DNA of 64,000 nucleotides from Chloroflexota bacterium (lineage in GTDB: Bacteria; Chloroflexota; Limnocylindria; Limnocylindrales; CSP1-4). The notes beneath the pieces are model-generated. The model ran no database searches. It was not told the DNA's origin and saw only the letters and a list, made by a program, of their open reading frames with translations. The position numbers and the translations under genes were made by a program. This document shows, one piece after another, positions 1-64,000 of this stretch (positions are counted from its first letter, which is position 1; each line of letters begins with the position of its first letter). The stretch lies in the NCBI GenBank assembly GCA_003158675.1, contig PMKN01000089.1, positions 77,932-141,931 on the forward strand, given 5' to 3'.

Positions 1-749
1 TCGCGCAGCGACGTGACCAGGTAAGAGACAAGGGTCAATACGGCCGGACCGAAAAGGCGCGGCAGCGCCAGGACCCGCACCAGGACGCCGGCCGGAGCCA
101 GGATCATCGAGTACTGGTACAGCGCGACGGCCGCGTAGCCCCGCTTGTGGGGCCTCAGAGCGGCGATGCGGTAACCCGACAGGCCACCGATTGCGACGTC
201 CAGGGCGACCGTGGCTAGGAATGCTGCGACAGTGAGCGGGTGGCCATCGCCGGCCACTCCGCCGGGCACGATGCCCCCGATCGCGGCGAAGCCCAGGAAT
301 GCCAGGCCGAACCCGCCCAGGCGGGCAGAGGTGGGCCGGGCATGTGGGGCGTCGGACGACGCGTCTGAAGCGCCTGCGGGCGCCTCGGACGCCGCATCGG
401 CCGAGGCCGCGTCCGGCGTCTCGTCACCGGCGACCGTAGGCATCTCGACCCGGACCGCCCAAGTGACGACCAGCCATGCGCCGGCGAAGACAAAGGCGAC
501 CCACGGCACCGGGTCGAGAAGCCGGGCAGTCCCCACAGATGCGAACGCGGCGACGCCGGGGAGGACGACGCGGTCCAGTGGCCAGCGCCACGGCCTTGTC
601 TCGCCCAGGATGCCTGCGGTTCCGGCGACCGCGACGACGACGGCCAGCACAGTCACGACCCACAACGGCACATCGGACACGAAACGGCCGAGGGCGGCCA
701 GGGTGGCCACGGTCAGCCCCAGCTCGAGGGCGCCCTTGCGTTGCTGCAT
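1..749 (-). CDS. membrane protein, partial (runs off window start)
   Basis: Manual translation of the minus frame from ATG at 749: MQQRKGALELGLTVATLAALG... It has several hydrophobic helices (LGGFGLAFLGFAAIGGIV; LTVAAFLATVALDVAIGG; YAAVALYQYSMILAPAGVLV; LFGPAVLTLVSYLVTSL) and an acidic Ala/Ser/Asp-rich loop. It is absent from the ORF track because no stop lies inside the window. Confidence 0.35.
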   Translation of the reverse strand, partial: MQQRKGALELGLTVATLAALGRFVSDVPLWVVTVLAVVVAVAGTAGILGETRPWRWPLDRVVLPGVAAFASVGTARLLDPVPWVAFVFAGAWLVVTWAVRVEMPTVAGDETPDAASADAASEAPAGASDASSDAPHARPTSARLGGFGLAFLGFAAIGGIVPGGVAGDGHPLTVAAFLATVALDVAIGGLSGYRIAALRPHKRGYAAVALYQYSMILAPAGVLVRVLALPRLFGPAVLTLVSYLVTSLR

Positions 750-811
750 TCGGGCATGGTACGCAACCTCACCCGACTTCGTCCGGTTTGGCCAACCGGC
801 GAACGCCCCGT

Positions 812-2668
812 CTAGGTGCGCGCCCTGGCGGGCTTGCAGCCCGCCCACTCCAGAAGTTGGGCGCGTGAGCGGGTGTTCATGATCTGGCTGGCGCTCAGCC
901 AGGCTCGGCGTGCCATGGCTGTACCCCAGCGAACGTTGTCCAACTCCTCGATCCGGTGGGCGTCCGAGTCGATCGTGAAGACGCACCCGAATTCGGAAGC
1001 GCGGCGAGCCCGGACGTCCGAGAGGTCGAGCCGCTCGTCCGAGCCGTTGAGCTCGAGGGCGGTGCCGGTCCGGGCGGCCTCCGCGAAGACGACGTCCCAG
1101 TCGAGGTCGAGGTCGTCGCGGCCGCCGATGTAGCGACCCGCAGGGTGAGCGATGACGTCAACGTGCGGGTTTCCTATGGCGGCTAGAGTCCGGCCCGTCA
1201 GCTGATCGCGAGTCTGGCGCCGAGCGACATGGACGGAGGCAACGACCAGGTCGTAACCAGCCAGTACCTCGTCCGGATAGTCCAGAGTTGCGTCGGCGCG
1301 GACCTCCAGCTCGCAGCCGTGCAGCAGCCGGAAGCCCTCGCCCGACGTTTCCGGAGGAGCGGTCCCGCTGGCCTCCTCGTCAGCGAACCGCTGATTGAGA
1401 GCCGCCACGATCCGCCGCTGCCGCCCCACACGCTCGAGATCGAGCCCGCGAGCTATGGCGAGGCTGGCGGTGTGGTCGGTCAACGCCAGGTAAGAGTAGC
1501 CGCGCCGCCGCGCCTCCAGGGCCATCTGCTCGATCGAATGCACCCCATCAGACCAGTCGGAGTGGCTGTGGCAATCGCCGCGCAAATCGCTGCGGCGGAC
1601 GAGCGCCGGCAACTTCCCGGCGACCGCCGCCTCGATCTCGCCGCGGTCCTCGCGCAGCTCGGGCTCGATGAACGGCAAGCCGAGGAATTCGTAGGCCGCC
1701 TCCTCCGTCGGGAAGGTTCGAAGCTCAGTCGCCTCGCCCGCCTCCCCGACAGCCGGTTCGCCGTCCTCGCCAAGTCGCAGGTAGCCCTTCTCCGAGAGGC
1801 TCCAGCCACGGTCTCGAGCCATACCGCGCAGCCGGACGTTGTGCTCCTTGGACCCCGTGAAATGGATGCGATAGGTACCCGCTTCGCCGGGCGGCATGAT
1901 CATCAGATCCACTTGCGGCCCGCGCAGCAGGCGAACCGCGGCCTTGTGTGGTCCCTTCGCCAGCACGGACTCGACCGATCCGAGCGACGTGAAGCGCTCC
2001 ACCAGCGCCTCCGGGCGATGAGTCTCCGCCAGCAGGTCGATGTCCCCGATCGTCTCGCGCCTCCGGCGGTACGACCCGGCTGGCTCGATGGACGACAATC
2101 CCGGCACGCCGGACAGCTCGGCCAGCAACGCCTCGACGATCGCCTCGGCCTGGCCGAGTCGCATCCGCTCCTGGCGACTCTCGAGGGCTTCGATCCCAGC
2201 CAGGATCTGTCGCTCGGTCTTCTCAGACATGCCCCGCAGCCCACGAAGCGTCCCGCCCTCCGCAGCTCGCCGCAGATCCTCGAGGCTTTCGACACCCAGC
2301 TCGTCGTGGAGTTGCCTGACCGTCCGCGGCCCGACACCGGGGATGGCCAGCAGCGCAACCAGGCTCGGCGGGATCTCATCGCGGAGCCGGTCGTAGAAGG
2401 CCAGGCGCCCCGTGCGGGCAAGCTCCTCGATCTTCTTCGCAATCGCCTCACCCACTCCGGCGATGCGAGGCGGCCGACCCTCGATGTAGGCGCGGGCAAC
2501 CTCGACCGGCGAGTGGGCGATCGCGTCGGCGGCCCGATGGTAGGCAACTGTCTTGAAGACGAGCTCGCCCTTGACCTCGAGCATGTCGCCGATCTCGTGG
2601 AAGACGCGGGCCAGCTCTCCGTTCGAAAGGGCGGCCGCGGGCCCCGCGGGCGGGGAAGGCTCCATCAC
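812..2668 (-). CDS. polX: DNA polymerase/3'-5' exonuclease PolX (Pol-beta-like N-terminal domain + C-terminal PHP phosphoesterase domain)
   Basis: 618 aa. N-terminal HhH/Pol-beta fingers and palm (GVGPRTVRQL..., GSYRRRRETIGDIDLL); C-terminal PHP domain with His/Asp metal ligands (GDCHSHSDWSDG..., LTDHT..., HPAGRY..., IDSDAH). Confidence 0.9.
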   Translation of the reverse strand: MMEPSPPAGPAAALSNGELARVFHEIGDMLEVKGELVFKTVAYHRAADAIAHSPVEVARAYIEGRPPRIAGVGEAIAKKIEELARTGRLAFYDRLRDEIPPSLVALLAIPGVGPRTVRQLHDELGVESLEDLRRAAEGGTLRGLRGMSEKTERQILAGIEALESRQERMRLGQAEAIVEALLAELSGVPGLSSIEPAGSYRRRRETIGDIDLLAETHRPEALVERFTSLGSVESVLAKGPHKAAVRLLRGPQVDLMIMPPGEAGTYRIHFTGSKEHNVRLRGMARDRGWSLSEKGYLRLGEDGEPAVGEAGEATELRTFPTEEAAYEFLGLPFIEPELREDRGEIEAAVAGKLPALVRRSDLRGDCHSHSDWSDGVHSIEQMALEARRRGYSYLALTDHTASLAIARGLDLERVGRQRRIVAALNQRFADEEASGTAPPETSGEGFRLLHGCELEVRADATLDYPDEVLAGYDLVVASVHVARRQTRDQLTGRTLAAIGNPHVDVIAHPAGRYIGGRDDLDLDWDVVFAEAARTGTALELNGSDERLDLSDVRARRASEFGCVFTIDSDAHRIEELDNVRWGTAMARRAWLSASQIMNTRSRAQLLEWAGCKPARART

Positions 2669-2693
2669 CGAATCTTAGTCCGCGCCGAGCTGG

Positions 2694-4112
2694 TTAGACC
2701 TCCCAGAGCCAGGACTCCACCACCCGGTCTCGGCCCGTGCGCTTGGCCGCGTAGAGAGCGCGATCGGCCCGCTCCACGATCTCCGATATGGGCTCGTCAG
2801 CCGTCTGGCCGCTGGCCACGCCCACCGATACCGTGACCCGATCCGTCACCCCGGCCTCGATCAGATTCGTATCCCGGACGCTCTGGCGAATCCGCTCTCC
2901 GACCTCGAGCGCCACGCCCGCAGAAGGGTTGCGGAGCAGGACCATGAACTCCTCGCCGCCATATCGAGCGGGAAGGTCCTCTTCCCGGACCGACACCTGG
3001 ATGGCGTTGGCAATCGCCCGTAGAACCTGGTCGCCGACGTGATGGCCGTACATGTCGTTCAAGCGCTTGAAGTGATCGACGTCCACTGCGAGGATTGCGG
3101 CCCTATCTGAGGCGCGCCGGCGGCTGGCCACCAGGGCGCAGTACTCGTCGAAGTAGCGCCGGTTCGGCAGCTGGGTGAGCTGGTCGGTTCGCGCCTCGGT
3201 CTCCGCCGCCTGGTGCGCGTAGACCCTGGCCAAGGCCGCGGTGGTCTCGACCGCCGCGCTGTTGAGCAGCCGGACGGTCGAATCGGTCCACGGGTCACTG
3301 GTCCGTCGCGACAGCACAATCGCGCCCACGATCGAATCGCCGTCCACAAGCGGGGCGGCCAGCGTGTTGCGCAAGCCGTACGCGTCGCGGAGGCGGTAAG
3401 CGATCTGGTCGGCCACGTCTCGGGCGTTGACTTTTGTGCTGACCTGACGGTCGATCCCAGCGACGGACGAACGAAGCAGCTGCGGGTCGTCGAAGGCGGA
3501 GTTGGCGTCCATCACGGCGGCGTCCGGGCGTCCGGTGGCTGCTGCGCCGTCGGCTTCGCGCCAGCGGTCGCCCGCTTCGGTAGGGGCAGCCCGCAACCTG
3601 CGCGTCTCGATGGGCTCCAGCTGCCGGATCGGCATGACCGTGTTCGAGGGCTGCGCGCCGGCCGTCATCGAGACGAAACTCACGTCCAGGACGCCACCGC
3701 CGGGTCGCATTTGCACTACGGCCACGTGGTCCGCGCCGGTCGCAGCGCCCAGCTCGTGGACGATTGCCTGGATCACGGCACCCGGCGAAACAGACCGCGA
3801 CAGCGCCTGGAGCAAGCGTCCGAAGCTTTGAGCCTCCGAATGGCGCCTTTCCACCAGGATGCCCGAAGCGCGGGCATTCATTACCGCCGAGGCGACGAGA
3901 AACGCCGTCGCAACCGCGAGCGCCAGGTCACCGAAGCCATTTCGACCCGCCACGAAACCCACGACCGCCTGCCCAACGAGCAGCGTGATCGCAATGCCGA
4001 GCAGGGTCCAGGTCAGGGCAATCGACTGGGGACCGAGTCTGGGCGATCGGCCATCGCCTTCGTAATGAATCGTCTGGCTCACGATGCAAGCATGCCTCAA
4101 AGGTGAGGTCAC
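2694..4112 (-). CDS. membrane-anchored GAF-GGDEF diguanylate cyclase
   Basis: 472 aa. N-terminal TM helices, a central GAF-like region, and a C-terminal GGDEF domain with intact active site RYGGEEF plus the I-site-like RxxD (DVDHFKRLND). Confidence 0.85.
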   Translation of the reverse strand: MTSPLRHACIVSQTIHYEGDGRSPRLGPQSIALTWTLLGIAITLLVGQAVVGFVAGRNGFGDLALAVATAFLVASAVMNARASGILVERRHSEAQSFGRLLQALSRSVSPGAVIQAIVHELGAATGADHVAVVQMRPGGGVLDVSFVSMTAGAQPSNTVMPIRQLEPIETRRLRAAPTEAGDRWREADGAAATGRPDAAVMDANSAFDDPQLLRSSVAGIDRQVSTKVNARDVADQIAYRLRDAYGLRNTLAAPLVDGDSIVGAIVLSRRTSDPWTDSTVRLLNSAAVETTAALARVYAHQAAETEARTDQLTQLPNRRYFDEYCALVASRRRASDRAAILAVDVDHFKRLNDMYGHHVGDQVLRAIANAIQVSVREEDLPARYGGEEFMVLLRNPSAGVALEVGERIRQSVRDTNLIEAGVTDRVTVSVGVASGQTADEPISEIVERADRALYAAKRTGRDRVVESWLWEV

Positions 4113-4423
4113 GAACCCGTCCTCACGTGAGTACGTGCAGACTAGCGCGAACCGTACTTCCGTTTTCGCCTCTCTCGCGTCGTTGACCGCGCCCGACCCG
4201 TCGGGCTACACTCCGGATGGTCTGGAGGGGCAATAAACCGTGCCTCCCGACCAGCATCACCCCGCTTTCGGAGGATCTCTCCCTCTGTGGAGACCGGACC
4301 AAGTACCCCCGGCGCGTTAGACGCCGACATCCGCTCAATGGTTCGCTCCGCCCTCTAAGGGGCTCGCGCCGCCGCAGGCGCGTGCCACCACGAGGCGGCG
4401 CGACCCCGCCGTCGAGGTGGCAG
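4113..4423 (+). promoter_or_regulatory. ~310-nt divergent intergenic/5' leader upstream of the MgtE-like/Nramp operon; possible structured leader
   Basis: Unusually long non-coding leader before a metal-transport operon. It contains an AGGTGAGG element followed by the inverted repeat GTGAGG...CCTCAC. No confident riboswitch assignment is possible by eye. Confidence 0.2.
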
Positions 4424-5701
4424 ATGCTCTATCTGAGCCAGGCGATTGGCCGACCCGTGCGTGACAAGCTGGGCGAGCCGATCGGGGCCGTCGCCGACCT
4501 GATCGTCGCCATCGGCGATCGCTATCCCCCGGTGACCGGCATCGTGGTCAAGACCAACGGCCGCGAAATCTTCCTCCACTGGCAGTCGGTGGGCTCCCTG
4601 GACGCCGGCGGCGCGACCCTGCGCACGACCGCCATCGATATCAGCAAGTTCCACCAGCGGCCCAACGAGATACGCCTCAAGCGCGACCTGATGGACCGCC
4701 AGATCGTGGACATCGACGGCCGCAAGGTCGTGCGCGTGAACGACCTGCGCCTCGACGAGGTCGAAGGCGCCCTCCACCTGGTGGCAGTGGACGTCGGCGC
4801 TTCGGGGCTGCTTCGCCGGCTCGGCATCGAAGGTCCGTGGCGGACCATCGCGCGGGGCTTTCGGCGCGGCGTGGCGGAACGCTACATCGACTGGGAGGAC
4901 GTCGATCCACTGGAGCGCACGATCGCCAGTGTCAAGCTCCGCGTACCCCACAAGGGTCTGGCGGAACTCCATCCCGCGGACCTGGCCACCATCATCGACC
5001 AGCTTGGGCGCGACGACCGCGTCGGCCTCATAACGTCGCTAGACGACGAGGCTGCCGCCGACGCCATCGGCGAGATGGAGCCCGAGACCCAGGTCGACAT
5101 CCTCGAGGACCTGGAGCCGGGTCGCGCGGCGGACATCCTCGAGGAGATGGACCCGGATGAGGCAGCAGACCTGGTCGCAGACCTGTCCGACGAGAGCCGG
5201 GTCGAGATCCTGGGCCTCATGGAGAAGGACGAAGCGGAAGAGGTCAAGGAGTTGATGACGTACGGCGAGGACACAGCCGGCGGCATCATGACCACGGAGT
5301 TCGTGGCCGTCCCGGCCAGCCTCACCGCGGGACAAACGATCGACCGATTGCGGGAACTCGAACCCGAGGCCGAGACGATCTACTACGTGTACGTCACCGA
5401 CGACGCGGGCAAGCTCGTCGGCGTCCTGTCGCTGCGGGACCTGATCGTCGCCAAGCCGGACACGTGTATCTCCACGTTCATGTTCGACGAGCCCGTGGCG
5501 GTCCACACCGATGCCAGCCAGGAGCAGGTGACCGATGCGGTGGCCCGGTACAACCTGCTGGCCCTGCCTGTCGTGGACGGCGAAGGCCACCTTGAAGGAA
5601 TCGTCACGGTCGACGACGCCATCGACACGCTCCTGCCCCAGCCGACCAAGCGCCACCTGCCCCGTCTCTTCGGCCGCGGCTCCGGATCTTCGGATCGATG
5701 A
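4424..5701 (+). CDS. soluble MgtE-like regulatory protein (PRC-barrel + MgtE N-domain + tandem CBS), no transmembrane domain
   Basis: ATG at 4424 preceded by GAGGTGG. It has an acidic MgtE_N helical region (DDEAAADAIGEMEPETQVDILEDLEP...) and a CBS pair (TTEFVAVPASLTAGQTIDRLRE...; VLSLRDLIVA...ALPVVDGEGHLEGIVTVDD). It ends without the MgtE membrane pore. Its stop overlaps the next start (ATGA at 5698-5701). Confidence 0.8.
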   Translation: MLYLSQAIGRPVRDKLGEPIGAVADLIVAIGDRYPPVTGIVVKTNGREIFLHWQSVGSLDAGGATLRTTAIDISKFHQRPNEIRLKRDLMDRQIVDIDGRKVVRVNDLRLDEVEGALHLVAVDVGASGLLRRLGIEGPWRTIARGFRRGVAERYIDWEDVDPLERTIASVKLRVPHKGLAELHPADLATIIDQLGRDDRVGLITSLDDEAAADAIGEMEPETQVDILEDLEPGRAADILEEMDPDEAADLVADLSDESRVEILGLMEKDEAEEVKELMTYGEDTAGGIMTTEFVAVPASLTAGQTIDRLRELEPEAETIYYVYVTDDAGKLVGVLSLRDLIVAKPDTCISTFMFDEPVAVHTDASQEQVTDAVARYNLLALPVVDGEGHLEGIVTVDDAIDTLLPQPTKRHLPRLFGRGSGSSDR

Positions 5702-6990
5702 AGGGGCCGAGCCTGTCCATAAGCCCGAGGGCTGCCAATCGGGTCCGCTTCGCCGCCATTCTGGGCGTCCTCGGTCCGGGCCTCGTGAGTGGCTTCGCCG
5801 ACAACGACGCCGGCGGTATTACCACCTACTCCGTTGCCGGCGTGAAGTACGGCTACGAGTTGCTATGGGTCCTGCTGGCCAGCCAGATCGTCCTCTTCTT
5901 CACTCAGGAAGTTGGGGCGCGGCTGGGGCTGGCCACCGGGCAGGGCCTCACCGGGCTTGTGCGCGAACGGTTCGGCGTGCGCTGGGTCACGTTTCTCACG
6001 ATCACCATGCTCATCGCCAACATCGGCTCGATCGTGGCCGAGTTCGCGGGCACCGCGGCTGCCCTGAGCCTGTTCGGTGTGGCGCCGGCAATCAGCGGTG
6101 TCATTGCGGCTACGGTCGTCATCCTGCTCATCACCCGCGGCAGCTTCAGCAAGGTCCAGTACCTGTTCGTTGCCGTGGGCATCGGCGTTTCACTCTCCTA
6201 CCTCGCGTCGGCGCTGATGTCACATCCGGATTGGGGCGCCGCCTTCCACTCGCTCGTGGTGCCCAGCGTGGCTCACAGCGGCTCCAGCACGGGCGCGTAC
6301 TGGCTGGCGGTGGTGGCGACGGTCGGCACCACGATTACTCCCTGGGGCCAGGCCTTCATCCAGTCCTATTGCGCGGACAAGCGCCTCGGGCCCGAGGATC
6401 TCGTCGGCGAACGTCTGGACGTTGGGCTCGGCGCTCTCCTCACGAATCTGATCGCCGCTTTCATCGTGATCGCGTGCGCCGCCGCCCTCTGGTCGAATCA
6501 CAAGGTGATCGACACGAACAGTCCACAGGCCGTGGCTGACATCGCCAAGGCTCTCGCGCCGCTCGCCGGCGAGGGAGCGAAGTACCTGTTTGCCATTGGC
6601 CTGCTCGCCGCCTCTTTCCTGGGACTGGGAGTTGTGCCGCTGACGAGTGCGTACGCCGCCTGCGAAGCGTTCGGATGGGAAACGGGGGTGGACTGGCGTT
6701 TCCGCGAGGCTCCCGCCTTCTACGGGCTGATCGTCTTCTTCATCGTCATCGCGGCGGTCTTCGTCCTGATCCCCGGGCTGCCGCTGGTTCAGGTGATGCT
6801 CATGGCCCAGGTCCTCAACGCGCTGCTTCTGCCGTTCGTCCTGGTATTCGTGATGCTCCTCGCGTCGGACAAGAAGCTGATGGGGCCGCTCGTAAGCGGG
6901 CGCCTCGTATCGGCGATCGGCTGGGCTGGGACCGTCCTGCTGGTGGTGCTGTCGCTGACCCTCGTGGCGAGTTCGTTCGTGGCGGTGTAG
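5698..6990 (+). CDS. Nramp-family divalent metal (Mn/Mg-type) transporter
   Basis: 430 aa polytopic membrane protein. It has an Nramp-like TM1 motif (GFADNDAGGITTYSVAGVKYGYELLWVLL) and is translationally coupled to the MgtE-like protein upstream. Confidence 0.75.
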   Translation: MKGPSLSISPRAANRVRFAAILGVLGPGLVSGFADNDAGGITTYSVAGVKYGYELLWVLLASQIVLFFTQEVGARLGLATGQGLTGLVRERFGVRWVTFLTITMLIANIGSIVAEFAGTAAALSLFGVAPAISGVIAATVVILLITRGSFSKVQYLFVAVGIGVSLSYLASALMSHPDWGAAFHSLVVPSVAHSGSSTGAYWLAVVATVGTTITPWGQAFIQSYCADKRLGPEDLVGERLDVGLGALLTNLIAAFIVIACAAALWSNHKVIDTNSPQAVADIAKALAPLAGEGAKYLFAIGLLAASFLGLGVVPLTSAYAACEAFGWETGVDWRFREAPAFYGLIVFFIVIAAVFVLIPGLPLVQVMLMAQVLNALLLPFVLVFVMLLASDKKLMGPLVSGRLVSAIGWAGTVLLVVLSLTLVASSFVAV

Positions 6991-7277
6991 GCGCCGCTCG
7001 TGCGGGCGGACGGCCCGCTTCGCAGGCATCCGCCCGCACGCTCGATGCCCCACGGCTAACATGAGGCGATGCCGCGTCTGATCCCGTGTGTCGTCGGCGC
7101 ACGACCCACTTCCATGAAGATGGCGCCGTCGCCGGACGCGTTTCGGCGGTGGCTCGGCCCATCCAGGCGGGGTGGTCTCCCGATCCATGCGCCCATTCCG
7201 CTCCCGTTCGAGGGCGCACCGCGTCCCTTGCGCGCCGTTCCCGAACCGACCGAACCATCGAACCGGAAGGAGAAAGG

Positions 7278-8624
7278 GTGAAGGACGACCGAAGCGTCGG
7301 TGTAATTGGCTTGGGCTATGTCGGGCTGCCGCTGGCGCTCGGATTCCAGGAAGCAGGGCTGACCGTTGTCGGCGTGGATGCAAGTCCGAGCCGCGTGGCC
7401 GAACTGAACGCCGGACACTCACCCATCGACGACGTCGACGACACGCGCCTGGCCGGCGCGCTCCAGGGCGGCATCAAGTTCATCGGCAACAGCGAGGCCC
7501 AGGGCCCGCTGACCGAGATCGACGCCATCGTGGTCTGCGTCCCTACCCCGATCACCCAGTCCAAGGATCCGGACCTGGCCCCGGTTCTCGCCTCTGCCCG
7601 GATGCTCAGCGGGTCGCTGCGAGCCGGTCAGCTGGTCGTACTCCAATCGACCACCTTCCCCGGAACCACGACAGGTCCATTTCGAGCTGAGCTAGAGCTG
7701 TCGGGCCTGGCCGCCGGCCGCGACTTCGACCTCGCTTTCGCCCCGGAGCGGATCAACCCGGGCGATCCATTGAGCGCCGGACGAGACGTCCCACGCCTGG
7801 TCGGTGGCTCGACGCCTCAAGCCACGCAACGCGCCAAGCGACTCTTCGAGAACATCAACAGGCGTGTGGTCCCACTCTCCTCGCCGGATGCCGCTGAGCT
7901 GGCGAAACTCCTGGAGAACGTCTTCCGAAGCGTCAACATCGCCTTCGTCAATCAACTCGCGCTCCTGTGCGAGCGGATGGGTCTCGATGTCTGGGAAGTC
8001 GTCGACGCCGCCGCGACCAAACCGTTCGGATTCATGGCATTCCGCCCCGGGCCTGGCGTAGGCGGCCATTGCATTCCGGTGGATCCCTACTACCTGGCCT
8101 GGCGTACCCGCGAGTTCGACTTCGTGGAGCGCTTCATCGAGCTGGCCGGCGACATCAACCTGGCCATGCCTCGTCACGTCGTGGAGCTCGCCATCGAGGC
8201 CCTCAACCGGCGAGGCAAGCCACTCATGGGAACTCGCGTCGGGGTCATGGGCGTGGCCTTCAAACCCGACGTTCAGGACGCCCGCAACGCGCCTGCAGCG
8301 AGCGTGATGACCATCCTGCGCCAGGGTGGCGCAGTCGTTTCATATCACGACCCGCACGTGCCCAAGTTCTGCGACACCGAGGGGGTGGAATACGCCTCCG
8401 TCCCGCTCGATCGGTTGCTCGGAGACTCCGCTCTGATCGTCGTCGTCACGGCGCACAAAGCTCACGACTGGGCGGACGTCTATGCGCGGGCGGACCTTGT
8501 CGTGGACACCGTCAACAGCTCGAGGGGCATGGTGCGAAGAGCGGACCAGGTATTGCGGCTCGGTGCCGGCTGGGCGGTTTCGGACGCGGCCGACGCGGCC
8601 ACGATCGATCGGCCTCCGGCTTAG
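7278..8624 (+). CDS. nucleotide-sugar 6-dehydrogenase (UDP-glucose/UDP-N-acetyl-hexosamine dehydrogenase family)
   Basis: GTG at 7278 after GGAGAAAGG; the track's 7086 start is an upstream in-frame extension. It has the N-terminal Rossmann motif VGVIGLGYVGLPLA and the catalytic-cysteine motif GPGVGGHCIPVDPYYL. Confidence 0.85.
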   Translation: MKDDRSVGVIGLGYVGLPLALGFQEAGLTVVGVDASPSRVAELNAGHSPIDDVDDTRLAGALQGGIKFIGNSEAQGPLTEIDAIVVCVPTPITQSKDPDLAPVLASARMLSGSLRAGQLVVLQSTTFPGTTTGPFRAELELSGLAAGRDFDLAFAPERINPGDPLSAGRDVPRLVGGSTPQATQRAKRLFENINRRVVPLSSPDAAELAKLLENVFRSVNIAFVNQLALLCERMGLDVWEVVDAAATKPFGFMAFRPGPGVGGHCIPVDPYYLAWRTREFDFVERFIELAGDINLAMPRHVVELAIEALNRRGKPLMGTRVGVMGVAFKPDVQDARNAPAASVMTILRQGGAVVSYHDPHVPKFCDTEGVEYASVPLDRLLGDSALIVVVTAHKAHDWADVYARADLVVDTVNSSRGMVRRADQVLRLGAGWAVSDAADAATIDRPPA

Positions 8625-9997
8625 CCGCCGGCGACTCCATCCAGCTCGCGGGCGAGCTCGCCGGCCAGGTTGATCCGGTCGAACCGACCGGCCGGGTCCG
8701 CCGGCGCGGGCGCAGGGGTGTGGTCCAGCAGCCGCTCCAGGGCATCGGCGACGCTGCCCGGCTCGACGTCCGCAGCAATGCCGGTCGGAAGGCTCTCCAC
8801 CAGCGCCCGTCCCTCGCCGCGCGGCATTACGGCCAGGATCGGGCGGTCGAACGCGAGGTACTCGCTCAGCTTTCCACCGACGAAGATCTCCGCTCCGGCT
8901 ATGTCCGGCATGAGCTGCAGCAGCGCGTCCGCACCGGCCATCCTGGCGAGAGCCTTCGACCGTGGCATGAAGCCTTCGAAGCCGATTACCCCGCCCAGAC
9001 GCTCCGGTGTGTCGAACTCGGCCGCCGCCCTTGCGTTGGCGTCGTTGACGCGGCCGACGAAGTCCACCCGGAGGCGCGCTCGAAGGTCCGGCCGGCGCGC
9101 GAGCAGGCGTTCGACCCCCAGAAGGAACGTCTCCAGCTCCTTGGGGCGGTACAGGCTGCCCGCGTAAAGAAGGTGGAAGCCGCCCGGCTGGGGCGGCGGC
9201 GCCGGTTCAACACCGATGAGGTCCGACCGGTCGTAACCGTTGGGGATGTGCACGAATTTGCCGGCCAGCTCCGGGTAGCGCTCCTCGAACTGGACCCGCA
9301 TCGCGTCCACGGCCACGATCACCCGATCAGCCCGGGTCACGATCCAGCGCTCCATTCGGCGCTGCAGCCAGCGCTTGGGACGTGACATCGGCGCGGCGAA
9401 GGCATTGCCGATCCACGGATCGCGGAAGTCCGCCACCCAGGGTTTGTGAATGCGGCGCCGGATCAGGCCGGCCGCCAGATGAGTGGAGATTGGCGCCGCG
9501 CTCGAGTAGATGACGTCGCACCCATTGCCCCTGCCGGCCCGAACGCCGGCGCGCAGCGCAAAAGGCATCCAGGCGACCGAGCCGTCTGGGAAGAGCAACA
9601 CCGCCCAAACGCGGTTCCACACGACCGAAAGCTTGCGCAGGACACGCAGCGGCACGCTGCCCCGGGCCGAACTGGCCGTGAGGTCGCCGGTCACGGCCGT
9701 CGAACCGGCTGAGCGGAGCGAGCCCGCCGAGGTCCCTGTGCGCCGACTGAGCAGCCTCGCGGCCACGCTGGGCAGGCGTCCCGGCTCGAGGCTTGCCGTG
9801 CGATGGACCTCCAGCCCGGGAGCGAGCGTCGCCAGGAGCGAAGGGTCGCGGACGGGGAAGGCTGGGTCTCGCGGCGCGACCACGACCGGCTCCCACCCCC
9901 AGCGCGGCAGGTAGGTGACGTACTTGAGCGTCCGCTGAACGCCCACGCCGCCGACAGGCGGGAAGAAATACGTCACCACGAGGACGCGGCGGTTCAC
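8621..9997 (-). CDS. glycosyltransferase family 4 (GT-B fold)
   Basis: The 808-aa track ORF is an over-extension. The real start is GTG 9997, overlapping the upstream stop as GTGA. N-terminus VVTYFFPPVGGVGVQR...; C-terminal GT4 nucleotide-binding half (FVGGKLSEYLAFDRPILAV...). Confidence 0.75.
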   Translation of the reverse strand: MNRRVLVVTYFFPPVGGVGVQRTLKYVTYLPRWGWEPVVVAPRDPAFPVRDPSLLATLAPGLEVHRTASLEPGRLPSVAARLLSRRTGTSAGSLRSAGSTAVTGDLTASSARGSVPLRVLRKLSVVWNRVWAVLLFPDGSVAWMPFALRAGVRAGRGNGCDVIYSSAAPISTHLAAGLIRRRIHKPWVADFRDPWIGNAFAAPMSRPKRWLQRRMERWIVTRADRVIVAVDAMRVQFEERYPELAGKFVHIPNGYDRSDLIGVEPAPPPQPGGFHLLYAGSLYRPKELETFLLGVERLLARRPDLRARLRVDFVGRVNDANARAAAEFDTPERLGGVIGFEGFMPRSKALARMAGADALLQLMPDIAGAEIFVGGKLSEYLAFDRPILAVMPRGEGRALVESLPTGIAADVEPGSVADALERLLDHTPAPAPADPAGRFDRINLAGELARELDGVAGG

Positions 9998-11367
9998 GTC
10001 GGAGTGCCAGCTTCGACACCCGACTTGCGGCGGCGGGCCTGTCGTGCCGCGCGTCGCACGCCTGCGGCCAGGGTGCGTGCCTCCTCGCGGCCCGGAACGA
10101 TCATCGAGAGGATCGAGTTCCTCGACAGGCGGCTCGAGGCGGACACGAGGATTGCCGCAGAGACGGTGTAGGAGATCAGTGACGCGATCGAGGCGCCCTC
10201 GATTCCCAGGCGGGGAATCAGAATCACGTTCGCGGCGATGTTCGCGGCAACCGCACTTGCCGAGCCCACGGAAACAAGACCGGGCCGGCCGCGCCCGGCA
10301 ATGTAGCTCGTCATCACCTTGGACAGGCTCAAGGACATGACTGCCGGGAGCAGGATGTAGAAGGCTGGCAGGCACTCGCTGAAGCCGGGCAGAACGAGAT
10401 GTATTCCAACCCAGGCGGCGGGGATCAAGGCGAGAGCGGCCAAGCCCGTGAGCAAGACGGTGAGTCGAGAGACGCGAGGAACGAGCTCGTCCGCGTCCTC
10501 CTTCGACAGACCGGCGATGCGTGGAAGGAAGATCATCGTCACAGAATCGGGAATGTAGAAGACCAGCTCCGCCATCGTCACGGCCATGCTGTAGAGGCCA
10601 AGCGCCCCGGCGTTTCCAACCAGGAGCACGGGCATCAGGATGACGTCGATTCGGTAGTTGAAATACCCGGTGACGCTCGCCGGGTAGATTCGGAATCCGT
10701 ATCCGGCCAGGCCGCGGAACGAAACACGCTTGCCTCCCGGCTCGCGCATGGCGAGCCGTCCGACGGCCACGACATCTGCGATGGCGAGCAGCCAGGTGAC
10801 GGCGACGCTCGAGACGACCGCACCCGGAACGCCCAAGCGGAAGACCGCGACCAGAATCGTCGAGAGCATGAATGTGATCAGACCCTGTCCGATCAAGATG
10901 GCGCTGTAGGTGCGAACCTGCTGGCGGCCGAAGAGGACGGCCATCCCGAAGCTCGACAGCAGGGCGGCCGGAATGACCAGCAGGACGATCCTGAGCTCGT
11001 CCGGATAGGCTTTGGCCGCGTCCGAGAAGATGGTCGTCTGCGTCCAAGGCAGCGAGAGCCAGAGGAGCGGAATCAGGATCGCGCTCAGGATCGCCGTGAA
11101 CGCGATCCCTGCGCCGAGAAGGCCACGCAGAGACGTGCCGCGGGCGCTGAAGTAGTTGATCGCGTTTGGCAGGCCGAAGACGCCGATGGCACCGAGGAGC
11201 CCCGGCACCAGCATGACGTTCACGTAGGCGCCCTTGCCCTCTTTGCCGAGGATTCGCGAGATGACGATCGTGGTGGCAAAGGCGAGCGCGAAGGCGACGA
11301 CCTTGGTCGAGAAGACGGCCGCGACTCTTCGGCCGAAGGTGCCGCTCTGACCCGATGAGGCTGTCAT
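9994..11367 (-). CDS. polysaccharide biosynthesis protein / Wzx-like (MOP superfamily) flippase
   Basis: ATG 11367 (MTASSGQSG...). About 12 TM helices with Polysacc_synt-type N-terminal motifs (KVVAFALAFATTIVISRILGKEGKGAYV). The upstream part of the track ORF is rejected. Confidence 0.7.
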   Translation of the reverse strand: MTASSGQSGTFGRRVAAVFSTKVVAFALAFATTIVISRILGKEGKGAYVNVMLVPGLLGAIGVFGLPNAINYFSARGTSLRGLLGAGIAFTAILSAILIPLLWLSLPWTQTTIFSDAAKAYPDELRIVLLVIPAALLSSFGMAVLFGRQQVRTYSAILIGQGLITFMLSTILVAVFRLGVPGAVVSSVAVTWLLAIADVVAVGRLAMREPGGKRVSFRGLAGYGFRIYPASVTGYFNYRIDVILMPVLLVGNAGALGLYSMAVTMAELVFYIPDSVTMIFLPRIAGLSKEDADELVPRVSRLTVLLTGLAALALIPAAWVGIHLVLPGFSECLPAFYILLPAVMSLSLSKVMTSYIAGRGRPGLVSVGSASAVAANIAANVILIPRLGIEGASIASLISYTVSAAILVSASSRLSRNSILSMIVPGREEARTLAAGVRRAARQARRRKSGVEAGTPT

Positions 11368-11380
11368 CGCCGCGAGTCTA

Positions 11381-12559
11381 TCAACCGCGCCGGGCGGAGA
11401 GCCGCCGGTACAGCGATTCGACGTTGGCAAGGCTCCTGGCCTGATCCGCCCGCGCCTCGACGATGGCGCGCGCCCGGCGGCCGACCTCGGCGCGCTCCTC
11501 CGGCGATCGGTTGAGAGCGCGAGCAAGCGCTGCGGCGGTGGCGTCCACGTCGTCGATCGGCACCAGTGCGGCAGGGTCGAGGTCCCACAGCCACTCGCGC
11601 ACGCTCGGCAGGTCGCCGGCGACGATCTGCCTCTCGCAGGCCATCGACTCGAGAATCGTCACGGCGGTCGAGTCCGACGCCGGGATCGAGACAACGACGT
11701 CGGCCAGCCGGTAGAAATCGACCATCTCCGAATGCGCGATCTCGGGCACGATCACCACCCGGTCCGCGATCCCCAGCGCCTCGACCCGCCCCTGAACCGC
11801 AGCCAGTTCGTCCGCCTGCGCGCGGTGGCGGGAGAGGACCACGGCCACATCCGGCGGCAGCTTTGCGACCGCCTCCACGACTATCTGATGACGGTATAGC
11901 GGCGTGATGTTGCGGGGCGAGAAGACGACTCGGCGTCCCTGCAGACCGAGGCTGGCACGCAGCTCCGCCGGCCCGGGTCCTGGCGTGAAGCGCGTGAGAT
12001 CCACCCCGAACTGGATCATCTCAGTCCGCTCCGGCCGGGCCCCGACCGCCAGCGCGGCCCGCAAGAGAGCGTCGGAGTTCACCATCACCATGTCGGCGGC
12101 CCTCAGGGTGACCCGCGCCACCAGCGCGGCGAGCCGCGACGTGCGTGGCGTGATGAACACGTCGGAGCCCCACAGCGTGGTCACGTAGGGATGAAAGCCC
12201 GACATCCAGGCATGGTAGCCGTGGACCGTCAGGTAGTGAGCGTTCAGCACGTCCGGCCGGACCCTGGCGAGGACCTGGCGCAGAGAACGCCGCGCCATCA
12301 ACACCCCGAGCGGTCGGAAGCGGCGGCTGGTGAAGGGCGCGAAACGCTCGATCGCGATTGCCTCGGGCAGGCCCGGCTCGATCTGCTTCCCGTCCGCGAC
12401 CAGCAGCGTCACGCAGTCCCCGCGCTCGGCCATGAACGTCACCCAGCGCCGGAAGTGGATGCTGTTGGGATCGCCGAGATAGGCGATGCGCAGCGGTTCG
12501 GGCGGCGCCGGCATCTCCGGCTGAGCCTCAGCCCGGGGCCTCGTCGGTAGGGGCGACAT
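11381..12559 (-). CDS. glycosyltransferase family 4
   Basis: GT-B fold; C-terminal E-x7-E-like region (VVSIPASDSTAVTILESMACERQIVAGDLPSVREW). Start assigned to the internal ATG (MSPLPTRP...). Confidence 0.7.
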   Translation of the reverse strand: MSPLPTRPRAEAQPEMPAPPEPLRIAYLGDPNSIHFRRWVTFMAERGDCVTLLVADGKQIEPGLPEAIAIERFAPFTSRRFRPLGVLMARRSLRQVLARVRPDVLNAHYLTVHGYHAWMSGFHPYVTTLWGSDVFITPRTSRLAALVARVTLRAADMVMVNSDALLRAALAVGARPERTEMIQFGVDLTRFTPGPGPAELRASLGLQGRRVVFSPRNITPLYRHQIVVEAVAKLPPDVAVVLSRHRAQADELAAVQGRVEALGIADRVVIVPEIAHSEMVDFYRLADVVVSIPASDSTAVTILESMACERQIVAGDLPSVREWLWDLDPAALVPIDDVDATAAALARALNRSPEERAEVGRRARAIVEARADQARSLANVESLYRRLSARRG

Positions 12560-12684
12560 CGCGGGCGATTGTAGCCGACGCCGATGACCTCCGCGGGCCC
12601 GCACAAGCCCAGCGCGACACCGTAGACTCCACCAGGACCCGGATCGAGCCCACGGCGGGCGGCGGGCGGCGCAGGAGAGGCTCC

Positions 12685-13638
12685 TTGACCATCGCGAACG
12701 ATTCGATAGTCGTCGTCACCGGCGGCTGCGGCTTCATCGGCAGCCACCTGGTTCGACATCTTGTCGCCGATGGGCGTCCGGTGAGAGTTCTCGACGACCT
12801 GTCCAGTGGCGACGTGTCGCGCTTGCCGGCGGGAGTGGAGTTCCGTCAAGGCGACGTCGCCGATCCCGGTTTCATCCGGCCCGGAGTTGCCGGCGCCGCG
12901 GTCGTGTATCACCTGGCCGCAATCGCCTCGGTCGCGCAGTCGAACGATCGCTGGCTGACCAGCCACGTCACCAACAGCTGCGGAGCGGTGGCGGTCATGG
13001 AAGCGGTCCGGGACAAGGCACCAGAGGCCGGCTTCGTCTACGCCTCCTCGGCCGCCGTCTACGGCGATCTGCCACTGGAGCCGGGCCAGAGGATCGCGGA
13101 GTCCGCGCCCATCCGGCCGCTCGGGCCATACGGCGTGGACAAGCTGAACGTGGAGCTCCACGCGGGCGTCGCGGGGCCGCTGTTTGGGCTGCGGTCGTTC
13201 GGGCTGCGTTTCTTCAACGTATTCGGTCCCGGGCAGGATCCCGACTCGCAATACTCCGGGGTGATCAGCCGCTTCGTAGCCCTGGCCCGCTCGGGCGGTC
13301 CGATCACGATCTTCGGCGACGGAGAGCAGACCCGCGACTTTGTCCACGTCGACGACGTCGTCAGGGCGCTGCTTCTCGCGGAGCGCTCGGCGGGCGTTGC
13401 GGCACCCGTGGCCAACGTCTGCACGGGGCTGCCCACGTCCGTCAACCAGCTTGCTTCCGCAATCGCGGATCGGTTCGCTCCCGCGCCTGCCATCGTCCAT
13501 ACCGAGGCCCGGCGCGGCGAAATCAGGCGCTCGCTGGGCGATCCGTCGCTGGCCGGCCGATTGCTCGGCTGGGAACCGGCCGTGACGTTGAACGCGGGGC
13601 TCCGCGCCGTGATCGCCTCCGAAGCCGCGGAAGCCTAG
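12685..13638 (+). CDS. NAD-dependent sugar epimerase/dehydratase (SDR family, GalE/WbpP-like)
   Basis: TTG start after GGAGAGG. Rossmann motif VVVTGGCGFIGSHLVRHL and catalytic Y-x3-K (PYGVDKL). Confidence 0.8.
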   Translation: MTIANDSIVVVTGGCGFIGSHLVRHLVADGRPVRVLDDLSSGDVSRLPAGVEFRQGDVADPGFIRPGVAGAAVVYHLAAIASVAQSNDRWLTSHVTNSCGAVAVMEAVRDKAPEAGFVYASSAAVYGDLPLEPGQRIAESAPIRPLGPYGVDKLNVELHAGVAGPLFGLRSFGLRFFNVFGPGQDPDSQYSGVISRFVALARSGGPITIFGDGEQTRDFVHVDDVVRALLLAERSAGVAAPVANVCTGLPTSVNQLASAIADRFAPAPAIVHTEARRGEIRRSLGDPSLAGRLLGWEPAVTLNAGLRAVIASEAAEA

Positions 13639-14609
13639 CTCGGGGCGAGGTCGCGGGCGAGGTCGCGGGCGATTTCGGCGATCGTCTCCTCCAGCGGCGT
13701 CGTGGGCACGAAGCCGATCAGGCTCCGCAGCAGACTCACGTCCGGCACGCGACGGCGCATATCCTCGAAGCCGGCGCCGTACGCCGCCTGGTAGTCCACG
13801 AGCTGCACAGGCGACTTCGAGCCGACGATCCTGCATACCAGTGCGGCCAGATCCGAGATTGAGGTCTCGCGCGGATTACCGACGTTGACCACCTCGCCAA
13901 CCGCGGCCGGCGTGGCGGCCAGAGCCATCATCGCTGCGACGACATCGTGGACGTTGGCGAAGCAGCGCAGCTGGCTGCCGTCGCCGAATACGGTGAGTGG
14001 CTGGCCTTCGAGGGCCTGGCGGACGAACCGCGGAACCACCATGCCGTAGGCGCCTGTCTGTCGCGGACCGGTCGTGTTGAAGAGTCGCACGATCGTCACC
14101 GGCAGCCCCGACTCCTGACACTGAGCGAGCGCCAGGAACTCGTCGGTGGCCTTTGAGACCGCGTACAGCCAGCGGTGGACCTTCGTGGCTCCGTAGATCG
14201 TGTCGTCGGACTCTTTCAGGGCATCGGAGGCGTTCTTGCCGTAGACCTCGCTGGTGGACGTGAAGAGGGTCCGGATGCCCCGTGCGGCGGCCAGCTCGAA
14301 GACGGCCGAGGAGGCGTCGAGGTTCGTCCGGATAGACGCGAGAGGATGCGCCAGGATGCGGAAGACGCCCACCGCCGCAGCCAGGTGATAGACGAGCTCA
14401 ACGCCTTCGAAAGCCGGGTAGAGGACGGCAGGGTCCTCTGCGAGGCCCTGGCAGAACCGGACCCGACCCGCCTGGACATGAGCCTCGATGTTGTCCAGTC
14501 GCCCGGTCGAGAGGTCGTCGACGACCACCACGTCGTCGCCCCGAGCCACGTGGGCATCGACCAGATGCGAGCCGACGAAGCCCGCCCCGCCGGTGACCAG
14601 AACCCTCAT
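13635..14609 (-). CDS. NAD-dependent sugar epimerase/dehydratase (SDR family, UXS/RmlB-like)
   Basis: MRVLVTGGAGFVGSHLVDAHV...; catalytic YAVSKATDE. The start overlaps the upstream gene's stop (14606-14609). Confidence 0.8.
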   Translation of the reverse strand: MRVLVTGGAGFVGSHLVDAHVARGDDVVVVDDLSTGRLDNIEAHVQAGRVRFCQGLAEDPAVLYPAFEGVELVYHLAAAVGVFRILAHPLASIRTNLDASSAVFELAAARGIRTLFTSTSEVYGKNASDALKESDDTIYGATKVHRWLYAVSKATDEFLALAQCQESGLPVTIVRLFNTTGPRQTGAYGMVVPRFVRQALEGQPLTVFGDGSQLRCFANVHDVVAAMMALAATPAAVGEVVNVGNPRETSISDLAALVCRIVGSKSPVQLVDYQAAYGAGFEDMRRRVPDVSLLRSLIGFVPTTPLEETIAEIARDLARDLAPS

Positions 14610-15694
14610 CGACGGCTGCGCGAATCGGCGGCAACCGCGGCCGTCGCCAACGGCAAAGCCGTGGTCGCGACCGGGGTCTCGAACGGAATCCGGAGAGCGA
14701 CGATCGTCTCCAGTCCGAGCACGACCACCCCGGCGACGACAACCGCCACGAGTTCGACGAGGGGTGCCGGAGCGAACCAGGCCAGCAGGATCGCCAGACC
14801 GCCGCAGGCGCCGCTCGCGAGTCCGACGACCACGAGCATCTCCGACGGCTGAAGACCGGCCCGGACCAGTCGATGAGAGGTGTGGTCGGTTCCGCCGGTG
14901 AAGGGCGAGACCCCCCGCCGGATGCGCGTGACGGAGACCATAGCCACGTCCCCGAACTGGACAAACGCGGCCAGTGGAACGGCCAGGGCGGCAGCGGTCG
15001 CGTGCTGACTCCCGTGAATCTCCGCGTCATGGATGAGCAGCACGCCGGCCCCGGCCAGCGCGAAGCCGAGCATGAGGCTGCCCGCGTCGCCCATGAAGAC
15101 CCGGGCCGGCGGGCGGTTGTGGACGAGGAAGCCGAGGCATGCGCCGCCGACGACCAGACCGAGGCCGATCTCGTTGCCCTTCATGCCCGCCACGATCGCT
15201 GTCAATGCGATCGTTAGTGCAGTCTCCGCGGACAGCGAACTGGCCAACCCATCGGAGTTGTCGACCAGATTCGTGGCGTTGGTCATCACCGGAATGGCGA
15301 TGGCGCCGGCCAGACCGACCGCCACCCTGGGCAACGTGTCGAGATCGTCGAAGACGACCACCAGGAAGCCGGCGCCGAGCAGCGCCTCGGCGATCAGGCG
15401 GTAGCGCGGATGCACATCCCAGAGGTCATCCATGAGACCGATGGCCGTCAGGCCGACCAGGCCGGCAAACCAGGCATAGAGAGTGGTCCCTTCGTCCAGG
15501 GCCATCCAGGCGACAGCCCCGACGGCGATTGCCACCGCCAGCCCGCCCAGGATGGGCACGACCTGGCGAGACCAGCGATCGGCTCTTGGGTGAACTACGG
15601 CACCGAAGCGAAAGGCAAGTCGGTTGGTCAGGGGAACCATCAGCACCGCCACGGCGAAGGCGGCCATTCCGAGGGCCAGCGGACCAGAGATCAC
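14606..15694 (-). CDS. polyprenyl-phosphate N-acetylhexosamine-1-phosphate transferase (WecA/MraY family)
   Basis: GTG 15694, 7 nt after AAGGTG. Eleven-TM protein with the MraY/WecA signature (VMTNATNLVDNSDGLAS), DD motifs and a cytoplasmic-loop HHH-like region (VFMGDAGSLMLGF). Confidence 0.8.
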   Translation of the reverse strand: MISGPLALGMAAFAVAVLMVPLTNRLAFRFGAVVHPRADRWSRQVVPILGGLAVAIAVGAVAWMALDEGTTLYAWFAGLVGLTAIGLMDDLWDVHPRYRLIAEALLGAGFLVVVFDDLDTLPRVAVGLAGAIAIPVMTNATNLVDNSDGLASSLSAETALTIALTAIVAGMKGNEIGLGLVVGGACLGFLVHNRPPARVFMGDAGSLMLGFALAGAGVLLIHDAEIHGSQHATAAALAVPLAAFVQFGDVAMVSVTRIRRGVSPFTGGTDHTSHRLVRAGLQPSEMLVVVGLASGACGGLAILLAWFAPAPLVELVAVVVAGVVVLGLETIVALRIPFETPVATTALPLATAAVAADSRSRR

Positions 15695-16113
15695 TAATTC
15701 ACACCTTGCTCTGCCGGGACCTGACGATTTCGGCGGGCACGACTGCCACCTCGACGGCCGCAGCAGGCTGGGACGACCCGAGACCGGCGGTTGGGTGCCT
15801 GGAGGAGGCGGCGGCGATCGCCGTGCAAAGCCCCGCGAAGCCGGGTCCCAGGAAGGAGACCCGCCTGGATGGAGCGGGGCTGACGGCCCTCCGCTCGATC
15901 TCAGCGTCGAACAACGTAACCTCGACAAGCCCCCTCTGTGGCGCGGAGCCGCTTAGACCGCGTGCCCGAGCGGATGACCGCATTTTCCGGTGGCGACTCG
16001 CGGAGTCAGATCGAGTATCCCACACTGGCCCCGGTCTCGTTTCGAGTCCGGCGCCTATCGCACGGCTGTCATTCGACTGCGGCGGGCGGGGGACGAGCGG
16101 CGAGTCGAACGGC

Positions 16114-17634
16114 TCAGGGTACCGCCGTGCCCGGGGCAACTGTGGGCGGCGGCGCGGCCGTTGTGGGCTTTGGCGTCGCCACGGGGGCCGGCGCCGGAGC
16201 CGGACACGTGTCCGCTTGCTTCAGGCCGGAATAGCGGCTGTCGTCGGCGAACAGCTGCACCGACAGCGCGGCGATCTTGTCGAGGCGGAGGCAACTCGTC
16301 GCGACACCGTAGGCCCACCCTATGCCGGTGTCTCCGTAGTCGGGCGGCTGCAGAACGACCTGGGTGATGTTCGAGGAGGGGATGCCGCCTGCAAGAGCGA
16401 CCATGTCGGCCACCTTGCCAGCCGGGAAGTTGGTCCTCACCGCGGACCCGAGCGTCTGCATCAGCGTCGGCAGCTGAGCCAGCATGCTGGGGTTGGCCAT
16501 CTTGTGCCCCAGCGCGACCATCACCTCCTGCTGCCTGGACTCTCTCCGATAGTCGCTGTTGTTGTAGCCGTGCCGGGATCGCACATAGGCCAGCGCATGG
16601 ATGCCATCCAGGTGGTGCGGCCCGGCCGAGAGGTAGAAGCCAAGGTTCTTGCCGTTGAGCCAGTCGTAACTGGGGTCGTTTATGTCGCTGGGGTTGTTGA
16701 TATCGATGCCGCCAACGAGGTCGATCATCTTCATGAAACTGGCCAGATCCATCGCCGCGTAGTAGTCGATCGGGATGCCCACCAGATAGCCGATCTCTCT
16801 GACGAAGGTCGTCATCGCGTCGTCCGGGGACTTGATCCAGCCATGCTGCACGTACGAAACGAGGGCGTTGATGCGCGTAGCCGGCCCGACGGTTCCACCG
16901 AAATACAGCGGGTATGCGGCGCTGTCGCGCGGAACGCTCACCATGGCCACTTGGTTCGTCCGTGTATCGAGGCTGATGACCATGATCGAGTCGTACAGAC
17001 GCTCGCCGCGGCCGACGTACGAATCCACTCCTGTGAGCAAGATCGTCATCCTGTCTGGAAGCGCCTTCGGCGTCGGGGTCGGTTCGAAGCTCGCCGGCGG
17101 CGGGGAGCCCGCCTCGAAGACGTCCGGGGGCGGTGTCTCGCCTGGGTCGGGCGATTCCGGAGGAGCCGGGTTGTCCTGGACGAACACCTGGGTGAACGTG
17201 GAGTAGTCCATGTAGGCCACGGCCCCGCCCACGCCATGGGTCGCCACGATCACGGCGATCAGGACCGCCAGGACTGCCCGCCCGTTGCGCCGGGCTTTGG
17301 CGGATCGGTCTGAATCACGGCCGGTAGTCACGTAGGCGTGGGCCACAGCGGCGATCCGCAGCGCTCCCACGGCAACGATGATCAACAGAGCGGCCATCGC
17401 GAAAGCGGGATCCACGAAACGCGCCACGAGAACGGCGAGCCCCTGCCTGGCCTGATACACAACGATCAGGAGGACGACGATTGCGGGCACCGCGAAGGCC
17501 GCCGCTTGGCGCCGCCGGCCGGCATATAGCTGCCCGAGGCCAGGCCAAAGGAAGGAAAGCAGGGCCGCCAACCACGGCAGATCCCGTCGTCGGCCCCCGC
17601 TAGGCGTTTCGGAAGAATCCCTCTTGGTCTCCAA
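16114..17634 (-). CDS. LytR-CpsA-Psr (LCP) family glycopolymer-to-peptidoglycan ligase, copy 1
   Basis: N-terminal TM anchor plus LCP catalytic domain (TILLTGVDSYVG...DSIMVISLD...VSVPRDSAAYPL...AYVRSRHGYNNSDYRRESRQQEV). TTG start (LETKRDSS) chosen by homology to copy 2 (METKQTAAKS). Confidence 0.8.
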   Translation of the reverse strand: METKRDSSETPSGGRRRDLPWLAALLSFLWPGLGQLYAGRRRQAAAFAVPAIVVLLIVVYQARQGLAVLVARFVDPAFAMAALLIIVAVGALRIAAVAHAYVTTGRDSDRSAKARRNGRAVLAVLIAVIVATHGVGGAVAYMDYSTFTQVFVQDNPAPPESPDPGETPPPDVFEAGSPPPASFEPTPTPKALPDRMTILLTGVDSYVGRGERLYDSIMVISLDTRTNQVAMVSVPRDSAAYPLYFGGTVGPATRINALVSYVQHGWIKSPDDAMTTFVREIGYLVGIPIDYYAAMDLASFMKMIDLVGGIDINNPSDINDPSYDWLNGKNLGFYLSAGPHHLDGIHALAYVRSRHGYNNSDYRRESRQQEVMVALGHKMANPSMLAQLPTLMQTLGSAVRTNFPAGKVADMVALAGGIPSSNITQVVLQPPDYGDTGIGWAYGVATSCLRLDKIAALSVQLFADDSRYSGLKQADTCPAPAPAPVATPKPTTAAPPPTVAPGTAVP

Positions 17635-17791
17635 AGCGGAGGGACTGTACCACAACCTAGATCCAGGTCGCGGCGGGCCGCCTGCAGGCTTAATTTGGAC
17701 GTTTCGCTTACTTGCGCGACGGGGTACAATTTGCGGTCAGTGCCAGGCGTCTGGAGGGCGCCGGCAGGGGAGGAGACGCAGGGGCTCGCGC
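17635..17791 (+). promoter_or_regulatory. divergent intergenic region between LCP-1 and PGT-1; candidate -10 TACAAT (17725-17730) for the + strand gene
   Basis: 157-bp divergent gap. TACAAT lies 62 bp upstream of ATG 17792; a GGGGAGGAG RBS sits at 17767-17775. Confidence 0.25.
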
Positions 17792-19207
17792 ATGATACGT
17801 CGCTATGCCGCCCTGTTCCATGCTGTCTTGATGGCCGCGGACGCGCTCGTCGCGCTTGCCGTCGTCGTGGCTGCGGCCAGCTTCCGGTTCGGGCCGGCTT
17901 CGGAGTGGAGTTCCGCCCTGGATTCGTCTCTGCCAGATCCCCGCTTCGCCGTGGGCGTCTTCATCGCGACATGGATCGGGCTGCTGTGGATGCGAGGCCT
18001 GTACAGGGGCCGGTCGCACTGGACGATGCGGGGCGAACTGCGCGACGTCATCGGCGCCGGCCTGATGCTGCTGATGGCCACGCTGAGCGCGCTCTTCCTC
18101 TTCAAGCTGCCGGACGTCAGCCGCCTTCTCTTGGTCGTGATCTTCCCGGCGCTGGTCGCGGCCGCGTTTGCCCTGAGAGTGATCATGCGGCTGGTTCTGA
18201 TCTACCTGCGCAACAACGGTCGGAACGCACGCTACATGCTGGTCGTCGGCGCCAACGCGCGCGCGAAGGCCTTCGCCAACACAGTGGAAAGCCATCCCGA
18301 ACTCGGCCTGGTGGTGATCGGGCACCTCAAGGCCGGCCCGACGGACAACGGCGTGTACCTGCGCCGGCCCCTGCTCGGCTCGATCGACGACCTCGAGACC
18401 GTCCTCCACGGCCAGATCGTGGACGAGGTCGCCATATGTCTGCCCTTCGCCATGGAGGACCTCATCGAGCAAGCCGCTCTCCTGTGCCAGCAGGAAGGCA
18501 AGGTAGTGAGGATTCCGGCCGCTCCGGTGGAGCGGATCCTGTCGCTCGGTCACCTCGAGAGCATCGACGGGATGGGCGTCTACTCGCTGGCCAACGGGCC
18601 AGATCGCGCCGCCGGCCTGCTCGCCAAGCGTCTTGTGGACCTTATCGCAGCGGCGGTTCTGATGCTGGTTCTGGCGCCCGTGATGGCACTGCTTGCTCTG
18701 CTGATCAGGTTCGATTCCAGCGGGCCGATCTTGTTCCGCCAGGAGCGCGTCGGCCTGCACGGTCGGCCGTTCTACCTGGTCAAGTTCCGCAGCATGTGTC
18801 GCGGCGCCGAGGACCAGCTGGAGGACCTGAAGGCGCACAACGTGATCCAGGGCCACGCCTTCAAGCTTGAGTTCGACCCTCGGGTCACGCGTATGGGCCG
18901 GTTCCTGCGCCGGACATCGCTCGACGAGTTGCCTCAGCTGTGGAACGTGCTGAGCGGGCAGATGAGCCTTGTGGGACCTCGGCCGCCGCTGCCGAGCGAG
19001 GTCGCCCGGTACGACGTCTGGCACCGCCGCCGGCTCTCGATGAAGCCAGGGATGACCGGCTTGTGGCAGATCGGCGCGCGCCGATGCCCGGAATTCGACC
19101 GCTGGGTCGAAAAGGATCTCGAGTACATCGACAACTGGTCGCTCTGGCTCGACCTCAAGATCATGGCCCGCACGGTGCCGGCGATGCTGGCCGCCGAAGG
19201 CCGATAG
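17792..19207 (+). CDS. polyprenyl glycosylphosphotransferase (WbaP/CpsE/WcaJ bacterial sugar transferase family), copy 1
   Basis: ATG 17792 (MIRRYAALF). N-terminal TM region and C-terminal sugar-transferase catalytic domain (PRPPLPSEVARYDVWHRRRLSMKPGMTGLWQIGARR...DLEYIDNWSLWLDLKI). Confidence 0.85.
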   Translation: MIRRYAALFHAVLMAADALVALAVVVAAASFRFGPASEWSSALDSSLPDPRFAVGVFIATWIGLLWMRGLYRGRSHWTMRGELRDVIGAGLMLLMATLSALFLFKLPDVSRLLLVVIFPALVAAAFALRVIMRLVLIYLRNNGRNARYMLVVGANARAKAFANTVESHPELGLVVIGHLKAGPTDNGVYLRRPLLGSIDDLETVLHGQIVDEVAICLPFAMEDLIEQAALLCQQEGKVVRIPAAPVERILSLGHLESIDGMGVYSLANGPDRAAGLLAKRLVDLIAAAVLMLVLAPVMALLALLIRFDSSGPILFRQERVGLHGRPFYLVKFRSMCRGAEDQLEDLKAHNVIQGHAFKLEFDPRVTRMGRFLRRTSLDELPQLWNVLSGQMSLVGPRPPLPSEVARYDVWHRRRLSMKPGMTGLWQIGARRCPEFDRWVEKDLEYIDNWSLWLDLKIMARTVPAMLAAEGR

Positions 19208-19213
19208 CGCTAC

Positions 19214-20617
19214 CTACGGACAGGTGTTGGCGGGCGCGGGCTTGCCGAACCAAGTGCTGTCGCTGCCGAACCACTGCACCGACAGGGCTGCGACCTTGGC
19301 ATTGATGAGACAGGTCGTCGAGGCCGAGTTCACGTTGTTCACATTGGTGAGCGTGTACGGCGGCCCGAGCACCACCTGCTTGAAGTTGCCGCTCGGGACG
19401 GCCTGGCCCTTCGTCACGAAGTCGGCCAGCTGATCGGCCGGGAAGTTCGTGGCCACACTCGATCCGACCGTCGAAATGAGATCCGGCAAGGCCAGGATCT
19501 GGCTCGGCTGAGCCATCTTGTGCAGGAGATCGACCAGGACCTGTTGCTGCCGCGAGGCTCTGGCCCAGTCGCTGTTTTCGGCGCCGTGGCGAGACCTCAC
19601 GTAGGCGAGGGCGTGAATGCCGTCCAGGTGCGCGGGTCCTGCGGGCAGGTAGAAGCCCAAGGGCTTGCCGTTCATCCAGTCGTACACGCCGTCGTTGATC
19701 ACGCTGGGGTTGACAACGTCTATGCCCCCGACCTTGTCGATCATCTTCACGAATCCGCCCAGATCCATGACCGCGTAGTAGTTGATGGGGAGGCCGACCA
19801 GGTAACCGATCTCTTTGACGAGCGTCATGTACGGGCTGTCGGGCGACTTGATCCAGCCGTTCCGAACGTAGGTCGGCACGGCGTTGATCCTGGTCGTGAC
19901 GGGGACCTGGCCGCCGAAATAGAGCGGGAAGCTGGCGCTATCGCGCGGCACGCTGACCATCTGCACCGAATTTGTCTTGGGGTCGTAGCTGACGACCATG
20001 ATCGAATCGTAGAGATGCTCGCTTCGGGTCGGATCGGAATCCACTCCGGTGAACAGGATGGTGACGCGGCTGCCAGGCGGCGGGGGCGTTGCCGGAATCA
20101 CCTCGGCAGACGGATACGGCGTCTGACCGGGAGCCAGGCTGGCGGTCGAGCCGGCGCCCGAATCGTCGATGAGCGAGCTGTTTGGATTGAACACCTGTGC
20201 ACCGGCGTTGGAGTAGACGAGCAGGTAGTAGCCCGCGGTGGCATGGCTGGCGACGATGACCGCAACCAGCACGGCCGCGGCCAGTCTGTTGAGAGGCTTC
20301 GCAGCCTTACTCGGTTCGCCGCTCAGGTAAGCGTGAGCGACGGCAGCCAGCCGCAGGATGCCCACGAGCACCACGATGACGACGGCCGCCAGGCCGAGGC
20401 TGCGCTCGGCGAACAGGCTGACCGCAAAGGCGACCGGTCCCTGCCAGAGCTGGTAGACCACGACCAGCGTGACCAGTACGGCGGGCAGCGCAAGAATCGC
20501 CGCGGCGCGGCGCTTTCCGAGGTACAACTGGCCCAATCCGGGCCACACGAAAGAGAGCAGAGCGGCCAGTGTCGGCGACCGCATCCGGCTTTTCGCGGCG
20601 GTTTGTTTCGTTTCCAA
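19214..20617 (-). CDS. LytR-CpsA-Psr (LCP) family protein, copy 2
   Basis: Paralog of 16114-17634, e.g. SPDSPYMTLVKEIGYLVGLPINYYAVMDL versus SPDDAMTTFVREIGYLVGIPIDYYAAMDL. TTG start. Confidence 0.8.
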   Translation of the reverse strand: METKQTAAKSRMRSPTLAALLSFVWPGLGQLYLGKRRAAAILALPAVLVTLVVVYQLWQGPVAFAVSLFAERSLGLAAVVIVVLVGILRLAAVAHAYLSGEPSKAAKPLNRLAAAVLVAVIVASHATAGYYLLVYSNAGAQVFNPNSSLIDDSGAGSTASLAPGQTPYPSAEVIPATPPPPGSRVTILFTGVDSDPTRSEHLYDSIMVVSYDPKTNSVQMVSVPRDSASFPLYFGGQVPVTTRINAVPTYVRNGWIKSPDSPYMTLVKEIGYLVGLPINYYAVMDLGGFVKMIDKVGGIDVVNPSVINDGVYDWMNGKPLGFYLPAGPAHLDGIHALAYVRSRHGAENSDWARASRQQQVLVDLLHKMAQPSQILALPDLISTVGSSVATNFPADQLADFVTKGQAVPSGNFKQVVLGPPYTLTNVNNVNSASTTCLINAKVAALSVQWFGSDSTWFGKPAPANTCP

Positions 20618-20801
20618 ATCCCCAAGACCCTAGCACATCTTCGGCTCGGACCCCTTCTCCGAGCTGGAGGGCGTGGTTAGAATTGCTCGCGACGCCCGGC
20701 GGGCAATGCCTCGTTGAGCGTTATGCTGTGCTACAGAACGATCAAGCGACGGCGGGTTCGACGCCACGGAGCTGCCCGCGAGCAACTTGGAGGCGGGGGA
20801 A

Positions 20802-22214
20802 ATGATTCGACGTCACGCCCTCGCGTTTCGCACCACGCTGATGCTGGCAGACGCGAGCCTGGCCATTGGTCTGGCTTACCTGCTTTCGGTCCTGCGGTTT
20901 GGCCGCCACGGGGCGCTTCCAGCGCTGGACGCCTCCTTGCCAGACATGCGAGCAGTGGTCCTGTTCTTTGCCTGCGCGTGGGTCGCGGCGCTGTGGATGC
21001 ACGGCCTCTACCGCTCGCGTGCGCGATGGACGATCCGCAGCGAGGCTGGTGACATCCTGCGCGCCACCGTGACATTTGCCGTGGCAACGCTGGCCTTCCT
21101 CTACGTCTTCAAGCTCCCGGACGTGAGCCGCTCACTGCTGCTCTTGCTCTTCCCCTCGATGGCGGCGATGGCGCTCGCCACGCGGATCGGCCTGCGACTG
21201 CTGCTCGAGCGAATTCGAGACAGCGGCCACAACACCCGCTTCATGATCGTGATCGGCGTCAACCAGCACGCACAGCAGTTCGCGGATCTCGTCGAGACCC
21301 ACCACGAGCTGGGCATCAAGGTGATCGGTCACGTCAAGGGCTCGGCCAGGGACAAGAGCCAGGCCCTCACCCGGCGACAGCTCGGGACCATGGAGGAACT
21401 GGTGTCGATCCTCCACTCGGAAGTCGTCGACGAGGTGGCAATCTGCCTTCCGTTCTCCGAACAGGAGGCGATCGACGAAACCGCCCGACTGTGCGAAGAA
21501 GAAGGCAAGATCGTCCGGATCCCGGTGGCGGTTCTGGAGAGGACGCTGAACAGCGGGCGGATTGAGCAGATCGACGGCATGCCCGTCCTGTCCCTCGTGA
21601 GCGGGACGGACCGGGTGATCGGTCTGGCCGCCAAGCGCGCTCTCGACATCGCCGCCAGCACCTTCCTGCTCGTCGCCCTGTCGCCGCTGTTTGCGCTGCT
21701 GGCTGTGCTCATCAAGCTGGACTCGCCCGGGAGAGTGTTCTTCCGGCAGGAGAGAATCGGGCTGCACGGGCGGTCGTTCAGCGTGGTCAAGTTCCGCAGC
21801 ATGTGCTTGGACGCAGAAGAACGCCTTGAGGAGTTGCAAGGGCTCAACGCGATCCGCGGTCACGCCTTCAAGATCGAGAGCGACCCCCGCGTGACCCGCA
21901 TTGGACGGTTCTTGCGCCGCACGTCGCTCGATGAATTCCCGCAACTCTGGAATGTGCTGCGTGGCGAAATGAGCCTCGTTGGTCCTCGGCCACCACTGGG
22001 CCGCGAGGTGGCCAAGTACGCCATCTGGCATCGCCGCCGGCTATCCATGAAGCCGGGCATGACCGGCCTCTGGCAAATCGGCGCCCGCCGCCACCCCGAG
22101 TTCGATCGCTGGGTCGAGAAGGACCTCGAGTACATCGACACATGGTCCCTGTGGCTCGACCTCAAGATCATCGCCCGCACCGTCCCGGCCATGTTCAGCG
22201 GCGAAGGCCGCTAG
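20802..22214 (+). CDS. polyprenyl glycosylphosphotransferase (WbaP/CpsE family), copy 2
   Basis: ATG 20802 after GGAGG. Paralog of 17792-19207 with a near-identical catalytic C-terminus (…MSLVGPRPPLGREVAKYAIWHRRRLSMKPGMTGLWQIGARR…). Confidence 0.85.
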   Translation: MIRRHALAFRTTLMLADASLAIGLAYLLSVLRFGRHGALPALDASLPDMRAVVLFFACAWVAALWMHGLYRSRARWTIRSEAGDILRATVTFAVATLAFLYVFKLPDVSRSLLLLLFPSMAAMALATRIGLRLLLERIRDSGHNTRFMIVIGVNQHAQQFADLVETHHELGIKVIGHVKGSARDKSQALTRRQLGTMEELVSILHSEVVDEVAICLPFSEQEAIDETARLCEEEGKIVRIPVAVLERTLNSGRIEQIDGMPVLSLVSGTDRVIGLAAKRALDIAASTFLLVALSPLFALLAVLIKLDSPGRVFFRQERIGLHGRSFSVVKFRSMCLDAEERLEELQGLNAIRGHAFKIESDPRVTRIGRFLRRTSLDEFPQLWNVLRGEMSLVGPRPPLGREVAKYAIWHRRRLSMKPGMTGLWQIGARRHPEFDRWVEKDLEYIDTWSLWLDLKIIARTVPAMFSGEGR

Positions 22215-22278
22215 GGCGATTGAGAGGGGTCGCCACACACGATCGCGCGCCGCGCGGCGTCTTGACTCAAACGTTCAT

Positions 22279-23937
22279 TTGAGACGCGCAGATCCGGGCG
22301 CAAGCCCAATCGTCGCCAAGGTCAGCGACCAGATTGCGGCGCATTGGCTGGAGGCCCTAGGTCTCGCGGCGATCATGCTGGTGGCTGCCTTCGCGCGGTT
22401 CCACGACCTCGAAACTCGCGCGGGCTGGGACTCCGACCAGGGCGCCGAGATGCTGGCGCTCTGGAACGCGCTCCACACCGGCGCGATCCCACAGCTTGGC
22501 CCAATCGCGTCTGCCGGTACTTTCCACCACGGTGCCCTCTACTACGACGTCTTGCTTCCCGGCGCCTGGCTCGGCGGGGGCGATCCCACGTGGGCGCTGG
22601 CGCAGATCGCGGCCGGCGGCCTGTTGGTCGTGCCGATGGTGTGGTGGGTGGCACGGTCGATCGGTGGGCCTGCCGCGGGGCTCGCGGCGGCCGTGCTTGC
22701 GGCCACTTCGGGTGGGCTGGTCGTCTTCGCCACGCTCATCTGGAACCCGACGCTGATCGAGCCCGGCGCGGCCCTGGCCTTGCTTGGGGCGTGGCAAGCC
22801 TGGTCCAGTCGAAACCCGGCATGGCTGCTGGCTGCCGCCGCGGGGACTGCAGTTGCAATGCAGGCCGAGATGGCGGCCGGCGCGATCGTCTTTCCGATGA
22901 GCCTGGTGCTCGTATCACTGCTGTGGCGTGGTCCGGCAGGCCAGCGGCGTCGGATCGCATTCTGGGGAGCTGCGGCCGTGGCGGTGATCGTCGCCACGTA
23001 CGTGCCATTCATCCTGTACGAAGTCGGTCACGACTTCGCGGAGACGCGCGCCATCCTGGCCTTCCTGACGGCTCCCGGCCAGCAGGCGTCGCATAGCCTT
23101 GCATACCGTCTCGCAGTGACCGGGCTACGTTCAGTGGCCTGGCCGCTGACCGGCTGGCCGCGCTGGGCTTCCGACCTTCCCCTGGCCATCGGAGTTGTCG
23201 GAGCCCTTGCCGCGGGCCTCGCATGGCGCCTCGTCGCTACAGTCATGCCGCGCCGTCGGCAAGCCCCCGGAGCTGCGGACGGCGCAGCCGTGGCATCGAC
23301 GACCTCCGCCAGTCCACAGTTGAGGGAGCGAGACGGCACATGGCTCGTTGTCGGCTGCCTTGGGGCCTTGATCCTCGCCCTGGGCCTCGGCATGAGCAAC
23401 ACCTCGGCGATCGTGCCGGAGTTCACCGAGCAGTACCACAGCGTCGCCGACCCGTTTGTCATCGTGGCGGCTGGCCTTGTGCTGGGCTCCGTGTGGCGAC
23501 TGTCGAGCCACGGCAGGCTGGCGGGAGTGCTTGGCCGAGTCGTGTGGGTTGCGGCCCTGGTAGCGGCGGTGCACTACGGGTCCGCGCAGTGGCCGCCCGG
23601 TCCGAATGCCTCGAGTTGGTCCTCCGCCCAGACAGCTGCCAACCGCCTCGAGCGGGATGCCAGCGGGAAGTCGATCGCGCTCGTTGGCCTGCCGAACGAC
23701 AGGAGCACCGATGCCTACGGGTACCCGCTCGTGCTCGACGGCATCGCCATGGTGACGCCCGACCGGGCGTCAGTCCTGGTCGTGTTGTGCGACTCGTCGT
23801 CGTCCGGCAGTTGCGGCGGTCCGGCGGAGGATGCCTGGCTCGCTACCCAATCGAACGCCACGGGCTTCGACCTACTGGATCGCTTCACCGCCGCGCCGGA
23901 TCGGCTGCTGTCCGTGTACGGCAGACGCGCGGGCTGA
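22279..23937 (+). CDS. polytopic membrane protein, probable GT-C-type (ArnT/PMT-like) glycosyltransferase
   Basis: 552 aa with ~11 TM helices. The N-terminal region (FARFHDLETRAGWDSDQGAEMLALWN, first periplasmic loop with D/E) resembles the GT39/GT83 family; the C-terminus is a soluble periplasmic domain. Confidence 0.4.
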   Translation: MRRADPGASPIVAKVSDQIAAHWLEALGLAAIMLVAAFARFHDLETRAGWDSDQGAEMLALWNALHTGAIPQLGPIASAGTFHHGALYYDVLLPGAWLGGGDPTWALAQIAAGGLLVVPMVWWVARSIGGPAAGLAAAVLAATSGGLVVFATLIWNPTLIEPGAALALLGAWQAWSSRNPAWLLAAAAGTAVAMQAEMAAGAIVFPMSLVLVSLLWRGPAGQRRRIAFWGAAAVAVIVATYVPFILYEVGHDFAETRAILAFLTAPGQQASHSLAYRLAVTGLRSVAWPLTGWPRWASDLPLAIGVVGALAAGLAWRLVATVMPRRRQAPGAADGAAVASTTSASPQLRERDGTWLVVGCLGALILALGLGMSNTSAIVPEFTEQYHSVADPFVIVAAGLVLGSVWRLSSHGRLAGVLGRVVWVAALVAAVHYGSAQWPPGPNASSWSSAQTAANRLERDASGKSIALVGLPNDRSTDAYGYPLVLDGIAMVTPDRASVLVVLCDSSSSGSCGGPAEDAWLATQSNATGFDLLDRFTAAPDRLLSVYGRRAG

Positions 23938-24043
23938 GGGACCGGCATCTCCGCTACCATAGCCGACAAATCAGACGGTCCGCACGCGAGTCGAGGTATA
24001 TGAAGCCCAATCGGCGACCATCCGGTCCAGGAGCGCCTCGGAG

Positions 24044-25321
24044 GTGAACCTGGAGTCGACCGGAGTTCCGGCAGCCTCGGCAACGAGCGGCGCAATCCCC
24101 CGCCAGACCTCTGTTCGGACTGCGGCTGAGCCGACTCGGCCCACCGTCGGCGGCGCCGCGGTCAAACTCACCCGGCTGGGCTACCTGGACGCCCTGCGCG
24201 GGTTCGCCGTCCTGGGCGTGATCCTCGTTCATGCTTCGCAGCAGGCGCCGGGCCCGGTCGGGCAGGTCGCCTCCACGCAGCAGTTCCCGGACCTGCCCGG
24301 TGCGGTTGCGACACTTGCGGCCCAGGGCCGCCACGGCGTCCAGCTCTTCTTTGTCGTGAGCGCCTTGACGCTCACGCTGTCCGCCAGGGCGCGGTTCGGT
24401 CGTGAGAGCCACCCGACGCTGGACTTCTTCGTCCGCCGGTTCTTCCGCATCGCTCCGATGTTCTGGCTCGGGACCCTCTTCTACGCCTGGCTCTACGGCT
24501 TTGCGCCCAGATTCTGGGCACCGGAGGGAACGACACCGGTGATGGTGGCGAGCACCTTCGCCTTCCTGCATGGCTTCACGCCCGGAACCATCGATAGCGT
24601 TGTGCCGGGCGGTTGGTCTATCGCCGTCGAGACCACCTTCTACGTGGCCCTGCCCCTGCTGCTGCTTTTACTTACGAGCCTGACACGAGCGCTTTGGGCG
24701 GTGTGCCTGTCGGTTGCGGCGTCGGTCTTGCTCGGGATCGTCGCCACGGGACTGCTCGCCCCGTACTTCCCGGGCGCGGACTCATACCTCGTCCAGAACT
24801 TCACCGTTCTCTGGTTCCCGGCCCAGCTGCCGGTCTTCTGCATCGGCATCGCTCTGGCTTTCCTCGTCGGTCGCCCGGTCGAGGATGCGCGGGCGCGCTC
24901 GGCGCTGGCGGTCCTTGGCGGCCTGGCGGCGATGGTCGCTCTCGCCTTTGGCGCATACACGTATTTGACGCCCGATGTGCTCTACGCCCTGGCCTTCGCG
25001 GCGCTCGTCTGGGGCCTCTCGATCGTCCCCTGGCGAATCCTCGTCAACCCCGTCACGCGATATCTCGGAGCGGTGAGCTTTAGTGCGTATCTCGTCCAGT
25101 TCTGGGTGCTCGATGAAATCCGCCCGTGGATCGTCTCGACCGGCACCAGGGGAACTCTGCGGTTCGGCCTCACCTTTGCCGTCGCCACGGTTCTCACGAT
25201 TGCTGCGGCCAGCGTGACCTACCGGCTCGTGGAGAAGCCTGGGATGGCCCTCGGCAAGAGGGTCGTGGAGCGGATCGAGCGGTCCCGCGCGCCGTCGATC
25301 GCGGCCAAAAGCCCGGCGTAA
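24044..25321 (+). CDS. acyltransferase family 3 (OafA/WecH-like integral membrane O-acyltransferase)
   Basis: GTG start. N-terminus LDALRGFAVLGVILVHA, ten TM helices, and conserved Arg/His motifs typical of Acyl_transf_3. Confidence 0.7.
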   Translation: MNLESTGVPAASATSGAIPRQTSVRTAAEPTRPTVGGAAVKLTRLGYLDALRGFAVLGVILVHASQQAPGPVGQVASTQQFPDLPGAVATLAAQGRHGVQLFFVVSALTLTLSARARFGRESHPTLDFFVRRFFRIAPMFWLGTLFYAWLYGFAPRFWAPEGTTPVMVASTFAFLHGFTPGTIDSVVPGGWSIAVETTFYVALPLLLLLLTSLTRALWAVCLSVAASVLLGIVATGLLAPYFPGADSYLVQNFTVLWFPAQLPVFCIGIALAFLVGRPVEDARARSALAVLGGLAAMVALAFGAYTYLTPDVLYALAFAALVWGLSIVPWRILVNPVTRYLGAVSFSAYLVQFWVLDEIRPWIVSTGTRGTLRFGLTFAVATVLTIAAASVTYRLVEKPGMALGKRVVERIERSRAPSIAAKSPA

Positions 25322-25411
25322 TTCAGCCCGTCCGAATCGAAGGCGCTCCTGCGGTACCATGCTGGAGCGTCTTTAGGACCAACAGGAAGGAGCCGGACCC
25401 TGTCAGCGGTT

Positions 25412-25504
25412 GTGGCTGTCACCGGACGCGAGGGCTTCATCGGGTCCCACCTGGTCGAGGCGCTCGTCCGACGTGGCAATCGGGTCAGGGCGATGGTCCC
25501 GTGA
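25412..25504 (+). pseudogene. remnant of the N-terminus of an NAD-dependent epimerase/dehydratase (Rossmann GxxGxxG only), truncated after ~30 codons
   Basis: Manual translation, in the same frame as the preceding gene: (GTG)AVTGREGFIGSHLVEALVRRGNRVRAMVP*. This is the canonical SDR N-terminus, preceded by GGAAGGAG (25385-25392). Its stop TGA 25502-25504 overlaps GTG 25501 of the next gene. Confidence 0.45.
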
Positions 25505-26250
25505 GCCGACTTGGCCACAAGTGGCTGCTGCTTCGGAGCTTGCCGAAGACAATCAGGTTCAACTTCACCTACCTCCCGCTGGCCGACGCCCTTCGGCTCC
25601 CCGTGCTGGTCTGCCATCGAGTCCATTTCGAGCGCCTTGGCGGCAAGGTCCGGGTCGCACCTCACAGCCGGAGGGGGACAGTCCACATCGGCTTCGGCGA
25701 AGTGGGGATATTCGACCGCGAACGTCGACGGAGCATCTGGCAGGTCGACGGGGAAGTTGTATTCCAGGGCCGAGCCGAGTTGGGCCATGGCACGAAGGTG
25801 TCGGTCGGACCGGGCGGGGTCCTGACGTTCGGAGACGGGTTCGAGATAACCGCCGAGACCGCCATCGTCTGCCGCAAGGAGATCACGTTCGGCAAGGACG
25901 TGTTGATTTCATGGGACGTGCAGGTGATGGACACCGACCTCCATTCCATCGTCGATGCGGACGGCGCGGTTCTCAACCCGGACGGCAGGATCGTCATTGA
26001 CGATCACGTTTGGATCGGTAGCCGAGTACTCGTGCTGAAGGGCGTCCACGTCGCCAGGGACTCGGTTGTTGCCGCTGGTTCCATCCTCACCCGCGGGACC
26101 TACGCGGCCAACGCTATCGTCGCCGGGTCTCCTGCCCGAGAGATCCGACACGGGATCTCGTGGTCCTCAGAGCCTGCGGGGGACGTCGCGAGCGACGAAG
26201 AGGCCGATGGCAAACAAAGCCGTCGAGGTGCACCCGATCTCGCCGGCTAG
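25501..26250 (+). CDS. hexapeptide-repeat (left-handed beta-helix) sugar O-acetyltransferase (WcaF/WbbJ-like)
   Basis: GTG 25501; the track's 25126 start is a rejected upstream extension. Hexapeptide repeats (AIVCRKEITFGKDVLISWDVQVMDTD...IVIDDHVWIGSRVLVLKGVHVARDSVVAAGSIL). Confidence 0.7.
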   Translation: MSRLGHKWLLLRSLPKTIRFNFTYLPLADALRLPVLVCHRVHFERLGGKVRVAPHSRRGTVHIGFGEVGIFDRERRRSIWQVDGEVVFQGRAELGHGTKVSVGPGGVLTFGDGFEITAETAIVCRKEITFGKDVLISWDVQVMDTDLHSIVDADGAVLNPDGRIVIDDHVWIGSRVLVLKGVHVARDSVVAAGSILTRGTYAANAIVAGSPAREIRHGISWSSEPAGDVASDEEADGKQSRRGAPDLAG

Positions 26251-26442
26251 CCTTTGGTCCGCGTCTCGAGACCGCCCAACGATGGGCCGGCCGCTGCATA
26301 ATGCGGACATCAGCAGGATGTTCAGTCGCCGTCATGGCCCGACGAATCCTCCGGGCCACCCAGGAGTTGTCCCACCTTGGACCCACATAGGGTGCGAGGC
26401 GACGGACGGTGCTGCAACCTAACGGAGAGCACGGAGATCAGA

Positions 26443-27312
26443 TTGGCACTCAGCACCGGCCTCGGGCCGACTGCCACCGGGCAGGCCGATCACCAAGAAC
26501 CGACTGTGGTGATCGAAGCCAGCCACGGGTGGCGAGAGCTCGGGCTTTCCGAACTGTGGTCTCACCGAGAGCTCATGTTCTTCTTCGTCTGGCGGGACCT
26601 GAAGGTTCGATACCGCCAGACGGCCTTCGGCGCGGCATGGGCGGTCATGCAACCGGTCCTCCTGATGATCGTGTTCAGCGTCTCGGTGGGCCGCATATCC
26701 GGTGTGGGGCCCAAGAACCTTCCTTATCCCCTGTTTGCGTTCGCGGGCCTGGTGCCGTGGACGCTGTTCGCGTCGAGCCTCACCAGCGCATCCAACAGCC
26801 TGGTCAGCTCAGAGGCCATCATCACGAAGGTCTACTTCCCACGCCTGTTGCTTCCCTTCGCAGCCGTCGGCTCGTTCATCATCGACTTCCTGGTCGCGAT
26901 GGTTGTACTCCTGGTCTTGATGCTGTACTACGGCACCGTGCCAACGATCGCAGTCGTCTGGCTCCCGCTCTTCACGCTCTTCGCCCTCGTCACCGCTTTG
27001 GGGGTTGGCACGTGGCTGGCGGCGATCAACGTGCGCTACCGCGACGTGAAGTACGTTGTGCCATTTCTGGTGCAGACGTGGATGTTCGCCTCGCCGGTCA
27101 TCTACGTGAGCACTTTGATACCCGACAACTGGCGATGGTTGTATGCGTTGAACCCCATGACCGGTGTCCTTGATGGCTTCCGCTGGGCGCTCATCGGGGG
27201 CTCGAGGCCGGACTCACTCATTCTGGTCTCGGCGGCTGCCTCTGTGCTGGTCTTCACTAGCTCCCTGGTCTACTTCAAACACACCGAGCAAACGTTCGCG
27301 GACGTGATCTGA
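26443..27312 (+). CDS. wzm: ABC-2 type polysaccharide export permease (Wzm/TagG/KpsM family)
   Basis: TTG 26443, 5 nt after GGAGA. Six TM helices with the ABC-2 signature (FFFVWRDLKVRYRQTAFGAAWAVMQP). Its stop overlaps the Wzt start (TGATG at 27310-27314). Confidence 0.8.
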   Translation: MALSTGLGPTATGQADHQEPTVVIEASHGWRELGLSELWSHRELMFFFVWRDLKVRYRQTAFGAAWAVMQPVLLMIVFSVSVGRISGVGPKNLPYPLFAFAGLVPWTLFASSLTSASNSLVSSEAIITKVYFPRLLLPFAAVGSFIIDFLVAMVVLLVLMLYYGTVPTIAVVWLPLFTLFALVTALGVGTWLAAINVRYRDVKYVVPFLVQTWMFASPVIYVSTLIPDNWRWLYALNPMTGVLDGFRWALIGGSRPDSLILVSAAASVLVFTSSLVYFKHTEQTFADVI

Positions 27313-28571
27313 TGACCGACGTCGCGATCAGCGCACGAGGCCTGGCCAAGAGATACACGATTGGGGTCCAGCGAGACCCGTACGGCCGTCTGACCGAGGT
27401 CCTCTGGTCCTCGCTGGCACGGCCGTTCAGGCGCAAGAGCGCGGCTCAGCGCGGCGCCGAGTTCTGGGCCCTTCGCGACCTCTCCTTCGACGTTCAGCGC
27501 GGCACCGCAATCGGGGTAATTGGGAGGAACGGTGCCGGCAAGTCAACCCTTCTGAAGATCCTGTCGCGGATCACTGAGCCCACGCTCGGTCGCGCAGAGC
27601 TCCAGGGTCGCGTCGGGTCGCTGCTGGAGGTTGGAACCGGGTTTCACAACGAACTGACTGGCCGCGAGAACATCTCGCTGAGTGGCGCAATCCTCGGGAT
27701 GAAACGGACGGACATCACCCGACGATTTGACGAAATCGTGGCGTTCGCCGATATCGGTCCCTTCATCGATACGCCGGTGAAGCGCTATTCGAGTGGCATG
27801 AAGGTCAGACTCGGTTTCGCGGTGGCGGCATTCCTAGAGCCCGAGATCCTCTTGATCGACGAGGTTCTGGCGGTCGGCGACGCCGCGTTCCAGAGGAAAT
27901 CCATCGGCCGAATCGAGGATGTCACGAACGAAGGTCGGACGGTCATGTTCGTCAGCCACGATCTGGGGGCTGTGGCGAACCTGACCCAGACCTGCCTGTA
28001 TCTCGAATCTGGGCGCCTGAAGCAACTCGGCCCCACCAGGGAGGTCGTACACGCCTACCAGATGGATGGGCTACTCGCACGCGACGACCCGGGTCGCGGG
28101 TTGTCTTTCTACCGACGTTCGGAGGTGCCGGGCGCACCCGTCCGGATCACCAGCATCGCCGCGGTCTCGACACGGCCAGAGCGCGCGACCATCGATCTGG
28201 GCAGCCCTCTGGAGATCGACATCGGAATCGACGTGACGACGCCGATCGAGAGGCTGCCCATAGACGTAACGATCAAAGACCAGCGCGGCCGGACCGTGGC
28301 GATCCTGTTCTCCCCGGATCAAGGCTTCACGCTCACTTCATCCCGTGGCACCGCGTCGATCCATTTGCGCATCGAGGACCTGCCCCTGGCTCCGGGAACC
28401 TACTTCGTCGACGTTGGATTGAACCAGAGCCCGCCCCACACGACGGCATTCGACGTGATCCTCGATTTCCCGATTGTCGAGGTTGAGAACTCGGGACAAG
28501 TCGTCCAGTGGCTGGAGCGACCGTGGGGTTCTCTGCAGCCGCAGCGAGTGGACTGGCGGCGGTCAGCTTGA
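27312..28571 (+). CDS. wzt: polysaccharide ABC exporter ATP-binding protein Wzt with C-terminal glycan-binding (Wzt_C-like) domain
   Basis: Walker A GRNGAGKST, signature YSSGMKVRLGF, Walker B ILLIDEVLAVGD, H-loop FVSHD. An extra ~170-aa C-terminal beta-rich domain follows the NBD, as in O-antigen Wzt proteins that read a terminal modification. Confidence 0.85.
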   Translation: MTDVAISARGLAKRYTIGVQRDPYGRLTEVLWSSLARPFRRKSAAQRGAEFWALRDLSFDVQRGTAIGVIGRNGAGKSTLLKILSRITEPTLGRAELQGRVGSLLEVGTGFHNELTGRENISLSGAILGMKRTDITRRFDEIVAFADIGPFIDTPVKRYSSGMKVRLGFAVAAFLEPEILLIDEVLAVGDAAFQRKSIGRIEDVTNEGRTVMFVSHDLGAVANLTQTCLYLESGRLKQLGPTREVVHAYQMDGLLARDDPGRGLSFYRRSEVPGAPVRITSIAAVSTRPERATIDLGSPLEIDIGIDVTTPIERLPIDVTIKDQRGRTVAILFSPDQGFTLTSSRGTASIHLRIEDLPLAPGTYFVDVGLNQSPPHTTAFDVILDFPIVEVENSGQVVQWLERPWGSLQPQRVDWRRSA

Positions 28572-28595
28572 CTGCCAAGCCGTGGTAGTTCACTT

Positions 28596-30461
28596 ATGAC
28601 GACGCGCTACGGTGACGCAGAGCGCGAGCAGCTTGCCGAATTGGTCCATGGTCACGCCGGCTTCGAATGGGCGATCGCCCGAGCCGTTTCGGCGCTGCCA
28701 ACAGACGCCACCCATATCGTCCACTTCGGGTGCGGCATCGGCTGGTTGACCGCCGAGATCAGCCGGAGTCGGCGCAAGGCGTCGGTGACTGGGATCGATC
28801 CGAGCCTGTCTGCGATCCAAACTGCCCGCGCACTGTTCGCGAACGACCGGCTCCGCTTCGAAATCGGCGATCTGGCGACCAGCGAACCGGGGCCGGGGCT
28901 GCTGGCGGAGGTCCTGGTCCTGTCGAGCACCCAGGCGATACTCTTGAGTCAGGCGCGATCCGAGGTGGTTCGGGCCGCCTCCGCCTCGACCGCCGACCGG
29001 GCCGCGGTCTTGCTCCATCTTCGGGACCCAAGGAAGAGCCCGCGGGCGTCCACATCCGCGAGCGCCGAACCCTCCGCGGACCTGAAGTCTGGACTGCGCG
29101 AACTGGCCGAGGCACTTGGCGGGAAGATCGCCTTCCAGGCCACTTCGGACCGCGGCAACGACACCCAGAGCATCGTGCTCATCCAGCGCGGGTATGCGAG
29201 CCAGCCCGCGAGCGCCGGGCACGCGAGAGACTTCGCCATCGAAGGCAAGAGCCGCCGCCGAGCCCGAGTGTCGTCGCGGCTGGGGCTACGCGTCGCACCG
29301 GCCGGCACGCTGATTCCGAACCGCACCGGACCGGCTGTGCTCGTGGTCTCTCCGAACCCGAACTCCGTGGTCGAGACGTTCATCAACGCCATAGTCGAGG
29401 GATTGCCCGTCCGCGTCGAAGTCTTGTTCGGCATCCCGCCAGACGCCCGAGACGTGGACAATCGAAGGCTCATCCCGAAATGGGCGCGCGTCCTCAAGAG
29501 GGTGCTACGGAAGGTACGCATGCGGAGCGTCGCGTCCCAAATCGATGGCTTCTTCATTGGCCGCTTCTTCAGGCAGAGGCATATCCGAGTACTGCTCGCC
29601 GAATACGGCCCCACCGGCACGCACCTACTTGAGACATGCCGGCGGCATTCCATGCCTTTGGTGACGCAGTTCAATGGGTACGATGCATACGACCGGCCAA
29701 CCGTCGACAGTCTCCGGGCGGATTACCGGTGCCTCCTGGCCGAGGAGTCCGCGACGGTCGCCGTGTCCCAGGACATGCGGGCCCGCCTCTACGAACTTGG
29801 CGCCCGCCCCGGCAGCGTGCACTGGATCCCCTGCGGCGCCGATCCAGATCGCTTCAACGCAACTCGTGCCGAACTCAACCCACCGATCTTCCTGGCGGCC
29901 GGGCGGTTCGTGGAGAAGAAGGCTCCGCATCTGACCCTGTTGGCGTTCAGCCGGGTCGTGAAAGACGTTCCCACCGCCCGACTCCAGATGGTGGGCGACG
30001 GCCCCCTCCTCGACGCCTGTCGCCAACTGGCCGAGGCGCTCGGCATTGCGGGCTCTGTGGAGTTCCTCGGTTTCAAGCCGCACGAGGATCTGGCTGAACT
30101 CATGCAGAATGCCCGAGCGTTCGTCCAGCACTCGGTGACGGCTCCGTCCGGCGACAGCGAAGGGACGCCGGTAGCCATCCTTGAAGCCGGCGCCTCAGGT
30201 CTTCCCGTCGTGTCCACACGGCATGGCGGGATACCCGAGATCGTGGTCGACGGGGAGACCGGATATCTCGTGCAGGAAGGTGACGTGGAATCGATGGCAG
30301 ACCGGATGCGCGAGCTTGCGCTCGATCCTTCACTAGCCGGACGGCTCGGGGCCCAGGCTCGTGTACATGTCCTTGAGCACTTCAGCCAGTCGACCTTGCT
30401 TGCTCAATTCGGGCAGGTTCTGCGGGACGCGATGGCCGATGATCGGCGTATGAGGACGTGA
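28596..30461 (+). CDS. bifunctional SAM-dependent methyltransferase (N-terminal) / GT4 glycosyltransferase (C-terminal)
   Basis: N-terminus: class I methyltransferase motifs I (IVHFGCGIGWLTAEI), post-I (VTGIDPS) and II (RLRFEIGDLA). C-terminus: GT4 (FLAAGRFVEKKAPHLTL...EGTPVAILEAGASGLPVVSTRHGGIPEIVVDGETGYLV). Confidence 0.75.
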   Translation: MTTRYGDAEREQLAELVHGHAGFEWAIARAVSALPTDATHIVHFGCGIGWLTAEISRSRRKASVTGIDPSLSAIQTARALFANDRLRFEIGDLATSEPGPGLLAEVLVLSSTQAILLSQARSEVVRAASASTADRAAVLLHLRDPRKSPRASTSASAEPSADLKSGLRELAEALGGKIAFQATSDRGNDTQSIVLIQRGYASQPASAGHARDFAIEGKSRRRARVSSRLGLRVAPAGTLIPNRTGPAVLVVSPNPNSVVETFINAIVEGLPVRVEVLFGIPPDARDVDNRRLIPKWARVLKRVLRKVRMRSVASQIDGFFIGRFFRQRHIRVLLAEYGPTGTHLLETCRRHSMPLVTQFNGYDAYDRPTVDSLRADYRCLLAEESATVAVSQDMRARLYELGARPGSVHWIPCGADPDRFNATRAELNPPIFLAAGRFVEKKAPHLTLLAFSRVVKDVPTARLQMVGDGPLLDACRQLAEALGIAGSVEFLGFKPHEDLAELMQNARAFVQHSVTAPSGDSEGTPVAILEAGASGLPVVSTRHGGIPEIVVDGETGYLVQEGDVESMADRMRELALDPSLAGRLGAQARVHVLEHFSQSTLLAQFGQVLRDAMADDRRMRT

Positions 30462-30546
30462 GCGCTTCCCTGCATCATTGCACCCGGGCATTGGTCCAGC
30501 CCGCACGCGAAGCACCACAGCACTCGCAGGAGTGGACAAACCATCC

Positions 30547-31302
30547 ATGAGGATCATCGGAGACGGTCTCATCGCGCGAAGCCTGCAGCCTTTCGCGGGA
30601 GCCCACGATCGCGTCTTGGCCTTCGCCACCGGGGTCTCCGATTCAGCTTGTACGAGCGATACCGAGTTTGCTCGAGAGTGCGCCCTTCTCTACGAGGTCC
30701 TGGAGGATGCGAGGTCGGCGCACGCAAAGATCGTCTACTTCTCCGGCGGAGGAGCCCTGTATGGACGATGGGATCGGCCGGCGATCGAATCCGGCCCGCT
30801 TGAGCCGCGCTCGCAATACGGTCGCCACCAGCTGTTCTGTGAGGGCGTCGTGGCCGCCGCCGGGGTCTCGTACCTCGTCGTGCGATTGCCGAACGTGGTG
30901 AGCGGCGGAGCCAACCCTCATCAGCTCATTCCCAACATCGTCGCGCAGGTCCTTGAGGGGCAGGTGCACGTTCAATCCCGCGCGCAGCGCGACCTCATCG
31001 ATGCCGCCGATCTGGGCCCGGTGGTCGTCGAACTCCTCGGGTCCGCCGCGGATCGAGATGTCGTCAACGTCGCGACGGGCATCTCAGTGGACGCCCCGAC
31101 CATAGTGAGCGAGATCTGCGCGATCCTCGGCGCGAGCCCCTCGATCATCGCCGAAGATCGAGGGGAGTCTCAGCATTTCGATACAGCTCACCTTCGGCAA
31201 ATCCTGGGTCGCGATCCATTCGCCAATGGGAGTACCTACCGGGAGCTACTACGCCGGTATGTCCCGCAGCTCGCCGAGGGGTTGACCAAGTCGCGCGTGT
31301 GA
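30547..31302 (+). CDS. short NAD(P)-binding Rossmann protein (RmlD-substrate-binding-like / atypical SDR)
   Basis: ATG 30547 (MRIIGDGLIARSL...). Atypical glycine motif and a YGRHQ segment that may correspond to Y-x3-K; only ~250 aa. Confidence 0.4.
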   Translation: MRIIGDGLIARSLQPFAGAHDRVLAFATGVSDSACTSDTEFARECALLYEVLEDARSAHAKIVYFSGGGALYGRWDRPAIESGPLEPRSQYGRHQLFCEGVVAAAGVSYLVVRLPNVVSGGANPHQLIPNIVAQVLEGQVHVQSRAQRDLIDAADLGPVVVELLGSAADRDVVNVATGISVDAPTIVSEICAILGASPSIIAEDRGESQHFDTAHLRQILGRDPFANGSTYRELLRRYVPQLAEGLTKSRV

Positions 31303-31372
31303 CGCTCACCGGTCGGCAGATGCGAATGCCTGAAGGATTGGCCGCTCGGTTCAGCCCACGCGAGGCGCTCCC

Positions 31373-32491
31373 CTACAGCCGAGCTTCGACCATGCTAACG
31401 AGTTGCCCCATCCTGTTGTGCCAGGTGTGGTCCCGCAGTGTCCGCGCCTGACCGGCGGATGCGATCCTCGAGGCCTCCTCGGGGTGGCCGTGGTAATAGG
31501 AGACCAGACTTGCGCACTCCTCAGGGCTGTTGTACACGATGACTTCGGCTCCCACATCGAACAGGTCGGGCAGAGTCGACTTGGCATCTGTCACGAGCAA
31601 GGCACCCATCCCGGTCGCTTCGTAGAGCCGCAGATTCGCCGCGTAGGGACCGGCGACGGCGCCGTGTTGGTTCAGCGTTATGCGGGACCGCGAAAGCACC
31701 TCGTACATACCCCGTCCCCAGGCGGGACCCCTGACCAGCCGCCGAAGAGGCGACTCGGCGGGCAAACCCGTAGCGTCGCCGGTCCAGATCTGGATGGGAG
31801 TTACTGCCGCAACGGCCTCGACGAGTTCGCGGCGTCCGGGATGCTGCCGTCCCAATGACCCGACGAACGAAGCGGGGATGTCGCGGTCGAGGACCGGCAC
31901 CTCGGCCAGTACCGCGGGCGAGAAAGCAAGCGGCAGCCACTCGGACGCAATGCCTTCGCTGCGAAACCGCTCCACGAGCGAAGGCAGAGCCGAGACGATG
32001 AGGTTATAGGACCGGGAGTCCAGGCCGCCGGGTAGTTCCGTCGCCACCTGAGCGACCAGCAGTCGGGTCAAGGTCTGCATCCGCGCGGCTATGGCTGAGG
32101 GCATGATGCCGATGATCCCAACGTAGACCACATCGGGACGGTGGACTCGGACCTGTTCGAGCAGCAACTCCCAGCTTATCTGCGGACGGGGCCGTGACAG
32201 CCACGGCACGATGTCGCGGCGCCGCCGGAAGCTCCAGCGCCCCTTCACCAAATCCGATACGCCGTGCTCTCTAGCCCACGCCTGCTGCGCCGGATAGGCA
32301 TTGGGGACGATAACCTCGGCTTCGTGGCCGAGCTGGCGAAGGGCCTCGGCCTGGAATTCGGCCTCGCCGAACATTCCGGCGCGGATCGCAGCCTGCTGTT
32401 CCTCGTAGGACGCGGAAGCAAGTTCCGGGCGATCACGGTAGATGCCGTCGAGGAAGGCCGAGTAGTTGGTGTCGATGAACAGGTAGCGCAT
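31373..32491 (-). CDS. glycosyltransferase, GT-B fold (CgeB/DUF3880-like GT1/GT4 relative)
   Basis: 372 aa. C-terminal GT-B nucleotide-binding half (GMYEVLSRSRITLNQHGAVAGPYAANLRLYEATGMGALLVTD). Confidence 0.5.
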   Translation of the reverse strand: MRYLFIDTNYSAFLDGIYRDRPELASASYEEQQAAIRAGMFGEAEFQAEALRQLGHEAEVIVPNAYPAQQAWAREHGVSDLVKGRWSFRRRRDIVPWLSRPRPQISWELLLEQVRVHRPDVVYVGIIGIMPSAIAARMQTLTRLLVAQVATELPGGLDSRSYNLIVSALPSLVERFRSEGIASEWLPLAFSPAVLAEVPVLDRDIPASFVGSLGRQHPGRRELVEAVAAVTPIQIWTGDATGLPAESPLRRLVRGPAWGRGMYEVLSRSRITLNQHGAVAGPYAANLRLYEATGMGALLVTDAKSTLPDLFDVGAEVIVYNSPEECASLVSYYHGHPEEASRIASAGQARTLRDHTWHNRMGQLVSMVEARL

Positions 32492-32493
32492 TG

Positions 32494-33426
32494 CTAGGCG
32501 CGGGGACGAGATTGCCCGGACTCACCACCGGCCGGCTGAGGGGCGACGAACAGAAACCCGCGGTAGTCGGCCTGTTCGGGAGCGTTTGGTACCGGCGGGC
32601 GTTCCTGGATCAGGAATTCCCGAACGAGTGTGAGGCCAAGCTCCACGGCGAAACCTAGAAACTCTCCCTCGTTGAGGAACCATCCGGGGTACTCCGTCGC
32701 GTAACCGTGGCGATAGGGGTGCTGAACGACCACGAAAGAAGGGGCGTGCTGCACGAACGGCTGCCTGGTGACGTAGACGTACCCATCGCAGACGTTTGCG
32801 AGGCCGGCCAGCTTCGCCCGCCAGTCTTGTGAGTACTGCAGCGAGCTGCTCGCGACCACGAGGTCATATCGCCGGGACAACGCCGCTTCCTCGCTGGTCG
32901 GGAAACTGACCTGGGGTAGCACGCTTCGACCGCCCTCAGCCAGAGACGGCAGGTCGAAACATGTGTAGTCCAAGACCAAGTCAGGCATCAGCGCCCGGGC
33001 GTAGACGTAGTAATGGCCGATCCCTCCGCCCCAGTCCAGAACCGAGAGTCGATCCCGTTTGTAGGCCGCTCGGGCCAGTACGTATGCGAAGCTCATCACG
33101 GTGTTGTGGAGCGCGTAGTCGAGGTCGGCGACCGCGGACTCGTGGGACCGCCCGAAGGGATCTGCGCCGTTGGCCGAGTCGACGAACGCGGCCCAGCGCG
33201 ATAGCTGCGTCGACGCCACAGACTCGGAGTCCCAGCCCCGCAGGTGCTTACTTTCGTCTGGCCAACCGCCGGGAAGATACTCCCAGTCTGGCATCTCGGC
33301 GCGACGAATCCTGCGGGTCGTGGCCCGAACTAGCTTGACGACTCCTGGCGGCAGGACGTTTCGGGCGATAGATCTGGCGGTACGAGCCAGGGTCCGGCTC
33401 ATGAGGCCTCGGGGCGCGGCCGGCAT
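32494..33426 (-). CDS. SAM-dependent methyltransferase (class I; glycan-cluster-associated type)
   Basis: Motif I LSVLDWGGGIGHYYV; motif II region YDLVVASSSLQY. Confidence 0.6.
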   Translation of the reverse strand: MPAAPRGLMSRTLARTARSIARNVLPPGVVKLVRATTRRIRRAEMPDWEYLPGGWPDESKHLRGWDSESVASTQLSRWAAFVDSANGADPFGRSHESAVADLDYALHNTVMSFAYVLARAAYKRDRLSVLDWGGGIGHYYVYARALMPDLVLDYTCFDLPSLAEGGRSVLPQVSFPTSEEAALSRRYDLVVASSSLQYSQDWRAKLAGLANVCDGYVYVTRQPFVQHAPSFVVVQHPYRHGYATEYPGWFLNEGEFLGFAVELGLTLVREFLIQERPPVPNAPEQADYRGFLFVAPQPAGGESGQSRPRA

Positions 33427-33518
33427 GCGTTTCCCGGGCGGGCGTAGCGGACAACCGAATCAATCACGGTCCGATTCTCGCATACGGGGCTTTGCGAAGT
33501 GGAGTACCAGACCGCCCG

Positions 33519-34490
33519 CTACAGGCGGAACGACTTCGGCGAGACCATGATCTGGCGCCTCAGCACCCGAAGGATGACTCGGCGCCAGCCGTAGCGCGGA
33601 AACCGGAGGCTGCTGGCCCTATGAATCGCTGGCGCCCGAGCCCGAATCGCACCGGTGGCCGACCGCAGTTCTTTCAGGTAGCCACCGTAGAGCCGGGACG
33701 TGATACGGGCGCTCATGCGACCGTAGCCGTCGATACCGAGGTCCCACAGGCCTGGCCCGACAGCCTTGAACCCCTGGAAGTGATAGAAGACCAGCGGTTG
33801 ACCGTTGACGGTGGGCGGATCGGCTTTCACGTCTATGTCGTACTGCATGAAGTTCCAGGGTGCGAGGTCGACCCCGAGATGCTCGATAACCCGGACGCCG
33901 GGAAGAGCGGGCCAGCTGTCGAGATAGCCCTGGTCGGCAAACTTGCCATCCTCGACGCGGTCGTAGCACCACGCCAGGCACTGCTCGCGCCAATGGCTGA
34001 GGACTGCCCGACCGGCGGCGTCGTTGCGGAACGTCAGCAGCGCGACGTTGTAGGTGCCGTATTTGGCAAGCTCCAAAAGGTGCGGCGGGTAACGGTGAGG
34101 GACGATCACCACAGATCCCCTGGCCAGCTCATCGAAGACCGGCTGCGGGCTCGAGTAGAACAGCAGGTCCGAATCCAGATACGTGATCGAATCGATGTCA
34201 GGCATCCGGGCCAGCAGAAACCACGGCAGAGCGGGCGACAGAGTGAAGTAGTACTCCACCGTCGAACGGTTCTTCTTGGCGTCCAAGAGCGCCGGGTCCG
34301 CCTGCTCCAGATCCGTCAGACGGAGAGGACGCAGCGACTCGACGTTGAGCGCGGAAACCGCCTGGTAGGCATCTTCGTCGAGGCACAGAGCCCAGAGCGT
34401 GAAGGGCGGACTATGCCGCACGAGGGACTGGTGCAATGCCACGGCGCGAGTGAGGTAGTTGCGGTCGAAATAGGTACAGAAATGGATCAC
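33519..34490 (-). CDS. putative GT-A fold glycosyltransferase (DxD motif)
   Basis: MIHFCTYFDRNYL... N-terminus typical of GT8/GT-A 'nucleotide-diphospho-sugar transferase' proteins; DxD in YLDSDLLFY. Confidence 0.45.
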   Translation of the reverse strand: MIHFCTYFDRNYLTRAVALHQSLVRHSPPFTLWALCLDEDAYQAVSALNVESLRPLRLTDLEQADPALLDAKKNRSTVEYYFTLSPALPWFLLARMPDIDSITYLDSDLLFYSSPQPVFDELARGSVVIVPHRYPPHLLELAKYGTYNVALLTFRNDAAGRAVLSHWREQCLAWCYDRVEDGKFADQGYLDSWPALPGVRVIEHLGVDLAPWNFMQYDIDVKADPPTVNGQPLVFYHFQGFKAVGPGLWDLGIDGYGRMSARITSRLYGGYLKELRSATGAIRARAPAIHRASSLRFPRYGWRRVILRVLRRQIMVSPKSFRL

Positions 34491-35668
34491 GAAGGGCGTT
34501 CCAACCCAGCCGCCATCCTCGGAGCGCTATTTGCCCACTCGAGAACGGCCTGGATAACTCGCTCCACTTCCTCGTCCGAGAGACTCGGGAACATCGGCAG
34601 GCTGACGATCTCACTGACCACGCGTTCCGTGACCGCCAGTCCAGCTGGCTGCGGCAGCCGTCCGGCGTAGGCGGGTTGAAGGTGCACAGGCACGGGATAG
34701 TGGATGGCGGTCGAAATGTCACGGTCGCGGAGCGAGGCCATCAACGCTTCGCGATGGCTGCTTCTGACCACGTACTGATGGAAGGCGTGCTCGACACCCT
34801 GGGTGACGGCCGGTATGCCCACCGCCGATTCGCCGAGACCGGAATCGTAGCGCGCGGCGATGGTCCGCCTGCGTGCGTTATCTTCGTCGAGATATGGCAG
34901 TTTCGCTCGCAGGATGGCTGCCTGGACTTCGTCGAGCCGGCTGTTCATCCCCGGAACAGCGCTTACATAGCGGTCCCTCCACCCGTACTGACGCAGTTCC
35001 CGCACCCTGGCTGCGAGGCTCGCGTCATCCGTCGCCACCAGCCCGCCGTCGCCGAGCGCGCCCAGGTTCTTCGTCGGGTAGAAGCTGAACGCGGCAATAT
35101 CGCCCCAGGTCCCCGCGATGCGCCCGTCATGCCGCGCCCCATGGGCTTGAGCGCAGTCCTCCACGACGAGCAGTCCCGCGGCGCGGGCGATGCGCATGAT
35201 CTCGGTCATATCGGCGATCTGGCCGTAGAGATGCACGACGACCACGGCCTTGGGCCGGCTGCCCCCCGGACGAGGATCCGCCGCGATGGCCTCCGCCAGG
35301 CTGGCCGGATCCATCGTGTAGGTGGCTTCATCGACGTCCACGAGGACCGGCGTCGCCCCGGTGCGCTCGACACCCACCACTGTCGCCACCGCTGTATGCG
35401 AAACGGTGTAGACCGCGTCCCCGGGACCGACACCGAGAGCTCGCAAGGACAGCTCGACCGCATCTGTCCCGTTGCCCACCCCGACGCCCTCGCCCAGACC
35501 TAGATAGGCGGAGAACTCCGCCTCGAAAGCGCGGACCTCATTCCCCAGGATGTACCAGCCGCTGTCCAGTGTTCGCCGGACGGCGGCGTCGATCTCCGCC
35601 TGATGGCCACGGTAGTCGCGGCCGGGCGAGGACTGAGGGATTGCCGCGAACCCCCTCTTCTCAGACAT
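34487..35668 (-). CDS. PLP-dependent sugar aminotransferase (DegT/DnrJ/EryC1/StrS family)
   Basis: ATG 35668, overlapping the upstream stop by 8 bp. Conserved PLP-lysine region (AFSFYPTKNLGALGDGG) and DAV...GxGDxV motifs. Confidence 0.85.
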   Translation of the reverse strand: MSEKRGFAAIPQSSPGRDYRGHQAEIDAAVRRTLDSGWYILGNEVRAFEAEFSAYLGLGEGVGVGNGTDAVELSLRALGVGPGDAVYTVSHTAVATVVGVERTGATPVLVDVDEATYTMDPASLAEAIAADPRPGGSRPKAVVVVHLYGQIADMTEIMRIARAAGLLVVEDCAQAHGARHDGRIAGTWGDIAAFSFYPTKNLGALGDGGLVATDDASLAARVRELRQYGWRDRYVSAVPGMNSRLDEVQAAILRAKLPYLDEDNARRRTIAARYDSGLGESAVGIPAVTQGVEHAFHQYVVRSSHREALMASLRDRDISTAIHYPVPVHLQPAYAGRLPQPAGLAVTERVVSEIVSLPMFPSLSDEEVERVIQAVLEWANSAPRMAAGLERPS

Positions 35669-36662
35669 ACTTGTCGAGGTTCTGGCGGTAGAACTCGAGC
35701 GTACGAGCCAACCCGACCTCCAACGGAACGCGCGGCTCCCAGCCGATCGCCGTCCGTATCGCCGTGAAGTCCGCGTAGTAGTCCCCGATGTCGATCCGCT
35801 TGCGCTCGGGCGGGAAGCTCCGCGTTTCGGCGACGCCGCCACCGTTCACCTTGATCAGGAGGCTCGCCAGATCGTGGAGGCTGATGACTTCAAGGCCCCC
35901 CAGGTTGAACGTACGCCCGTTCGCATTCTCGTCGCTTGCGCAGGCCAGGAACGCTTCAACCGCGTCGTCCACGTAAGTGAAGTCTCGCAGCTGGGATCCC
36001 TCCCAGACCTCGAACGGCTCGCCGCGAATCACTTGCCGGATCCAGATCCCGAGGAACGTCTGGCGCGCGTCGCAGATGCGCATATGTGGTCCGTATGTGT
36101 TCGTGAGCCGGAGTGCGCAGGCCCGGATCCCATAAACGTCGTTGTAGAGAATGTGGTAGGCCTCGCCGGCGGCCTTGTTGATGCCGTTGACGTCTACGGG
36201 CCGAACCAGGTGCTTTTCGTCGACCGGGACGTATTGCGGGCGGCCGTAGATCTGACGGGTGCTCGCGAATACGATCTTTATCTCGGGATTGAACTTACGG
36301 CAGGTTTCGAGAATTGCCAGCTGAGCCCGACCGTTTATCTCCAGGTCTGTCTCCGGGTCCTTCATTGAATCCATGTGGCCCGTCTGGCCCGCGAGATTGA
36401 AGAGGAAGTCCTGGCCGCCGATGAGGTACCGGAGTCCATGTTCGTCTCGAACGTCCGAGATATTGATCCTGATCCGATCGGCGAACTTCGATACGTTGAA
36501 GAGGTTGCCGCCGTATTCGGGGATGAGGCTGTCCACGACAGTGACGTCGGCTCCCCAGTCCACGAGCCGCCCCGCAAGATGGGAGCCGATAAAGCCGAGT
36601 CCCCCGGTTATCAGCACTCGCTTGCCGGCGAAGTCGCGGTGGGAGGATTGGCCTTCGGTCAT
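35661..36662 (-). CDS. NAD-dependent sugar epimerase/4,6-dehydratase (SDR family)
   Basis: RVLITGGLGFIGSHLAGRLV; catalytic YGINKAAGE. It is coupled to the downstream aminotransferase, suggesting a 4-keto to amino-deoxy sugar branch. Confidence 0.8.
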   Translation of the reverse strand: MTEGQSSHRDFAGKRVLITGGLGFIGSHLAGRLVDWGADVTVVDSLIPEYGGNLFNVSKFADRIRINISDVRDEHGLRYLIGGQDFLFNLAGQTGHMDSMKDPETDLEINGRAQLAILETCRKFNPEIKIVFASTRQIYGRPQYVPVDEKHLVRPVDVNGINKAAGEAYHILYNDVYGIRACALRLTNTYGPHMRICDARQTFLGIWIRQVIRGEPFEVWEGSQLRDFTYVDDAVEAFLACASDENANGRTFNLGGLEVISLHDLASLLIKVNGGGVAETRSFPPERKRIDIGDYYADFTAIRTAIGWEPRVPLEVGLARTLEFYRQNLDKYV

Positions 36663-36865
36663 GAGCTAGTCGTCCAACCTGACACGGGCTGCCTGGTCCA
36701 AATCGGCGGTATCGATTGCACCGCCGCACCGAGTCTGGATTCTTGCATATCGGTCACGCCTCGCGCTTGTTGGCATCGGCGCCACGCCGACCTGGACTCG
36801 AGCGTCCCTCGGCCGACGAAACGAATCGACCGACAGCTGTCACCCGCAAGTCCTCTTAGAAGGAC

Positions 36866-37690
36866 CTAGGCCCTCGAGCTCCTGTCCTCGCTCGACCTCC
36901 CCAGCAGCGCTCGCTTGGCCAGCCTTCGGAAGACGCGTGTAACCGGCGAGACAACCGGCCCGACGAAGCCCACCTTAAACAGCGAAATCGCCGCCCGGCT
37001 ACGGAGCGGCATTCCGTGCCGTCGCCGAATCTTCAGGCTCTGTCGGGCCGCGGCGGCAGATCCCGCAACAGACTTGGCGCGCGGATGCTCCCGAAAGCGA
37101 GCCAAAACCTCGGTAGGAAGAGTCTTCATCGCGCCGACTTTCGCCAGCTTCAGCCACAGGTCGACGTCCATCGCAAGGTCATAGCCCAGTTCAAGCCCTC
37201 CACAGCGCCGGTAGGCTTCTGCGGAAAAGAAAGTAGCCGGTTGCGCCGGATTGGCCGGCAGTCGCAGGAGGCCCTGAAGGGTTGGCACCGACAGCGATCC
37301 GCCCGCTCCCACGACAGCGCCGTGGGCATCGATCACCAGACAGGCGCCCGTTACCATTGCCAGCGTCGGGTCGGCAGTGAAGACATCCACTACACGCCGG
37401 AGCGCGCGGGGCTCGAGAACGTCGTCGGCGTTGAGCCAGCCAAAGATATCGCCCGTGGCTCTGCTGAAACCTTTGATGAGGGCGTCCGTCTGGCCGGCGT
37501 CGGGGCCTATGATCGCTTCATATCCCAGGGTGCTGTGCTCACGAAGCCACTCGGCACTGCCGTCCGTGGAACCTCCGTCATACACAAGATGCTCGACTTC
37601 GACGTCGTGCCGTTGCTCGGCAACCGAGCTGATGCACTCGGGCAACCAGGGCATCCCGTTGTAGACCGGGGTCACGACCGTGACCTTCAT
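36866..37690 (-). CDS. glycosyltransferase family 2
   Basis: VTVVTPVYNGMPWLPECISSVAEQ...YDGGSTDGS...NADD. ATGA overlap with the upstream GT2 (37687-37690). Confidence 0.8.
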   Translation of the reverse strand: MKVTVVTPVYNGMPWLPECISSVAEQRHDVEVEHLVYDGGSTDGSAEWLREHSTLGYEAIIGPDAGQTDALIKGFSRATGDIFGWLNADDVLEPRALRRVVDVFTADPTLAMVTGACLVIDAHGAVVGAGGSLSVPTLQGLLRLPANPAQPATFFSAEAYRRCGGLELGYDLAMDVDLWLKLAKVGAMKTLPTEVLARFREHPRAKSVAGSAAAARQSLKIRRRHGMPLRSRAAISLFKVGFVGPVVSPVTRVFRRLAKRALLGRSSEDRSSRA

Positions 37691-38598
37691 TCAAACTCCG
37701 CTGCGTGGTGCTCGTATGCAGCAGCCACTTTCTCCGCCTCAGCCTCGTAGAACGCTTCAACGGCCCGTCGGTCACCGTTGACCTGCCATTCGCGGACCTT
37801 GGCGGCCGCGGCCAGCTTGTAGGTGGCCATCATGGCCGACAGGTAGAAGCCCCGCCAGCCGTCCCGGTAGCCCTGAAGACGCACGTATCGGCGCCAGAAT
37901 TCCCGCAAGGCTCGCAACCCAGCGCGCGGCACCGACCCAGCCTTTGCGTCCGTTCGCACCCGTTCCGACTCAATGTCCGTATAGCGATTGAGCTTCTCCA
38001 GGAAATGGCGCACATCCAGATAATTGAAGTGGACGATGGCCAGACCTTCCATATAGGGCAGCCTCATGACCCTCGCGCCTGGTTGGATCTCCAGGAAGCC
38101 GTGGATTTGGGGCGGCGTGGCCACAGACCCTCTACGGAAGAACCGCTCGTGACGGTCCTGAGTCGGACCCCAACCTGTCCGGCGAAGCGGGGCGCCCAGC
38201 AGGTAGTTGAGCCACGGTAGGACGACGACGTCGGCTTCGTCTCTCCTGACCACTTCCAAGAGCCGGGTGCTCAGTGGGAGCGGCACGAGTTCGTCGGCAT
38301 CGAGAAGCAGTATCCAGTCTCCGGTTGCCTGCGCGATGGCATACGCCCTGGCGGGATCGGCGTAGCCAAGCGGTTCATGCAGGAACACCCTGGCGCCGAA
38401 GCTGCTTGCGATTTCCCGCGTGGCGTCGCTGCTATGCATGTCAACCACAATGATCTCGTCTGCCCAGTTTCGGACGGACCGCAACGCAAACGGCAGTCGT
38501 CGCTCCTCGTTGAGCGTGTTCATGACGACGGAGATGCGCGGTCTCGACGTCGTTTGGGCCGGCAATTCCGAGTTCGACAAAGGGTGTCTACCACGCAT
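37687..38598 (-). CDS. glycosyltransferase family 2
   Basis: ATG 38598; the track ORF extends falsely to 39498. ISVVMNTLNEERRL...IVVDMHSSDAT...LLDADE. Confidence 0.75.
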   Translation of the reverse strand: MRGRHPLSNSELPAQTTSRPRISVVMNTLNEERRLPFALRSVRNWADEIIVVDMHSSDATREIASSFGARVFLHEPLGYADPARAYAIAQATGDWILLLDADELVPLPLSTRLLEVVRRDEADVVVLPWLNYLLGAPLRRTGWGPTQDRHERFFRRGSVATPPQIHGFLEIQPGARVMRLPYMEGLAIVHFNYLDVRHFLEKLNRYTDIESERVRTDAKAGSVPRAGLRALREFWRRYVRLQGYRDGWRGFYLSAMMATYKLAAAAKVREWQVNGDRRAVEAFYEAEAEKVAAAYEHHAAEFE

Positions 38599-38715
38599 TC
38601 TTGAATAGGCACTGGTCAGTCTACCCGAGTGTCCGCCGGGGCGACCATGGGTCGCCCGCTCTTCCGCCCCGTCCAAAGGGCACGCGCACACCAGGGTTTC
38701 TGCCACAATCAGCGG
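38599..38715. promoter_or_regulatory. divergent promoter region between the GT2 operon (-) and the gmd-fcl-wzx-methyltransferase operon (+)
   Basis: 117-bp gap between divergent start codons. Confidence 0.3.
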
Positions 38716-40709
<1,994 letters not shown>

Positions 40710-40810
40710 ACACCTCTCGCCGCGGCCCAACTCCACCCGGCGAGAATCCCGCCGCGGCACGGGCCGACGACTTCGCCTCCGTCAACCTGGCTTCACTCGA
40801 CTCCCCGCCC

Positions 40811-42382
40811 GTGCCCGCCGATGGGCAGACGGCGTTCCCGCCTGAAATCGATCCAGGCATCGCTGCGGAGCCCGAGCCCGGCTATGACGGCGGGGCACTC
40901 ATCACGGCATCGACGCTCACGCTGATCTCGTCGGCGACCGGCCTGGTCATCGGGTTACTCCGGTCGAAGCTGGTGGCCGTCCTGGTCGGAAGCAAGGGCG
41001 TTTCGATCCTCTCGAACCTCAACATCTACAACGCCTTCGCAGCCACCGCCGGAACCGCCTTTGCGGGCCCGGGCTCGACTCGAGCCATTGCCGCCGCGAG
41101 GGCAGAGGGACGCGACGAGCGGGTGGACTGGCTGATCCGCTACAGCTTCCTGGTTCCGCCGGCTATCGGCCTGCTGATTCTGACGGTCACCGTGGTCTTC
41201 GCTCAGCAGATCTCAGGTCTGGTGATGGGCGACACCCAGTACGCCGATCTGGTTGCCATATCTGCGGTAGCAATTCCACTGACCCTTCTCGGGGCCTCCT
41301 ACGCCGGGGTTCTCCAGGGGTTCATCCGAATCGGGTCCCTGGCCAAGGCGAGCATCGCGACGACGCTCGTCTCGCTCATCGTCACTGTGGCATTCGTGCT
41401 GGCCTTCGGCCTGAGAGGAGCAATCGTCGCCACCTCCATCGTCGCCCTGGTGCAGGTAGGCATCTTCCTGCTGCGCGAGCCCTGGGTGGTACGAGAGCGT
41501 CGCTGGCGCCGTCGACTGAGCTTCGATTGGGCCGCCTTGCACCCAGTCCTTCAGCTCGGGCTTGCCAGCGTGGCCCTGACCGTCGCAAGCACGCTGGTGG
41601 CTCTGCTGATCCGGAGCGACATCGTCCGCGTGGTGGGGCTGGAGCAGAACGGCGTCTACCAGCCCGTGGCGGCGATCTCGGACACCTACCTCGAGTTGCT
41701 GATTTCGTCGACTTCCTTCTACCTGTTCCCGCGGCTGACGGAACTTCTGAGCGCCGGCCGCCGGACCGACGCCTCTGCCGAAGTCGGGCACGGCTTGCGA
41801 GTGATCCTGGCCGTCACGGTGGTATTGCTGCTGCTCGCGATCGCCTTTGGCGAGCCGATCGTGGTCCTGTTGTACTCGGACCAGTTCCGCGGGGCTGCCG
41901 ATCCGCTGGCGATCCAGATGACGGGCAACATCCTGAAGGTGGTCATCTGGTCGGCCAGCGCGGCCCTCCTTCCGCTGGGGTACTACCGCGCCTGGCTCGT
42001 GCTCGGCCTGTGCCATCTCGCGATCAAGTATTTCGGGACGCATCTGCTTCTGCCGGGCATGGGCCTGGACGGCGTGGCCGTCGCCTATGACCTGGCCTGG
42101 GCATTCACCTTCCTGGCCGAGGGTTTCCTGGTCGTGGCCGTCATCAAAGTCGGGCCGCGCTGGCACGACTGGCAGCGCGCCATCATCGCCGCTGCGCTCG
42201 TGGTCTTCACCTTCGGTGCCCATTCCCTCAACCACGGCCTGGGCATGCTCGCGGCCGTCGCGGCGCTCCTCGCCTGGCTCGCAGTTTCGCGCGCGGATCT
42301 CGTGGATCTGGCTCGGACGCTCAGCGGACTGGCCCGGCCGCGCCTGCAGGCGCTCCGTCGTGGGGGCGGTCCCGGCGAGTAA
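40811..42382 (+). CDS. polysaccharide biosynthesis protein / Wzx-like flippase (MOP superfamily), second copy
   Basis: About 12-14 TM helices with Polysacc_synt-like topology. The start is uncertain: first in-frame GTG after the fcl stop is 40811; the track start 40556 would overlap fcl by 150 bp. Confidence 0.55.
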   Translation: MPADGQTAFPPEIDPGIAAEPEPGYDGGALITASTLTLISSATGLVIGLLRSKLVAVLVGSKGVSILSNLNIYNAFAATAGTAFAGPGSTRAIAAARAEGRDERVDWLIRYSFLVPPAIGLLILTVTVVFAQQISGLVMGDTQYADLVAISAVAIPLTLLGASYAGVLQGFIRIGSLAKASIATTLVSLIVTVAFVLAFGLRGAIVATSIVALVQVGIFLLREPWVVRERRWRRRLSFDWAALHPVLQLGLASVALTVASTLVALLIRSDIVRVVGLEQNGVYQPVAAISDTYLELLISSTSFYLFPRLTELLSAGRRTDASAEVGHGLRVILAVTVVLLLLAIAFGEPIVVLLYSDQFRGAADPLAIQMTGNILKVVIWSASAALLPLGYYRAWLVLGLCHLAIKYFGTHLLLPGMGLDGVAVAYDLAWAFTFLAEGFLVVAVIKVGPRWHDWQRAIIAAALVVFTFGAHSLNHGLGMLAAVAALLAWLAVSRADLVDLARTLSGLARPRLQALRRGGGPGE

Positions 42383-42440
42383 GCTTGTCAATCCCAGGAC
42401 GCGATCTGACGCGACTGGAGTAGTGCGAGGCTCCATGTAG

Positions 42441-43280
42441 ATGCGGACACGTGCAAGGTTCGGCAACCTCGTCGCGCACCTAAAGGGCGCCGCGCCCGGC
42501 TCGAGAGGGTCCAGCATCACCGACCGGGACGAGTACCAGTCCTTCTGCCAGCGCGCGGCGACCGACGATGCGGTCTTCGCCAGGTTTCGCCGGGCGCCCG
42601 TATACGTGGACACACTCGAGCATGTGACACGCGAGCAGGGCGCCGCCTACATAGAGGCAATTCGCAGAGATAGCCCGGACCTTCTGACGGACCCGGCGCG
42701 TCTGTACCACGTCAACGACAAGCTGGGCACGCCGCTTCTCTACGAGTACGAGGCCACGGGGCCGGTTTCGCCCGTGACCCTGCGTTACCTGAAGGTCGTG
42801 TCCGACCTGCGGCTGCTCTTCGGGGACCTCTCCAGGCTCGACATCGTCGAGATTGGCGTCGGCTATGGAGGCCAATGCCGCCTCATCACGCAGTACTGGC
42901 CCGTCGGCTCCTACACCTTGATCGACCTCGCCCCGGCGCTCGCGCTCGCGCGCAGATACCTGAGCGGGCTCGCCACAGACGCAGAACTTAGATTCGAAGC
43001 GCCCGACCAGGTCCAGGCGGGGTCGTACGACCTGTGCATCAGCAACTACGCCTTCTCGGAATTGACCAAGCCCGTGCAGCAGTCCTACGCGGATGCGGTG
43101 GTCTCCCGGTCCGAGCGAGGCTACATGACCTGCAACTTCGTCAGCGACATCTTCAAGATCGAGTCGATGGATAGAGCAGAGCTCACGGCGCTCCACGCGG
43201 GGACCCGCTGGCTGCCCGAAGAACCCCTTACCCACCCCAAGAACTCAGTCCTCGTCTGGGGAACACGCGATCCGGCATAG
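42441..43280 (+). CDS. putative sugar O-methyltransferase (class I SAM methyltransferase)
   Basis: Motif I IVEIGVGYGGQCRLI; acidic post-I LIDLAP; motif II YDLCISNYAFSE. Confidence 0.6.
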   Translation: MRTRARFGNLVAHLKGAAPGSRGSSITDRDEYQSFCQRAATDDAVFARFRRAPVYVDTLEHVTREQGAAYIEAIRRDSPDLLTDPARLYHVNDKLGTPLLYEYEATGPVSPVTLRYLKVVSDLRLLFGDLSRLDIVEIGVGYGGQCRLITQYWPVGSYTLIDLAPALALARRYLSGLATDAELRFEAPDQVQAGSYDLCISNYAFSELTKPVQQSYADAVVSRSERGYMTCNFVSDIFKIESMDRAELTALHAGTRWLPEEPLTHPKNSVLVWGTRDPA

Positions 43281-43291
43281 GAGCCGAGCGG

Positions 43292-44947
43292 CTAAGACCC
43301 CTCGGGCGCACCATCTGTCGCCCCGCGGCGCCTCGAATGAACGGCCGTCCCGATCCGCGACCGCAGGAGCCTGGCTCGAACGATCGGCCAGCGCCGGAGT
43401 CTGCGATCCCACCGATACACGGACGGGTGGTTCCGGCTCATCTGGTCCCGCAGCTCGGCATCGTGCACGAGAGCGTCCGAGTACATCGACCCTTCACGGA
43501 CGCGGTACTCGAACAGCGGCTCGGGAATGCGCCGGGCGACGTAGCCGCGTTCCACCGCCCCGACCCAGAAATCCCAGTCCTCGTAGCCGTAGACCATGTT
43601 CGGGTTGTAGCCGCCCACCGCTTCCCAGACCTCCCGCCGGTATAGCGAGCAGTAGCCCAGGTAATTGACCGCGGGCAAGATCGTCGGATTGAACTCTGCC
43701 ATCTGGATGACACCGTCGGCGCCACCGAACCTGCGGTGGTCCGCATACGCGATGGCGATGCCGGGCTGCTCTTCCAGGAGGCGGTAAGCCCGTTCCAGCA
43801 TCGTGGGAGCAATTCGATCGTCCGCGTCCAGAGGGAGGACGTAGGAGCCGCGCGTCTTCTCGATTCCGGCGTTCCTGGCGCGGGCCAGACCAGCATTGGC
43901 CTGGCGTACGACTCTGATGTGTCTCTCGGGATGGAGCCTTGCCAGCTCGTCTGCGACCTGCCCCGTGGCGTCCGGGCTGCCATCGTCGACGATGACCAGC
44001 TCCCAGTCGGTGAACGTCTGAGCGAGGACGCTTTCGACCGCCTCCGGCAGGAACTCGGCCTGCTTGTAGCAGGGAATGACGATCGAGATCGCGGGGACGT
44101 CGGATCGCTGGGTGAAGACGAACGGCAGGTCCTCATGGGCCGCGTTCGCCACGTGATCCCGATAGTGCGCGATATCGAGGCGGCGGCCTTTGCCGAACTC
44201 CCGAGCCAGCGACTCCGCACTCAGCTCAGGGCGACCGTTGGCGCGGTTGGTCCAGGCCGATTGCACGAGGTTGGCGGGCACGCTCAGGGCCACGGACTGC
44301 TCATAGCACGCAAGGTGCGGCAGGTGTTCCCGGAACTCGCCCTCCCGGGCCGCCAGGGCGGCTTCCAGAGTGTTCGGGTTTCGGTAGGGCAGGGATTCAA
44401 GGAGAGGCAGAAGGTCGGCGGTCCGATACATGGACGAAGAGACCTCGATCGGATAGCCGAAGTCGTGTTCCATGCCCGGCCAGTTGAACCGGAGGACGCC
44501 AGGGGCCGCGGACCGGAAGTCCGGCGGGTTCTGGGGCTTGTCCATGGTGTAGCAATAGGTCGTGTTGCGTCCCAGTCGGAAGGAGAAGCCGATGCAGGCC
44601 GGGTCGTCCTCCAGGATGGACGTTGCGGTCGCGAGCGAAGCGTCGCCCACGAATAGCGTGTCGTCCACCACGAACAGAGCGAATAGCGACCCGGCGACCA
44701 GCTCGACGAGATCTCTCTTGAAGTCGTCCTCTCGCCGGAACTCCACGTCGGGGTGGTCCAAGCCCACGATCCGGTACTGCGCCGCGAATAGCGGCGTCGT
44801 TGCTGCATAGAGGACGGTTACGCGGGCCAGCCCGAGGTCACTGACGTTCAGGTCGAGCGACGCCAGGGCCGCGTCAAGCTGGAGCGGCCGGTTCTTGCTG
44901 AAGACGACACAGGCGATCTGGGGATCGCCCGGCTTGCCATTGGCCAC
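43292..44947 (-). CDS. two-domain glycosyltransferase (N-terminal GT-A domain + C-terminal GT2 domain)
   Basis: N-terminal domain: IACVVFSKNRPLQL...VVDDTLFV. C-terminal domain: ISIVIPCYKQAEFL...VIVDDGSPDAT...LDADD...YGYEDWDFW. Only 12 bp separate it from the convergent methyltransferase gene. Confidence 0.7.
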   Translation of the reverse strand: MANGKPGDPQIACVVFSKNRPLQLDAALASLDLNVSDLGLARVTVLYAATTPLFAAQYRIVGLDHPDVEFRREDDFKRDLVELVAGSLFALFVVDDTLFVGDASLATATSILEDDPACIGFSFRLGRNTTYCYTMDKPQNPPDFRSAAPGVLRFNWPGMEHDFGYPIEVSSSMYRTADLLPLLESLPYRNPNTLEAALAAREGEFREHLPHLACYEQSVALSVPANLVQSAWTNRANGRPELSAESLAREFGKGRRLDIAHYRDHVANAAHEDLPFVFTQRSDVPAISIVIPCYKQAEFLPEAVESVLAQTFTDWELVIVDDGSPDATGQVADELARLHPERHIRVVRQANAGLARARNAGIEKTRGSYVLPLDADDRIAPTMLERAYRLLEEQPGIAIAYADHRRFGGADGVIQMAEFNPTILPAVNYLGYCSLYRREVWEAVGGYNPNMVYGYEDWDFWVGAVERGYVARRIPEPLFEYRVREGSMYSDALVHDAELRDQMSRNHPSVYRWDRRLRRWPIVRARLLRSRIGTAVHSRRRGATDGAPEGS

Positions 44948-45113
44948 GAGGGCGCTCCTGAAGGGCGCGAGACGGGCGCGGTGACATCAACGCTGAGGCG
45001 CTCAAGAATAGCGCACGGGTCGCCGGCCAAGTCGACGCGCGACCCACCGCGCCCGGCCAGCTCGGTGGCGTTCAGTCACGAGCGGGCCGCCCAGGTGCTA
45101 CCGTTCCCGAGCC

Positions 45114-46634
45114 ATGAGACCCGAGAGCGGCGCCCGGCCGTACCCCGAGGTGGCGGCCCTTGCCGCACGTATTGCTTCGCTCGAGGGGCTTTCCGCCATC
45201 CTGGACGTGGGCTGCTCGTGGACTCCTGAGATCGCCATCCTCCACCCAAAACTCGACGTCGTAGGCGTCGGGCAACGGGGCTCGGAGGGGCGCCGCCCGC
45301 CGGGATTCCCATTTCGATCCTACGTGGACCTAGATGCGGACTCCGGAGCCCGCCAACTCGCGCGGCTCGATCCGGCGCGGAGTGTCGTCATGCTGACCGT
45401 TCCGACGGGGTCGCTCCCCGACCCGGCCAGGGGACTGGCCGCCCTGGACCCCTTCATCCGGCACGCGCCGGTGACAATCGTCGCGACCACCACTCCGGAA
45501 CCCGTGGCTGGCCTTCTCGCGGCCGCGAAGCTGACGCCCTCGTTCGTCGGCCAGACCCGCGCAAGCGAGCAAGACGAAGACAGGACCGCGACTCTGCTCG
45601 TGGTCGATCGCTCGCTGAAGGACGCCGCTCCCGCGCCCGAGACATTCCGCGTGGTGGCGATCATGACCGCCTACAACGAGGAGGATGTCATCGGGCCGTG
45701 CATCGGCAAGCTCGTCGGCGACGGCGTGGGCGTGTACCTCATCGACAACTGGTCGAATGACGGCACATACGCCGTCGCCGAGCAGTTCCGGGGCAGAGGC
45801 CTGGTCGGCCTTGAGCGGTTCCCCGACGCCCCCACCGATCGTTACGAGTGGCGATCCCTCCTTCGGCGCGTGGAAACTGTCGCTGCCGGCCTGGACGCGG
45901 ACTGGTGCATTCACCACGACGCCGACGAGCGTCGCTGCGGGCCGTGGCCTGGCGTGGGGCTACGCGACGCCATGTGGCGGGTGGACCAGGCCGGCTTCTC
46001 TGCCGTGGATCACACGGTCCTCAACTTCCGACCGACCGACGACGGCTACGAACCCGGTGGCGACTTCGAGGCCTACTTTCGCGGCTTCGAATTCGGCCGC
46101 TCGGCGGGCCTGCTCCTGCAGATCAAGGCGTGGAAGAATTCCGGTCTGATCGACCTGACCAGCGAGGGCGGTCACGAGGCGCGGTTCCCGGGCCGCCGCG
46201 TCTTCCCCTACAAGTTCGAGCTCAAGCACTATCCGATTCGGTCTCAGTCTCACGGCGAGCAGAAGATCTTCCGCGATCGGGTCGCGCGCTGGGATCCGCA
46301 GGAGCGTGCGATCGGCTGGCACGCTCATTACAACGACGTTCGACCTCGGCAATCCTTCTTGCATTCCGGTCTGGGTCTGATCGAGGATCTCGGCCTGGAG
46401 ACTCGGGCCAGCTACATGCCGGAGTTCTTGGCCGGCGCGGGTCTGGCTCGGTCGGTTCCCCGCTGGGCGCTGGGAAGTTGGGCCGGGCGCACCCTGTACC
46501 TGTCGGCCAGCCGCTTCGGGCGGAGCCGAGCCTACGCTCACCTGCGCCGGCTCCCGCTTCTTCGGGTAGGCGTAATCCGCAGGACGCTGCGGCGGCTGCG
46601 GCGGCGGCTGGCCGGGAGCGGTGCGGAACAGTAA
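45114..46634 (+). CDS. GT2 glycosyltransferase with N-terminal Rossmann-like (degenerate methyltransferase-like) domain
   Basis: N-terminus: ILDVGCSWTPEIAIL...VVGV (motif-I-like but lacking the second Gly). C-terminus: GT2 (FRVVAIMTAYNEEDVIG...IDNWSNDGT...HHDADE). Confidence 0.55.
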   Translation: MRPESGARPYPEVAALAARIASLEGLSAILDVGCSWTPEIAILHPKLDVVGVGQRGSEGRRPPGFPFRSYVDLDADSGARQLARLDPARSVVMLTVPTGSLPDPARGLAALDPFIRHAPVTIVATTTPEPVAGLLAAAKLTPSFVGQTRASEQDEDRTATLLVVDRSLKDAAPAPETFRVVAIMTAYNEEDVIGPCIGKLVGDGVGVYLIDNWSNDGTYAVAEQFRGRGLVGLERFPDAPTDRYEWRSLLRRVETVAAGLDADWCIHHDADERRCGPWPGVGLRDAMWRVDQAGFSAVDHTVLNFRPTDDGYEPGGDFEAYFRGFEFGRSAGLLLQIKAWKNSGLIDLTSEGGHEARFPGRRVFPYKFELKHYPIRSQSHGEQKIFRDRVARWDPQERAIGWHAHYNDVRPRQSFLHSGLGLIEDLGLETRASYMPEFLAGAGLARSVPRWALGSWAGRTLYLSASRFGRSRAYAHLRRLPLLRVGVIRRTLRRLRRRLAGSGAEQ

Positions 46635-46737
46635 CTAGGCCCGCACCGGACGTCCTGCCGACGAGCGTTACGAACGAGGGATTCTCCGGAATGGCTCCTG
46701 TCGGCGATGCTAGCCACGTTCCAGCCTTGGAGGTCTC

Positions 46738-49700
46738 ATGCCCGTGTTCCGTCGCCGTTTCGCGACCATTGCCTCGCTTGCCGTGCTTGCAGCAGCGACC
46801 CTTCTGCCCGGCGGAGCCACGCGCTCCCTGGCAGCCGCCGCCTCGTACGGACCGAGCTCGATGGTTCTGTCTGAGTTCGACAAGGCGGGGGAATGGCTGT
46901 CAGGTTCGAGCAGCGGCACGCTGACCACGGTCACGTCGCCAAAGACGTCTGGCAGCGGCGCGCTCAAGATCGACTACAACCTGACCAATGCCACCAGCGT
47001 CAGCATCCAGCAATTTGGAACGCCGCCCGAGCTACCGGGGCTGGCGAGGCACGTCTCTCTCGACGTGTACGGCGACGGCAGCTGGAACGTGGTCTACTTC
47101 GAGATCCGCGACGCAACCGGAGAGATCCTTCGCTACTGGGTGGGGAACATCAGCTTCACGGGCTGGCAGACGATGTCTGTGGACATCGGGTCGGCGGTTC
47201 CCGTGTCCGGGCTCGACGGCAACGCGGACAAGGTTCTGGACCTGCCCGGATCCTTCAGCCAGCTGGTCATCTACAAGAACAACGGCGCCAAGGCACTCGT
47301 ATCGACGATCTACGTCGACAGACTGACGTATGAGTACGACCCGAACGGGGCCACCGCCGATACGCCGATCTTCGTTCCGTCCGCCGGTGGCTCTTCGGTC
47401 GTTCGAGTTTCCCTGGCAGACCAGGGCCAGTTCAACCTGCGTCTCACCGACGAGGCGGGCCGGTATCGGACGTTCGCGGGGACCGCCGGCAATGGATCCG
47501 ACTGGTCGGCTACGTGGGACGGTCTGGACGACGCCGGCAACATGATGACGGGGTCCGTCAGGGGGAGCCTGATCGTCGCCCGATCGACCAAAGCCATATA
47601 CCAGCTCCCCTACTTCGCCGGATTGCCGGCGCGACCGGCCGGCAGCAATCCCGCCTTGCGCGGAGTCAACTCCTTCCTCACGGAGATCGACACCGCCAGC
47701 CGAGCCAAAGCCGAGCAAGAGGCCCGGCTCATGGAGTCGGACTACCTTGGCATGGCGCGCGAGGAGTTCGAGTGGAAGCGCGTCGAGCCCGTCCAGAGCG
47801 ATTTCGAGTGGGCCAAGTTCGACCAGGCCGTCGCGATCGAGAGCGCTCACGGGATCGGCATCCTCGGCAAGCTGGTCTACGGATCGCCGTGGGACAACTC
47901 GGCTCCGAAGGGCACGCCGCTTGCAACCGCGCTCATGTACCCGCCGTCCGACATCTATCCGTTCGTGGACTACGCCGTCGCGACCGTCCACCGATACAAG
48001 GACAAGGTCCACTATTGGGAGATCTGGAACGAAGAGAACCAGTCCGGGTTCTGGAAGCCGCAGCCCAATGCGGCCCAATACACGCAGGTGTTGATGGCGA
48101 CCTACCGGGCCATCAAAGCCGAGGACCCGACGGCCACGGTGGTGCTGGGCGGCCTGTCGACCGGCCCCGACTCGACCTTCCTCAAAGGCATCAAAGACGC
48201 CGGCGGCTGGGACTACTTCGATGTCCTGGCCATCCACAGCTACGTCACCGGCAAGCCGGATGGAAGCGCCTACGAGCGCTGGATCACCGACGCCAAGAAC
48301 ATCGTGGCGTCATACGGTTCCAAGCCGATCTGGATCACCGAATACGGTTGGAGCAGCTATAGCGGCGGCACGACGACCGCCAACCAGAGCGCCTACTTGA
48401 TGCGGTCGTACGAGATCGCGGCAGCTGCCGGCGTAGCGGGCAACTTCTGGTTCGAGTTCGTGAATCGGGGCGCCAATACCTCGGACGTCTACCAGAACTG
48501 GGGGATCTTGAACTCCGACCTGTCCCCCAAACCCGCATACAGCGGCTTCGGGTGCGAGGCCCAGGCCATCTACGCTGGTGGATTGCCCAACTGTTCGGGC
48601 TCCGCGCCACCCACGCCTCCGGCGCCGCCCGCACCCACGCCTCCCTCGCCTCCGGCGCCCACGGATCCGCCCACGCCAAGCACCTACCCCGATAGCACGT
48701 TCACAGGGCTCAAACCGACCCGGTTGCTCGACACGAGAATCGGTCTGGGCTTGAGCGGCGCATTCACCGCCGGCACGCCGCGAACGTTCAAGGTCGCAGG
48801 CGATCTGGGCGGAAGCCTCGGAACGGTCGTTCCGAGCACGGCGATCGCCGTCACCGGCAATCTGACCGTGACTGCCGAGACTGCCCGCGGCTACGTCTTC
48901 CTCGGGCCGCAGGCGACCTCGACCCCGGGATCGTCCACCATCAACTTCCCGGCCATGGACAACCGAGCCAACGGCGTGACCGTGCCACTGGCGTCGGACG
49001 GGTCGCTGAGCGCCGTCTACATCGCCCCTGGCGGCGCCACTGTCCACGTCGTCTTCGACGTCACAGGCTATTTCGACCCGGGCACGAACGGCGCCTTCTA
49101 CGTGGCGGTTCCGCCCGTGAGACTCCTCGATAGCCGGATCGGCAACGGCCTCTCGGGTGAATTCGTCAGCAAGGTCCCGCGCACGTTTGCCGTCGCCGGC
49201 CGCCAGGATGCCAGCGGCAACGTGGTCGTGCCTGCGGACGCGCTCGCGGTGACGGGCAATCTGACGATCACCGGCCAGACGACGAACGGGTACGCCTACA
49301 TCGGGCCGGATTCGACCGGGAATCCAACCAGTTCCAGTGTGAACGCGCCCGCTCTCGACAACCGCGCCAACAACGTTGTCGTGGCCCTGGACTCGACGGG
49401 CTCCTTGAGCGTGGTATTCGTGGGCCCGAACGGGTCGAAAGCTCACCTCGTCTTCGACGTGACGGGCTACTTCACCAAGTCCGGCGGGTGGACGTACGTC
49501 CCGGCGACCCCAACCCGGTTGCTCGACTCGAGGTCGGGCAACGGCGCCAGCGGGGTCTTCACCAGCCACGTCCCGCGTGGTTTCGGCGTCATCGATCGCG
49601 GACCGGTTCCGCACGGCGCCTTGGCAGTGACCGGCAACCTCACCGTGACGAGCCAGACGGCCAAGGGGTTCGGGTTTGCGGCCCCATCCACAACGGCGAA

Positions 49701-49857
49701 CCCCGGGTCGTCGACGATCAACTTCCCCGTGGGTGACAACCGCGCCAACGGAGTCTCCCTGCAACTATCGTCGACGGGCACGCTTTCGATCGTCTACGTG
49801 GCAGGCGGCGGCGCCACAACGCACTTCATCTTCGACGTCACGGGCTACTACCACTAG
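46738..49857 (+). CDS. secreted multidomain glycoside hydrolase (clan GH-A TIM-barrel) with N-terminal beta-sandwich domains, Pro-rich linker and three C-terminal ~132-aa tandem repeats
   Basis: Signal peptide MPVFRRRFATIASLAVLAAATLLPGGATRSLAAAA. GH-A acid/base motif HYWEIWNEEN and nucleophile motif IWITEYGW. Linker PPTPPAPPAPTPPSPPAPTDPPTP. Three repeats each start xRLLD(T/S)R and end DVTGY(F/Y). Confidence 0.75.
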   Translation: MPVFRRRFATIASLAVLAAATLLPGGATRSLAAAASYGPSSMVLSEFDKAGEWLSGSSSGTLTTVTSPKTSGSGALKIDYNLTNATSVSIQQFGTPPELPGLARHVSLDVYGDGSWNVVYFEIRDATGEILRYWVGNISFTGWQTMSVDIGSAVPVSGLDGNADKVLDLPGSFSQLVIYKNNGAKALVSTIYVDRLTYEYDPNGATADTPIFVPSAGGSSVVRVSLADQGQFNLRLTDEAGRYRTFAGTAGNGSDWSATWDGLDDAGNMMTGSVRGSLIVARSTKAIYQLPYFAGLPARPAGSNPALRGVNSFLTEIDTASRAKAEQEARLMESDYLGMAREEFEWKRVEPVQSDFEWAKFDQAVAIESAHGIGILGKLVYGSPWDNSAPKGTPLATALMYPPSDIYPFVDYAVATVHRYKDKVHYWEIWNEENQSGFWKPQPNAAQYTQVLMATYRAIKAEDPTATVVLGGLSTGPDSTFLKGIKDAGGWDYFDVLAIHSYVTGKPDGSAYERWITDAKNIVASYGSKPIWITEYGWSSYSGGTTTANQSAYLMRSYEIAAAAGVAGNFWFEFVNRGANTSDVYQNWGILNSDLSPKPAYSGFGCEAQAIYAGGLPNCSGSAPPTPPAPPAPTPPSPPAPTDPPTPSTYPDSTFTGLKPTRLLDTRIGLGLSGAFTAGTPRTFKVAGDLGGSLGTVVPSTAIAVTGNLTVTAETARGYVFLGPQATSTPGSSTINFPAMDNRANGVTVPLASDGSLSAVYIAPGGATVHVVFDVTGYFDPGTNGAFYVAVPPVRLLDSRIGNGLSGEFVSKVPRTFAVAGRQDASGNVVVPADALAVTGNLTITGQTTNGYAYIGPDSTGNPTSSSVNAPALDNRANNVVVALDSTGSLSVVFVGPNGSKAHLVFDVTGYFTKSGGWTYVPATPTRLLDSRSGNGASGVFTSHVPRGFGVIDRGPVPHGALAVTGNLTVTSQTAKGFGFAAPSTTANPGSSTINFPVGDNRANGVSLQLSSTGTLSIVYVAGGGATTHFIFDVTGYYH
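48716..49857 (+). repeat. 3 x ~396-bp tandem direct repeats, in-frame and coding, within the glycoside hydrolase gene
   Basis: Repeat starts at about 48716, 49114 and 49510. Repeats 1 and 3 begin with near-identical DNA (acccggttgctcgac...). Confidence 0.7.
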
Positions 49858-49916
49858 CTCGCCCTCCTGCAACCCGTCGGCCGCCGCGCTTCCGGCGGGG
49901 GCTGCCCGCGGATGGG

Positions 49917-51161
49917 TTATCCGCGGGCGGCGAGTCCGAAGCGTTCGGCAGCTGCCTCAGCCAGCCAGCCGCCGATGGCCAGTGAGGCCGTAGCGGCGGG
50001 CGAGGGCGCGTTCTGGACCTGCAGGACATGGGCGGACCCGCCCACCGCGAAATCGTCGACCATCCGGCCCCTGGCGTCGATCGCCTGAGCCCGGACGCCC
50101 GACGGCCCGGGCAGAAGATCGTTCGAGGTCAACTCGGGCACGTATCGCCTCAGCGCGGCAGTGAACGATCGCTTCACGTAATCGCGCCACATCTCGCCCA
50201 CGCCCATCCGGGCATTGCGCATCGCGACGCGCACGAATCCGGAATAGGTCAGCGTGCCGAGCAAGTCCCGGACGTTGACGTCGCGCCGCCGATAGCCCTC
50301 GCGGGCGAACGCCAGGACGGCGTTCGGGCCGGCCCAGACCTCGCCCTCGATGCGCCTCGTGAAGTGGACGCCGAGGAACGGGAAGGCGGGATCGGGCACG
50401 GGGTACAGGAGCCCGCGGATGAGCTTTCGCGACTCGGGCCGCAACACGTAATAGTCGCCGCGAAATGGCACGATTCGAGGTCCTGGTGTGCCGGTCATAT
50501 CCGCCAATCTGTCGGCCTGAAGGCCCGCACAGACGATTACGTCGCGAGCTCGGATCGGCCCTCGAGTCGTTTCCACCACTCGATCCGACCCGGACTCGAC
50601 GATCTTGCGGACCTCGCGGCCCAGCAGGAGATCGCCGCCTCGCCGGCCGATCTCGGCGGCCAGCGCCTCGGCCACCCGGGCGAAATCGATCACGCCAGTC
50701 GTGGGCGACCAGAGGCCGAGTATGCCCGCGGAGTGGGGTTCCAGTTCGCGGATTCGGGACCGGTCCACCACCTCGATCTGAGGTACGAGGTTGGCGGTGG
50801 CCCTCCGTTCAAGCTCCCTTAGGCGCGGCACTTCGGCCTCGTTGAGGGCGACGATCAGCTTCCCGCACCGATCGAACGGGATCTCGTGTGCTTCCGCGAA
50901 TGCCTCGACCTCGGCCTTGCCGCGGCGGCACATCTCCGCCTTTTTCGAGCCGGGGGCGTAGTAGACGCCCGCATGCAGGACGCCTGAGTTGTGCCCGGTT
51001 TGGTGGATCGCGACGGCATCTTCTTTGTCGATGACCGCGAGACGCAAGGCCGGATAGGCGCCCAGCAGTTTGTACGCGGTCGCGAGCCCAACTATCCCGG
51101 CCCCGACAACGACGACGTCGTATCCGGCCGGTCGTGCCTCAACGGGATCAGTAGCTGACAT
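49917..51161 (-). CDS. FAD-dependent oxidoreductase, L-2-hydroxyglutarate oxidase/dehydrogenase (LhgO)-like
   Basis: GYDVVVVGAGIVGLATA (FAD Rossmann) and the signature HQTGHNSGVLHAGVYY. Confidence 0.75.
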   Translation of the reverse strand: MSATDPVEARPAGYDVVVVGAGIVGLATAYKLLGAYPALRLAVIDKEDAVAIHQTGHNSGVLHAGVYYAPGSKKAEMCRRGKAEVEAFAEAHEIPFDRCGKLIVALNEAEVPRLRELERRATANLVPQIEVVDRSRIRELEPHSAGILGLWSPTTGVIDFARVAEALAAEIGRRGGDLLLGREVRKIVESGSDRVVETTRGPIRARDVIVCAGLQADRLADMTGTPGPRIVPFRGDYYVLRPESRKLIRGLLYPVPDPAFPFLGVHFTRRIEGEVWAGPNAVLAFAREGYRRRDVNVRDLLGTLTYSGFVRVAMRNARMGVGEMWRDYVKRSFTAALRRYVPELTSNDLLPGPSGVRAQAIDARGRMVDDFAVGGSAHVLQVQNAPSPAATASLAIGGWLAEAAAERFGLAARG

Positions 51162-51228
51162 CCACTCCACTCCGGACCGCGCCCGCATCTTCCGGCGGCC
51201 AGCTAGCCCTGCTGATCAGCCTGGGCGG

Positions 51229-51798
51229 TCAGCGGTATCGGAAGTTCTGCGCCTCGGGCCTGGCCAGCCATTCGGCCAGAGTCTGCGCCTGGTCGTCCTT
51301 GGCAGAGAGCAAAGGCTCGCTCACCGGCCACTCGATACCGATGGCGGAGTCGTTCCACCGGATCCCCGATTCTCCGGCCTTGTTATAGACGCCAGTCGTG
51401 AGGTACTCGATTTCGGCCGTCTCGGAGAGCACGCAGAAACCTCTGCCGAAGCTCGCCGGAGCCCACAGCAGGCGGGGCTCGTCGGACGACATCTCCACCC
51501 CGACCCACCTGCCAAGCGTGGGCGACTCGACCCGCAGGTCGACGGCGACGAGGAACGCCCGACCCTGGATTACCCGCATCAGCTTGCCCATCGGCGGATC
51601 CCACTGGAAGTGCACGCCTCGAACCACGTTCCGGCTGGATCGGGAATGGTTGAGCTGGACGAACTGGGAGGGCAGGCCGAGCTGGGCGAAGAGATCCTGA
51701 CGGTAGACCTCCATGAAGAACCCTCGATCGTCCCGGAACACCTCCGGAATGACGATCAGCGGACCATCGAGTTCCGTCTTTTCGATCTCGAACTTCAT
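51229..51798 (-). CDS. rmlC: dTDP-4-dehydrorhamnose 3,5-epimerase
   Basis: 189 aa cupin. GPLIVIPEVFRDDRGFFMEVY...RGVHFQ...LWAPASFGRGFCVLSETAEIEY. Confidence 0.9.
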   Translation of the reverse strand: MKFEIEKTELDGPLIVIPEVFRDDRGFFMEVYRQDLFAQLGLPSQFVQLNHSRSSRNVVRGVHFQWDPPMGKLMRVIQGRAFLVAVDLRVESPTLGRWVGVEMSSDEPRLLWAPASFGRGFCVLSETAEIEYLTTGVYNKAGESGIRWNDSAIGIEWPVSEPLLSAKDDQAQTLAEWLARPEAQNFRYR

Positions 51799-51834
51799 CG
51801 TGTCCTCTGGATGCTGTTGGGTCAGTTCTTTCGC

Positions 51835-52977
51835 CTAGACATGCCGGCCCCTCTTGCGAGCCACCTCGCGGAAGAACGCGTCGTGCTTGTCGGCGACCGA
51901 GTCCCAGGTGTAAAACTCGCCGATCCTGGCTCGGGCGGCCTCGCCCAAGGCCCTTGCCTGGTCCGGGTTGGAGTCCGCCCATCTGATCTGCTCGGCGAGC
52001 GACCCTGGCTCCGGTGTGAAGTAGCGTCCCGTGTCAGCCAGGTTTTCCGAGTTGAACTCGGTGTCCAAAGCTATGACCAGGTTGCCGCAACCCATGGCCT
52101 TGAGAAGAGCCGGGTTGGTCCCGCCGACCTCATGCCCGTGAAGATAGCCATAGGCTCCGAGATGGAGGCTCTCGATCAGGCCCGGCCCATAGATCGGACC
52201 GAGGAACCGGACGCGGCTGCCCTTTGCTATCTCCTGCAGGTGCTCCCAGAACGGCGTCTCGTAGTTCATCCCGCCCGCGATGATCAGCTCCTTGTCGGAG
52301 CCGGAGGCGATGAACTCGCGGACGATGACGTCGATGTTGTTCTCGGGCTCGATCCGGCAGGCCACGATGTAGTACTGGCCCTCGACAACGCCATGCTCGT
52401 CGAGAACCTCCTGCTTCATGTCCGATCTATCCAGCGTGTAGGCACCGTTGGTGATGTAGCGGGAATCGCGGCCGTACGTCCGCAGGAAGTACTGACGGAT
52501 CGCCTCGGCGTCGGAGACCAGCTCCTGAGCCGCGAGCCTAGTCACTATCCACTCGGCTTTGTGGAGGTAGGCCCTACCGAACCGGCTCCACTTGCGCCGG
52601 CGCCACTCCAGCCCGTCGGTGTTGTCGATCACGAGTCGCCGAGTCAACCGCACCGGCACGTACAAGGGGGCTCCGCGGTAGCCGAGGAAGTAGTAGAGAT
52701 CGAATCTGCGGCGCATCGAGTCCACGATGGACGAGAACTCGTGCGAGAGCTGCTCGAGCGTCCTGCTCCGGAGCGCCGGCGTGTGGATCAGCCGGACCCC
52801 CTTGTACTCATGGAGCACCTGCCCGGCCGTGTAGCCCTTGCGGCAATACACGGTGACCTCGTGGCCGCGTTCGACGAGACGGGGCGCCAGCTCCTGGGCA
52901 AAAGTCTCGAATCCGCCGTAGCCCGCAGGTATGCCGCGGCTGCCGATGATGGCGATTCGGAGACCGGTCTTGGTCAA
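51835..52977 (-). CDS. GT4 glycosyltransferase with DUF1972-type N-terminal domain (RgpA/GacB-like putative rhamnosyltransferase)
   Basis: LRIAIIGSRGIPAGYGGFETFAQEL is the hallmark DUF1972 N-terminus; GT-B C-terminal half. Adjacent to rmlC and rmlD. Confidence 0.65.
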   Translation of the reverse strand: MTKTGLRIAIIGSRGIPAGYGGFETFAQELAPRLVERGHEVTVYCRKGYTAGQVLHEYKGVRLIHTPALRSRTLEQLSHEFSSIVDSMRRRFDLYYFLGYRGAPLYVPVRLTRRLVIDNTDGLEWRRRKWSRFGRAYLHKAEWIVTRLAAQELVSDAEAIRQYFLRTYGRDSRYITNGAYTLDRSDMKQEVLDEHGVVEGQYYIVACRIEPENNIDVIVREFIASGSDKELIIAGGMNYETPFWEHLQEIAKGSRVRFLGPIYGPGLIESLHLGAYGYLHGHEVGGTNPALLKAMGCGNLVIALDTEFNSENLADTGRYFTPEPGSLAEQIRWADSNPDQARALGEAARARIGEFYTWDSVADKHDAFFREVARKRGRHV

Positions 52978-53849
52978 GCCGTCTTCACCTGGGCCGGTTC
53001 GGGCCGGCTAGCGAGATACCACTGCAACGCGTCCTCCCAGCTCCGACTTGCCGGCAAGCCCAACCGGGCGGTCTTTGTGTCCAGCAGAGTAGACCACCGC
53101 GGTCGACGAACGACGCCCTCGCCCGTGGCTCTGGGCGAGACATCCGCCTGCACACCTGCCATATGGAGCGCCGTCCGTGCCAGCAGGTACCAGGAACACG
53201 ATCCGCCGTTCGCCACGTGGTAGGTGCCTGGGGGCACGCGGCGCTCCAGGAGAAGGAGGATCCGCTCGGCCATGTCGTGAGTCGAAGTGGGAGAGAAGAT
53301 CTGATCGTCGACTATCGAGAGTGGCTGGCCAGTCTTGGCCCTGGCGATCATGTTGTCGACGAAGTTGCCGCCCTTGCCGGCGCTGCCCGCGTGCCCGAAT
53401 AGCCCCGAGCCCCGAACGATGAGCGAATCGGGAGCCGCCTCTCGAACGGCTGCCTCGCCCGCCGCCTTGGATACGCCGTAGACGTTGAGGGGACGGACTT
53501 CATCGTCCTCCGCGCAACCATCCGGACGATCGCCGGCGAAGACGTAGTCGGTGCTCACGAACACGCACTGCGCACCCGCGGATCGTGCGGCCCGCGCCAC
53601 GTTGAGAGCCCCGAGGGTGTTTACCTCGAACGCCCGGCGCGGTTCTTCCTCGCACAGTTCGACTTTGTGAAAGGCCGCCGCATTGATCACCGCATCGGGC
53701 CGAGCGCCGCCGATTAGGCTTTGCGTCGCGGCACCGTCGACGACGTCGAGTTCGCCGTGACGAGGGCGGACGACCTCATGAGCGGACCCGGCGACCGCGG
53801 CAAGATCCGAGCCGAGCTGACCCCAGCCTCCGACGACAAGTACCTTCAT
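52974..53849 (-). CDS. rmlD: dTDP-4-dehydrorhamnose reductase
   Basis: ATG 53849 (MKVLVVGGWGQLGSDL...); catalytic YGVSKAAGE. The track ORF is over-extended to 54341. ATGA overlap with the upstream SDR gene. Confidence 0.85.
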   Translation of the reverse strand: MKVLVVGGWGQLGSDLAAVAGSAHEVVRPRHGELDVVDGAATQSLIGGARPDAVINAAAFHKVELCEEEPRRAFEVNTLGALNVARAARSAGAQCVFVSTDYVFAGDRPDGCAEDDEVRPLNVYGVSKAAGEAAVREAAPDSLIVRGSGLFGHAGSAGKGGNFVDNMIARAKTGQPLSIVDDQIFSPTSTHDMAERILLLLERRVPPGTYHVANGGSCSWYLLARTALHMAGVQADVSPRATGEGVVRRPRWSTLLDTKTARLGLPASRSWEDALQWYLASRPEPAQVKTA

Positions 53850-54964
53850 GACTCGGCGAGGGCAGCCGTAGGGCGATTGGCTCCGTCGTTTGGCTGGCGG
53901 CTCGAGCCGCCTTTGCCATGGGGTTTGGACAGCACGTAGCCATGCTTGCCCACGATCTCGACCGCCTCCTCGAGAAGCTTCATCCAGTCGATGTTGTAGT
54001 AGCGCGGATTGCTGTAGTCCGTGTACCCGTGCAGGTTGATCTGCTCGACCATGCGGGCGATCGACTCCTCGACCGTAACCTCCGGGTGGAAGCCGAGCAC
54101 GCGAGCGGCCTTCGCGCCGGACACGCGGTAGCTCCGGACCAGGCGATAGGTGAAGTCGACATCGACCTTGACCGGAATGCCCAGCTCCATCAGGGAAGCC
54201 TGCGCCCGCAAGGCTAGTTCGGAGATCCGGAAGTTGCCGGTGACCAGATTGAAGATCTGGCCGCTCACGACCTTCTCGGGCACCTGCAGCGCCATCACAT
54301 AAGCTCTCGCGACGTCGCGGACCTCGACGAGAGGACGCCACATCGCGCCGCCGTGATGAACCGTGATCACTCCGCGCGAGAGAGCGTCCTTGACGAAGGT
54401 ATTGAGCACGAGGTCGTAGCGCATCCGGGGCGAAAAGCCGAAGACCGTCCCCTTGCGGAACACGACGGGCGCAAACGAGTCCGTGGCCATTGGCAGGATT
54501 GCCCGTTCGGCCGCGAGCTTGGACGTGGCGTAGGCAGCTCTGGGCTCGACCGGCGATTCCTCATCCAGGAGCACGTCCTTGCTGTCGTCGCCGACGCCGC
54601 GGTCGTAGATGGAACCCGAACTTGCGAAGATCAGCCGAGGCACGCCCGCTCGCTTCGTCACTTCGGCGACGCGGATTGAGGCCTCGGTGTTCATCTCGCG
54701 GTTGGCTTTGGGATTGAACTCAGCCGTCGGGTCGTTGGAGAGGCCGCCAAGATTGATGACCGCCGTGGCGTCCTCCACGTGGGCAGCATCGAAGTCCCGC
54801 ATGTCGGCATCGATCAGCTCGACACGGTCGAGGAAGCCTCTCGCGGGCTCCCGACCGAAGAACATGCGATCCACGACTCGGACGCTGAAACCCATGGCCA
54901 GCAGTTCCTCGACGAGTACGCAACCGACGTACCCGCCACCGCCGACCACAACGACTTTGCTCAT
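53846..54964 (-). CDS. NAD-dependent sugar epimerase/dehydratase (SDR family)
   Basis: MSKVVVVGGGGYVGCVLVEEL...; catalytic YATSKLAAE. It could supply 4-epimerase or 4,6-dehydratase activity for the rhamnose branch; no rmlA or rmlB is recognisable in the window. Confidence 0.75.
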   Translation of the reverse strand: MSKVVVVGGGGYVGCVLVEELLAMGFSVRVVDRMFFGREPARGFLDRVELIDADMRDFDAAHVEDATAVINLGGLSNDPTAEFNPKANREMNTEASIRVAEVTKRAGVPRLIFASSGSIYDRGVGDDSKDVLLDEESPVEPRAAYATSKLAAERAILPMATDSFAPVVFRKGTVFGFSPRMRYDLVLNTFVKDALSRGVITVHHGGAMWRPLVEVRDVARAYVMALQVPEKVVSGQIFNLVTGNFRISELALRAQASLMELGIPVKVDVDFTYRLVRSYRVSGAKAARVLGFHPEVTVEESIARMVEQINLHGYTDYSNPRYYNIDWMKLLEEAVEIVGKHGYVLSKPHGKGGSSRQPNDGANRPTAALAES

Positions 54965-55079
54965 GCCCGCTCCGGTTCTGGCCCGCAACCGCACACACCC
55001 GCGCGGTCGACATCGGGCGCAAGACATTCTACGGCGCAGGAACGGAACGCACCGGCCCAAGTCAGCGCTGCCGAGCCCG

Positions 55080-56225
55080 TCAACGGATTCGTCCTGGGCG
55101 CTTCGGTCCGCCGCGAGGTCTCAGGTCGCTGGCACTTTGGAGGCATTCGAGCGCGGCGCGAGCTGATCTGGCCCAGGTGAATTCGGAGGCCCTGGTGTGC
55201 CCTCGCTCGACGAGCGACAGGCGCAGCCCGGCGTCGAGGACGACGCTCCGCAAGCCTTCCCGGATCGCGTCCGTGTCGAGCGGGTCCACGAGCACAGCCG
55301 CCTCGGCGGCCACCTCCCGAAGAGGCGGGATCTCCGACGCCAGCACCGGCGTGCCGGTCGCCATCGCCTCCAGAGGGGGAACCCCGAAGCCCTCTGCGAG
55401 GGAGACATAGCAGGCGCACTGTGCTCCGGCGTAGATCCCGGGGAGGATGTCGTCGGGCACCTCGCCGAGCTGGCGGACGCGGCCCGCACCCACGGCTGCG
55501 ATCGATTCCTCCAGCGCATCGTCGCGGGGGCCGTCGCTCGGACCGGCCAGGACCAGGTCGAGGTCCGCCAGGTCCGCTGCCGCGAATGCCCGAACCAGTC
55601 GCGCCAGATTCTTGCGCGGGTTCCTGCGGCCCACCGCCACCACATAGGGGCGATCGAGACCGTGGCGGCTCTTTGCCCGGGCGGCCTCGAACGCTCGCTG
55701 GTCCGGGGTCAGGAAGAAGCGCGGATCGACGCCATTCGGAACGACGCGGACCGTCTCGACGTCTCGTTTGGGGAAGCGATCGAGGACCTCCGTGCGGACG
55801 TGCTCTGAGACTGTGGCCACGATCTCCGCCCTCGACAGCAGCCTCGGGAGGAGGCCGAAGTACGCCCGTTCGAGCCTCGTGAACAGGTCCGGCCTGCTCA
55901 GGTAGATGAGGTCGTGGATGACGACCACGCGACCGGCTGCCGAAAACGGAGGGGTGAAGCTCTGGTACAGAACGGCTCCAACCGAGCGTGGCAGTGCCAG
56001 CTGGATCTCGACTCCGTTGAACAAGGGCGCCGGGCTCGACGGGAGGTGGCGGAACCGCACGCCGGCCAGTGTCCTGAGCTCATGATCGGCCCGATCGAAT
56101 ACGACGATCCCGCCACGGGGTGCCTGCGGGTCTGCGGCGAGCGCGGGCAAGAGCCCGCGCATGAATCGGCGTCCGCTCGGAGGCCCACCCGTGAGCCACC
56201 TGCCCTCTACCCCTACTGCGTCCAT
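55080..56225 (-). CDS. glycosyltransferase family 4
   Basis: GT-B C-terminal half (VAVGRRNPRKNLARLVRAF...YVSLAEGFGVPPLEAMATGTPVLASEIPPLREV). Confidence 0.7.
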   Translation of the reverse strand: MDAVGVEGRWLTGGPPSGRRFMRGLLPALAADPQAPRGGIVVFDRADHELRTLAGVRFRHLPSSPAPLFNGVEIQLALPRSVGAVLYQSFTPPFSAAGRVVVIHDLIYLSRPDLFTRLERAYFGLLPRLLSRAEIVATVSEHVRTEVLDRFPKRDVETVRVVPNGVDPRFFLTPDQRAFEAARAKSRHGLDRPYVVAVGRRNPRKNLARLVRAFAAADLADLDLVLAGPSDGPRDDALEESIAAVGAGRVRQLGEVPDDILPGIYAGAQCACYVSLAEGFGVPPLEAMATGTPVLASEIPPLREVAAEAAVLVDPLDTDAIREGLRSVVLDAGLRLSLVERGHTRASEFTWARSARAALECLQSASDLRPRGGPKRPGRIR

Positions 56226-56287
56226 CGGCCGAGATTATCACGCCCCACCGCCGAGCCGCGGACGGCTCGTCCGTCTACCCTTCCCCC

Positions 56288-57196
56288 ATGCGCATCGATT
56301 ACATCGTGGTCGCCTATCGTTCCGCGCCCGACCTTGGTGCCTGCCTGGATTCGATCAAGGCTGACTCTCCGGCCGGTGCCGGCATCATCGTGGTGGACAA
56401 CGCCTCGCCGGACGCCTCTGCCGATGTCGCCGAGTCGCATGCGTCGGCACCACGAGTCCTGCGCAGCGAACGGAACCTCGGCTTCGGGGGCGGCTGCAAT
56501 CTGGGCGCGAGCGTTTCGGAAGCGGATTCGATCTTCTTCGTCAATCCCGACGCACGCCTGGTAGCGGGCGTCTCGGTCGCGTTGACAGAGGCGCTCGCCG
56601 CGAACCAGAGAGTTGCGGTGGCAGGCCCTCGCGTCGTGGACCCCACGGGCGAGTCTCGAGCCGCATCGGCGGGCGCAGAACCTGGCATCCGCTCGACGAT
56701 CGGGCATTACCTGCTGGTCGGCCGCCTGCCGCTCCTGGGAGTGGCCTTCCCACCGTTGCACCTGGCCAGACCGGACCGACCGGCATCGCCCGACTGGGTC
56801 AGTGGCGCGGCCATGCTCGTCCGTCGCGAAGCGTTCGACGAGGTCGGCGGGTTCGACGAGCGGATCTTCATGTACATGGAAGACGTGGACCTGTGCCGCC
56901 GCCTTCGGTCCTCCGGCTGGACCGTCCGATACCTTTCGGACGTGCGGGTCGAACATCGGATCGGTGGCTCTCAGTCGGTCGACCAGCCTGCCCGGTGGTT
57001 CAACTCCTTTGCCACCTACGTGCGGCAACGGCATGGATCGCTGAACGCTCGCGCCTGCGCCATGATCGCCGGGATCGGGCTGGGCATTCGCGCCGTCGCC
57101 TATCGCACCGTGCGGCCAACGAATTCAGTTCGCGTGGGCCGTGCCGCCCGCGCCGCCTTTCGGGTGGCGTTCGGACGAGCGGCGCGCCAAACCTAG
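56288..57196 (+). CDS. glycosyltransferase family 2 (WbbL-like)
   Basis: IVVAYRSAPDLGACLDSI...IIVVDNASPDAS...RNLGFGGGCNLG...FVNPDA...MEDVDLCRR. Confidence 0.8.
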   Translation: MRIDYIVVAYRSAPDLGACLDSIKADSPAGAGIIVVDNASPDASADVAESHASAPRVLRSERNLGFGGGCNLGASVSEADSIFFVNPDARLVAGVSVALTEALAANQRVAVAGPRVVDPTGESRAASAGAEPGIRSTIGHYLLVGRLPLLGVAFPPLHLARPDRPASPDWVSGAAMLVRREAFDEVGGFDERIFMYMEDVDLCRRLRSSGWTVRYLSDVRVEHRIGGSQSVDQPARWFNSFATYVRQRHGSLNARACAMIAGIGLGIRAVAYRTVRPTNSVRVGRAARAAFRVAFGRAARQT

Positions 57197-57243
57197 CCGA
57201 ACGAGCTGCCGGGTCGCTGGGAAGTACCTTCGACTCGGCCCGA

Positions 57244-58971
57244 TCAGCCGACGGTTGGCGCCGCGTCCGTTGTCTGTGGAATTTCCTCAACTCCCAGGAG
57301 ACCGAGGGCTGCGAGCGTCCACATCGGGATCGCGACGGCAGGCTCGTCCAGGACGGGGATGAACAAGGCTCCCGCCGCAAGCCCGACCACGACCGCCAGC
57401 GCCGCCCTGGAAATGGGGATCGCGCGCCCGCGCCACAGCCTGCGGACAACCACCGCCGCGAGAGCGAACAGTGCGAAGAGGCCGAAGTAACCGGCCTGCC
57501 ACAGGTAATCCAGGTACCACATCTCGCTGTTGATGAGCACAACCGGCTCGCCGAAACGGCCCGACTTGGGGCCGACCGCGCCCAATCCCATGCCGAAGGG
57601 TTCCAGGTGGGTCCCGGTGGAAACCTCTGAACACACGTCCACGAACCGGAGGCCCTGAACGGGCGCGCTCGGTGTTGGCGCTGGGCTGGACGACGATGGC
57701 ACGCTCGACGCAGGAGGCGGGCAGGGAGCGGCGGTCGGAGCAGCAGGCGACGTTGCGGCGGGCGTCGTCGCGGCGGGCGTCGTCGCGGCGGGCGTCGTCG
57801 CGGCGGGCGTTGCAGGCGGCGCCGACGCGCCAGGCGCGGTCTTGGCAGGCGTCGCCGACGCGCCAGGCGCGGTCTTGGCAGGTGCCGTCCCGGCAGGCGT
57901 CGCCGCGGCGGGCGTTGAGGATGGCGGCGGCGTGTCGGTCGCGGCGGGATTTTCGATATTCCCGCCAGCAATCTGGCCCAGCTGGGCGAGGTGGGCTGCG
58001 GCCGACGGATCCCGTCCGCCGAGCGTCGCGCCAACGAAGTTGGCGAGCCCCGACGTGCTGACTATTGCGGTCACCAGAACCACGAACAAGGCAACCGGCA
58101 GGGCGAACGTTCGCCACCATTGGGGCCTGCGGAGCCGAGAGCCCAGCGCCACGATCTGCTCGCGCTTACGTGGCAGCGTCACTGCGAAAAGCACCAGGGC
58201 GAACATGAGCGAAACCCAGGCGCTCCGGGAGATCGAAAGCACGAGAGCCGCGCCCAGGGGCACGCTAATCAAGGCCCGCATGCGACCCCTGATTGGCACG
58301 GCCGCAGTGACACATAGAAGGCACAGGCCTATAACGAGGAACGCACCGAACTCATTGGGCGAGTTGAATGTCCCGATGGCTCGAGGCTGTGTGATCTGAG
58401 TCGCGAAGTAGGAGTCGGATAGAGAACCATCTTCTGACCGGTAGAAGGTGCCAAGAAACGAGAAGCCCCCGACGTAGACTTGCCAGAAGGAGAAGAGCGA
58501 GGCGACGACCCCCGAGATCACGATCGTCAGGGCCGCCCGGGAGGGCAAGCCCGAGGGAATGCGCCGGCCGCGTCCGAGCACGACCACCGCGACCGCGAGC
58601 GCAATCGGCTCGAAGAACGTGCGATACGCGTAGAGAGCCGTGGTCAAGTGCTCGGCGACCAGCACGGAGTCGAGGCCAAGGGCAAGGACGACCGCGGTCG
58701 TGAGCTCGAGGGCGCCAAACGCCCGAGGGCGGGTTCGAAGCCAATGGAACCCAGCCGCCACGATAACCCCGGCAGCCAGGGCGTCGTGCCATGCGGCGAG
58801 CATCGTGGCGGTGACGCCGGTAAGACCGAGTTGGGACCCGACAACGTGCAGAAAGAGGCCGTTGAAGGGAAGCCCCGCGAGCAGGACCAGTAAGCCGAGC
58901 CAGGGCCGGGCGACCGCCACGACGAACAATGCCAGAAGCGCGATCGTCAGAACTATCAGAGCAACGCTCAA
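57244..58971 (-). CDS. Wzy_C-domain membrane protein (O-antigen ligase/polymerase-like) with internal Pro/Thr/Ala repeat linker
   Basis: Ten or more TM helices. Wzy_C hallmark (FNSPNEFGAFLVIGL...LSISRSAWVSLMFALV). A ~70-aa low-complexity insert (TPAATTPAATTPAATTPAATSPAAP...AKTAPGASATPAKTAPGASAPP). Confidence 0.65.
   Translation of the reverse strand: MSVALIVLTIALLALFVVAVARPWLGLLVLLAGLPFNGLFLHVVGSQLGLTGVTATMLAAWHDALAAGVIVAAGFHWLRTRPRAFGALELTTAVVLALGLDSVLVAEHLTTALYAYRTFFEPIALAVAVVVLGRGRRIPSGLPSRAALTIVISGVVASLFSFWQVYVGGFSFLGTFYRSEDGSLSDSYFATQITQPRAIGTFNSPNEFGAFLVIGLCLLCVTAAVPIRGRMRALISVPLGAALVLSISRSAWVSLMFALVLFAVTLPRKREQIVALGSRLRRPQWWRTFALPVALFVVLVTAIVSTSGLANFVGATLGGRDPSAAAHLAQLGQIAGGNIENPAATDTPPPSSTPAAATPAGTAPAKTAPGASATPAKTAPGASAPPATPAATTPAATTPAATTPAATSPAAPTAAPCPPPASSVPSSSSPAPTPSAPVQGLRFVDVCSEVSTGTHLEPFGMGLGAVGPKSGRFGEPVVLINSEMWYLDYLWQAGYFGLFALFALAAVVVRRLWRGRAIPISRAALAVVVGLAAGALFIPVLDEPAVAIPMWTLAALGLLGVEEIPQTTDAAPTVG
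57763..57925. repeat. perfect short tandem DNA repeats (15-bp unit x4; 33-bp unit x2) encoding the TPAAT/AKTAPGASA linker of the Wzy_C protein
   Basis: gcggcgggcgtcgtc x3 plus a variant fourth unit; ggcg(g/t)cgccgacgcgccaggcgcggtcttggca x2. Confidence 0.8.
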
Positions 58972-59091
58972 GACTTGGTTCCCTCATCCTCGTGGGCGCT
59001 CGGGACGTGGCCACAGGCCACCCATGCAACCGTACCACGGACGCCCTCCAGATCGCCGCGGGGCCAGCGATCGGAACAGAGGGCCGTCTCT

Positions 59092-60072
59092 TCAGTCAGA
59101 TCGGTCCACGGATGGGTCCGCCATCGACCGTGGCCCCTTGAGCACGACGGCGACACCGACAAGAAGCCCTCGGGTCGCCGGCGTCGCCGCCGGCCCCCTC
59201 CGAAGCAGCGCCCTCGCCCATCGACGAGCAACGCCGCCCGTCAAGTAAAGGAGCCCGGAAGCGATCGTGCGTCGCGAGCCGAACTTGCGGACGATGATCA
59301 GGGCGTTTCGGAAATGGTAGTACTCCAGCGTTCTGGAGACTACGGATCCGTGGATCGCGTGGTTGATTGCCGCGCCGGAAACAACGCCCAGTTTCCAACC
59401 TGCCCTGCGCATTCGAAGGCTCAGATCTACGTCTTCCCAGAACAGAAAGAGCGGCTCCCAGAACAATCCGGTGTCCTTGAGCGACGCGCACCTGATGAAC
59501 ATCGCGCAGCCGGTGACGTACTCAGTCTCGATGACTACAGCGCCCTCGACTGGACGGACCGAATGACGCGTCTCCGCTCGTCCGAGGAGGACCCTGCCAC
59601 CGGCATACCAGATGCCGGATGGTGCTTCCGGGCCAATTGGGGCCGAGATCAGGGGGCTGACGATGCCGTACGCCGGGTTCGACTCCATCGCGTCGACGAG
59701 CAGCCGGATGCAGGTCCGGTCCACGGTCGTGTCGTTGTTCAGGACCCAGGCGTATGCCGCGTTGTGAGCCACAGCCCACCGCAGCCCGAGATTCGCGCCG
59801 CCGCCGTAGCCAAGGTTCGTGCCGGACGCGATGACTTGGACCCGATCGCCGAATTCGGCCGAGAGCCGCTCCGCGTCGCCTGCGGGTGAAGCGTTGTCGA
59901 CGACAACCACCGAATGGCGATCATAGGAGGAGGCGAGCAAGGACTGGACGCATCGCCGCGTGTCATCGAGTCCGCCATAGTTGACCACGATGGCAACGAC
60001 CAGCGGGTTGGATCGGTCCGCAAGCGCGGTAGCTTCGGAAGAAGCGGCCTCAGGATGGGGGCTGGATGTCAA
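59092..60072 (-). CDS. glycosyltransferase family 2 (WbbL-like)
   Basis: VVAIVVNYGGLDDTRRCVQSL...VVVVDNASPAGD...TNLGYGGGANLG...LNNDT...WEDVDLSLR. Confidence 0.8.
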   Translation of the reverse strand: MTSSPHPEAASSEATALADRSNPLVVAIVVNYGGLDDTRRCVQSLLASSYDRHSVVVVDNASPAGDAERLSAEFGDRVQVIASGTNLGYGGGANLGLRWAVAHNAAYAWVLNNDTTVDRTCIRLLVDAMESNPAYGIVSPLISAPIGPEAPSGIWYAGGRVLLGRAETRHSVRPVEGAVVIETEYVTGCAMFIRCASLKDTGLFWEPLFLFWEDVDLSLRMRRAGWKLGVVSGAAINHAIHGSVVSRTLEYYHFRNALIIVRKFGSRRTIASGLLYLTGGVARRWARALLRRGPAATPATRGLLVGVAVVLKGPRSMADPSVDRSD

Positions 60073-60257
60073 CGCGACGGGACCGGACTCACGGCGCAGA
60101 TGATAGCATCCGAGCCGCCGCGGACGGCCGGAGCGGCGGCGGTCCGACTCCTGCGCGACGTGGCGAGCCGCGCACCAGTGGCCCTCATGGGATGGTCCGG
60201 GACGCCGCGAGGCTGCGTGGTGGCCCCACGGCGCGAGTTGACGAAACGCGAGTGCAA

Positions 60258-61376
60258 ATGAAGATCTGTTTCATCAGCGGGGCGCTGCCAGAGGTGTCAT
60301 GCGGGGTCGGGGATTACGTGGACGCCCTTGCCCGAGCTCTCGCCCGACTGGGTCACGAGGTGGTCGTGCTGACCACCGCGTCGCCCGATCTCCGCCCCTC
60401 ATCGGGCTATCGGACAGTGCCCCTGCGAACCGCCTGGTCTTTGCGCGACACCGGGCGAATCGCGGCCGCCGCGCAACGGGAGCATCCGGACGTTCTCCAT
60501 CTGCAGTTCCCCGGCGTCGGGTTCGGCCGGGGGTTCGGCGCCTGCTTCGCGCCCTGGGCTGTCCGGCTCCGCGGAGCCCGGCCCCGTCCTCTGCTGGCGA
60601 CTACGCTGCATGAGTTCCACAGGTTTCGGCTGCGCTACAGAACGAGACTCGCCCTCGCGGTGGCGGCCTGCGACCTCGTGATTGCGCCGGACCCCACCGT
60701 GCTGGCCTCCGTCGCGCGACACCTCGAGTGGCGGCGGGGCCTGGACACGGCGATGATCCCATTGGCCGCGAACGTCTGGCCCGCCGCGCCGTCCTCCCTT
60801 CCAAACGAACCGCTCGACAGAGCCGAGCTGGTTGTTGGATATTGGGGATTCCTTCGGCAGGACAAAGGGGTCGATCTCCTGCTGGAAGCCTTCGCCCAGG
60901 TCCAACGAGTCCGACCCGCCCGGCTCGTCCTCGCGGGCGACCCTGGACCTGAGGCCGAATACATCGCCTCGATCTCGCGCAAAGCCGGGGAACTCGGACT
61001 CGGGTCCTCGATCCATACCACCGGCAGGTTGTCGGCTGAACGGCTCTCGCAGGAACTCCAGTCCTTCGACGTGTGCGTCCTGCCGTTTCGGGACGGACTT
61101 CTGAAGAACAGGGGCACCTACGCCGGAGCGGTCGCTCACGGGCTCTATGTGGTCACCACGAGCCGGGGCAATCGCGGATTCGACCCGGAGACGAATACGA
61201 CCCTGGTTCCTCCGGACGATCGCGACGCCCTGGTCGGTGCAATCCTAGAAGCGCCAGCCCATCCGCCGAACCCAAGCCCGGCTTCCACATCCGAGAAGGC
61301 ATGGGATGAGATAGCGGTCCTCCATCTGGCCGCATACGCAAGGGCTGCGGGCAACCACGGATTCGCTCTCGAATGA
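60258..61376 (+). CDS. glycosyltransferase family 4
   Basis: ATG 60258 (MKICFISGALPEVSCGVGDYV...). GT-B C-terminal half with the PFRDGLLKNRGTYAGAVAHGLYVVTT region. Confidence 0.75.
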   Translation: MKICFISGALPEVSCGVGDYVDALARALARLGHEVVVLTTASPDLRPSSGYRTVPLRTAWSLRDTGRIAAAAQREHPDVLHLQFPGVGFGRGFGACFAPWAVRLRGARPRPLLATTLHEFHRFRLRYRTRLALAVAACDLVIAPDPTVLASVARHLEWRRGLDTAMIPLAANVWPAAPSSLPNEPLDRAELVVGYWGFLRQDKGVDLLLEAFAQVQRVRPARLVLAGDPGPEAEYIASISRKAGELGLGSSIHTTGRLSAERLSQELQSFDVCVLPFRDGLLKNRGTYAGAVAHGLYVVTTSRGNRGFDPETNTTLVPPDDRDALVGAILEAPAHPPNPSPASTSEKAWDEIAVLHLAAYARAAGNHGFALE

Positions 61377-61526
61377 ACTGGATCGCGCCGGTGGACCAGC
61401 GGACCGACCGGAACGAGGGCAGACGCCGGACGAGCCCGACCGGTGAGGCTATCCTTCCATCCGCACGCGGCCAGTCGGCGCCCTGAATGGCTCCCCTAGC
61501 GTGACAAGATGGGTGCGCATGCCACG

Positions 61527-62603
61527 ATGAGTGCGCGAATCGCAGCGTTCGATCTCAGGTCTGCGGCCGGGAAGCCAACCGGGATAGGCAAGCACTTGCT
61601 CTCGATCTCGTTGGCCGCGGCGCAACTCTCCGACGTCAAGGTCCGCGTCTACACAGCCGGCGCCGACCTTGAGTTGCCTCCCTCGATCGAAATCGTGGCA
61701 GTGGCCCGGCATGGCTTGCCCTGGCACCTGGCGGTGTGGCGGCATCTTCGTCGCCACCCCGTGACGGCATACGTCTCGACGAGTCTCGTCGTCCCATCGC
61801 TACCGGGCGTGCCAGCGCTCCCGGTAGTCCTCGACATGAGCAGCTTCCGCGTTCCCGAGCACCAGACGCGTCGCACGAGGCTTTTCGAGCACGCCCTGCT
61901 GGGACGAGCCGTGAGCCACCACCCACTGATCTTCGGGTCCCAGGCCGCAGCCAGCGACTGCCGAGACCTCTTTCCCAGGGCCAGGGGAGTGGTCGTGCCG
62001 CCGTGGTTTCCGCAGCGACCGCCCGCCGCGCCGCCAGCGGCGGACTGGCTGGCTGGCCTTGGCATAAGCAAGCCCTACGTGCTGATAGTCGGCACGATAG
62101 AGCCGCGCAAGAACGTTCCGCTGGCCGCTCGGGTTGTGGCCAGTCTCCGAGAGCAAGGCCGAGACGTGCGGCTTGTCGTGGTGGGCCGAAGGGGGTGGTC
62201 GAGCGACAGCGAGATGGCAGCTCTGCAGGAGTGGCAACGGCAAGGCACTGTCGTCTGGCCCGGCTATGTGACCGACGACCAGCGTGACGCACTGTATGCC
62301 GAAGCGTCCGCGCTGCTGCTGCCTTCTGTCTACGAGGGGTTCGGCATGCCTCTGGTGGAGGCGATGGCGGCCGGGGTGCCGTGCTGCTGCTCGGCCATTC
62401 CGGCGTTCGAGGAAGTCGCGGGAGACGCCGCGATCAAGCTCGATCCGGGGCAACCCACCAGGTGGGTTGAGACGCTTGGCGCGCTTCTCGACGATCCGGA
62501 ACTGGCGGACCGGATGAGGAGGGCCGGTCTTGCCAGGGCCGCGACCTACTCGCTTGAGAGGACGGCCCACGCATTCGCTCTGGCGCTCGACCAGACGATC
62601 TAG
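61527..62603 (+). CDS. glycosyltransferase family 4
   Basis: C-terminal E-x7-E region (LLLPSVYEGFGMPLVEAMAAGVPCCCSAIPAFEEV). Confidence 0.7.
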   Translation: MSARIAAFDLRSAAGKPTGIGKHLLSISLAAAQLSDVKVRVYTAGADLELPPSIEIVAVARHGLPWHLAVWRHLRRHPVTAYVSTSLVVPSLPGVPALPVVLDMSSFRVPEHQTRRTRLFEHALLGRAVSHHPLIFGSQAAASDCRDLFPRARGVVVPPWFPQRPPAAPPAADWLAGLGISKPYVLIVGTIEPRKNVPLAARVVASLREQGRDVRLVVVGRRGWSSDSEMAALQEWQRQGTVVWPGYVTDDQRDALYAEASALLLPSVYEGFGMPLVEAMAAGVPCCCSAIPAFEEVAGDAAIKLDPGQPTRWVETLGALLDDPELADRMRRAGLARAATYSLERTAHAFALALDQTI

Positions 62604-62929
62604 CCGATCTGCCGCGGATCGGTTGGAGCGACACCACCATGCCGCGACGCCGCTCGCGAGAACAGAACCGCCAACGACGCCACCAGGAACGAAGGAGATC
62701 GCACGCAGCGGTGCGACGGCGAAGTTTCGCGCCGGAAGTACGCGGACACACTTTGGCAGCGGCAGGAATCGCGTAAGCCTGGAGTCGCTACCATAGTCGG
62801 CGAACGACGGGCCTGATTGGGGCCGCGACTGGGAGGTATCAGTGCCAGAAGGGGCGCCCCGGGCCGCTGGGGTTGCGGTGCCGGCTGCTGCAGGCAGCGC
62901 TGCCACGCTCAGCCGAACCGCCAGGCTCA

Positions 62930-64000
62930 TGACATGGGCGCTTGTGGGGCTGGTCGTATGGCTGCCGCTCCAAACGCCAGTCGCGATCGCCGTCTTTCAG
63001 TATGGAAACTCGGTAGACCTCTCTCGCGCCACACTCCTCCTCAAAGACGTCGTCGTGGCATTCCTGCTGCTTTACGCGTTGGCCGCGAACTGGCGCTCGT
63101 TGGACCTGCGCTGGTTCGACAAGGCGGCGGTTGCATATGCCGTTCTGGTGGCGGTCTACTCCACTGTCCCGTGGCTGCTGGGCTCGCACCAGACGGTGTC
63201 TGCCGTTACGGCCGCCGCGCGCATGTTCGCTCTGCCGGTTGAGGCCTACGCCCTCGGACGGTTGGCGTTCCTCGCCGGCGCCGACCTGAGAGTCGTGTTC
63301 AAGGCTTTCGTCGCCGCCTCGGCAGTCATCGCGGCCACGGCCGTGATCGAGTACTACCTTCTGCCGATCACCTTCTGGTCGTCGACGCTGGATCTCATCA
63401 CATTCGAGCGGGTCGTCCAGGGACTCCCCCAGGCCGTAAGCCTTTGGGACATCAGCCTGCTGGGCGACTACGGAGCGGGAGGGGGGGTGTTCCCACGCGC
63501 CATCGCCACCTTCACTCATCCGGTGGGTGCGGGAGGCTACTTCATCCTCCCGCTCGCACTGACTGTGGCAGCGTGGTACGGCCGCGAGGCCCACGGCAAG
63601 CGGCTGATCACGGCTGGGCTGATCGGCCTAACGATCCTCTTTGGGCTCGCCACAGTCGTGACCATTTCTCGAGGCGCGTGGATGGCGGGCGCCGTCGTGG
63701 TGGTCATGTGTGGATTGATGTTTCACCGACTGCGCATCGCCTTTGTCTGCCTGGTAGTGGTCGGTGTGTTCTTTGTGAGCGTCCCGCCCTTCAACGCTTC
63801 GATCACGTCGGCTTTCAACCGAAACGACGCGTCACTGCTGGGTCACGCGGAGGCAATCGGCCGCGATGTGCAGGCCGCAGTCGCGCATGTCTTCGGCCTC
63901 GGGATCGGCAGCACGGACCAAGGCGTGAATATCGACACCGGGCCCACGCCGAACCCGTCGGCACCGCCTACGCCGAACCCCTCGGCACCGCCTACGGCGA
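62930..64000 (+). CDS. Wzy_C-domain (O-antigen ligase-like) membrane protein, partial (runs off window end)
   Basis: Manual translation from ATG 62930: MTWALVGLVVWLPLQTPVAIAVFQYGNSVDLSR... It has multiple TM helices, the Wzy_C hallmark TVVTISRGAWMAGAVVVV, and ends in a PTPNPSAPPTPNPSAPP repeat. Absent from the ORF track (no stop in window). Confidence 0.55.
63945..64000 (+). repeat. 24-bp tandem repeat (acgccgaacccNtcggcaccgcct) encoding the PTPNPSAP linker at the window edge
   Basis: Two full units plus the start of a third, visible directly in the sequence; truncated by the window end. Confidence 0.75.

Follow-up and report, generated by a model that had tools for sequence, protein, structure and literature searches.

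A PslG-like glycanase in a Chloroflexota polysaccharide island carries a triplet of jelly-roll repeats that may act as a cell-envelope anchor

The window analysed here, a stretch of 64,000 nucleotides from a Chloroflexota bacterium (contig PMKN01000089.1, positions 77,932 to 141,931), encodes within a polysaccharide biosynthesis island a protein that joins a PslG-like GH39 catalytic domain to three C-terminal repeats of a very large family, sequenced yet uncurated. Sister enzymes carry three CWB2 repeats in the same slot. We hold it somewhat more probable than the contrary that the protein is a wall-tethered endo-glycanase of the PslG branch acting on the polymer of its island, with the triplet serving as a general envelope anchor.

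The open reading frame at 46738..49857 (+) was confirmed: it starts with ATG, encodes 1039 aa, has a coding-type GC3 of 0.85 and is preceded by GGAGG 4 nt 5' of the start codon. Public databases already hold a 100 % identical protein (P0121) from a 311-kb metagenome contig, under the name 'hypothetical protein'. A promoter and terminator scan around the gene detected nothing, an outcome that is uninformative for this organism. The N-terminus has an RRR n-region followed by a hydrophobic core (aa 8-27), the sole hydrophobic segment of the protein, and a SLAAAAS cleavage-type motif; from the sequence we infer the cleavage site and the export route (Sec versus Tat). There is no LPXTG-type sorting signal in the protein, the two LAVTG strings lying inside a conserved repeat strand, and with neither that motif nor a C-terminal hydrophobic tail, sortase anchoring is ruled out. 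Sequence, hydropathy and pLDDT bear out the signal peptide, the Pro-rich linker and the lack of LPXTG described in an earlier note on this DNA.

That note had also read about 290 aa of beta-sandwich-like domains near the N-terminus, and AF2 gives about 260 aa of all-beta structure there with pLDDT above 90 (Table 1). The first domain, a jelly-roll with weak Pfam matches to FlaA (E 3.5e-5) and CBM_11 (E 0.009), is found in all tiers of the enzyme family regardless of the C-terminus, and across 72 homologues its D125, E129 and W143 never vary; it is a probable glycan-binding domain belonging to the enzyme proper. The second matches FlgD_ig weakly (E 0.005), with a stronger match in homologues.

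Table 1. Features of the glycanase and its island, in window coordinates
Feature	Residues (aa)	Nucleotides	Strand	Basis
Signal peptide region	1-35	46738..46842	+	Sequence, hydropathy; pLDDT below 50
Beta-jelly-roll, FlaA/CBM11-like	36-201	46843..47340	+	AF2 all-beta, pLDDT above 90; weak Pfam matches
Ig-like beta-sandwich, FlgD-Ig-like	205-296	47350..47625	+	AF2 (pLDDT above 90); Pfam FlgD_ig, weak
(beta/alpha)8 catalytic domain, PslG-like GH39 relative	300-615	47635..48582	+	phmmer, Foldseek, Pfam, AF2
Acid/base	E432	48031-48033	+	After beta-4 (strand 426-429), in N431-E432
Nucleophile	E535	48340-48342	+	Within beta-7 (strand 531-537)
Disordered Pro-rich linker	622-648	48601..48681	+	Sequence APPTPPAPPAPTPPSPPAPTDPPTPS; AF2 pLDDT 33-40
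Repeat 1	653-781	48694..49080	+	HMM i-E 3.8e-48; AF2
Repeat 2	786-913	49093..49476	+	HMM i-E 5.6e-47; AF2
Repeat 3 (stop codon one residue further)	920-1038	49495..49851	+	HMM i-E 1e-47; AF2
WecA/MraY-type transferase, two LytR-CpsA-Psr (LCP) ligases, two Bac_transf initiating transferases		14606..22214	.	Pfam
Upstream context: Wzm/Wzt ABC exporter, GT4/GT2 glycosyltransferases, methyltransferases, DegT aminotransferase, GDP-mannose 4,6-dehydratase, epimerase/reductase, Wzx-like flippase		26377..46634	.	
Downstream context: FAD oxidoreductase, RmlC, RmlD, GT4/GT2 glycosyltransferases, two Wzy-like polymerase/ligase proteins		49917..63999	.	

The catalytic domain has the features of clan GH-A: a (beta/alpha)8 barrel, modelled by AF2 as eight alternating beta/alpha elements with pLDDT mostly above 90, an acid/base glutamate in an Asn-Glu pair after strand 4 (within WEIWNEEN, from aa 427), and a nucleophile glutamate at strand 7 (within ITEYGW, from aa 533). 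The clan GH-A assignment of the earlier note is confirmed, and the family that it had left open can be narrowed to a GH39 relative of the PslG branch. In phmmer searches of the PDB, 5jvk (E 1.4e-22) and PslG (E 2.4e-22) matched over about 270 residues, whereas canonical GH39 beta-xylosidases reached only E 4e-6 to 1e-4 and xylanases E 1e-3 or worse. Every top Foldseek match was a GH-A barrel, with E-values of 1e-17 to 1e-19 (5jvk, E 1.2e-19; PslG, E 6.9e-18, TM 0.64-0.66 on the target). The WNE and TE(Y/W)GW motifs align with PslG without a gap, and a single offset of +26 from chain indices 139 and 250 of the 416-residue construct places both catalytic glutamates on PslG E165 and E276, the residues changed in the inactive PslG variant (PMC4928890). 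W427, W430, N431, E432, E535 and W538 are invariant across the 72 homologues, contrary to the poor conservation of the catalytic glutamates that would have spoken against the earlier reading, and a C606/C619 pair at the end of the domain is conserved. Among Pfam models, Glyco_hydro_cc is over threshold (E 1.3e-7, 31.9 bits against 21), GH5 Cellulase is marginally so (23.8 against 23.5), and the GH39 model PF01229 stays below its gathering score (E 0.25, 10.5 bits against a cut-off of 26).

The neighbouring gene content bears out that the glycanase is encoded within a glycopolymer island, as the earlier note had it. The transferase and LCP block matches PF00953 (E 4e-26), PF03816 (E 8e-33 and 1e-30) and PF02397 (E 1e-67 and 2e-68), and judged by these families its genes are machinery attaching glycopolymers to peptidoglycan. 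A GT2-like gene lies immediately upstream of the glycanase gene on the same strand, and three orthologues in other genomes also sit among glycosyltransferase, Wzy, flippase and Rml genes, in differing gene orders. The gene of PslG itself sits in the biosynthetic operon of its own polymer, which PslG degrades (PMC4928890). This precedent and the placement of the orthologues support, by analogy, the earlier suggestion that the enzyme is tied to the locally encoded glycopolymer, and the cluster product would then be its substrate. We envisage a secreted, retaining, endo-acting glycanase of the PslG branch of GH39, held at the cell wall and dedicated, as PslG is, to the polysaccharide of its own island; it would probably trim, remodel or release a glycopolymer of the wall or surface, attached by LCP ligases and rich in sugars derived from mannose and rhamnose. 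Psl polymer has mannose and rhamnose, and the island for its part carries GDP-mannose and dTDP-rhamnose pathway genes.

Beyond the linker come the three tandem C-terminal repeats of about 132 aa that the earlier note had recognised, with cores at aa 659-779, 792-912 and 924-1038. RLLD(T/S)R starts at aa 662, 795 and 927, a period of 132-133 aa, and an HMM made from homologues finds each unit at an i-E of about 1e-47, far past chance. The repeats are 57-61 % identical in protein and only 57-63 % in DNA, and because this DNA identity is low, a recent duplication or an assembly artefact is ruled out. Position-wise orthology, each repeat being closest to its counterpart, is seen only with the nearest orthologue (P0122) and not in more distant proteins, and so neither supports nor opposes non-equivalence of the three units. 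Pfam and NCBIfam gave no match on the repeats even at E<=1; the CWB2 profile PF04122 had none on the target at that limit, the SLH profile had no Pfam match, and membership in SLH, LysM, CWB2, Ig or FN3 was rejected. A triplet profile run against PDB sequences returned only noise (nanobody, GAPDH; E>=0.12), and a full-text search for the motif strings returned only unrelated BMP peptides.

The isolated triplet is modelled by AF2 with pLDDT 93.8 and pTM 0.90, and there is no free linker between units, which are joined by hairpins, each built from the closing strand of one unit and the opening strand of its successor. Each unit is a beta-jelly-roll whose structural neighbours are CBM35, CBM36, CBM22 and CBM6, GH2 sugar-binding domains and a Bdellovibrio fibre adhesin tip. 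The Ig or fibronectin-type fold that would have counted against the earlier reading was thus not found, and no Ig or FN3 profile matches the repeats. About 43 of the 121 positions of a unit are at least 85 % conserved, many of them polar.

The repeat family has 32,091 representatives. The description of the repeats as an unrecognised new module stands insofar as they have no Pfam or NCBIfam name, but they are not peculiar to this protein. In 93 of 100 complete ORFs there are exactly three units, nearly always 1-5 aa from the stop, and one MAG has at least 12 triplet proteins. The partners are PKD (16), FN3 (11), subtilase (7), SpoIID (6), GH18 (5), GH25 (1) and Amidase_2 (1), the peptidoglycan-hydrolase fusions being known as counts without coordinates, together with beta-propellers, Kelch, RCC1 and phosphoesterase domains; by their family assignments, these are typical surface-protein domains and peptidoglycan hydrolases. 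In some cases (P0032, L065, L074 and L075) the triplet makes up the whole protein, and in others an N-terminal triplet precedes a C-terminal extension of about 228 aa (L020, L022, L028 and L055). These extensions had been considered as SpoIID domains, which was rejected as they have no Pfam match. A Paenarthrobacter RHS protein, a weak example, was matched by tblastn and missed by the repeat HMM.

Sister enzymes (P0139, P0140 and P0143) whose enzyme part is 48-56 % identical carry a CWB2 triplet, scoring E 1e-47 to 1e-56, right after the same conserved Cys...Cys loop, in the slot of the target's triplet. CWB2 triplets are experimentally demonstrated wall anchors that bind the wall polymer PSII and need all three repeats (PMC4973711). 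A further architecture comes from a phage protein, encoded between tail genes and a membrane protein, with a Cys-peptidase-like N-terminus and one terminal repeat unit. Its N-terminus has sub-threshold matches to NlpC/P60 (E 0.002) and a papain-like agglutinin (E 0.013) and found no homologues in a large protein search; PHROGs had nothing for this protein or two neighbours, and a search of INPHARED phage genomes gave no match. The 'endolysin' label therefore follows from gene position and motif only.

The most likely role of the triplet is to hold surface proteins at the cell wall. After export, the jelly-roll, Ig domain and barrel would form the enzyme proper, and the flexible Pro-rich linker would join it to a rigid body of three CBM-like beta-jelly-rolls. 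We suggest that this body is a general non-covalent cell-envelope anchor in monoderm Chloroflexota and Actinomycetota, working as the SLH and CWB2 triplets of Firmicutes do, with three units in one body recognising a wall glycan, on an unrelated fold. The earlier idea of a new non-covalent wall-binding module draws support from the CWB2 swap, the near-constant terminal triplet and the phage lysin-like protein; its novelty is limited by the family having been sequenced already, and the binding itself is something we infer. A wider version, which we put forward tentatively and at somewhat less than even chances, would place the triple jelly-roll beside SLH and CWB2 as a third and independent anchoring system of three repeats. 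It would be the principal means by which Candidatus Limnocylindria fix the proteins of their surface to a secondary wall polymer that is LCP-linked, and many Actinomycetota would use it as well; single units would have passed to phages as wall-binding domains of lysins, and the glycanase would be tethered to, or beside, the polymer it processes. Candidatus Limnocylindria are abundant, uncultured soil and peat Chloroflexota.

The triplet could instead be a set of substrate-targeting CBMs that concentrates the enzyme on its glycan, a reading we consider unlikely despite the CBM and GH2 folds closest to the repeats, their presence on several glycoside hydrolases (GH18, GH25 and the target) and the tandem CBMs that secreted glycanases often carry. 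Most partners are not carbohydrate-active and some proteins have nothing else; the copies are fixed at three and terminal, unlike variable CBM arrays; a dozen or more occur in one genome; and the enzyme keeps its own N-terminal CBM-like domain in all tiers, with an anchor, CWB2, filling the repeat slot in its sisters. The targeting and anchoring readings merge if the anchor's ligand is the polymer that the enzyme cuts. Self-assembly into an S-layer lattice or capsomer-like oligomer, displaying the N-terminal domains without direct wall-glycan binding, seems to us distinctly improbable: capsid matches are no better than CBM matches (TM about 0.16), the single unit of the phage protein suits binding better than a lattice, and the swap partner is a glycan-binding anchor (PMC4973711). 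That the repeats are an inert stalk we find very hard to credit. All-beta tandem domains are commonly spacers, and PKD and FN3 are frequent companions here, yet the fold is neither Ig nor FN3, conservation of polar residues is very strong although the units are just about 50 % identical, and a flexible Pro-rich spacer already precedes the triplet, whose three copies are fixed and terminal, so that nothing lies beyond them to space out.

The enzyme, for its part, might be nutritional or competitive, attacking exogenous polysaccharides such as plant hemicellulose or foreign exopolysaccharide, its location in the island being incidental. Weak Pfam similarity to GH5, GH10, GH53 and GH42 models, the source label endo-1,4-beta-xylanase on a homologue (P0186) and a soil or peat habitat, inferred from related MAGs, point that way. 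We give this little credence, as placement in biosynthesis clusters is kept in the three further genomes despite differing gene orders, no sugar-uptake or catabolic genes adjoin the glycanase gene in the island, and among characterised enzymes it is PslG (E 1e-22), associated with biosynthesis, that comes closest, not a xylanase.

Should the triplet be a wall anchor, a single HMM would delimit the surface proteome of a Chloroflexota class that is large, uncultured and abundant in the environment, with its proteases, glycanases, wall hydrolases and adhesin-like PKD/FN3 proteins. The HMM would also flag overlooked proteins of the wall in Streptomyces and other Actinomycetota, in which the question is accessible to tests in culture. 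It would be a third, structurally unrelated solution to the SLH/CWB2 principle of a three-repeat, pseudo-trimeric, wall-polymer-binding body. The family would give Pfam and NCBIfam over 30,000 protein clusters that they now lack, and the module might serve as a display or targeting tag or, in lysins, as the binding domain. The glycanase itself would carry the PslG model, in which the hydrolase is encoded among polysaccharide biosynthesis genes, beyond diderm exopolysaccharides to monoderm-type wall-linked glycopolymers, and offers candidate polymer-specific glycanases for dissecting monoderm-type walls.

Among known enzymes, PslG of Pseudomonas aeruginosa (GH39; PDB 4zn2, 5bx9 and 9g17) is the closest characterised relative of the catalytic domain, sharing the (beta/alpha)8 fold, both catalytic glutamates and a gene inside a polysaccharide biosynthesis cluster; the two are only about 21 % identical. 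In its diderm host, PslG has two domains and is held in the periplasm by an N-terminal transmembrane helix (PMC4928890), whereas the target, of 1039 aa, has a signal peptide of the cleavable type and, besides the C-terminal triplet, two further beta domains at the N-terminus, and its host is probably monoderm. The GH39 enzyme 5jvk of Bacteroides cellulosilyticus WH2 is the top match by sequence and by fold, yet is only 18 % identical, with another set of accessory domains; no biosynthetic-cluster link was established for it in the present comparison.

The repeats share their fold with the jelly-roll CBMs (CBM35, 36, 6 and 22) and GH2 sugar-binding domains at only 4-13 % identity. No Pfam CBM model matches them, and those families lack the fixed hairpin-linked triplet and the RxLDTR / NFPxxDxRAN / DVTGYF signature. 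The C-terminal domain of the Bdellovibrio bacteriovorus Bd2133 fibre (PDB 8ok3 and 8ond) resembles a repeat at the fold level only (13 % identity), and is a single domain on a trimeric fibre. With the CWB2 triplets of Clostridioides difficile cell-wall proteins the family has in common three tandem, non-identical terminal repeats, found on many different surface proteins per genome, wall hydrolases and proteases included; this is functional analogy, not membership. A CWB2 unit has about 90 aa and an alpha/beta fold, unlike the all-beta jelly-rolls of about 130 aa described here, which have no sequence relationship to it and occur in different phyla. SLH triplets (PF00395) form a pseudo-trimeric body that binds a secondary wall polysaccharide linked to peptidoglycan and serves to anchor surface proteins, those of the S-layer among them (PMC4973711). 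Their helical units of about 55 aa have no sequence or fold similarity to the all-beta repeats; what the two triplets share is the concept of three tandem units in one body.

The open reading frame at 46738..49857 (+) is a genuine gene: its product has 1039 residues, its GC3 of 0.85 is the codon-position pattern typical of a true gene in a sequence of 66% GC, and a GGAGG motif lies immediately 5′ of the ATG. The two catalytic motifs reported in the earlier note were located in it, WEIWNEEN starting at residue 427 and ITEYGW at residue 533. An AlphaFold2 model of the full-length hydrolase, with 72 homologues as input, has a mean pLDDT of 87.7 and gives the domain layout listed in the table. The protein's single hydrophobic stretch lies at the N-terminus and is of signal type, and inspection of the protein sequence revealed no sortase signal. 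The only cysteines, C606 and C619, flank a loop where the catalytic domain ends. They probably form a disulfide, as would fit a protein located outside the cytoplasm.

Features of the hydrolase, its island and the phage segment
Feature	Coordinates	Basis
Signal peptide, disordered	aa 1-35	AlphaFold2
Jelly-roll, weak FlaA/CBM11 similarity	aa 36-201	AlphaFold2 + Pfam
Ig-like sandwich, FlgD-Ig-like	aa 205-296	AlphaFold2
(beta/alpha)8 barrel	aa 300-615	AlphaFold2
C-x12-C loop closing the barrel	48553-48594 (aa 606-619)	
Pro-rich linker, disordered	aa 622-648	AlphaFold2
Three all-beta units	aa 653-1038	AlphaFold2
WecA/MraY-type transferase; two LCP ligases; two Bac_transf initiating transferases	window	Pfam
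Wzm/Wzt (Wzt_C domain), GT4 and GT2 enzymes, methyltransferases, DegT aminotransferase	window	
GDP-mannose dehydratase and epimerase/reductase; Wzx-like flippase	window	
RmlC, RmlD, further glycosyltransferases, two Wzy-like proteins	window	
Island ORF, 509 aa	9994-11526 (-)	
The two LCP ligase/initiating transferase pairs	16114-22214	
Island ORF, 552 aa	22279-23937 (+)	
Wzm, Wzt, methyltransferase-GT4 fusion	26377-30461	
Island ORF, 322 aa	33519-34490 (-)	
Wzx-like flippase	40556-42382	
FAD-dependent oxidoreductase	49917-51188 (-)	DAO family, E 9e-60
The two Wzy-like proteins	57244-58971, 62842-63999	
Tail genes, 325-aa ORF, 281-aa Cys-peptidase-like protein, C-terminal-TM protein	L085:3360-5959 (also L084)	

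With curated Pfam models, the barrel can be assigned to clan GH-A only in broad terms (Glyco_hydro_cc at E 1.3e-7; GH5, GH53 and GH42 marginal; GH39 not significant). A sequence search of solved structures puts the GH39 structure 5jvk from Bacteroides and PslG of Pseudomonas aeruginosa on top at E about 1e-22, with GH39 xylosidases far behind at 1e-4 to 1e-6 and GH10 xylanases likewise behind, and the top two Foldseek hits for the barrel are also 5jvk and PslG. In an ungapped alignment, N431-E432 and T534-E535 stand opposite the WNE and TEW motifs of PslG, and a single offset (+26) puts both glutamates on E165 and E276, the pair mutated for inactive PslG (PMC4928890). The model has E432 after strand 4 and E535 within strand 7, the defining geometry of clan GH-A, and the clan assignment first made from motifs holds. 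Both glutamates are invariant among 72 aligned family members, together with R341, E342, W427, W430, N431, H500 and W538, so the objection that the catalytic residues might not be conserved, which the earlier note had raised against its own assignment, fails.

The window is a dense island of genes for cell-surface polysaccharide. Because LCP enzymes join glycopolymers to peptidoglycan, the LCP ligases justify calling it a cell-wall glycopolymer island, and with the exporter, flippase, Wzy-like and Rml genes they bear out the setting that had been claimed for the hydrolase. The gene for PslG lies inside the psl operon and the enzyme breaks down Psl; hydrolases of this sort are found in many exopolysaccharide operons (PMC4928890). 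The hydrolase gene, too, sits within a polysaccharide-biosynthesis cluster, as do those of three orthologues (P0134, P0143 and P0155) from other genomes with differing gene orders. All three have GT4, Wzy, flippase, Rml and epimerase genes around them; P0143 also adjoins an LCP ligase and a Bac_transf gene. The pairing of hydrolase and cluster is kept across genomes. The enzyme adds a new member to an already known type, the PslG-like hydrolases found within polysaccharide clusters, and its substrate is probably a polymer encoded locally.

The Wzm permease, the Wzt ATPase with its Wzt_C domain of the glycan-terminus-binding type, and the methyltransferase-GT4 fusion protein suggest a glycan that depends on an ABC transporter and has a methyl cap at its end. 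Since Wzx-like and Wzy-like proteins share the island with this exporter, it probably encodes at least two polymers or assembly routes. Two consecutive divergent pairs, each of an LCP ligase (-) and a Bac_transf/CoA_binding_3 initiating transferase (+), look like a duplicated module for polymer initiation and wall ligation. The FAD-dependent oxidoreductase gene, unusual in sugar-polymer clusters, is convergent with the hydrolase gene and lies between it and RmlC. For three island ORFs with coding-type GC3 (509, 552 and 322 aa), Pfam gives no match at E≤1e-3 or 1e-4.

The three tandem repeats are as the earlier note described them: RLLD(T/S)R opens them at residues 662, 795 and 927, DVTGY(F/Y) closes them at 779, 912 and 1038, and Pfam and NCBIfam give no match on them even at E≤1. 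Their cores span 115-121 residues with a mutual identity of 57-61%, and the repeat is absent from every other gene of the window. DNA identity among the three is just 57-63%, so the triplication is old, and an assembly artefact is ruled out. AlphaFold2 models the isolated triplet (42 homologues) with a pLDDT of 93.8 and a pTM of 0.90, and pairs the last strand of one unit with the first strand of the next in a long hairpin; as this leaves no free linker between units, the triplet is predicted to form one rigid body, presumably of pseudo-trimeric geometry. About 43 of the 121 unit positions are ≥85% conserved though the units overall are only ~50% identical, a count made on units selected by motif positions, but those motif positions are independently invariant in alignment A1. 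Among the conserved positions are many polar residues: R662, D665, R667, N708, N736, D741, R743, N745, D774 and Y778.

This repeat family has been sequenced many times over, yet it is uncurated and uncharacterised. A two-unit query retrieved 1,322 proteins, mainly metagenomic and 'hypothetical', without a meaningful Pfam label; when 1.84 billion cluster representatives were searched exhaustively with a profile, 32,091 matched at E≤1e-3, and 10,729 of them reached E≤1e-30; and a full-text literature search with the repeat motifs found no description of the module. At least 506 triplet loci were confirmed in species-representative genomes. All but one of the best 80 come from MAGs of Chloroflexota, either Candidatus Limnocylindria or 'uncultured Chloroflexia', with many copies per genome; the exception is a MAG labelled Pleomorphomonadaceae. 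Such Chloroflexota MAGs supply the triplets closest to the hydrolase's, at 72-74% identity, which makes this lineage the probable origin of the window. Cultured Streptomyces and Curtobacterium also carry the module, again as three units, in proteins that RefSeq names after other domains (PKD, cutinase) or as hypothetical; one example is the PKD protein WP_331731233 of Streptomyces sp. NBC_01001, with three units. At three loci (L008, L029 at 2631-12010, and L034) triplet-protein genes stand head-to-tail in tandem arrays of three or four with differing N-terminal parts, which suggests local duplication with a diversified displayed domain. A 1,499-aa RHS repeat-associated core protein on the Paenarthrobacter ureafaciens conjugative plasmid pB (L086:5776-10275) matches the triplet near its N-terminus by tblastn (97% of triplet length, 29% identity, E 2e-10), but the repeat HMM did not pick it up; a similar RHS protein occurs in Curtobacterium CP126276. 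Bacillus WapA-type RHS toxins carry N-terminal wall-binding repeats, and the match, if real, would be a parallel to them.

Exactly three units are present in 93 of 100 complete repeat-bearing ORFs from the fetched loci, a count biased by the triplet query, but unqueried neighbouring ORFs and actinobacterial proteins obey the same rule. Almost invariably, 1-5 residues separate the triplet from the stop codon; in a minority it directly follows the signal peptide. The non-repeat parts of 101 proteins contain PKD (16), FN3 (11), subtilase (7), SpoIID (6), beta-propeller (5) and GH18 (5) domains as well as Kelch, phosphoesterase, RCC1, GH25, Amidase_2 and TIG domains, the repertoire of surface proteins, peptidoglycan hydrolases among them. 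One MAG encodes at least 12 triplet proteins, and some triplet proteins are nothing but signal peptide and triplet. A subgroup of triplet proteins has a signal peptide, then the triplet, then a conserved C-terminal domain of ~228 aa for which Pfam has no match (L020:7156-7833, L022:7150-7830, L028:7132-7818 and L055:7177-7863).

In the family to which the enzyme belongs, the triplet is present in the 23 closest members, and the next tier, with enzyme parts 48-56% identical, has three CWB2 wall-binding repeats (E 1e-47 to 1e-56) beginning straight after the same conserved Cys...Cys loop. The C606/C619 pair is kept in CWB2-type and Big_5-type relatives and is the exact exchange point of the C-terminal modules; more distant tiers end in a second FlaA/FlgD pair or Big_5 domains. 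The CWB2 motif is usually described for Firmicutes; the sister enzymes with three CWB2 repeats (P0139, P0140 and P0143, the last at L004:10001-12796) are MAG-derived. The three copies within P0139 and within P0143 are almost identical, implying that they were recently duplicated or homogenised within the protein. In the largest tier, at ~45% identity (P0146, P0155 at L005:10001-12871, P0171 and the Rathayibacter protein P0203), the enzyme's own N-terminal pair of FlaA-like jelly-roll and FlgD-Ig is repeated C-terminally in place of the anchor triplet, with a DATGE motif conserved in both copies.

On two viral contigs (L085 and L084), a 281-aa protein (L085:4533-5378) has one full-length unit as its C-terminus (HMM E 5.6e-26). 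The gene for this protein directly follows tail genes (PHROG E 2e-23 and 2e-46) and precedes that of a membrane protein. At the N-terminus the protein shows the DCxGF...H signature of a Cys-peptidase, with a sub-threshold NlpC/P60 match. It is built like an endolysin that carries a wall-binding domain, with a weak enzymatic assignment, and the segment is a candidate lysis cassette that would use the module to bind the wall. At 47-52% GC, the phage contig is not from the window's organism.

Taken together, the architecture rule, the partner domains, the exchange with CWB2, the phage protein and the conservation of the units favour the triplet as a non-covalent cell-envelope anchoring module that acts as a three-unit body. 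The triplet could instead be a set of ordinary substrate-targeting CBMs, but every tier of the family retains the enzyme's N-terminal CBM-like domain, an argument for localisation rather than substrate recognition as the role of the C-terminal slot; if the triplet's ligand were the polymer that the enzyme processes, the CBM and anchor models would merge. The same body of evidence is less consistent with a self-assembly or S-layer module, with an inert spacer, or with a nutritional role for the enzyme. The earlier proposal of a wall-binding module is supported indirectly by the swap, the architecture and the phage unit, from which we infer the wall binding itself.

The triplet fills the slot held in sister enzymes by three CWB2 repeats, and three tandem CWB2 repeats, all of them required, have been shown by experiment to anchor proteins to PSII, a wall polymer; in C. 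difficile they are carried by 29 proteins that include wall hydrolases and proteases (PMC4973711). Like SLH and CWB2, the triplet would be a three-unit anchor, although its fold is unlike either, making it a three-repeat wall anchor of a type already known in kind, here in a new, uncurated fold family.

Follow-up and report, generated by a model that had tools for sequence, protein, structure and literature searches.

The window, i.e., the whole stretch of 64 kb that was analyzed, includes a cell-wall glycopolymer cluster of ~55 kb from an uncultured Chloroflexota bacterium, which is home to two genes (gene 1 and gene 2) encoding membrane proteins of the Wzy_C/WaaL-fold superfamily. The main genes surrounding them are as follows:

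9994..11370, minus strand: second MOP-like polytopic membrane protein, a candidate flippase with at least 10 hydrophobic segments (hydropathy)
16114-17736, minus strand: first LCP (LytR-CpsA-Psr) glycopolymer-to-peptidoglycan ligase, paired with the Bac_transf gene at 17456-19207
17456-19207 and 20718-22214, plus strand: two Bac_transf phosphoglycosyl transferases
19214-20629, minus strand: second LCP ligase, paired with the Bac_transf gene at 20718-22214
26302..28571, plus strand: Wzm (ABC2_membrane) and then Wzt (ABC_tran and Wzt_C), an ABC-transporter route
40418..42382, plus strand: Wzx-like MOP flippase (stop-to-stop ORF range; Pfam Polysacc_synt_3, 41.4 bits)

A WecA-like GT4, a methyltransferase-GT4 fusion and many GT2/GT4 enzymes are also present, and a chain-length regulator of the Wzz/PCP type was not detected across the ~70 kb examined. 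The ORF at 40418..42382 matched the NCBIfam WzxE-like model under its cut-off (E 1.7e-25). The product of 9994..11370 had no match in the Pfam search, MatE/SpoVB matches being sub-threshold only, and represents a weakly supported second flippase; with this qualification, the cluster has two MOP/Wzx-like proteins together with Wzm/Wzt, as stated in the original prediction of two Wzx-like flippases beside the ABC route. Elsewhere in the window, a 1048-aa secreted glycosidase-like (GH-like) protein contains a P/T-rich linker encoded by tandem repeats (repeat at 48608-48663).

The features of gene 1 and gene 2 are the following:

57244..58971, minus strand: gene 1, intact ORF for a polytopic Wzy_C/WaaL-fold membrane protein of 575 aa, TTG start
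57523..57525, minus strand: codon of E483, the invariant Glu of E-x10-G-x2-G at the WaaL catalytic His position (H338 in E. coli)
57661..57951, minus strand: insert 1, disordered and A/P/T/S-rich, aa 341-437 (97 aa), from composition and low pLDDT
57743..57915, minus strand: decayed 15-bp periodic tract, 11.5 copies with 72% matches, holding both younger arrays (TRF)
57755..57810, minus strand: perfect 15-bp tandem array of ACGCCCGCCGCGACG, x3.73, 56 nt, encoding (T)PAAT repeats (exact-repeat scan)
57817..57882, minus strand: 33-bp unit x2, encoding PAKTAPGASA(T/P) (TRF score 135)
58216..58230, minus strand: SRSAW motif with the invariant R249, equivalent to E. coli WaaL R215
62842..64000, plus strand: gene 2, 12-TM Wzy_C/WaaL-fold protein, ORF cut by the window end (the stop would be at 64434)
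63667..63681, plus strand: SRGAW motif with the invariant R248, equivalent to WaaL R215
63937..64000, plus strand, continuing to 64068 outside the window: insert 2, disordered and P/T/Q/S-rich, aa 337-380 (44 aa)
63943..64000, plus strand: imperfect 24-bp array x3 (PTPNPSAP, PTPNPSAP, PTANPSAQ), the third unit of which is cut by the window end and would end at 64014

The product of gene 1 is identical to a protein of the source contig (P0102). Gene 2, at first seen as a fragment from 62930, could be completed from the same contig, which gave the whole protein (P0031/P0108) of 501 aa from the ATG at 62929 or 530 aa from the GTG at 62842; the upstream GTG is favored because an N-terminal RTARLMTWAL stretch is kept in homologs. 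Both proteins matched Pfam Wzy_C under the gathering score of 31.7 bits (25.1 bits for gene 1 and 22.1-22.4 bits for gene 2), and the score of gene 2 rose to 31.6 bits when insert 2 was cut out in silico. Homologs free of inserts scored above the threshold, with 40.3 bits for one that is 44% identical to gene 1 (P0023) and 36.8 bits for another (P0047). The AlphaFold (AF2) models (pLDDT 80.9 and pTM 0.80 for gene 1, pLDDT 87.0 and pTM 0.86 for gene 2) matched WaaL (PDB 7TPG) better than any other PDB structure and clearly matched no other, with E 2.9e-5 and a TM-score of 0.60 for gene 2, for which FtsW was the next match; the earlier assignment of both proteins as Wzy_C-like was thereby upheld. 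An hhalign comparison aligned the two families as homologs across 393 columns (99.5% probability), and gene 1 and gene 2 are distantly related paralogs of this superfamily.

The SRGAW motif had been reported for both genes, which is correct for gene 2 but not for gene 1, where SRSAW is read. The Arg of SR(S/G)AW and WaaL R215 share the same Wzy_C position, the mapping by Pfam profile coordinates being exact, so that the motif falls inside a Wzy_C-like fold; R215 of E. coli WaaL binds the Und-PP phosphate (PMC10920833, PMC3643930). An equally exact mapping places a Glu (E483 in gene 1, E388 in gene 2) at WaaL H338, and this Glu is found in all members of the two families (30/30 and 68/68) and in 136 of 140 representatives. 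The second Arg of the WaaL-type triad is His in both window proteins. Glu or Asp at the ligase-His site is typical of Wzy/BP-Pol families of clan GT-C1 (PMC10920833), and the R-R-H triad is common to WaaL and PglL (PMC3643930).

According to the positive-inside rule, both inserts are extracytoplasmic, in agreement with the placement originally suggested. Insert 1 (32% A, 28% P, 19% T, and 12% S) is located between the second extracytoplasmic helix (S323-x3-H327) and the FGxGLG motif, with pLDDT <50 across residues 342-452; the basal spacing is 20 aa in distant homologs without the insert vs 136 aa in gene 1. Insert 2 (23% P, 20% T, and 14% Q) is located between the GxGxG motif and the catalytic-site E388, ends 8 residues before that Glu, and has pLDDT of ~40-57 by 10-residue block over ~331-380 and <50 for 360-383. 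The loop of gene 2 (57-60 aa vs a median of 17 aa) is the longest among 140 subfamily representatives, only seven of which exceed 30 aa at this site, consistent with the earlier view that such segments are unusual in the Wzy/WaaL family; both inserts are rare and specific to the lineage.

The three top-scoring arrays of the whole window had TRF scores of 135, 123, and 97, compared with a maximum of 69 in 30 dinucleotide shuffles of the window; thus, the tandem arrays of gene 1 and gene 2 are far above chance. They had all been described as perfect, which is true of the 15-bp array only: the 33-bp pair has 63 identical nt and a single mismatch, which falls on position 31 of unit 2, and adjacent units of the 24-bp array differ at 2 positions. 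The tract at 57743..57915 was left behind by units being duplicated again and again. In this lineage, tandem duplication of short in-frame units (15, 33, and 24 bp) at two different points of the long extracytoplasmic loop gave rise to the two inserts (97 and 44 aa), which are disordered and rich in P/T/A/S. A 41%-identical homolog has an independent 99-bp array (x3.9, 98% matches) at the same loop site, and long inserts of similar composition but unrelated sequence persist among homologs at 56-65% identity, which could be a sign of selection and not of mere tolerance. The inserts resemble the PT-box linkers of high-GC secreted glycoside hydrolases and the in-frame VNTRs of surface proteins, as they are disordered, P/T-rich and extracytoplasmic and are encoded by short in-frame tandem DNA repeats whose copy number shifts by slippage. 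However, PT-box linkers join separate domains, whereas each insert is part of a loop that belongs to one catalytic membrane domain; the segments of both proteins are of low complexity, as described earlier, but the term linker does not fit their position.

Copy numbers were compared among alleles from short-read metagenome assemblies, in which each shorter gene 1 allele is present on one contig only and the 575-aa allele on five contigs from different sources. The two shorter alleles come from near-identical strains in independent assemblies of other metagenomes. One of them (L011) could be aligned with the window over 7127 nt with 0 mismatches and one 15-nt gap, exactly one 15-bp unit being lost, and the other (L012) over 4779 nt with 1 mismatch (a SNP inside the repeat) and one 33-nt gap, again exactly one unit. 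In the youngest arrays of gene 1, which are still perfect or nearly so, the gain and loss of whole units far outpaces the accumulation of point mutations, and therefore alleles of 575, 570, and 564 aa are found in otherwise identical strains; as all units are multiples of three, the loop changes in length and no on/off switch results. In another cluster, which is 99% identical, a 5-aa indel is present in the linker. The slippage that had been predicted for both genes was thus observed in gene 1, whose tracts are not invariant among relatives, but not in gene 2, whose 24-bp array showed no length variation among near-identical copies; a protein 94% identical to that of gene 2 (P0032) has one 8-aa unit fewer.

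With a probability of roughly 60%, both genes encode Wzy-type polymerases of the cell-wall glycopolymer cluster and the inserts are tolerated, slippage-prone loops. The two proteins are probably membrane glycosyltransferases of the WaaL/Wzy_C fold (clan GT-C1) that use Und-PP-glycans. With Glu in place of the WaaL catalytic His, a polymerase is better supported than a ligase, and this invariant Glu together with the Wzx, phosphoglycosyl-transferase, and LCP neighbors favors a Wzy-type polymerase; the choice over a ligase or O-oligosaccharyltransferase thus rests on one residue class and gene context. The two Bac_transf initiators and many GT2/GT4 enzymes would assemble repeat units on undecaprenyl phosphate, and the MOP/Wzx flippases would carry these units across the membrane. 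On the outer face, the polymerase may grip the Und-PP-linked chain via its conserved Arg residues (gene 1, R197/R249/R472; gene 2, R190/R248), the invariant Glu may activate the acceptor hydroxyl, and the LCP enzymes would then join the polymer to peptidoglycan. As for the inserts, they are most likely surface loops that the proteins tolerate and that lie outside the catalytic machinery and, by analogy with other P/T-rich segments of secreted proteins, are possibly O-glycosylated.

It is less probable, and on balance unlikely, that the two proteins are terminal transferases (WaaL-like ligases or WsaB/PglL-like O-oligosaccharyltransferases) that move a finished Und-PP-linked glycan, such as the Wzm/Wzt product, to lipid, another glycan or a surface protein. 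The ligase WaaL is their best and only clear structural match, but it appears to be the only solved structure of the fold, no BP-Pol structure having existed (PMC10920833), so this match does not discriminate. The R-R-H triad is not kept, His being replaced by the invariant Glu and the second Arg by His in both proteins; moreover, Pfam gave no PglL_A domain in either product and the NCBIfam RfaL model scored 16.4 bits against a cut-off of 277. In other organisms, a terminal transferase similar to WaaL or WsaB is required for the ABC-transporter route, and the Wzm/Wzt pair with its Wzt_C domain and the methyltransferase-GT4 fusion form a set that resembles ABC-dependent S-layer glycan clusters ending in a Wzy_C-type O-OTase. 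Two Wzy_C proteins could also be one polymerase and one ligase, and a Wzz-like co-polymerase was not found in the ~70 kb. However, wall attachment is already served by the two LCP ligases, and in a compact locus (L014), which also encodes RmlC, LCP, Bac_transf, four GTs, and Wzx, the sole Wzy_C protein belongs to family 1 and is the only polymerase candidate of a complete Wzx/Wzy-type cluster.

With regard to the length differences, it is very improbable that they are assembly artefacts caused by collapse or expansion of short tandem repeats. Although every sequence compared comes from metagenome assembly, a 1.3-kb contig (P0105) diverges inside the linker, so assemblers do break there, and the ortholog in a long-read MAG is frame-shifted just past its linker, the arrays of 56 and 66 nt are under the typical read length and the final k-mer (k141, MEGAHIT contig name), and therefore copy number should be resolved. 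In addition, each deletion is exactly one unit, the 33-bp deletion allele has a new base in the remaining unit that collapse alone would not create, and the 575-aa allele recurs on contigs of different origin. A slim chance may be given to the idea that the arrays are an adaptive contingency mechanism, in which the loop beside the active site would change its length heritably and fast, adjusting the length or structure of the polymer or modifying an exposed epitope or a contact with phage, and so providing useful population heterogeneity. Such an idea would accord with three otherwise identical haplotypes of 4.7-7.1 kb that differ only by repeat-unit indels and one SNP in the repeat, with the retention of inserts among the 56-65%-identical homologs, the independent 99-bp array, the closeness of insert 2 to the catalytic Glu, and a separate chain-length regulator gene not being found in the ~70 kb. 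However, each insert is held on either side by one and the same folded domain, and a change of length therefore repositions no module; the imperfect gene 2 array is invariant among near-identical copies; and the third repeat-encoded P/T-rich segment, in the secreted glycosidase-like protein, suggests a mutational tendency shared by the P/T linkers of this GC-rich genome at large rather than a polymerase-specific device. The length-variable loops are a real curiosity and not a new kind of system.

Among known systems, gene 1 and gene 2 resemble BP-Pol, the Wzy-type bacterial polysaccharide polymerases that CAZy defines within clan GT-C1 (PMC10920833). The products are polytopic, their long extracytoplasmic loop is close to the C-terminus, Arg residues are conserved at the outer face and a Glu at the O-antigen ligase His position, and the genes lie beside a Wzx flippase, phosphoglycosyl transferase and glycosyltransferases. 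Unlike BP-Pol, they carry a disordered, P/T/A/S-rich, tandem-repeat-encoded insertion of 44-97 aa in the catalytic loop, come from an uncultured Chloroflexota, and have no Wzz/PCP partner seen. With the O-antigen ligase WaaL (CAZy GT121), they share the Wzy_C profile region, the first Arg (R215 equivalent) and the [H/E]-x10-G-x2-G register, and gene 2 has the same 12-TM N-in/C-in topology, besides the structural match; in contrast, the window proteins have Glu for the catalytic His and His for the second Arg, the RfaL model is far under its cut-off, and LCP ligases are present in the cluster instead. Chloroflexota are generally regarded as lacking LPS. The Wzy_C-containing protein O-oligosaccharyltransferases PglL, PilO, and WsaB belong to the same superfamily and target Ser/Thr in Ala/Pro/Ser-rich low-complexity segments, whose composition is like that of the inserts. 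Unlike PglL, neither gene 1 nor gene 2 has the R-R-H triad (PMC3643930) or a detected PglL_A motif. At the level of the whole cluster, dual-pathway clusters of Gram-positive cocci combine an ABC-dependent rhamnan with Wzx/Wzy-type side chains and LCP attachment (PMC9574508); the window belongs to a different phylum and has two Wzy_C paralogs, and the likeness seen is one of gene content, a single cluster bringing together LCP enzymes, rhamnose-pathway genes, Wzx/Wzy-type components and an ABC-transporter route.

The 575-aa open reading frame on the minus strand at 57244-58971 (gene 1) proved to be real, and the flanking sequence needed to complete the partial 62930 gene (gene 2) was obtained from the source contig, giving a full product of 501 or 530 aa. 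Its start is probably the GTG at 62842, which gives the 530 aa of the NCBI/ENA copy P0108, rather than the ATG at 62929 called by JGI, since the segment RTARLMTWAL upstream of this ATG is conserved at the protein level in three homologues (P0033, P0035, and P0036). Both proteins had been assigned to Wzy_C (Pfam PF04932), and each does match this family; however, their own scores (25.1 bits for gene 1, 22.1-22.4 bits for gene 2) are below the gathering threshold of 31.7, with excision of the inserts in silico giving 25.5 and 31.6 bits, respectively. Two insert-free homologues, P0023 (44% identical to gene 1; 40.3 bits) and P0047 (50% identical to gene 2; 36.8 bits), score above the threshold, and most homologues carry a precomputed PF04932 annotation. 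The SRGAW hallmark attributed to both genes is present in gene 2, whereas the motif of gene 1 is SRSAW. Only a short BLASTP match was found between the two proteins; the profiles of their families align over 393 columns with a probability of 99.5%, and the genes are therefore distant paralogues.

AlphaFold models were confident outside the inserts (pLDDT 80.9 and pTM 0.80 for gene 1, 87.0 and 0.86 for gene 2). A Wzy_C-like fold for these motif-bearing proteins was borne out by Foldseek, whose best PDB match for both models was the O-antigen ligase WaaL (7TPG_B, probability 1.00), with an E-value of 0.045 and a target-normalised TM-score of 0.53 for gene 1 and 2.9e-5 and 0.60 for gene 2. No other match was clear, FtsW being the next PDB match for gene 2, and a PDB sequence search with both family profiles returned no match even at E<=10. 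The fold predicted for both proteins is polytopic and WaaL-like: a long outer loop separates late TM helices, and conserved residues lie on the outer face. According to the positive-inside rule, gene 2 encodes 12 TM helices (N-in/C-in), and in both proteins the K/R-rich loops all face one side while the conserved motifs and the inserts all lie on the opposite, extracytoplasmic side. The superfamily is known and the two proteins are new to it, their architecture being unusual and demonstrably length-polymorphic. The possibility that they are pseudogenes broken by insertions was rejected, given that neither reading frame is interrupted, the catalytic residues do not vary, and the inserts have been retained throughout a clade.

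Insert 1 (gene 1, aa 341-437) follows the second outer helix and precedes the FGxGLG motif, and insert 2 (gene 2, aa 337-380) is located between GxGxG and the catalytic Glu, terminating 8 residues from the latter. Insert 2 lies about 25 alignment columns beyond the site of insert 1, and the two are therefore independent events. The basal spacing at the gene 1 site is 20 aa, compared with 136 aa in the window protein; at the gene 2 site it is 14-17 aa, compared with 57-60 aa according to which residue is taken as anchor. Disorder is predicted for both inserts. All six of the homologues closest to gene 1 (56-65% identical) have a long insert as well (79-136 aa), similar in composition and unrelated in sequence. 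In the gene 2 subfamily, the loop has a median length of 17 aa among the 140 best-scoring representatives and exceeds 30 aa in seven of them, the window protein having the longest. The original prediction was thus right to call such segments unusual, but they are loop insertions and not interdomain linkers. The tolerance of 40-140 aa of disordered sequence at two points of a catalytic loop provides ready-made permissive sites for tags or engineering.

Two further features of this loop were observed. At the same site, P0012 (41% identical to gene 1) contains a 99-bp tandem repeat of 3.9 copies with 98% matches (7012-7400 of its locus, L014), which encodes four P/G/S/T-rich units of about 33 aa; the host cluster is arranged as RmlC-LCP-Bac_transf-Wzy_C-GT-Wzx. 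In gene 1, cysteines at aa 416 and 447 (APCPPP ... VDVCSEV; window about 57631-57726) stand on either side of the C-terminal part of insert 1 and could possibly form a loop-closing disulfide; they are also present in P0002, P0003, and P0006, and not in P0004 or P0005.

Repeat arrays encoding the inserts
57755-57810 (gene 1): 15-bp array, perfect, 56 nt, 3.73 copies
57817-57882 (gene 1): two 33-bp units, 63 nt identical, one mismatch in unit 2
63943-64014, cut at 64000 (gene 2): three 24-bp units, imperfect, neighbouring units differing at 2 positions

The description of these repeats as perfect therefore applies to the 15-bp array but not to the 33-bp pair or the 24-bp array, and the entire 57743-57915 region is a decayed 15-bp periodic tract. 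With TRF scores of 135, 123, and 97, they are the top three tandem arrays of the 64 kb, the maximum in 30 dinucleotide shuffles being at most 69. The fourth-best array (score 77; 48608-48663, 24-bp x2.3) encodes a P/T-rich linker (APPTPPAPPAPTPPSPPAPTDPPTPS) of a 1048-aa glycoside-hydrolase-like protein (46714-49857, plus strand) with weak Glyco_hydro_cc and Cellulase matches, and repeat-encoded linkers of this kind are therefore not confined to Wzy_C genes.

Expansion and contraction of the repeats, predicted to generate a length-variable extracytoplasmic segment, was borne out for gene 1. Its 90%-identity protein cluster contains three full-length alleles of 575, 570, and 564 aa; the first was found in five contigs from JGI and NCBI/ENA (P0104 being the NCBI copy), the second is without one PAATT unit, and the third without one 11-aa unit. 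At the DNA level, the contig with the 570-aa allele (L011, ENA ERZ27248413) aligns to the window over 7,127 positions with no mismatches and one 15-nt gap, and that with the 564-aa allele (L012, ENA ERZ28662526) over 4,779 positions, where the differences are one 33-nt gap and a single mismatch that lies in the repeat. Among three independent assemblies, the sole polymorphisms are indels of whole array units plus a single SNP, itself inside the repeat, which implies that the arrays change at a far higher rate than point substitutions accrue. In a second cluster, 99% identical, the linker likewise differs by a 5-aa indel. No difference was detected in the imperfect gene 2 array among near-identical copies, and a homologue with 94% identity has one repeat unit fewer; whole-unit differences between near-identical genomes, as expected of an in-frame VNTR, are thus seen in gene 1, and in gene 2 only at 94% identity. 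All units (15, 33, and 24 bp, and 99 bp in P0012) and every observed indel are multiples of three, pointing to length variation and not on/off switching, and a phase-variable on/off contingency locus was rejected on this basis. The case documents natural change in a coding VNTR among genomes that do not otherwise differ, and for peat and soil metagenomes this VNTR could be used as a fine-scale strain marker.

The copy-number differences were read from assembled contigs, and an assembly artefact would be one way to account for them. It is unlikely, because the arrays (56-66 nt) are exceeded in length both by reads and by the k of 141 that the contig name indicates, and because the 33-bp deletion allele has a novel base. 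In metagenome contigs, an exact gapped pattern over the 15-bp array gave no matches, though it matches the window, and a protein-guided scan for gene 1 alleles returned only three distant loci; the evidence for alleles therefore rests on members of the protein cluster. A separate 393-aa sequence from a 1.3-kb ENA contig (P0105) is identical to gene 1 up to the linker start and then wholly divergent, its tail matching no frameshift reading of the window DNA; it could represent a rearranged allele, or else the assembly may have broken or become chimeric at the repeat. The closest orthologue of gene 1 found in genome collections (66% identity; Microflora Danica MAG, locus L003, 8001-9602) appears frame-shifted directly after the P/T-rich linker, probably due to a long-read sequencing error in the GC-rich repeat, and was not counted as evidence. 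At the same locus, the open reading frame at 13520-14962 was considered as a gene 2 orthologue and rejected.

Wzy-type polymerases are, to our knowledge, among the least understood surface-polysaccharide enzymes, and we know of next to nothing about them in Chloroflexota. O-antigen ligases are recognized by a catalytic His in H-x10-G (E. coli H338; C. metallidurans H313), and E. coli WaaL and PglL have three essential residues in common, R215, R288, and H338 (PMC3643930). In polymerases (BP-Pol, clan GT-C1), Asp or Glu is aligned with the ligase His and accompanied by one or two conserved outer-face Arg, which bind Und-PP (PMC10920833). Alignment of the family profiles with the single E. coli WaaL sequence by hhalign was uninformative (probability 0.1-0.2%), and residue equivalence was therefore taken through the coordinates of the Pfam Wzy_C profile, on which E. 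coli WaaL residues 205-354 correspond to positions 6-146, R215 falls near position 16, and H338 near position 130.

Codons of the invariant Glu
57523-57525 (minus strand): E483 of gene 1
64090-64092, past the window end (plus strand): E388 of gene 2

By this mapping, P0023, P0047, and the full-length gene 2 product P0031 have the SR(S/G) arginine at the R215 position and a glutamate at the H338 position. The Glu occupies the WaaL His position in 30/30 members of the gene 1 family (family 1) and 68/68 of the gene 2 family (family 2), and the register [H/E]-x10-G-x2-G is retained in the window proteins. The first Und-PP-binding Arg is conserved (R249 in gene 1, R248 in gene 2), the invariant arginines being R197, R249, and R472 in gene 1 and R190 and R248 in gene 2. 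The second-Arg site (R288; S-x3-R), mapped by motif register only, is occupied by His in the two window proteins; family 1 is split between R (16/30) and H (14/30), and family 2 has H throughout (68/68). The subfamily signature is S-x3-H ... GxGxG ... E-[NS]-x9-G-x2-G (families A3 and A4), and an exhaustive profile search detected 783 clusters at 50% identity with E<=1e-10 and 8657 with E<=1e-3. The Glu was present in 136 of the 140 best-scoring representatives aligned, which provides natural-variation support for an acidic residue in place of the ligase His in polymerases.

A role as ligase or O-oligosaccharyltransferase is possible for these proteins, and the presence of an ABC route in the cluster speaks for it. 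Unlike WaaL (GT121), however, they lack the catalytic His and have an invariant Glu at the same profile position and register; unlike PglL-type O-oligosaccharyltransferases, they do not keep the R-R-H triad (PMC3643930), with His replaced by Glu. The NCBIfam RfaL model PRK15487 scored 16.4 bits on gene 2 (cut-off 277) and did not match gene 1; Pfam scans of the window proteins at E<=0.1 gave only Wzy_C, with no PglL_A or PglL_B motif. They resemble BP-Pol in the acidic residue and conserved outer-face Arg, and also in gene setting, since genes for a Wzx flippase, for a phosphoglycosyl transferase of the initiating type, and for repeat-unit GTs occur both in the window and at L014, a compact cluster in which a family 1 member, as the sole Wzy_C protein, is accompanied by RmlC, LCP, Bac_transf, four GTs, and Wzx. 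Because of the Glu in place of His and this gene context, the favoured reading, drawn from sequence, is that both would be Wzy-type polymerases, with LCP enzymes performing wall ligation. The proposal of Wzy-dependent polymerisation or ligation is hence supported and sharpened to polymerase over ligase, and the overall observation is real with corrections, namely polymerases over ligases and loop insertions over interdomain linkers.

A single large glycopolymer cluster spans from about 7 kb to the window end, past which it carries further GTs and another PMT_2-like protein. It encodes sugar-nucleotide enzymes (including GDP-mannose dehydratase and RmlC), many GT2 and GT4 transferases, a WecA-like GT4 and two Bac_transf initiating transferases, two LCP (LytR-CpsA-Psr) enzymes, a PMT_2-like GT-C, and an acyltransferase. 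The two Wzx-like flippases reported for it differ in how well they are supported.

Flippase genes of the cluster
40418-42382: Wzx-like MOP flippase, well supported
9994-11370 (minus strand): second MOP-like flippase candidate, weakly supported

No LPS core genes were seen in the approximately 70 kb of genome examined, in which LCP enzymes are present. The G+C content is 66%. The last 7,072 nt of the window are identical to contig Ga0395678_0000002 (311 kb) of JGI metagenome 3300037212, and in genome collections the nearest homologues come from fen peat and Danish soil MAGs that bear the label Chloroflexota/Chloroflexia.

With regard to what the inserts may do, a function as interdomain tethers was rejected, because both ends of each insert rejoin the same folded domain and thus cannot move a module. 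A third repeat-encoded P/T segment, in a secreted protein of the window, points to a general propensity of this genome, and the simplest reading is that the inserts would be tolerated outer-surface loops generated by slippage. By analogy with the P/T linkers of other high-GC bacteria, they may be O-glycosylated. Their persistence across the clade and the position of insert 2 so near the catalytic Glu leave room for a functional role. A bolder reading, to which we give roughly one chance in ten, is that hypermutable in-frame repeats in the catalytic outer loop are a contingency device built into a polysaccharide polymerase, in which the length of a disordered and perhaps glycosylated loop by the active-site Glu would alter the product or its chain length, or else recognition by phages or antibodies, replacing or supplementing a Wzz-type regulator; a separate regulator of this type is missing from the cluster. 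If loop length does affect the polymer, this would be a new route to surface diversity.

Several additional features of the region were observed. The 26302-30461 segment encodes Wzm, Wzt with a Wzt_C carbohydrate-binding domain, and a methyltransferase-GT4 fusion, a layout like the terminator/export modules of ABC-dependent O-antigen or S-layer glycan pathways. At 16114-22214, the two LCP genes are each divergent from a partner Bac_transf phosphoglycosyl transferase with a CoA_binding_3 domain, which suggests that two modules for initiation and attachment to the wall exist in parallel, in agreement with the pair of Wzy_C genes and the pair of MOP-like genes. A perfect 12-bp x2.5 tandem repeat (GGGCGAGGTCGC) was found at 13643-13672, in the 3' end of an epimerase-like gene (13635-15026, minus strand). 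The upstream end of the window (812-8624) is unrelated to the cluster and encodes a PolX/PHP DNA polymerase, a GAF-GGDEF diguanylate cyclase, an MgtE-like protein, and Nramp; the UDP-glucose/GDP-mannose dehydrogenase that follows may be the start of the glycan cluster.
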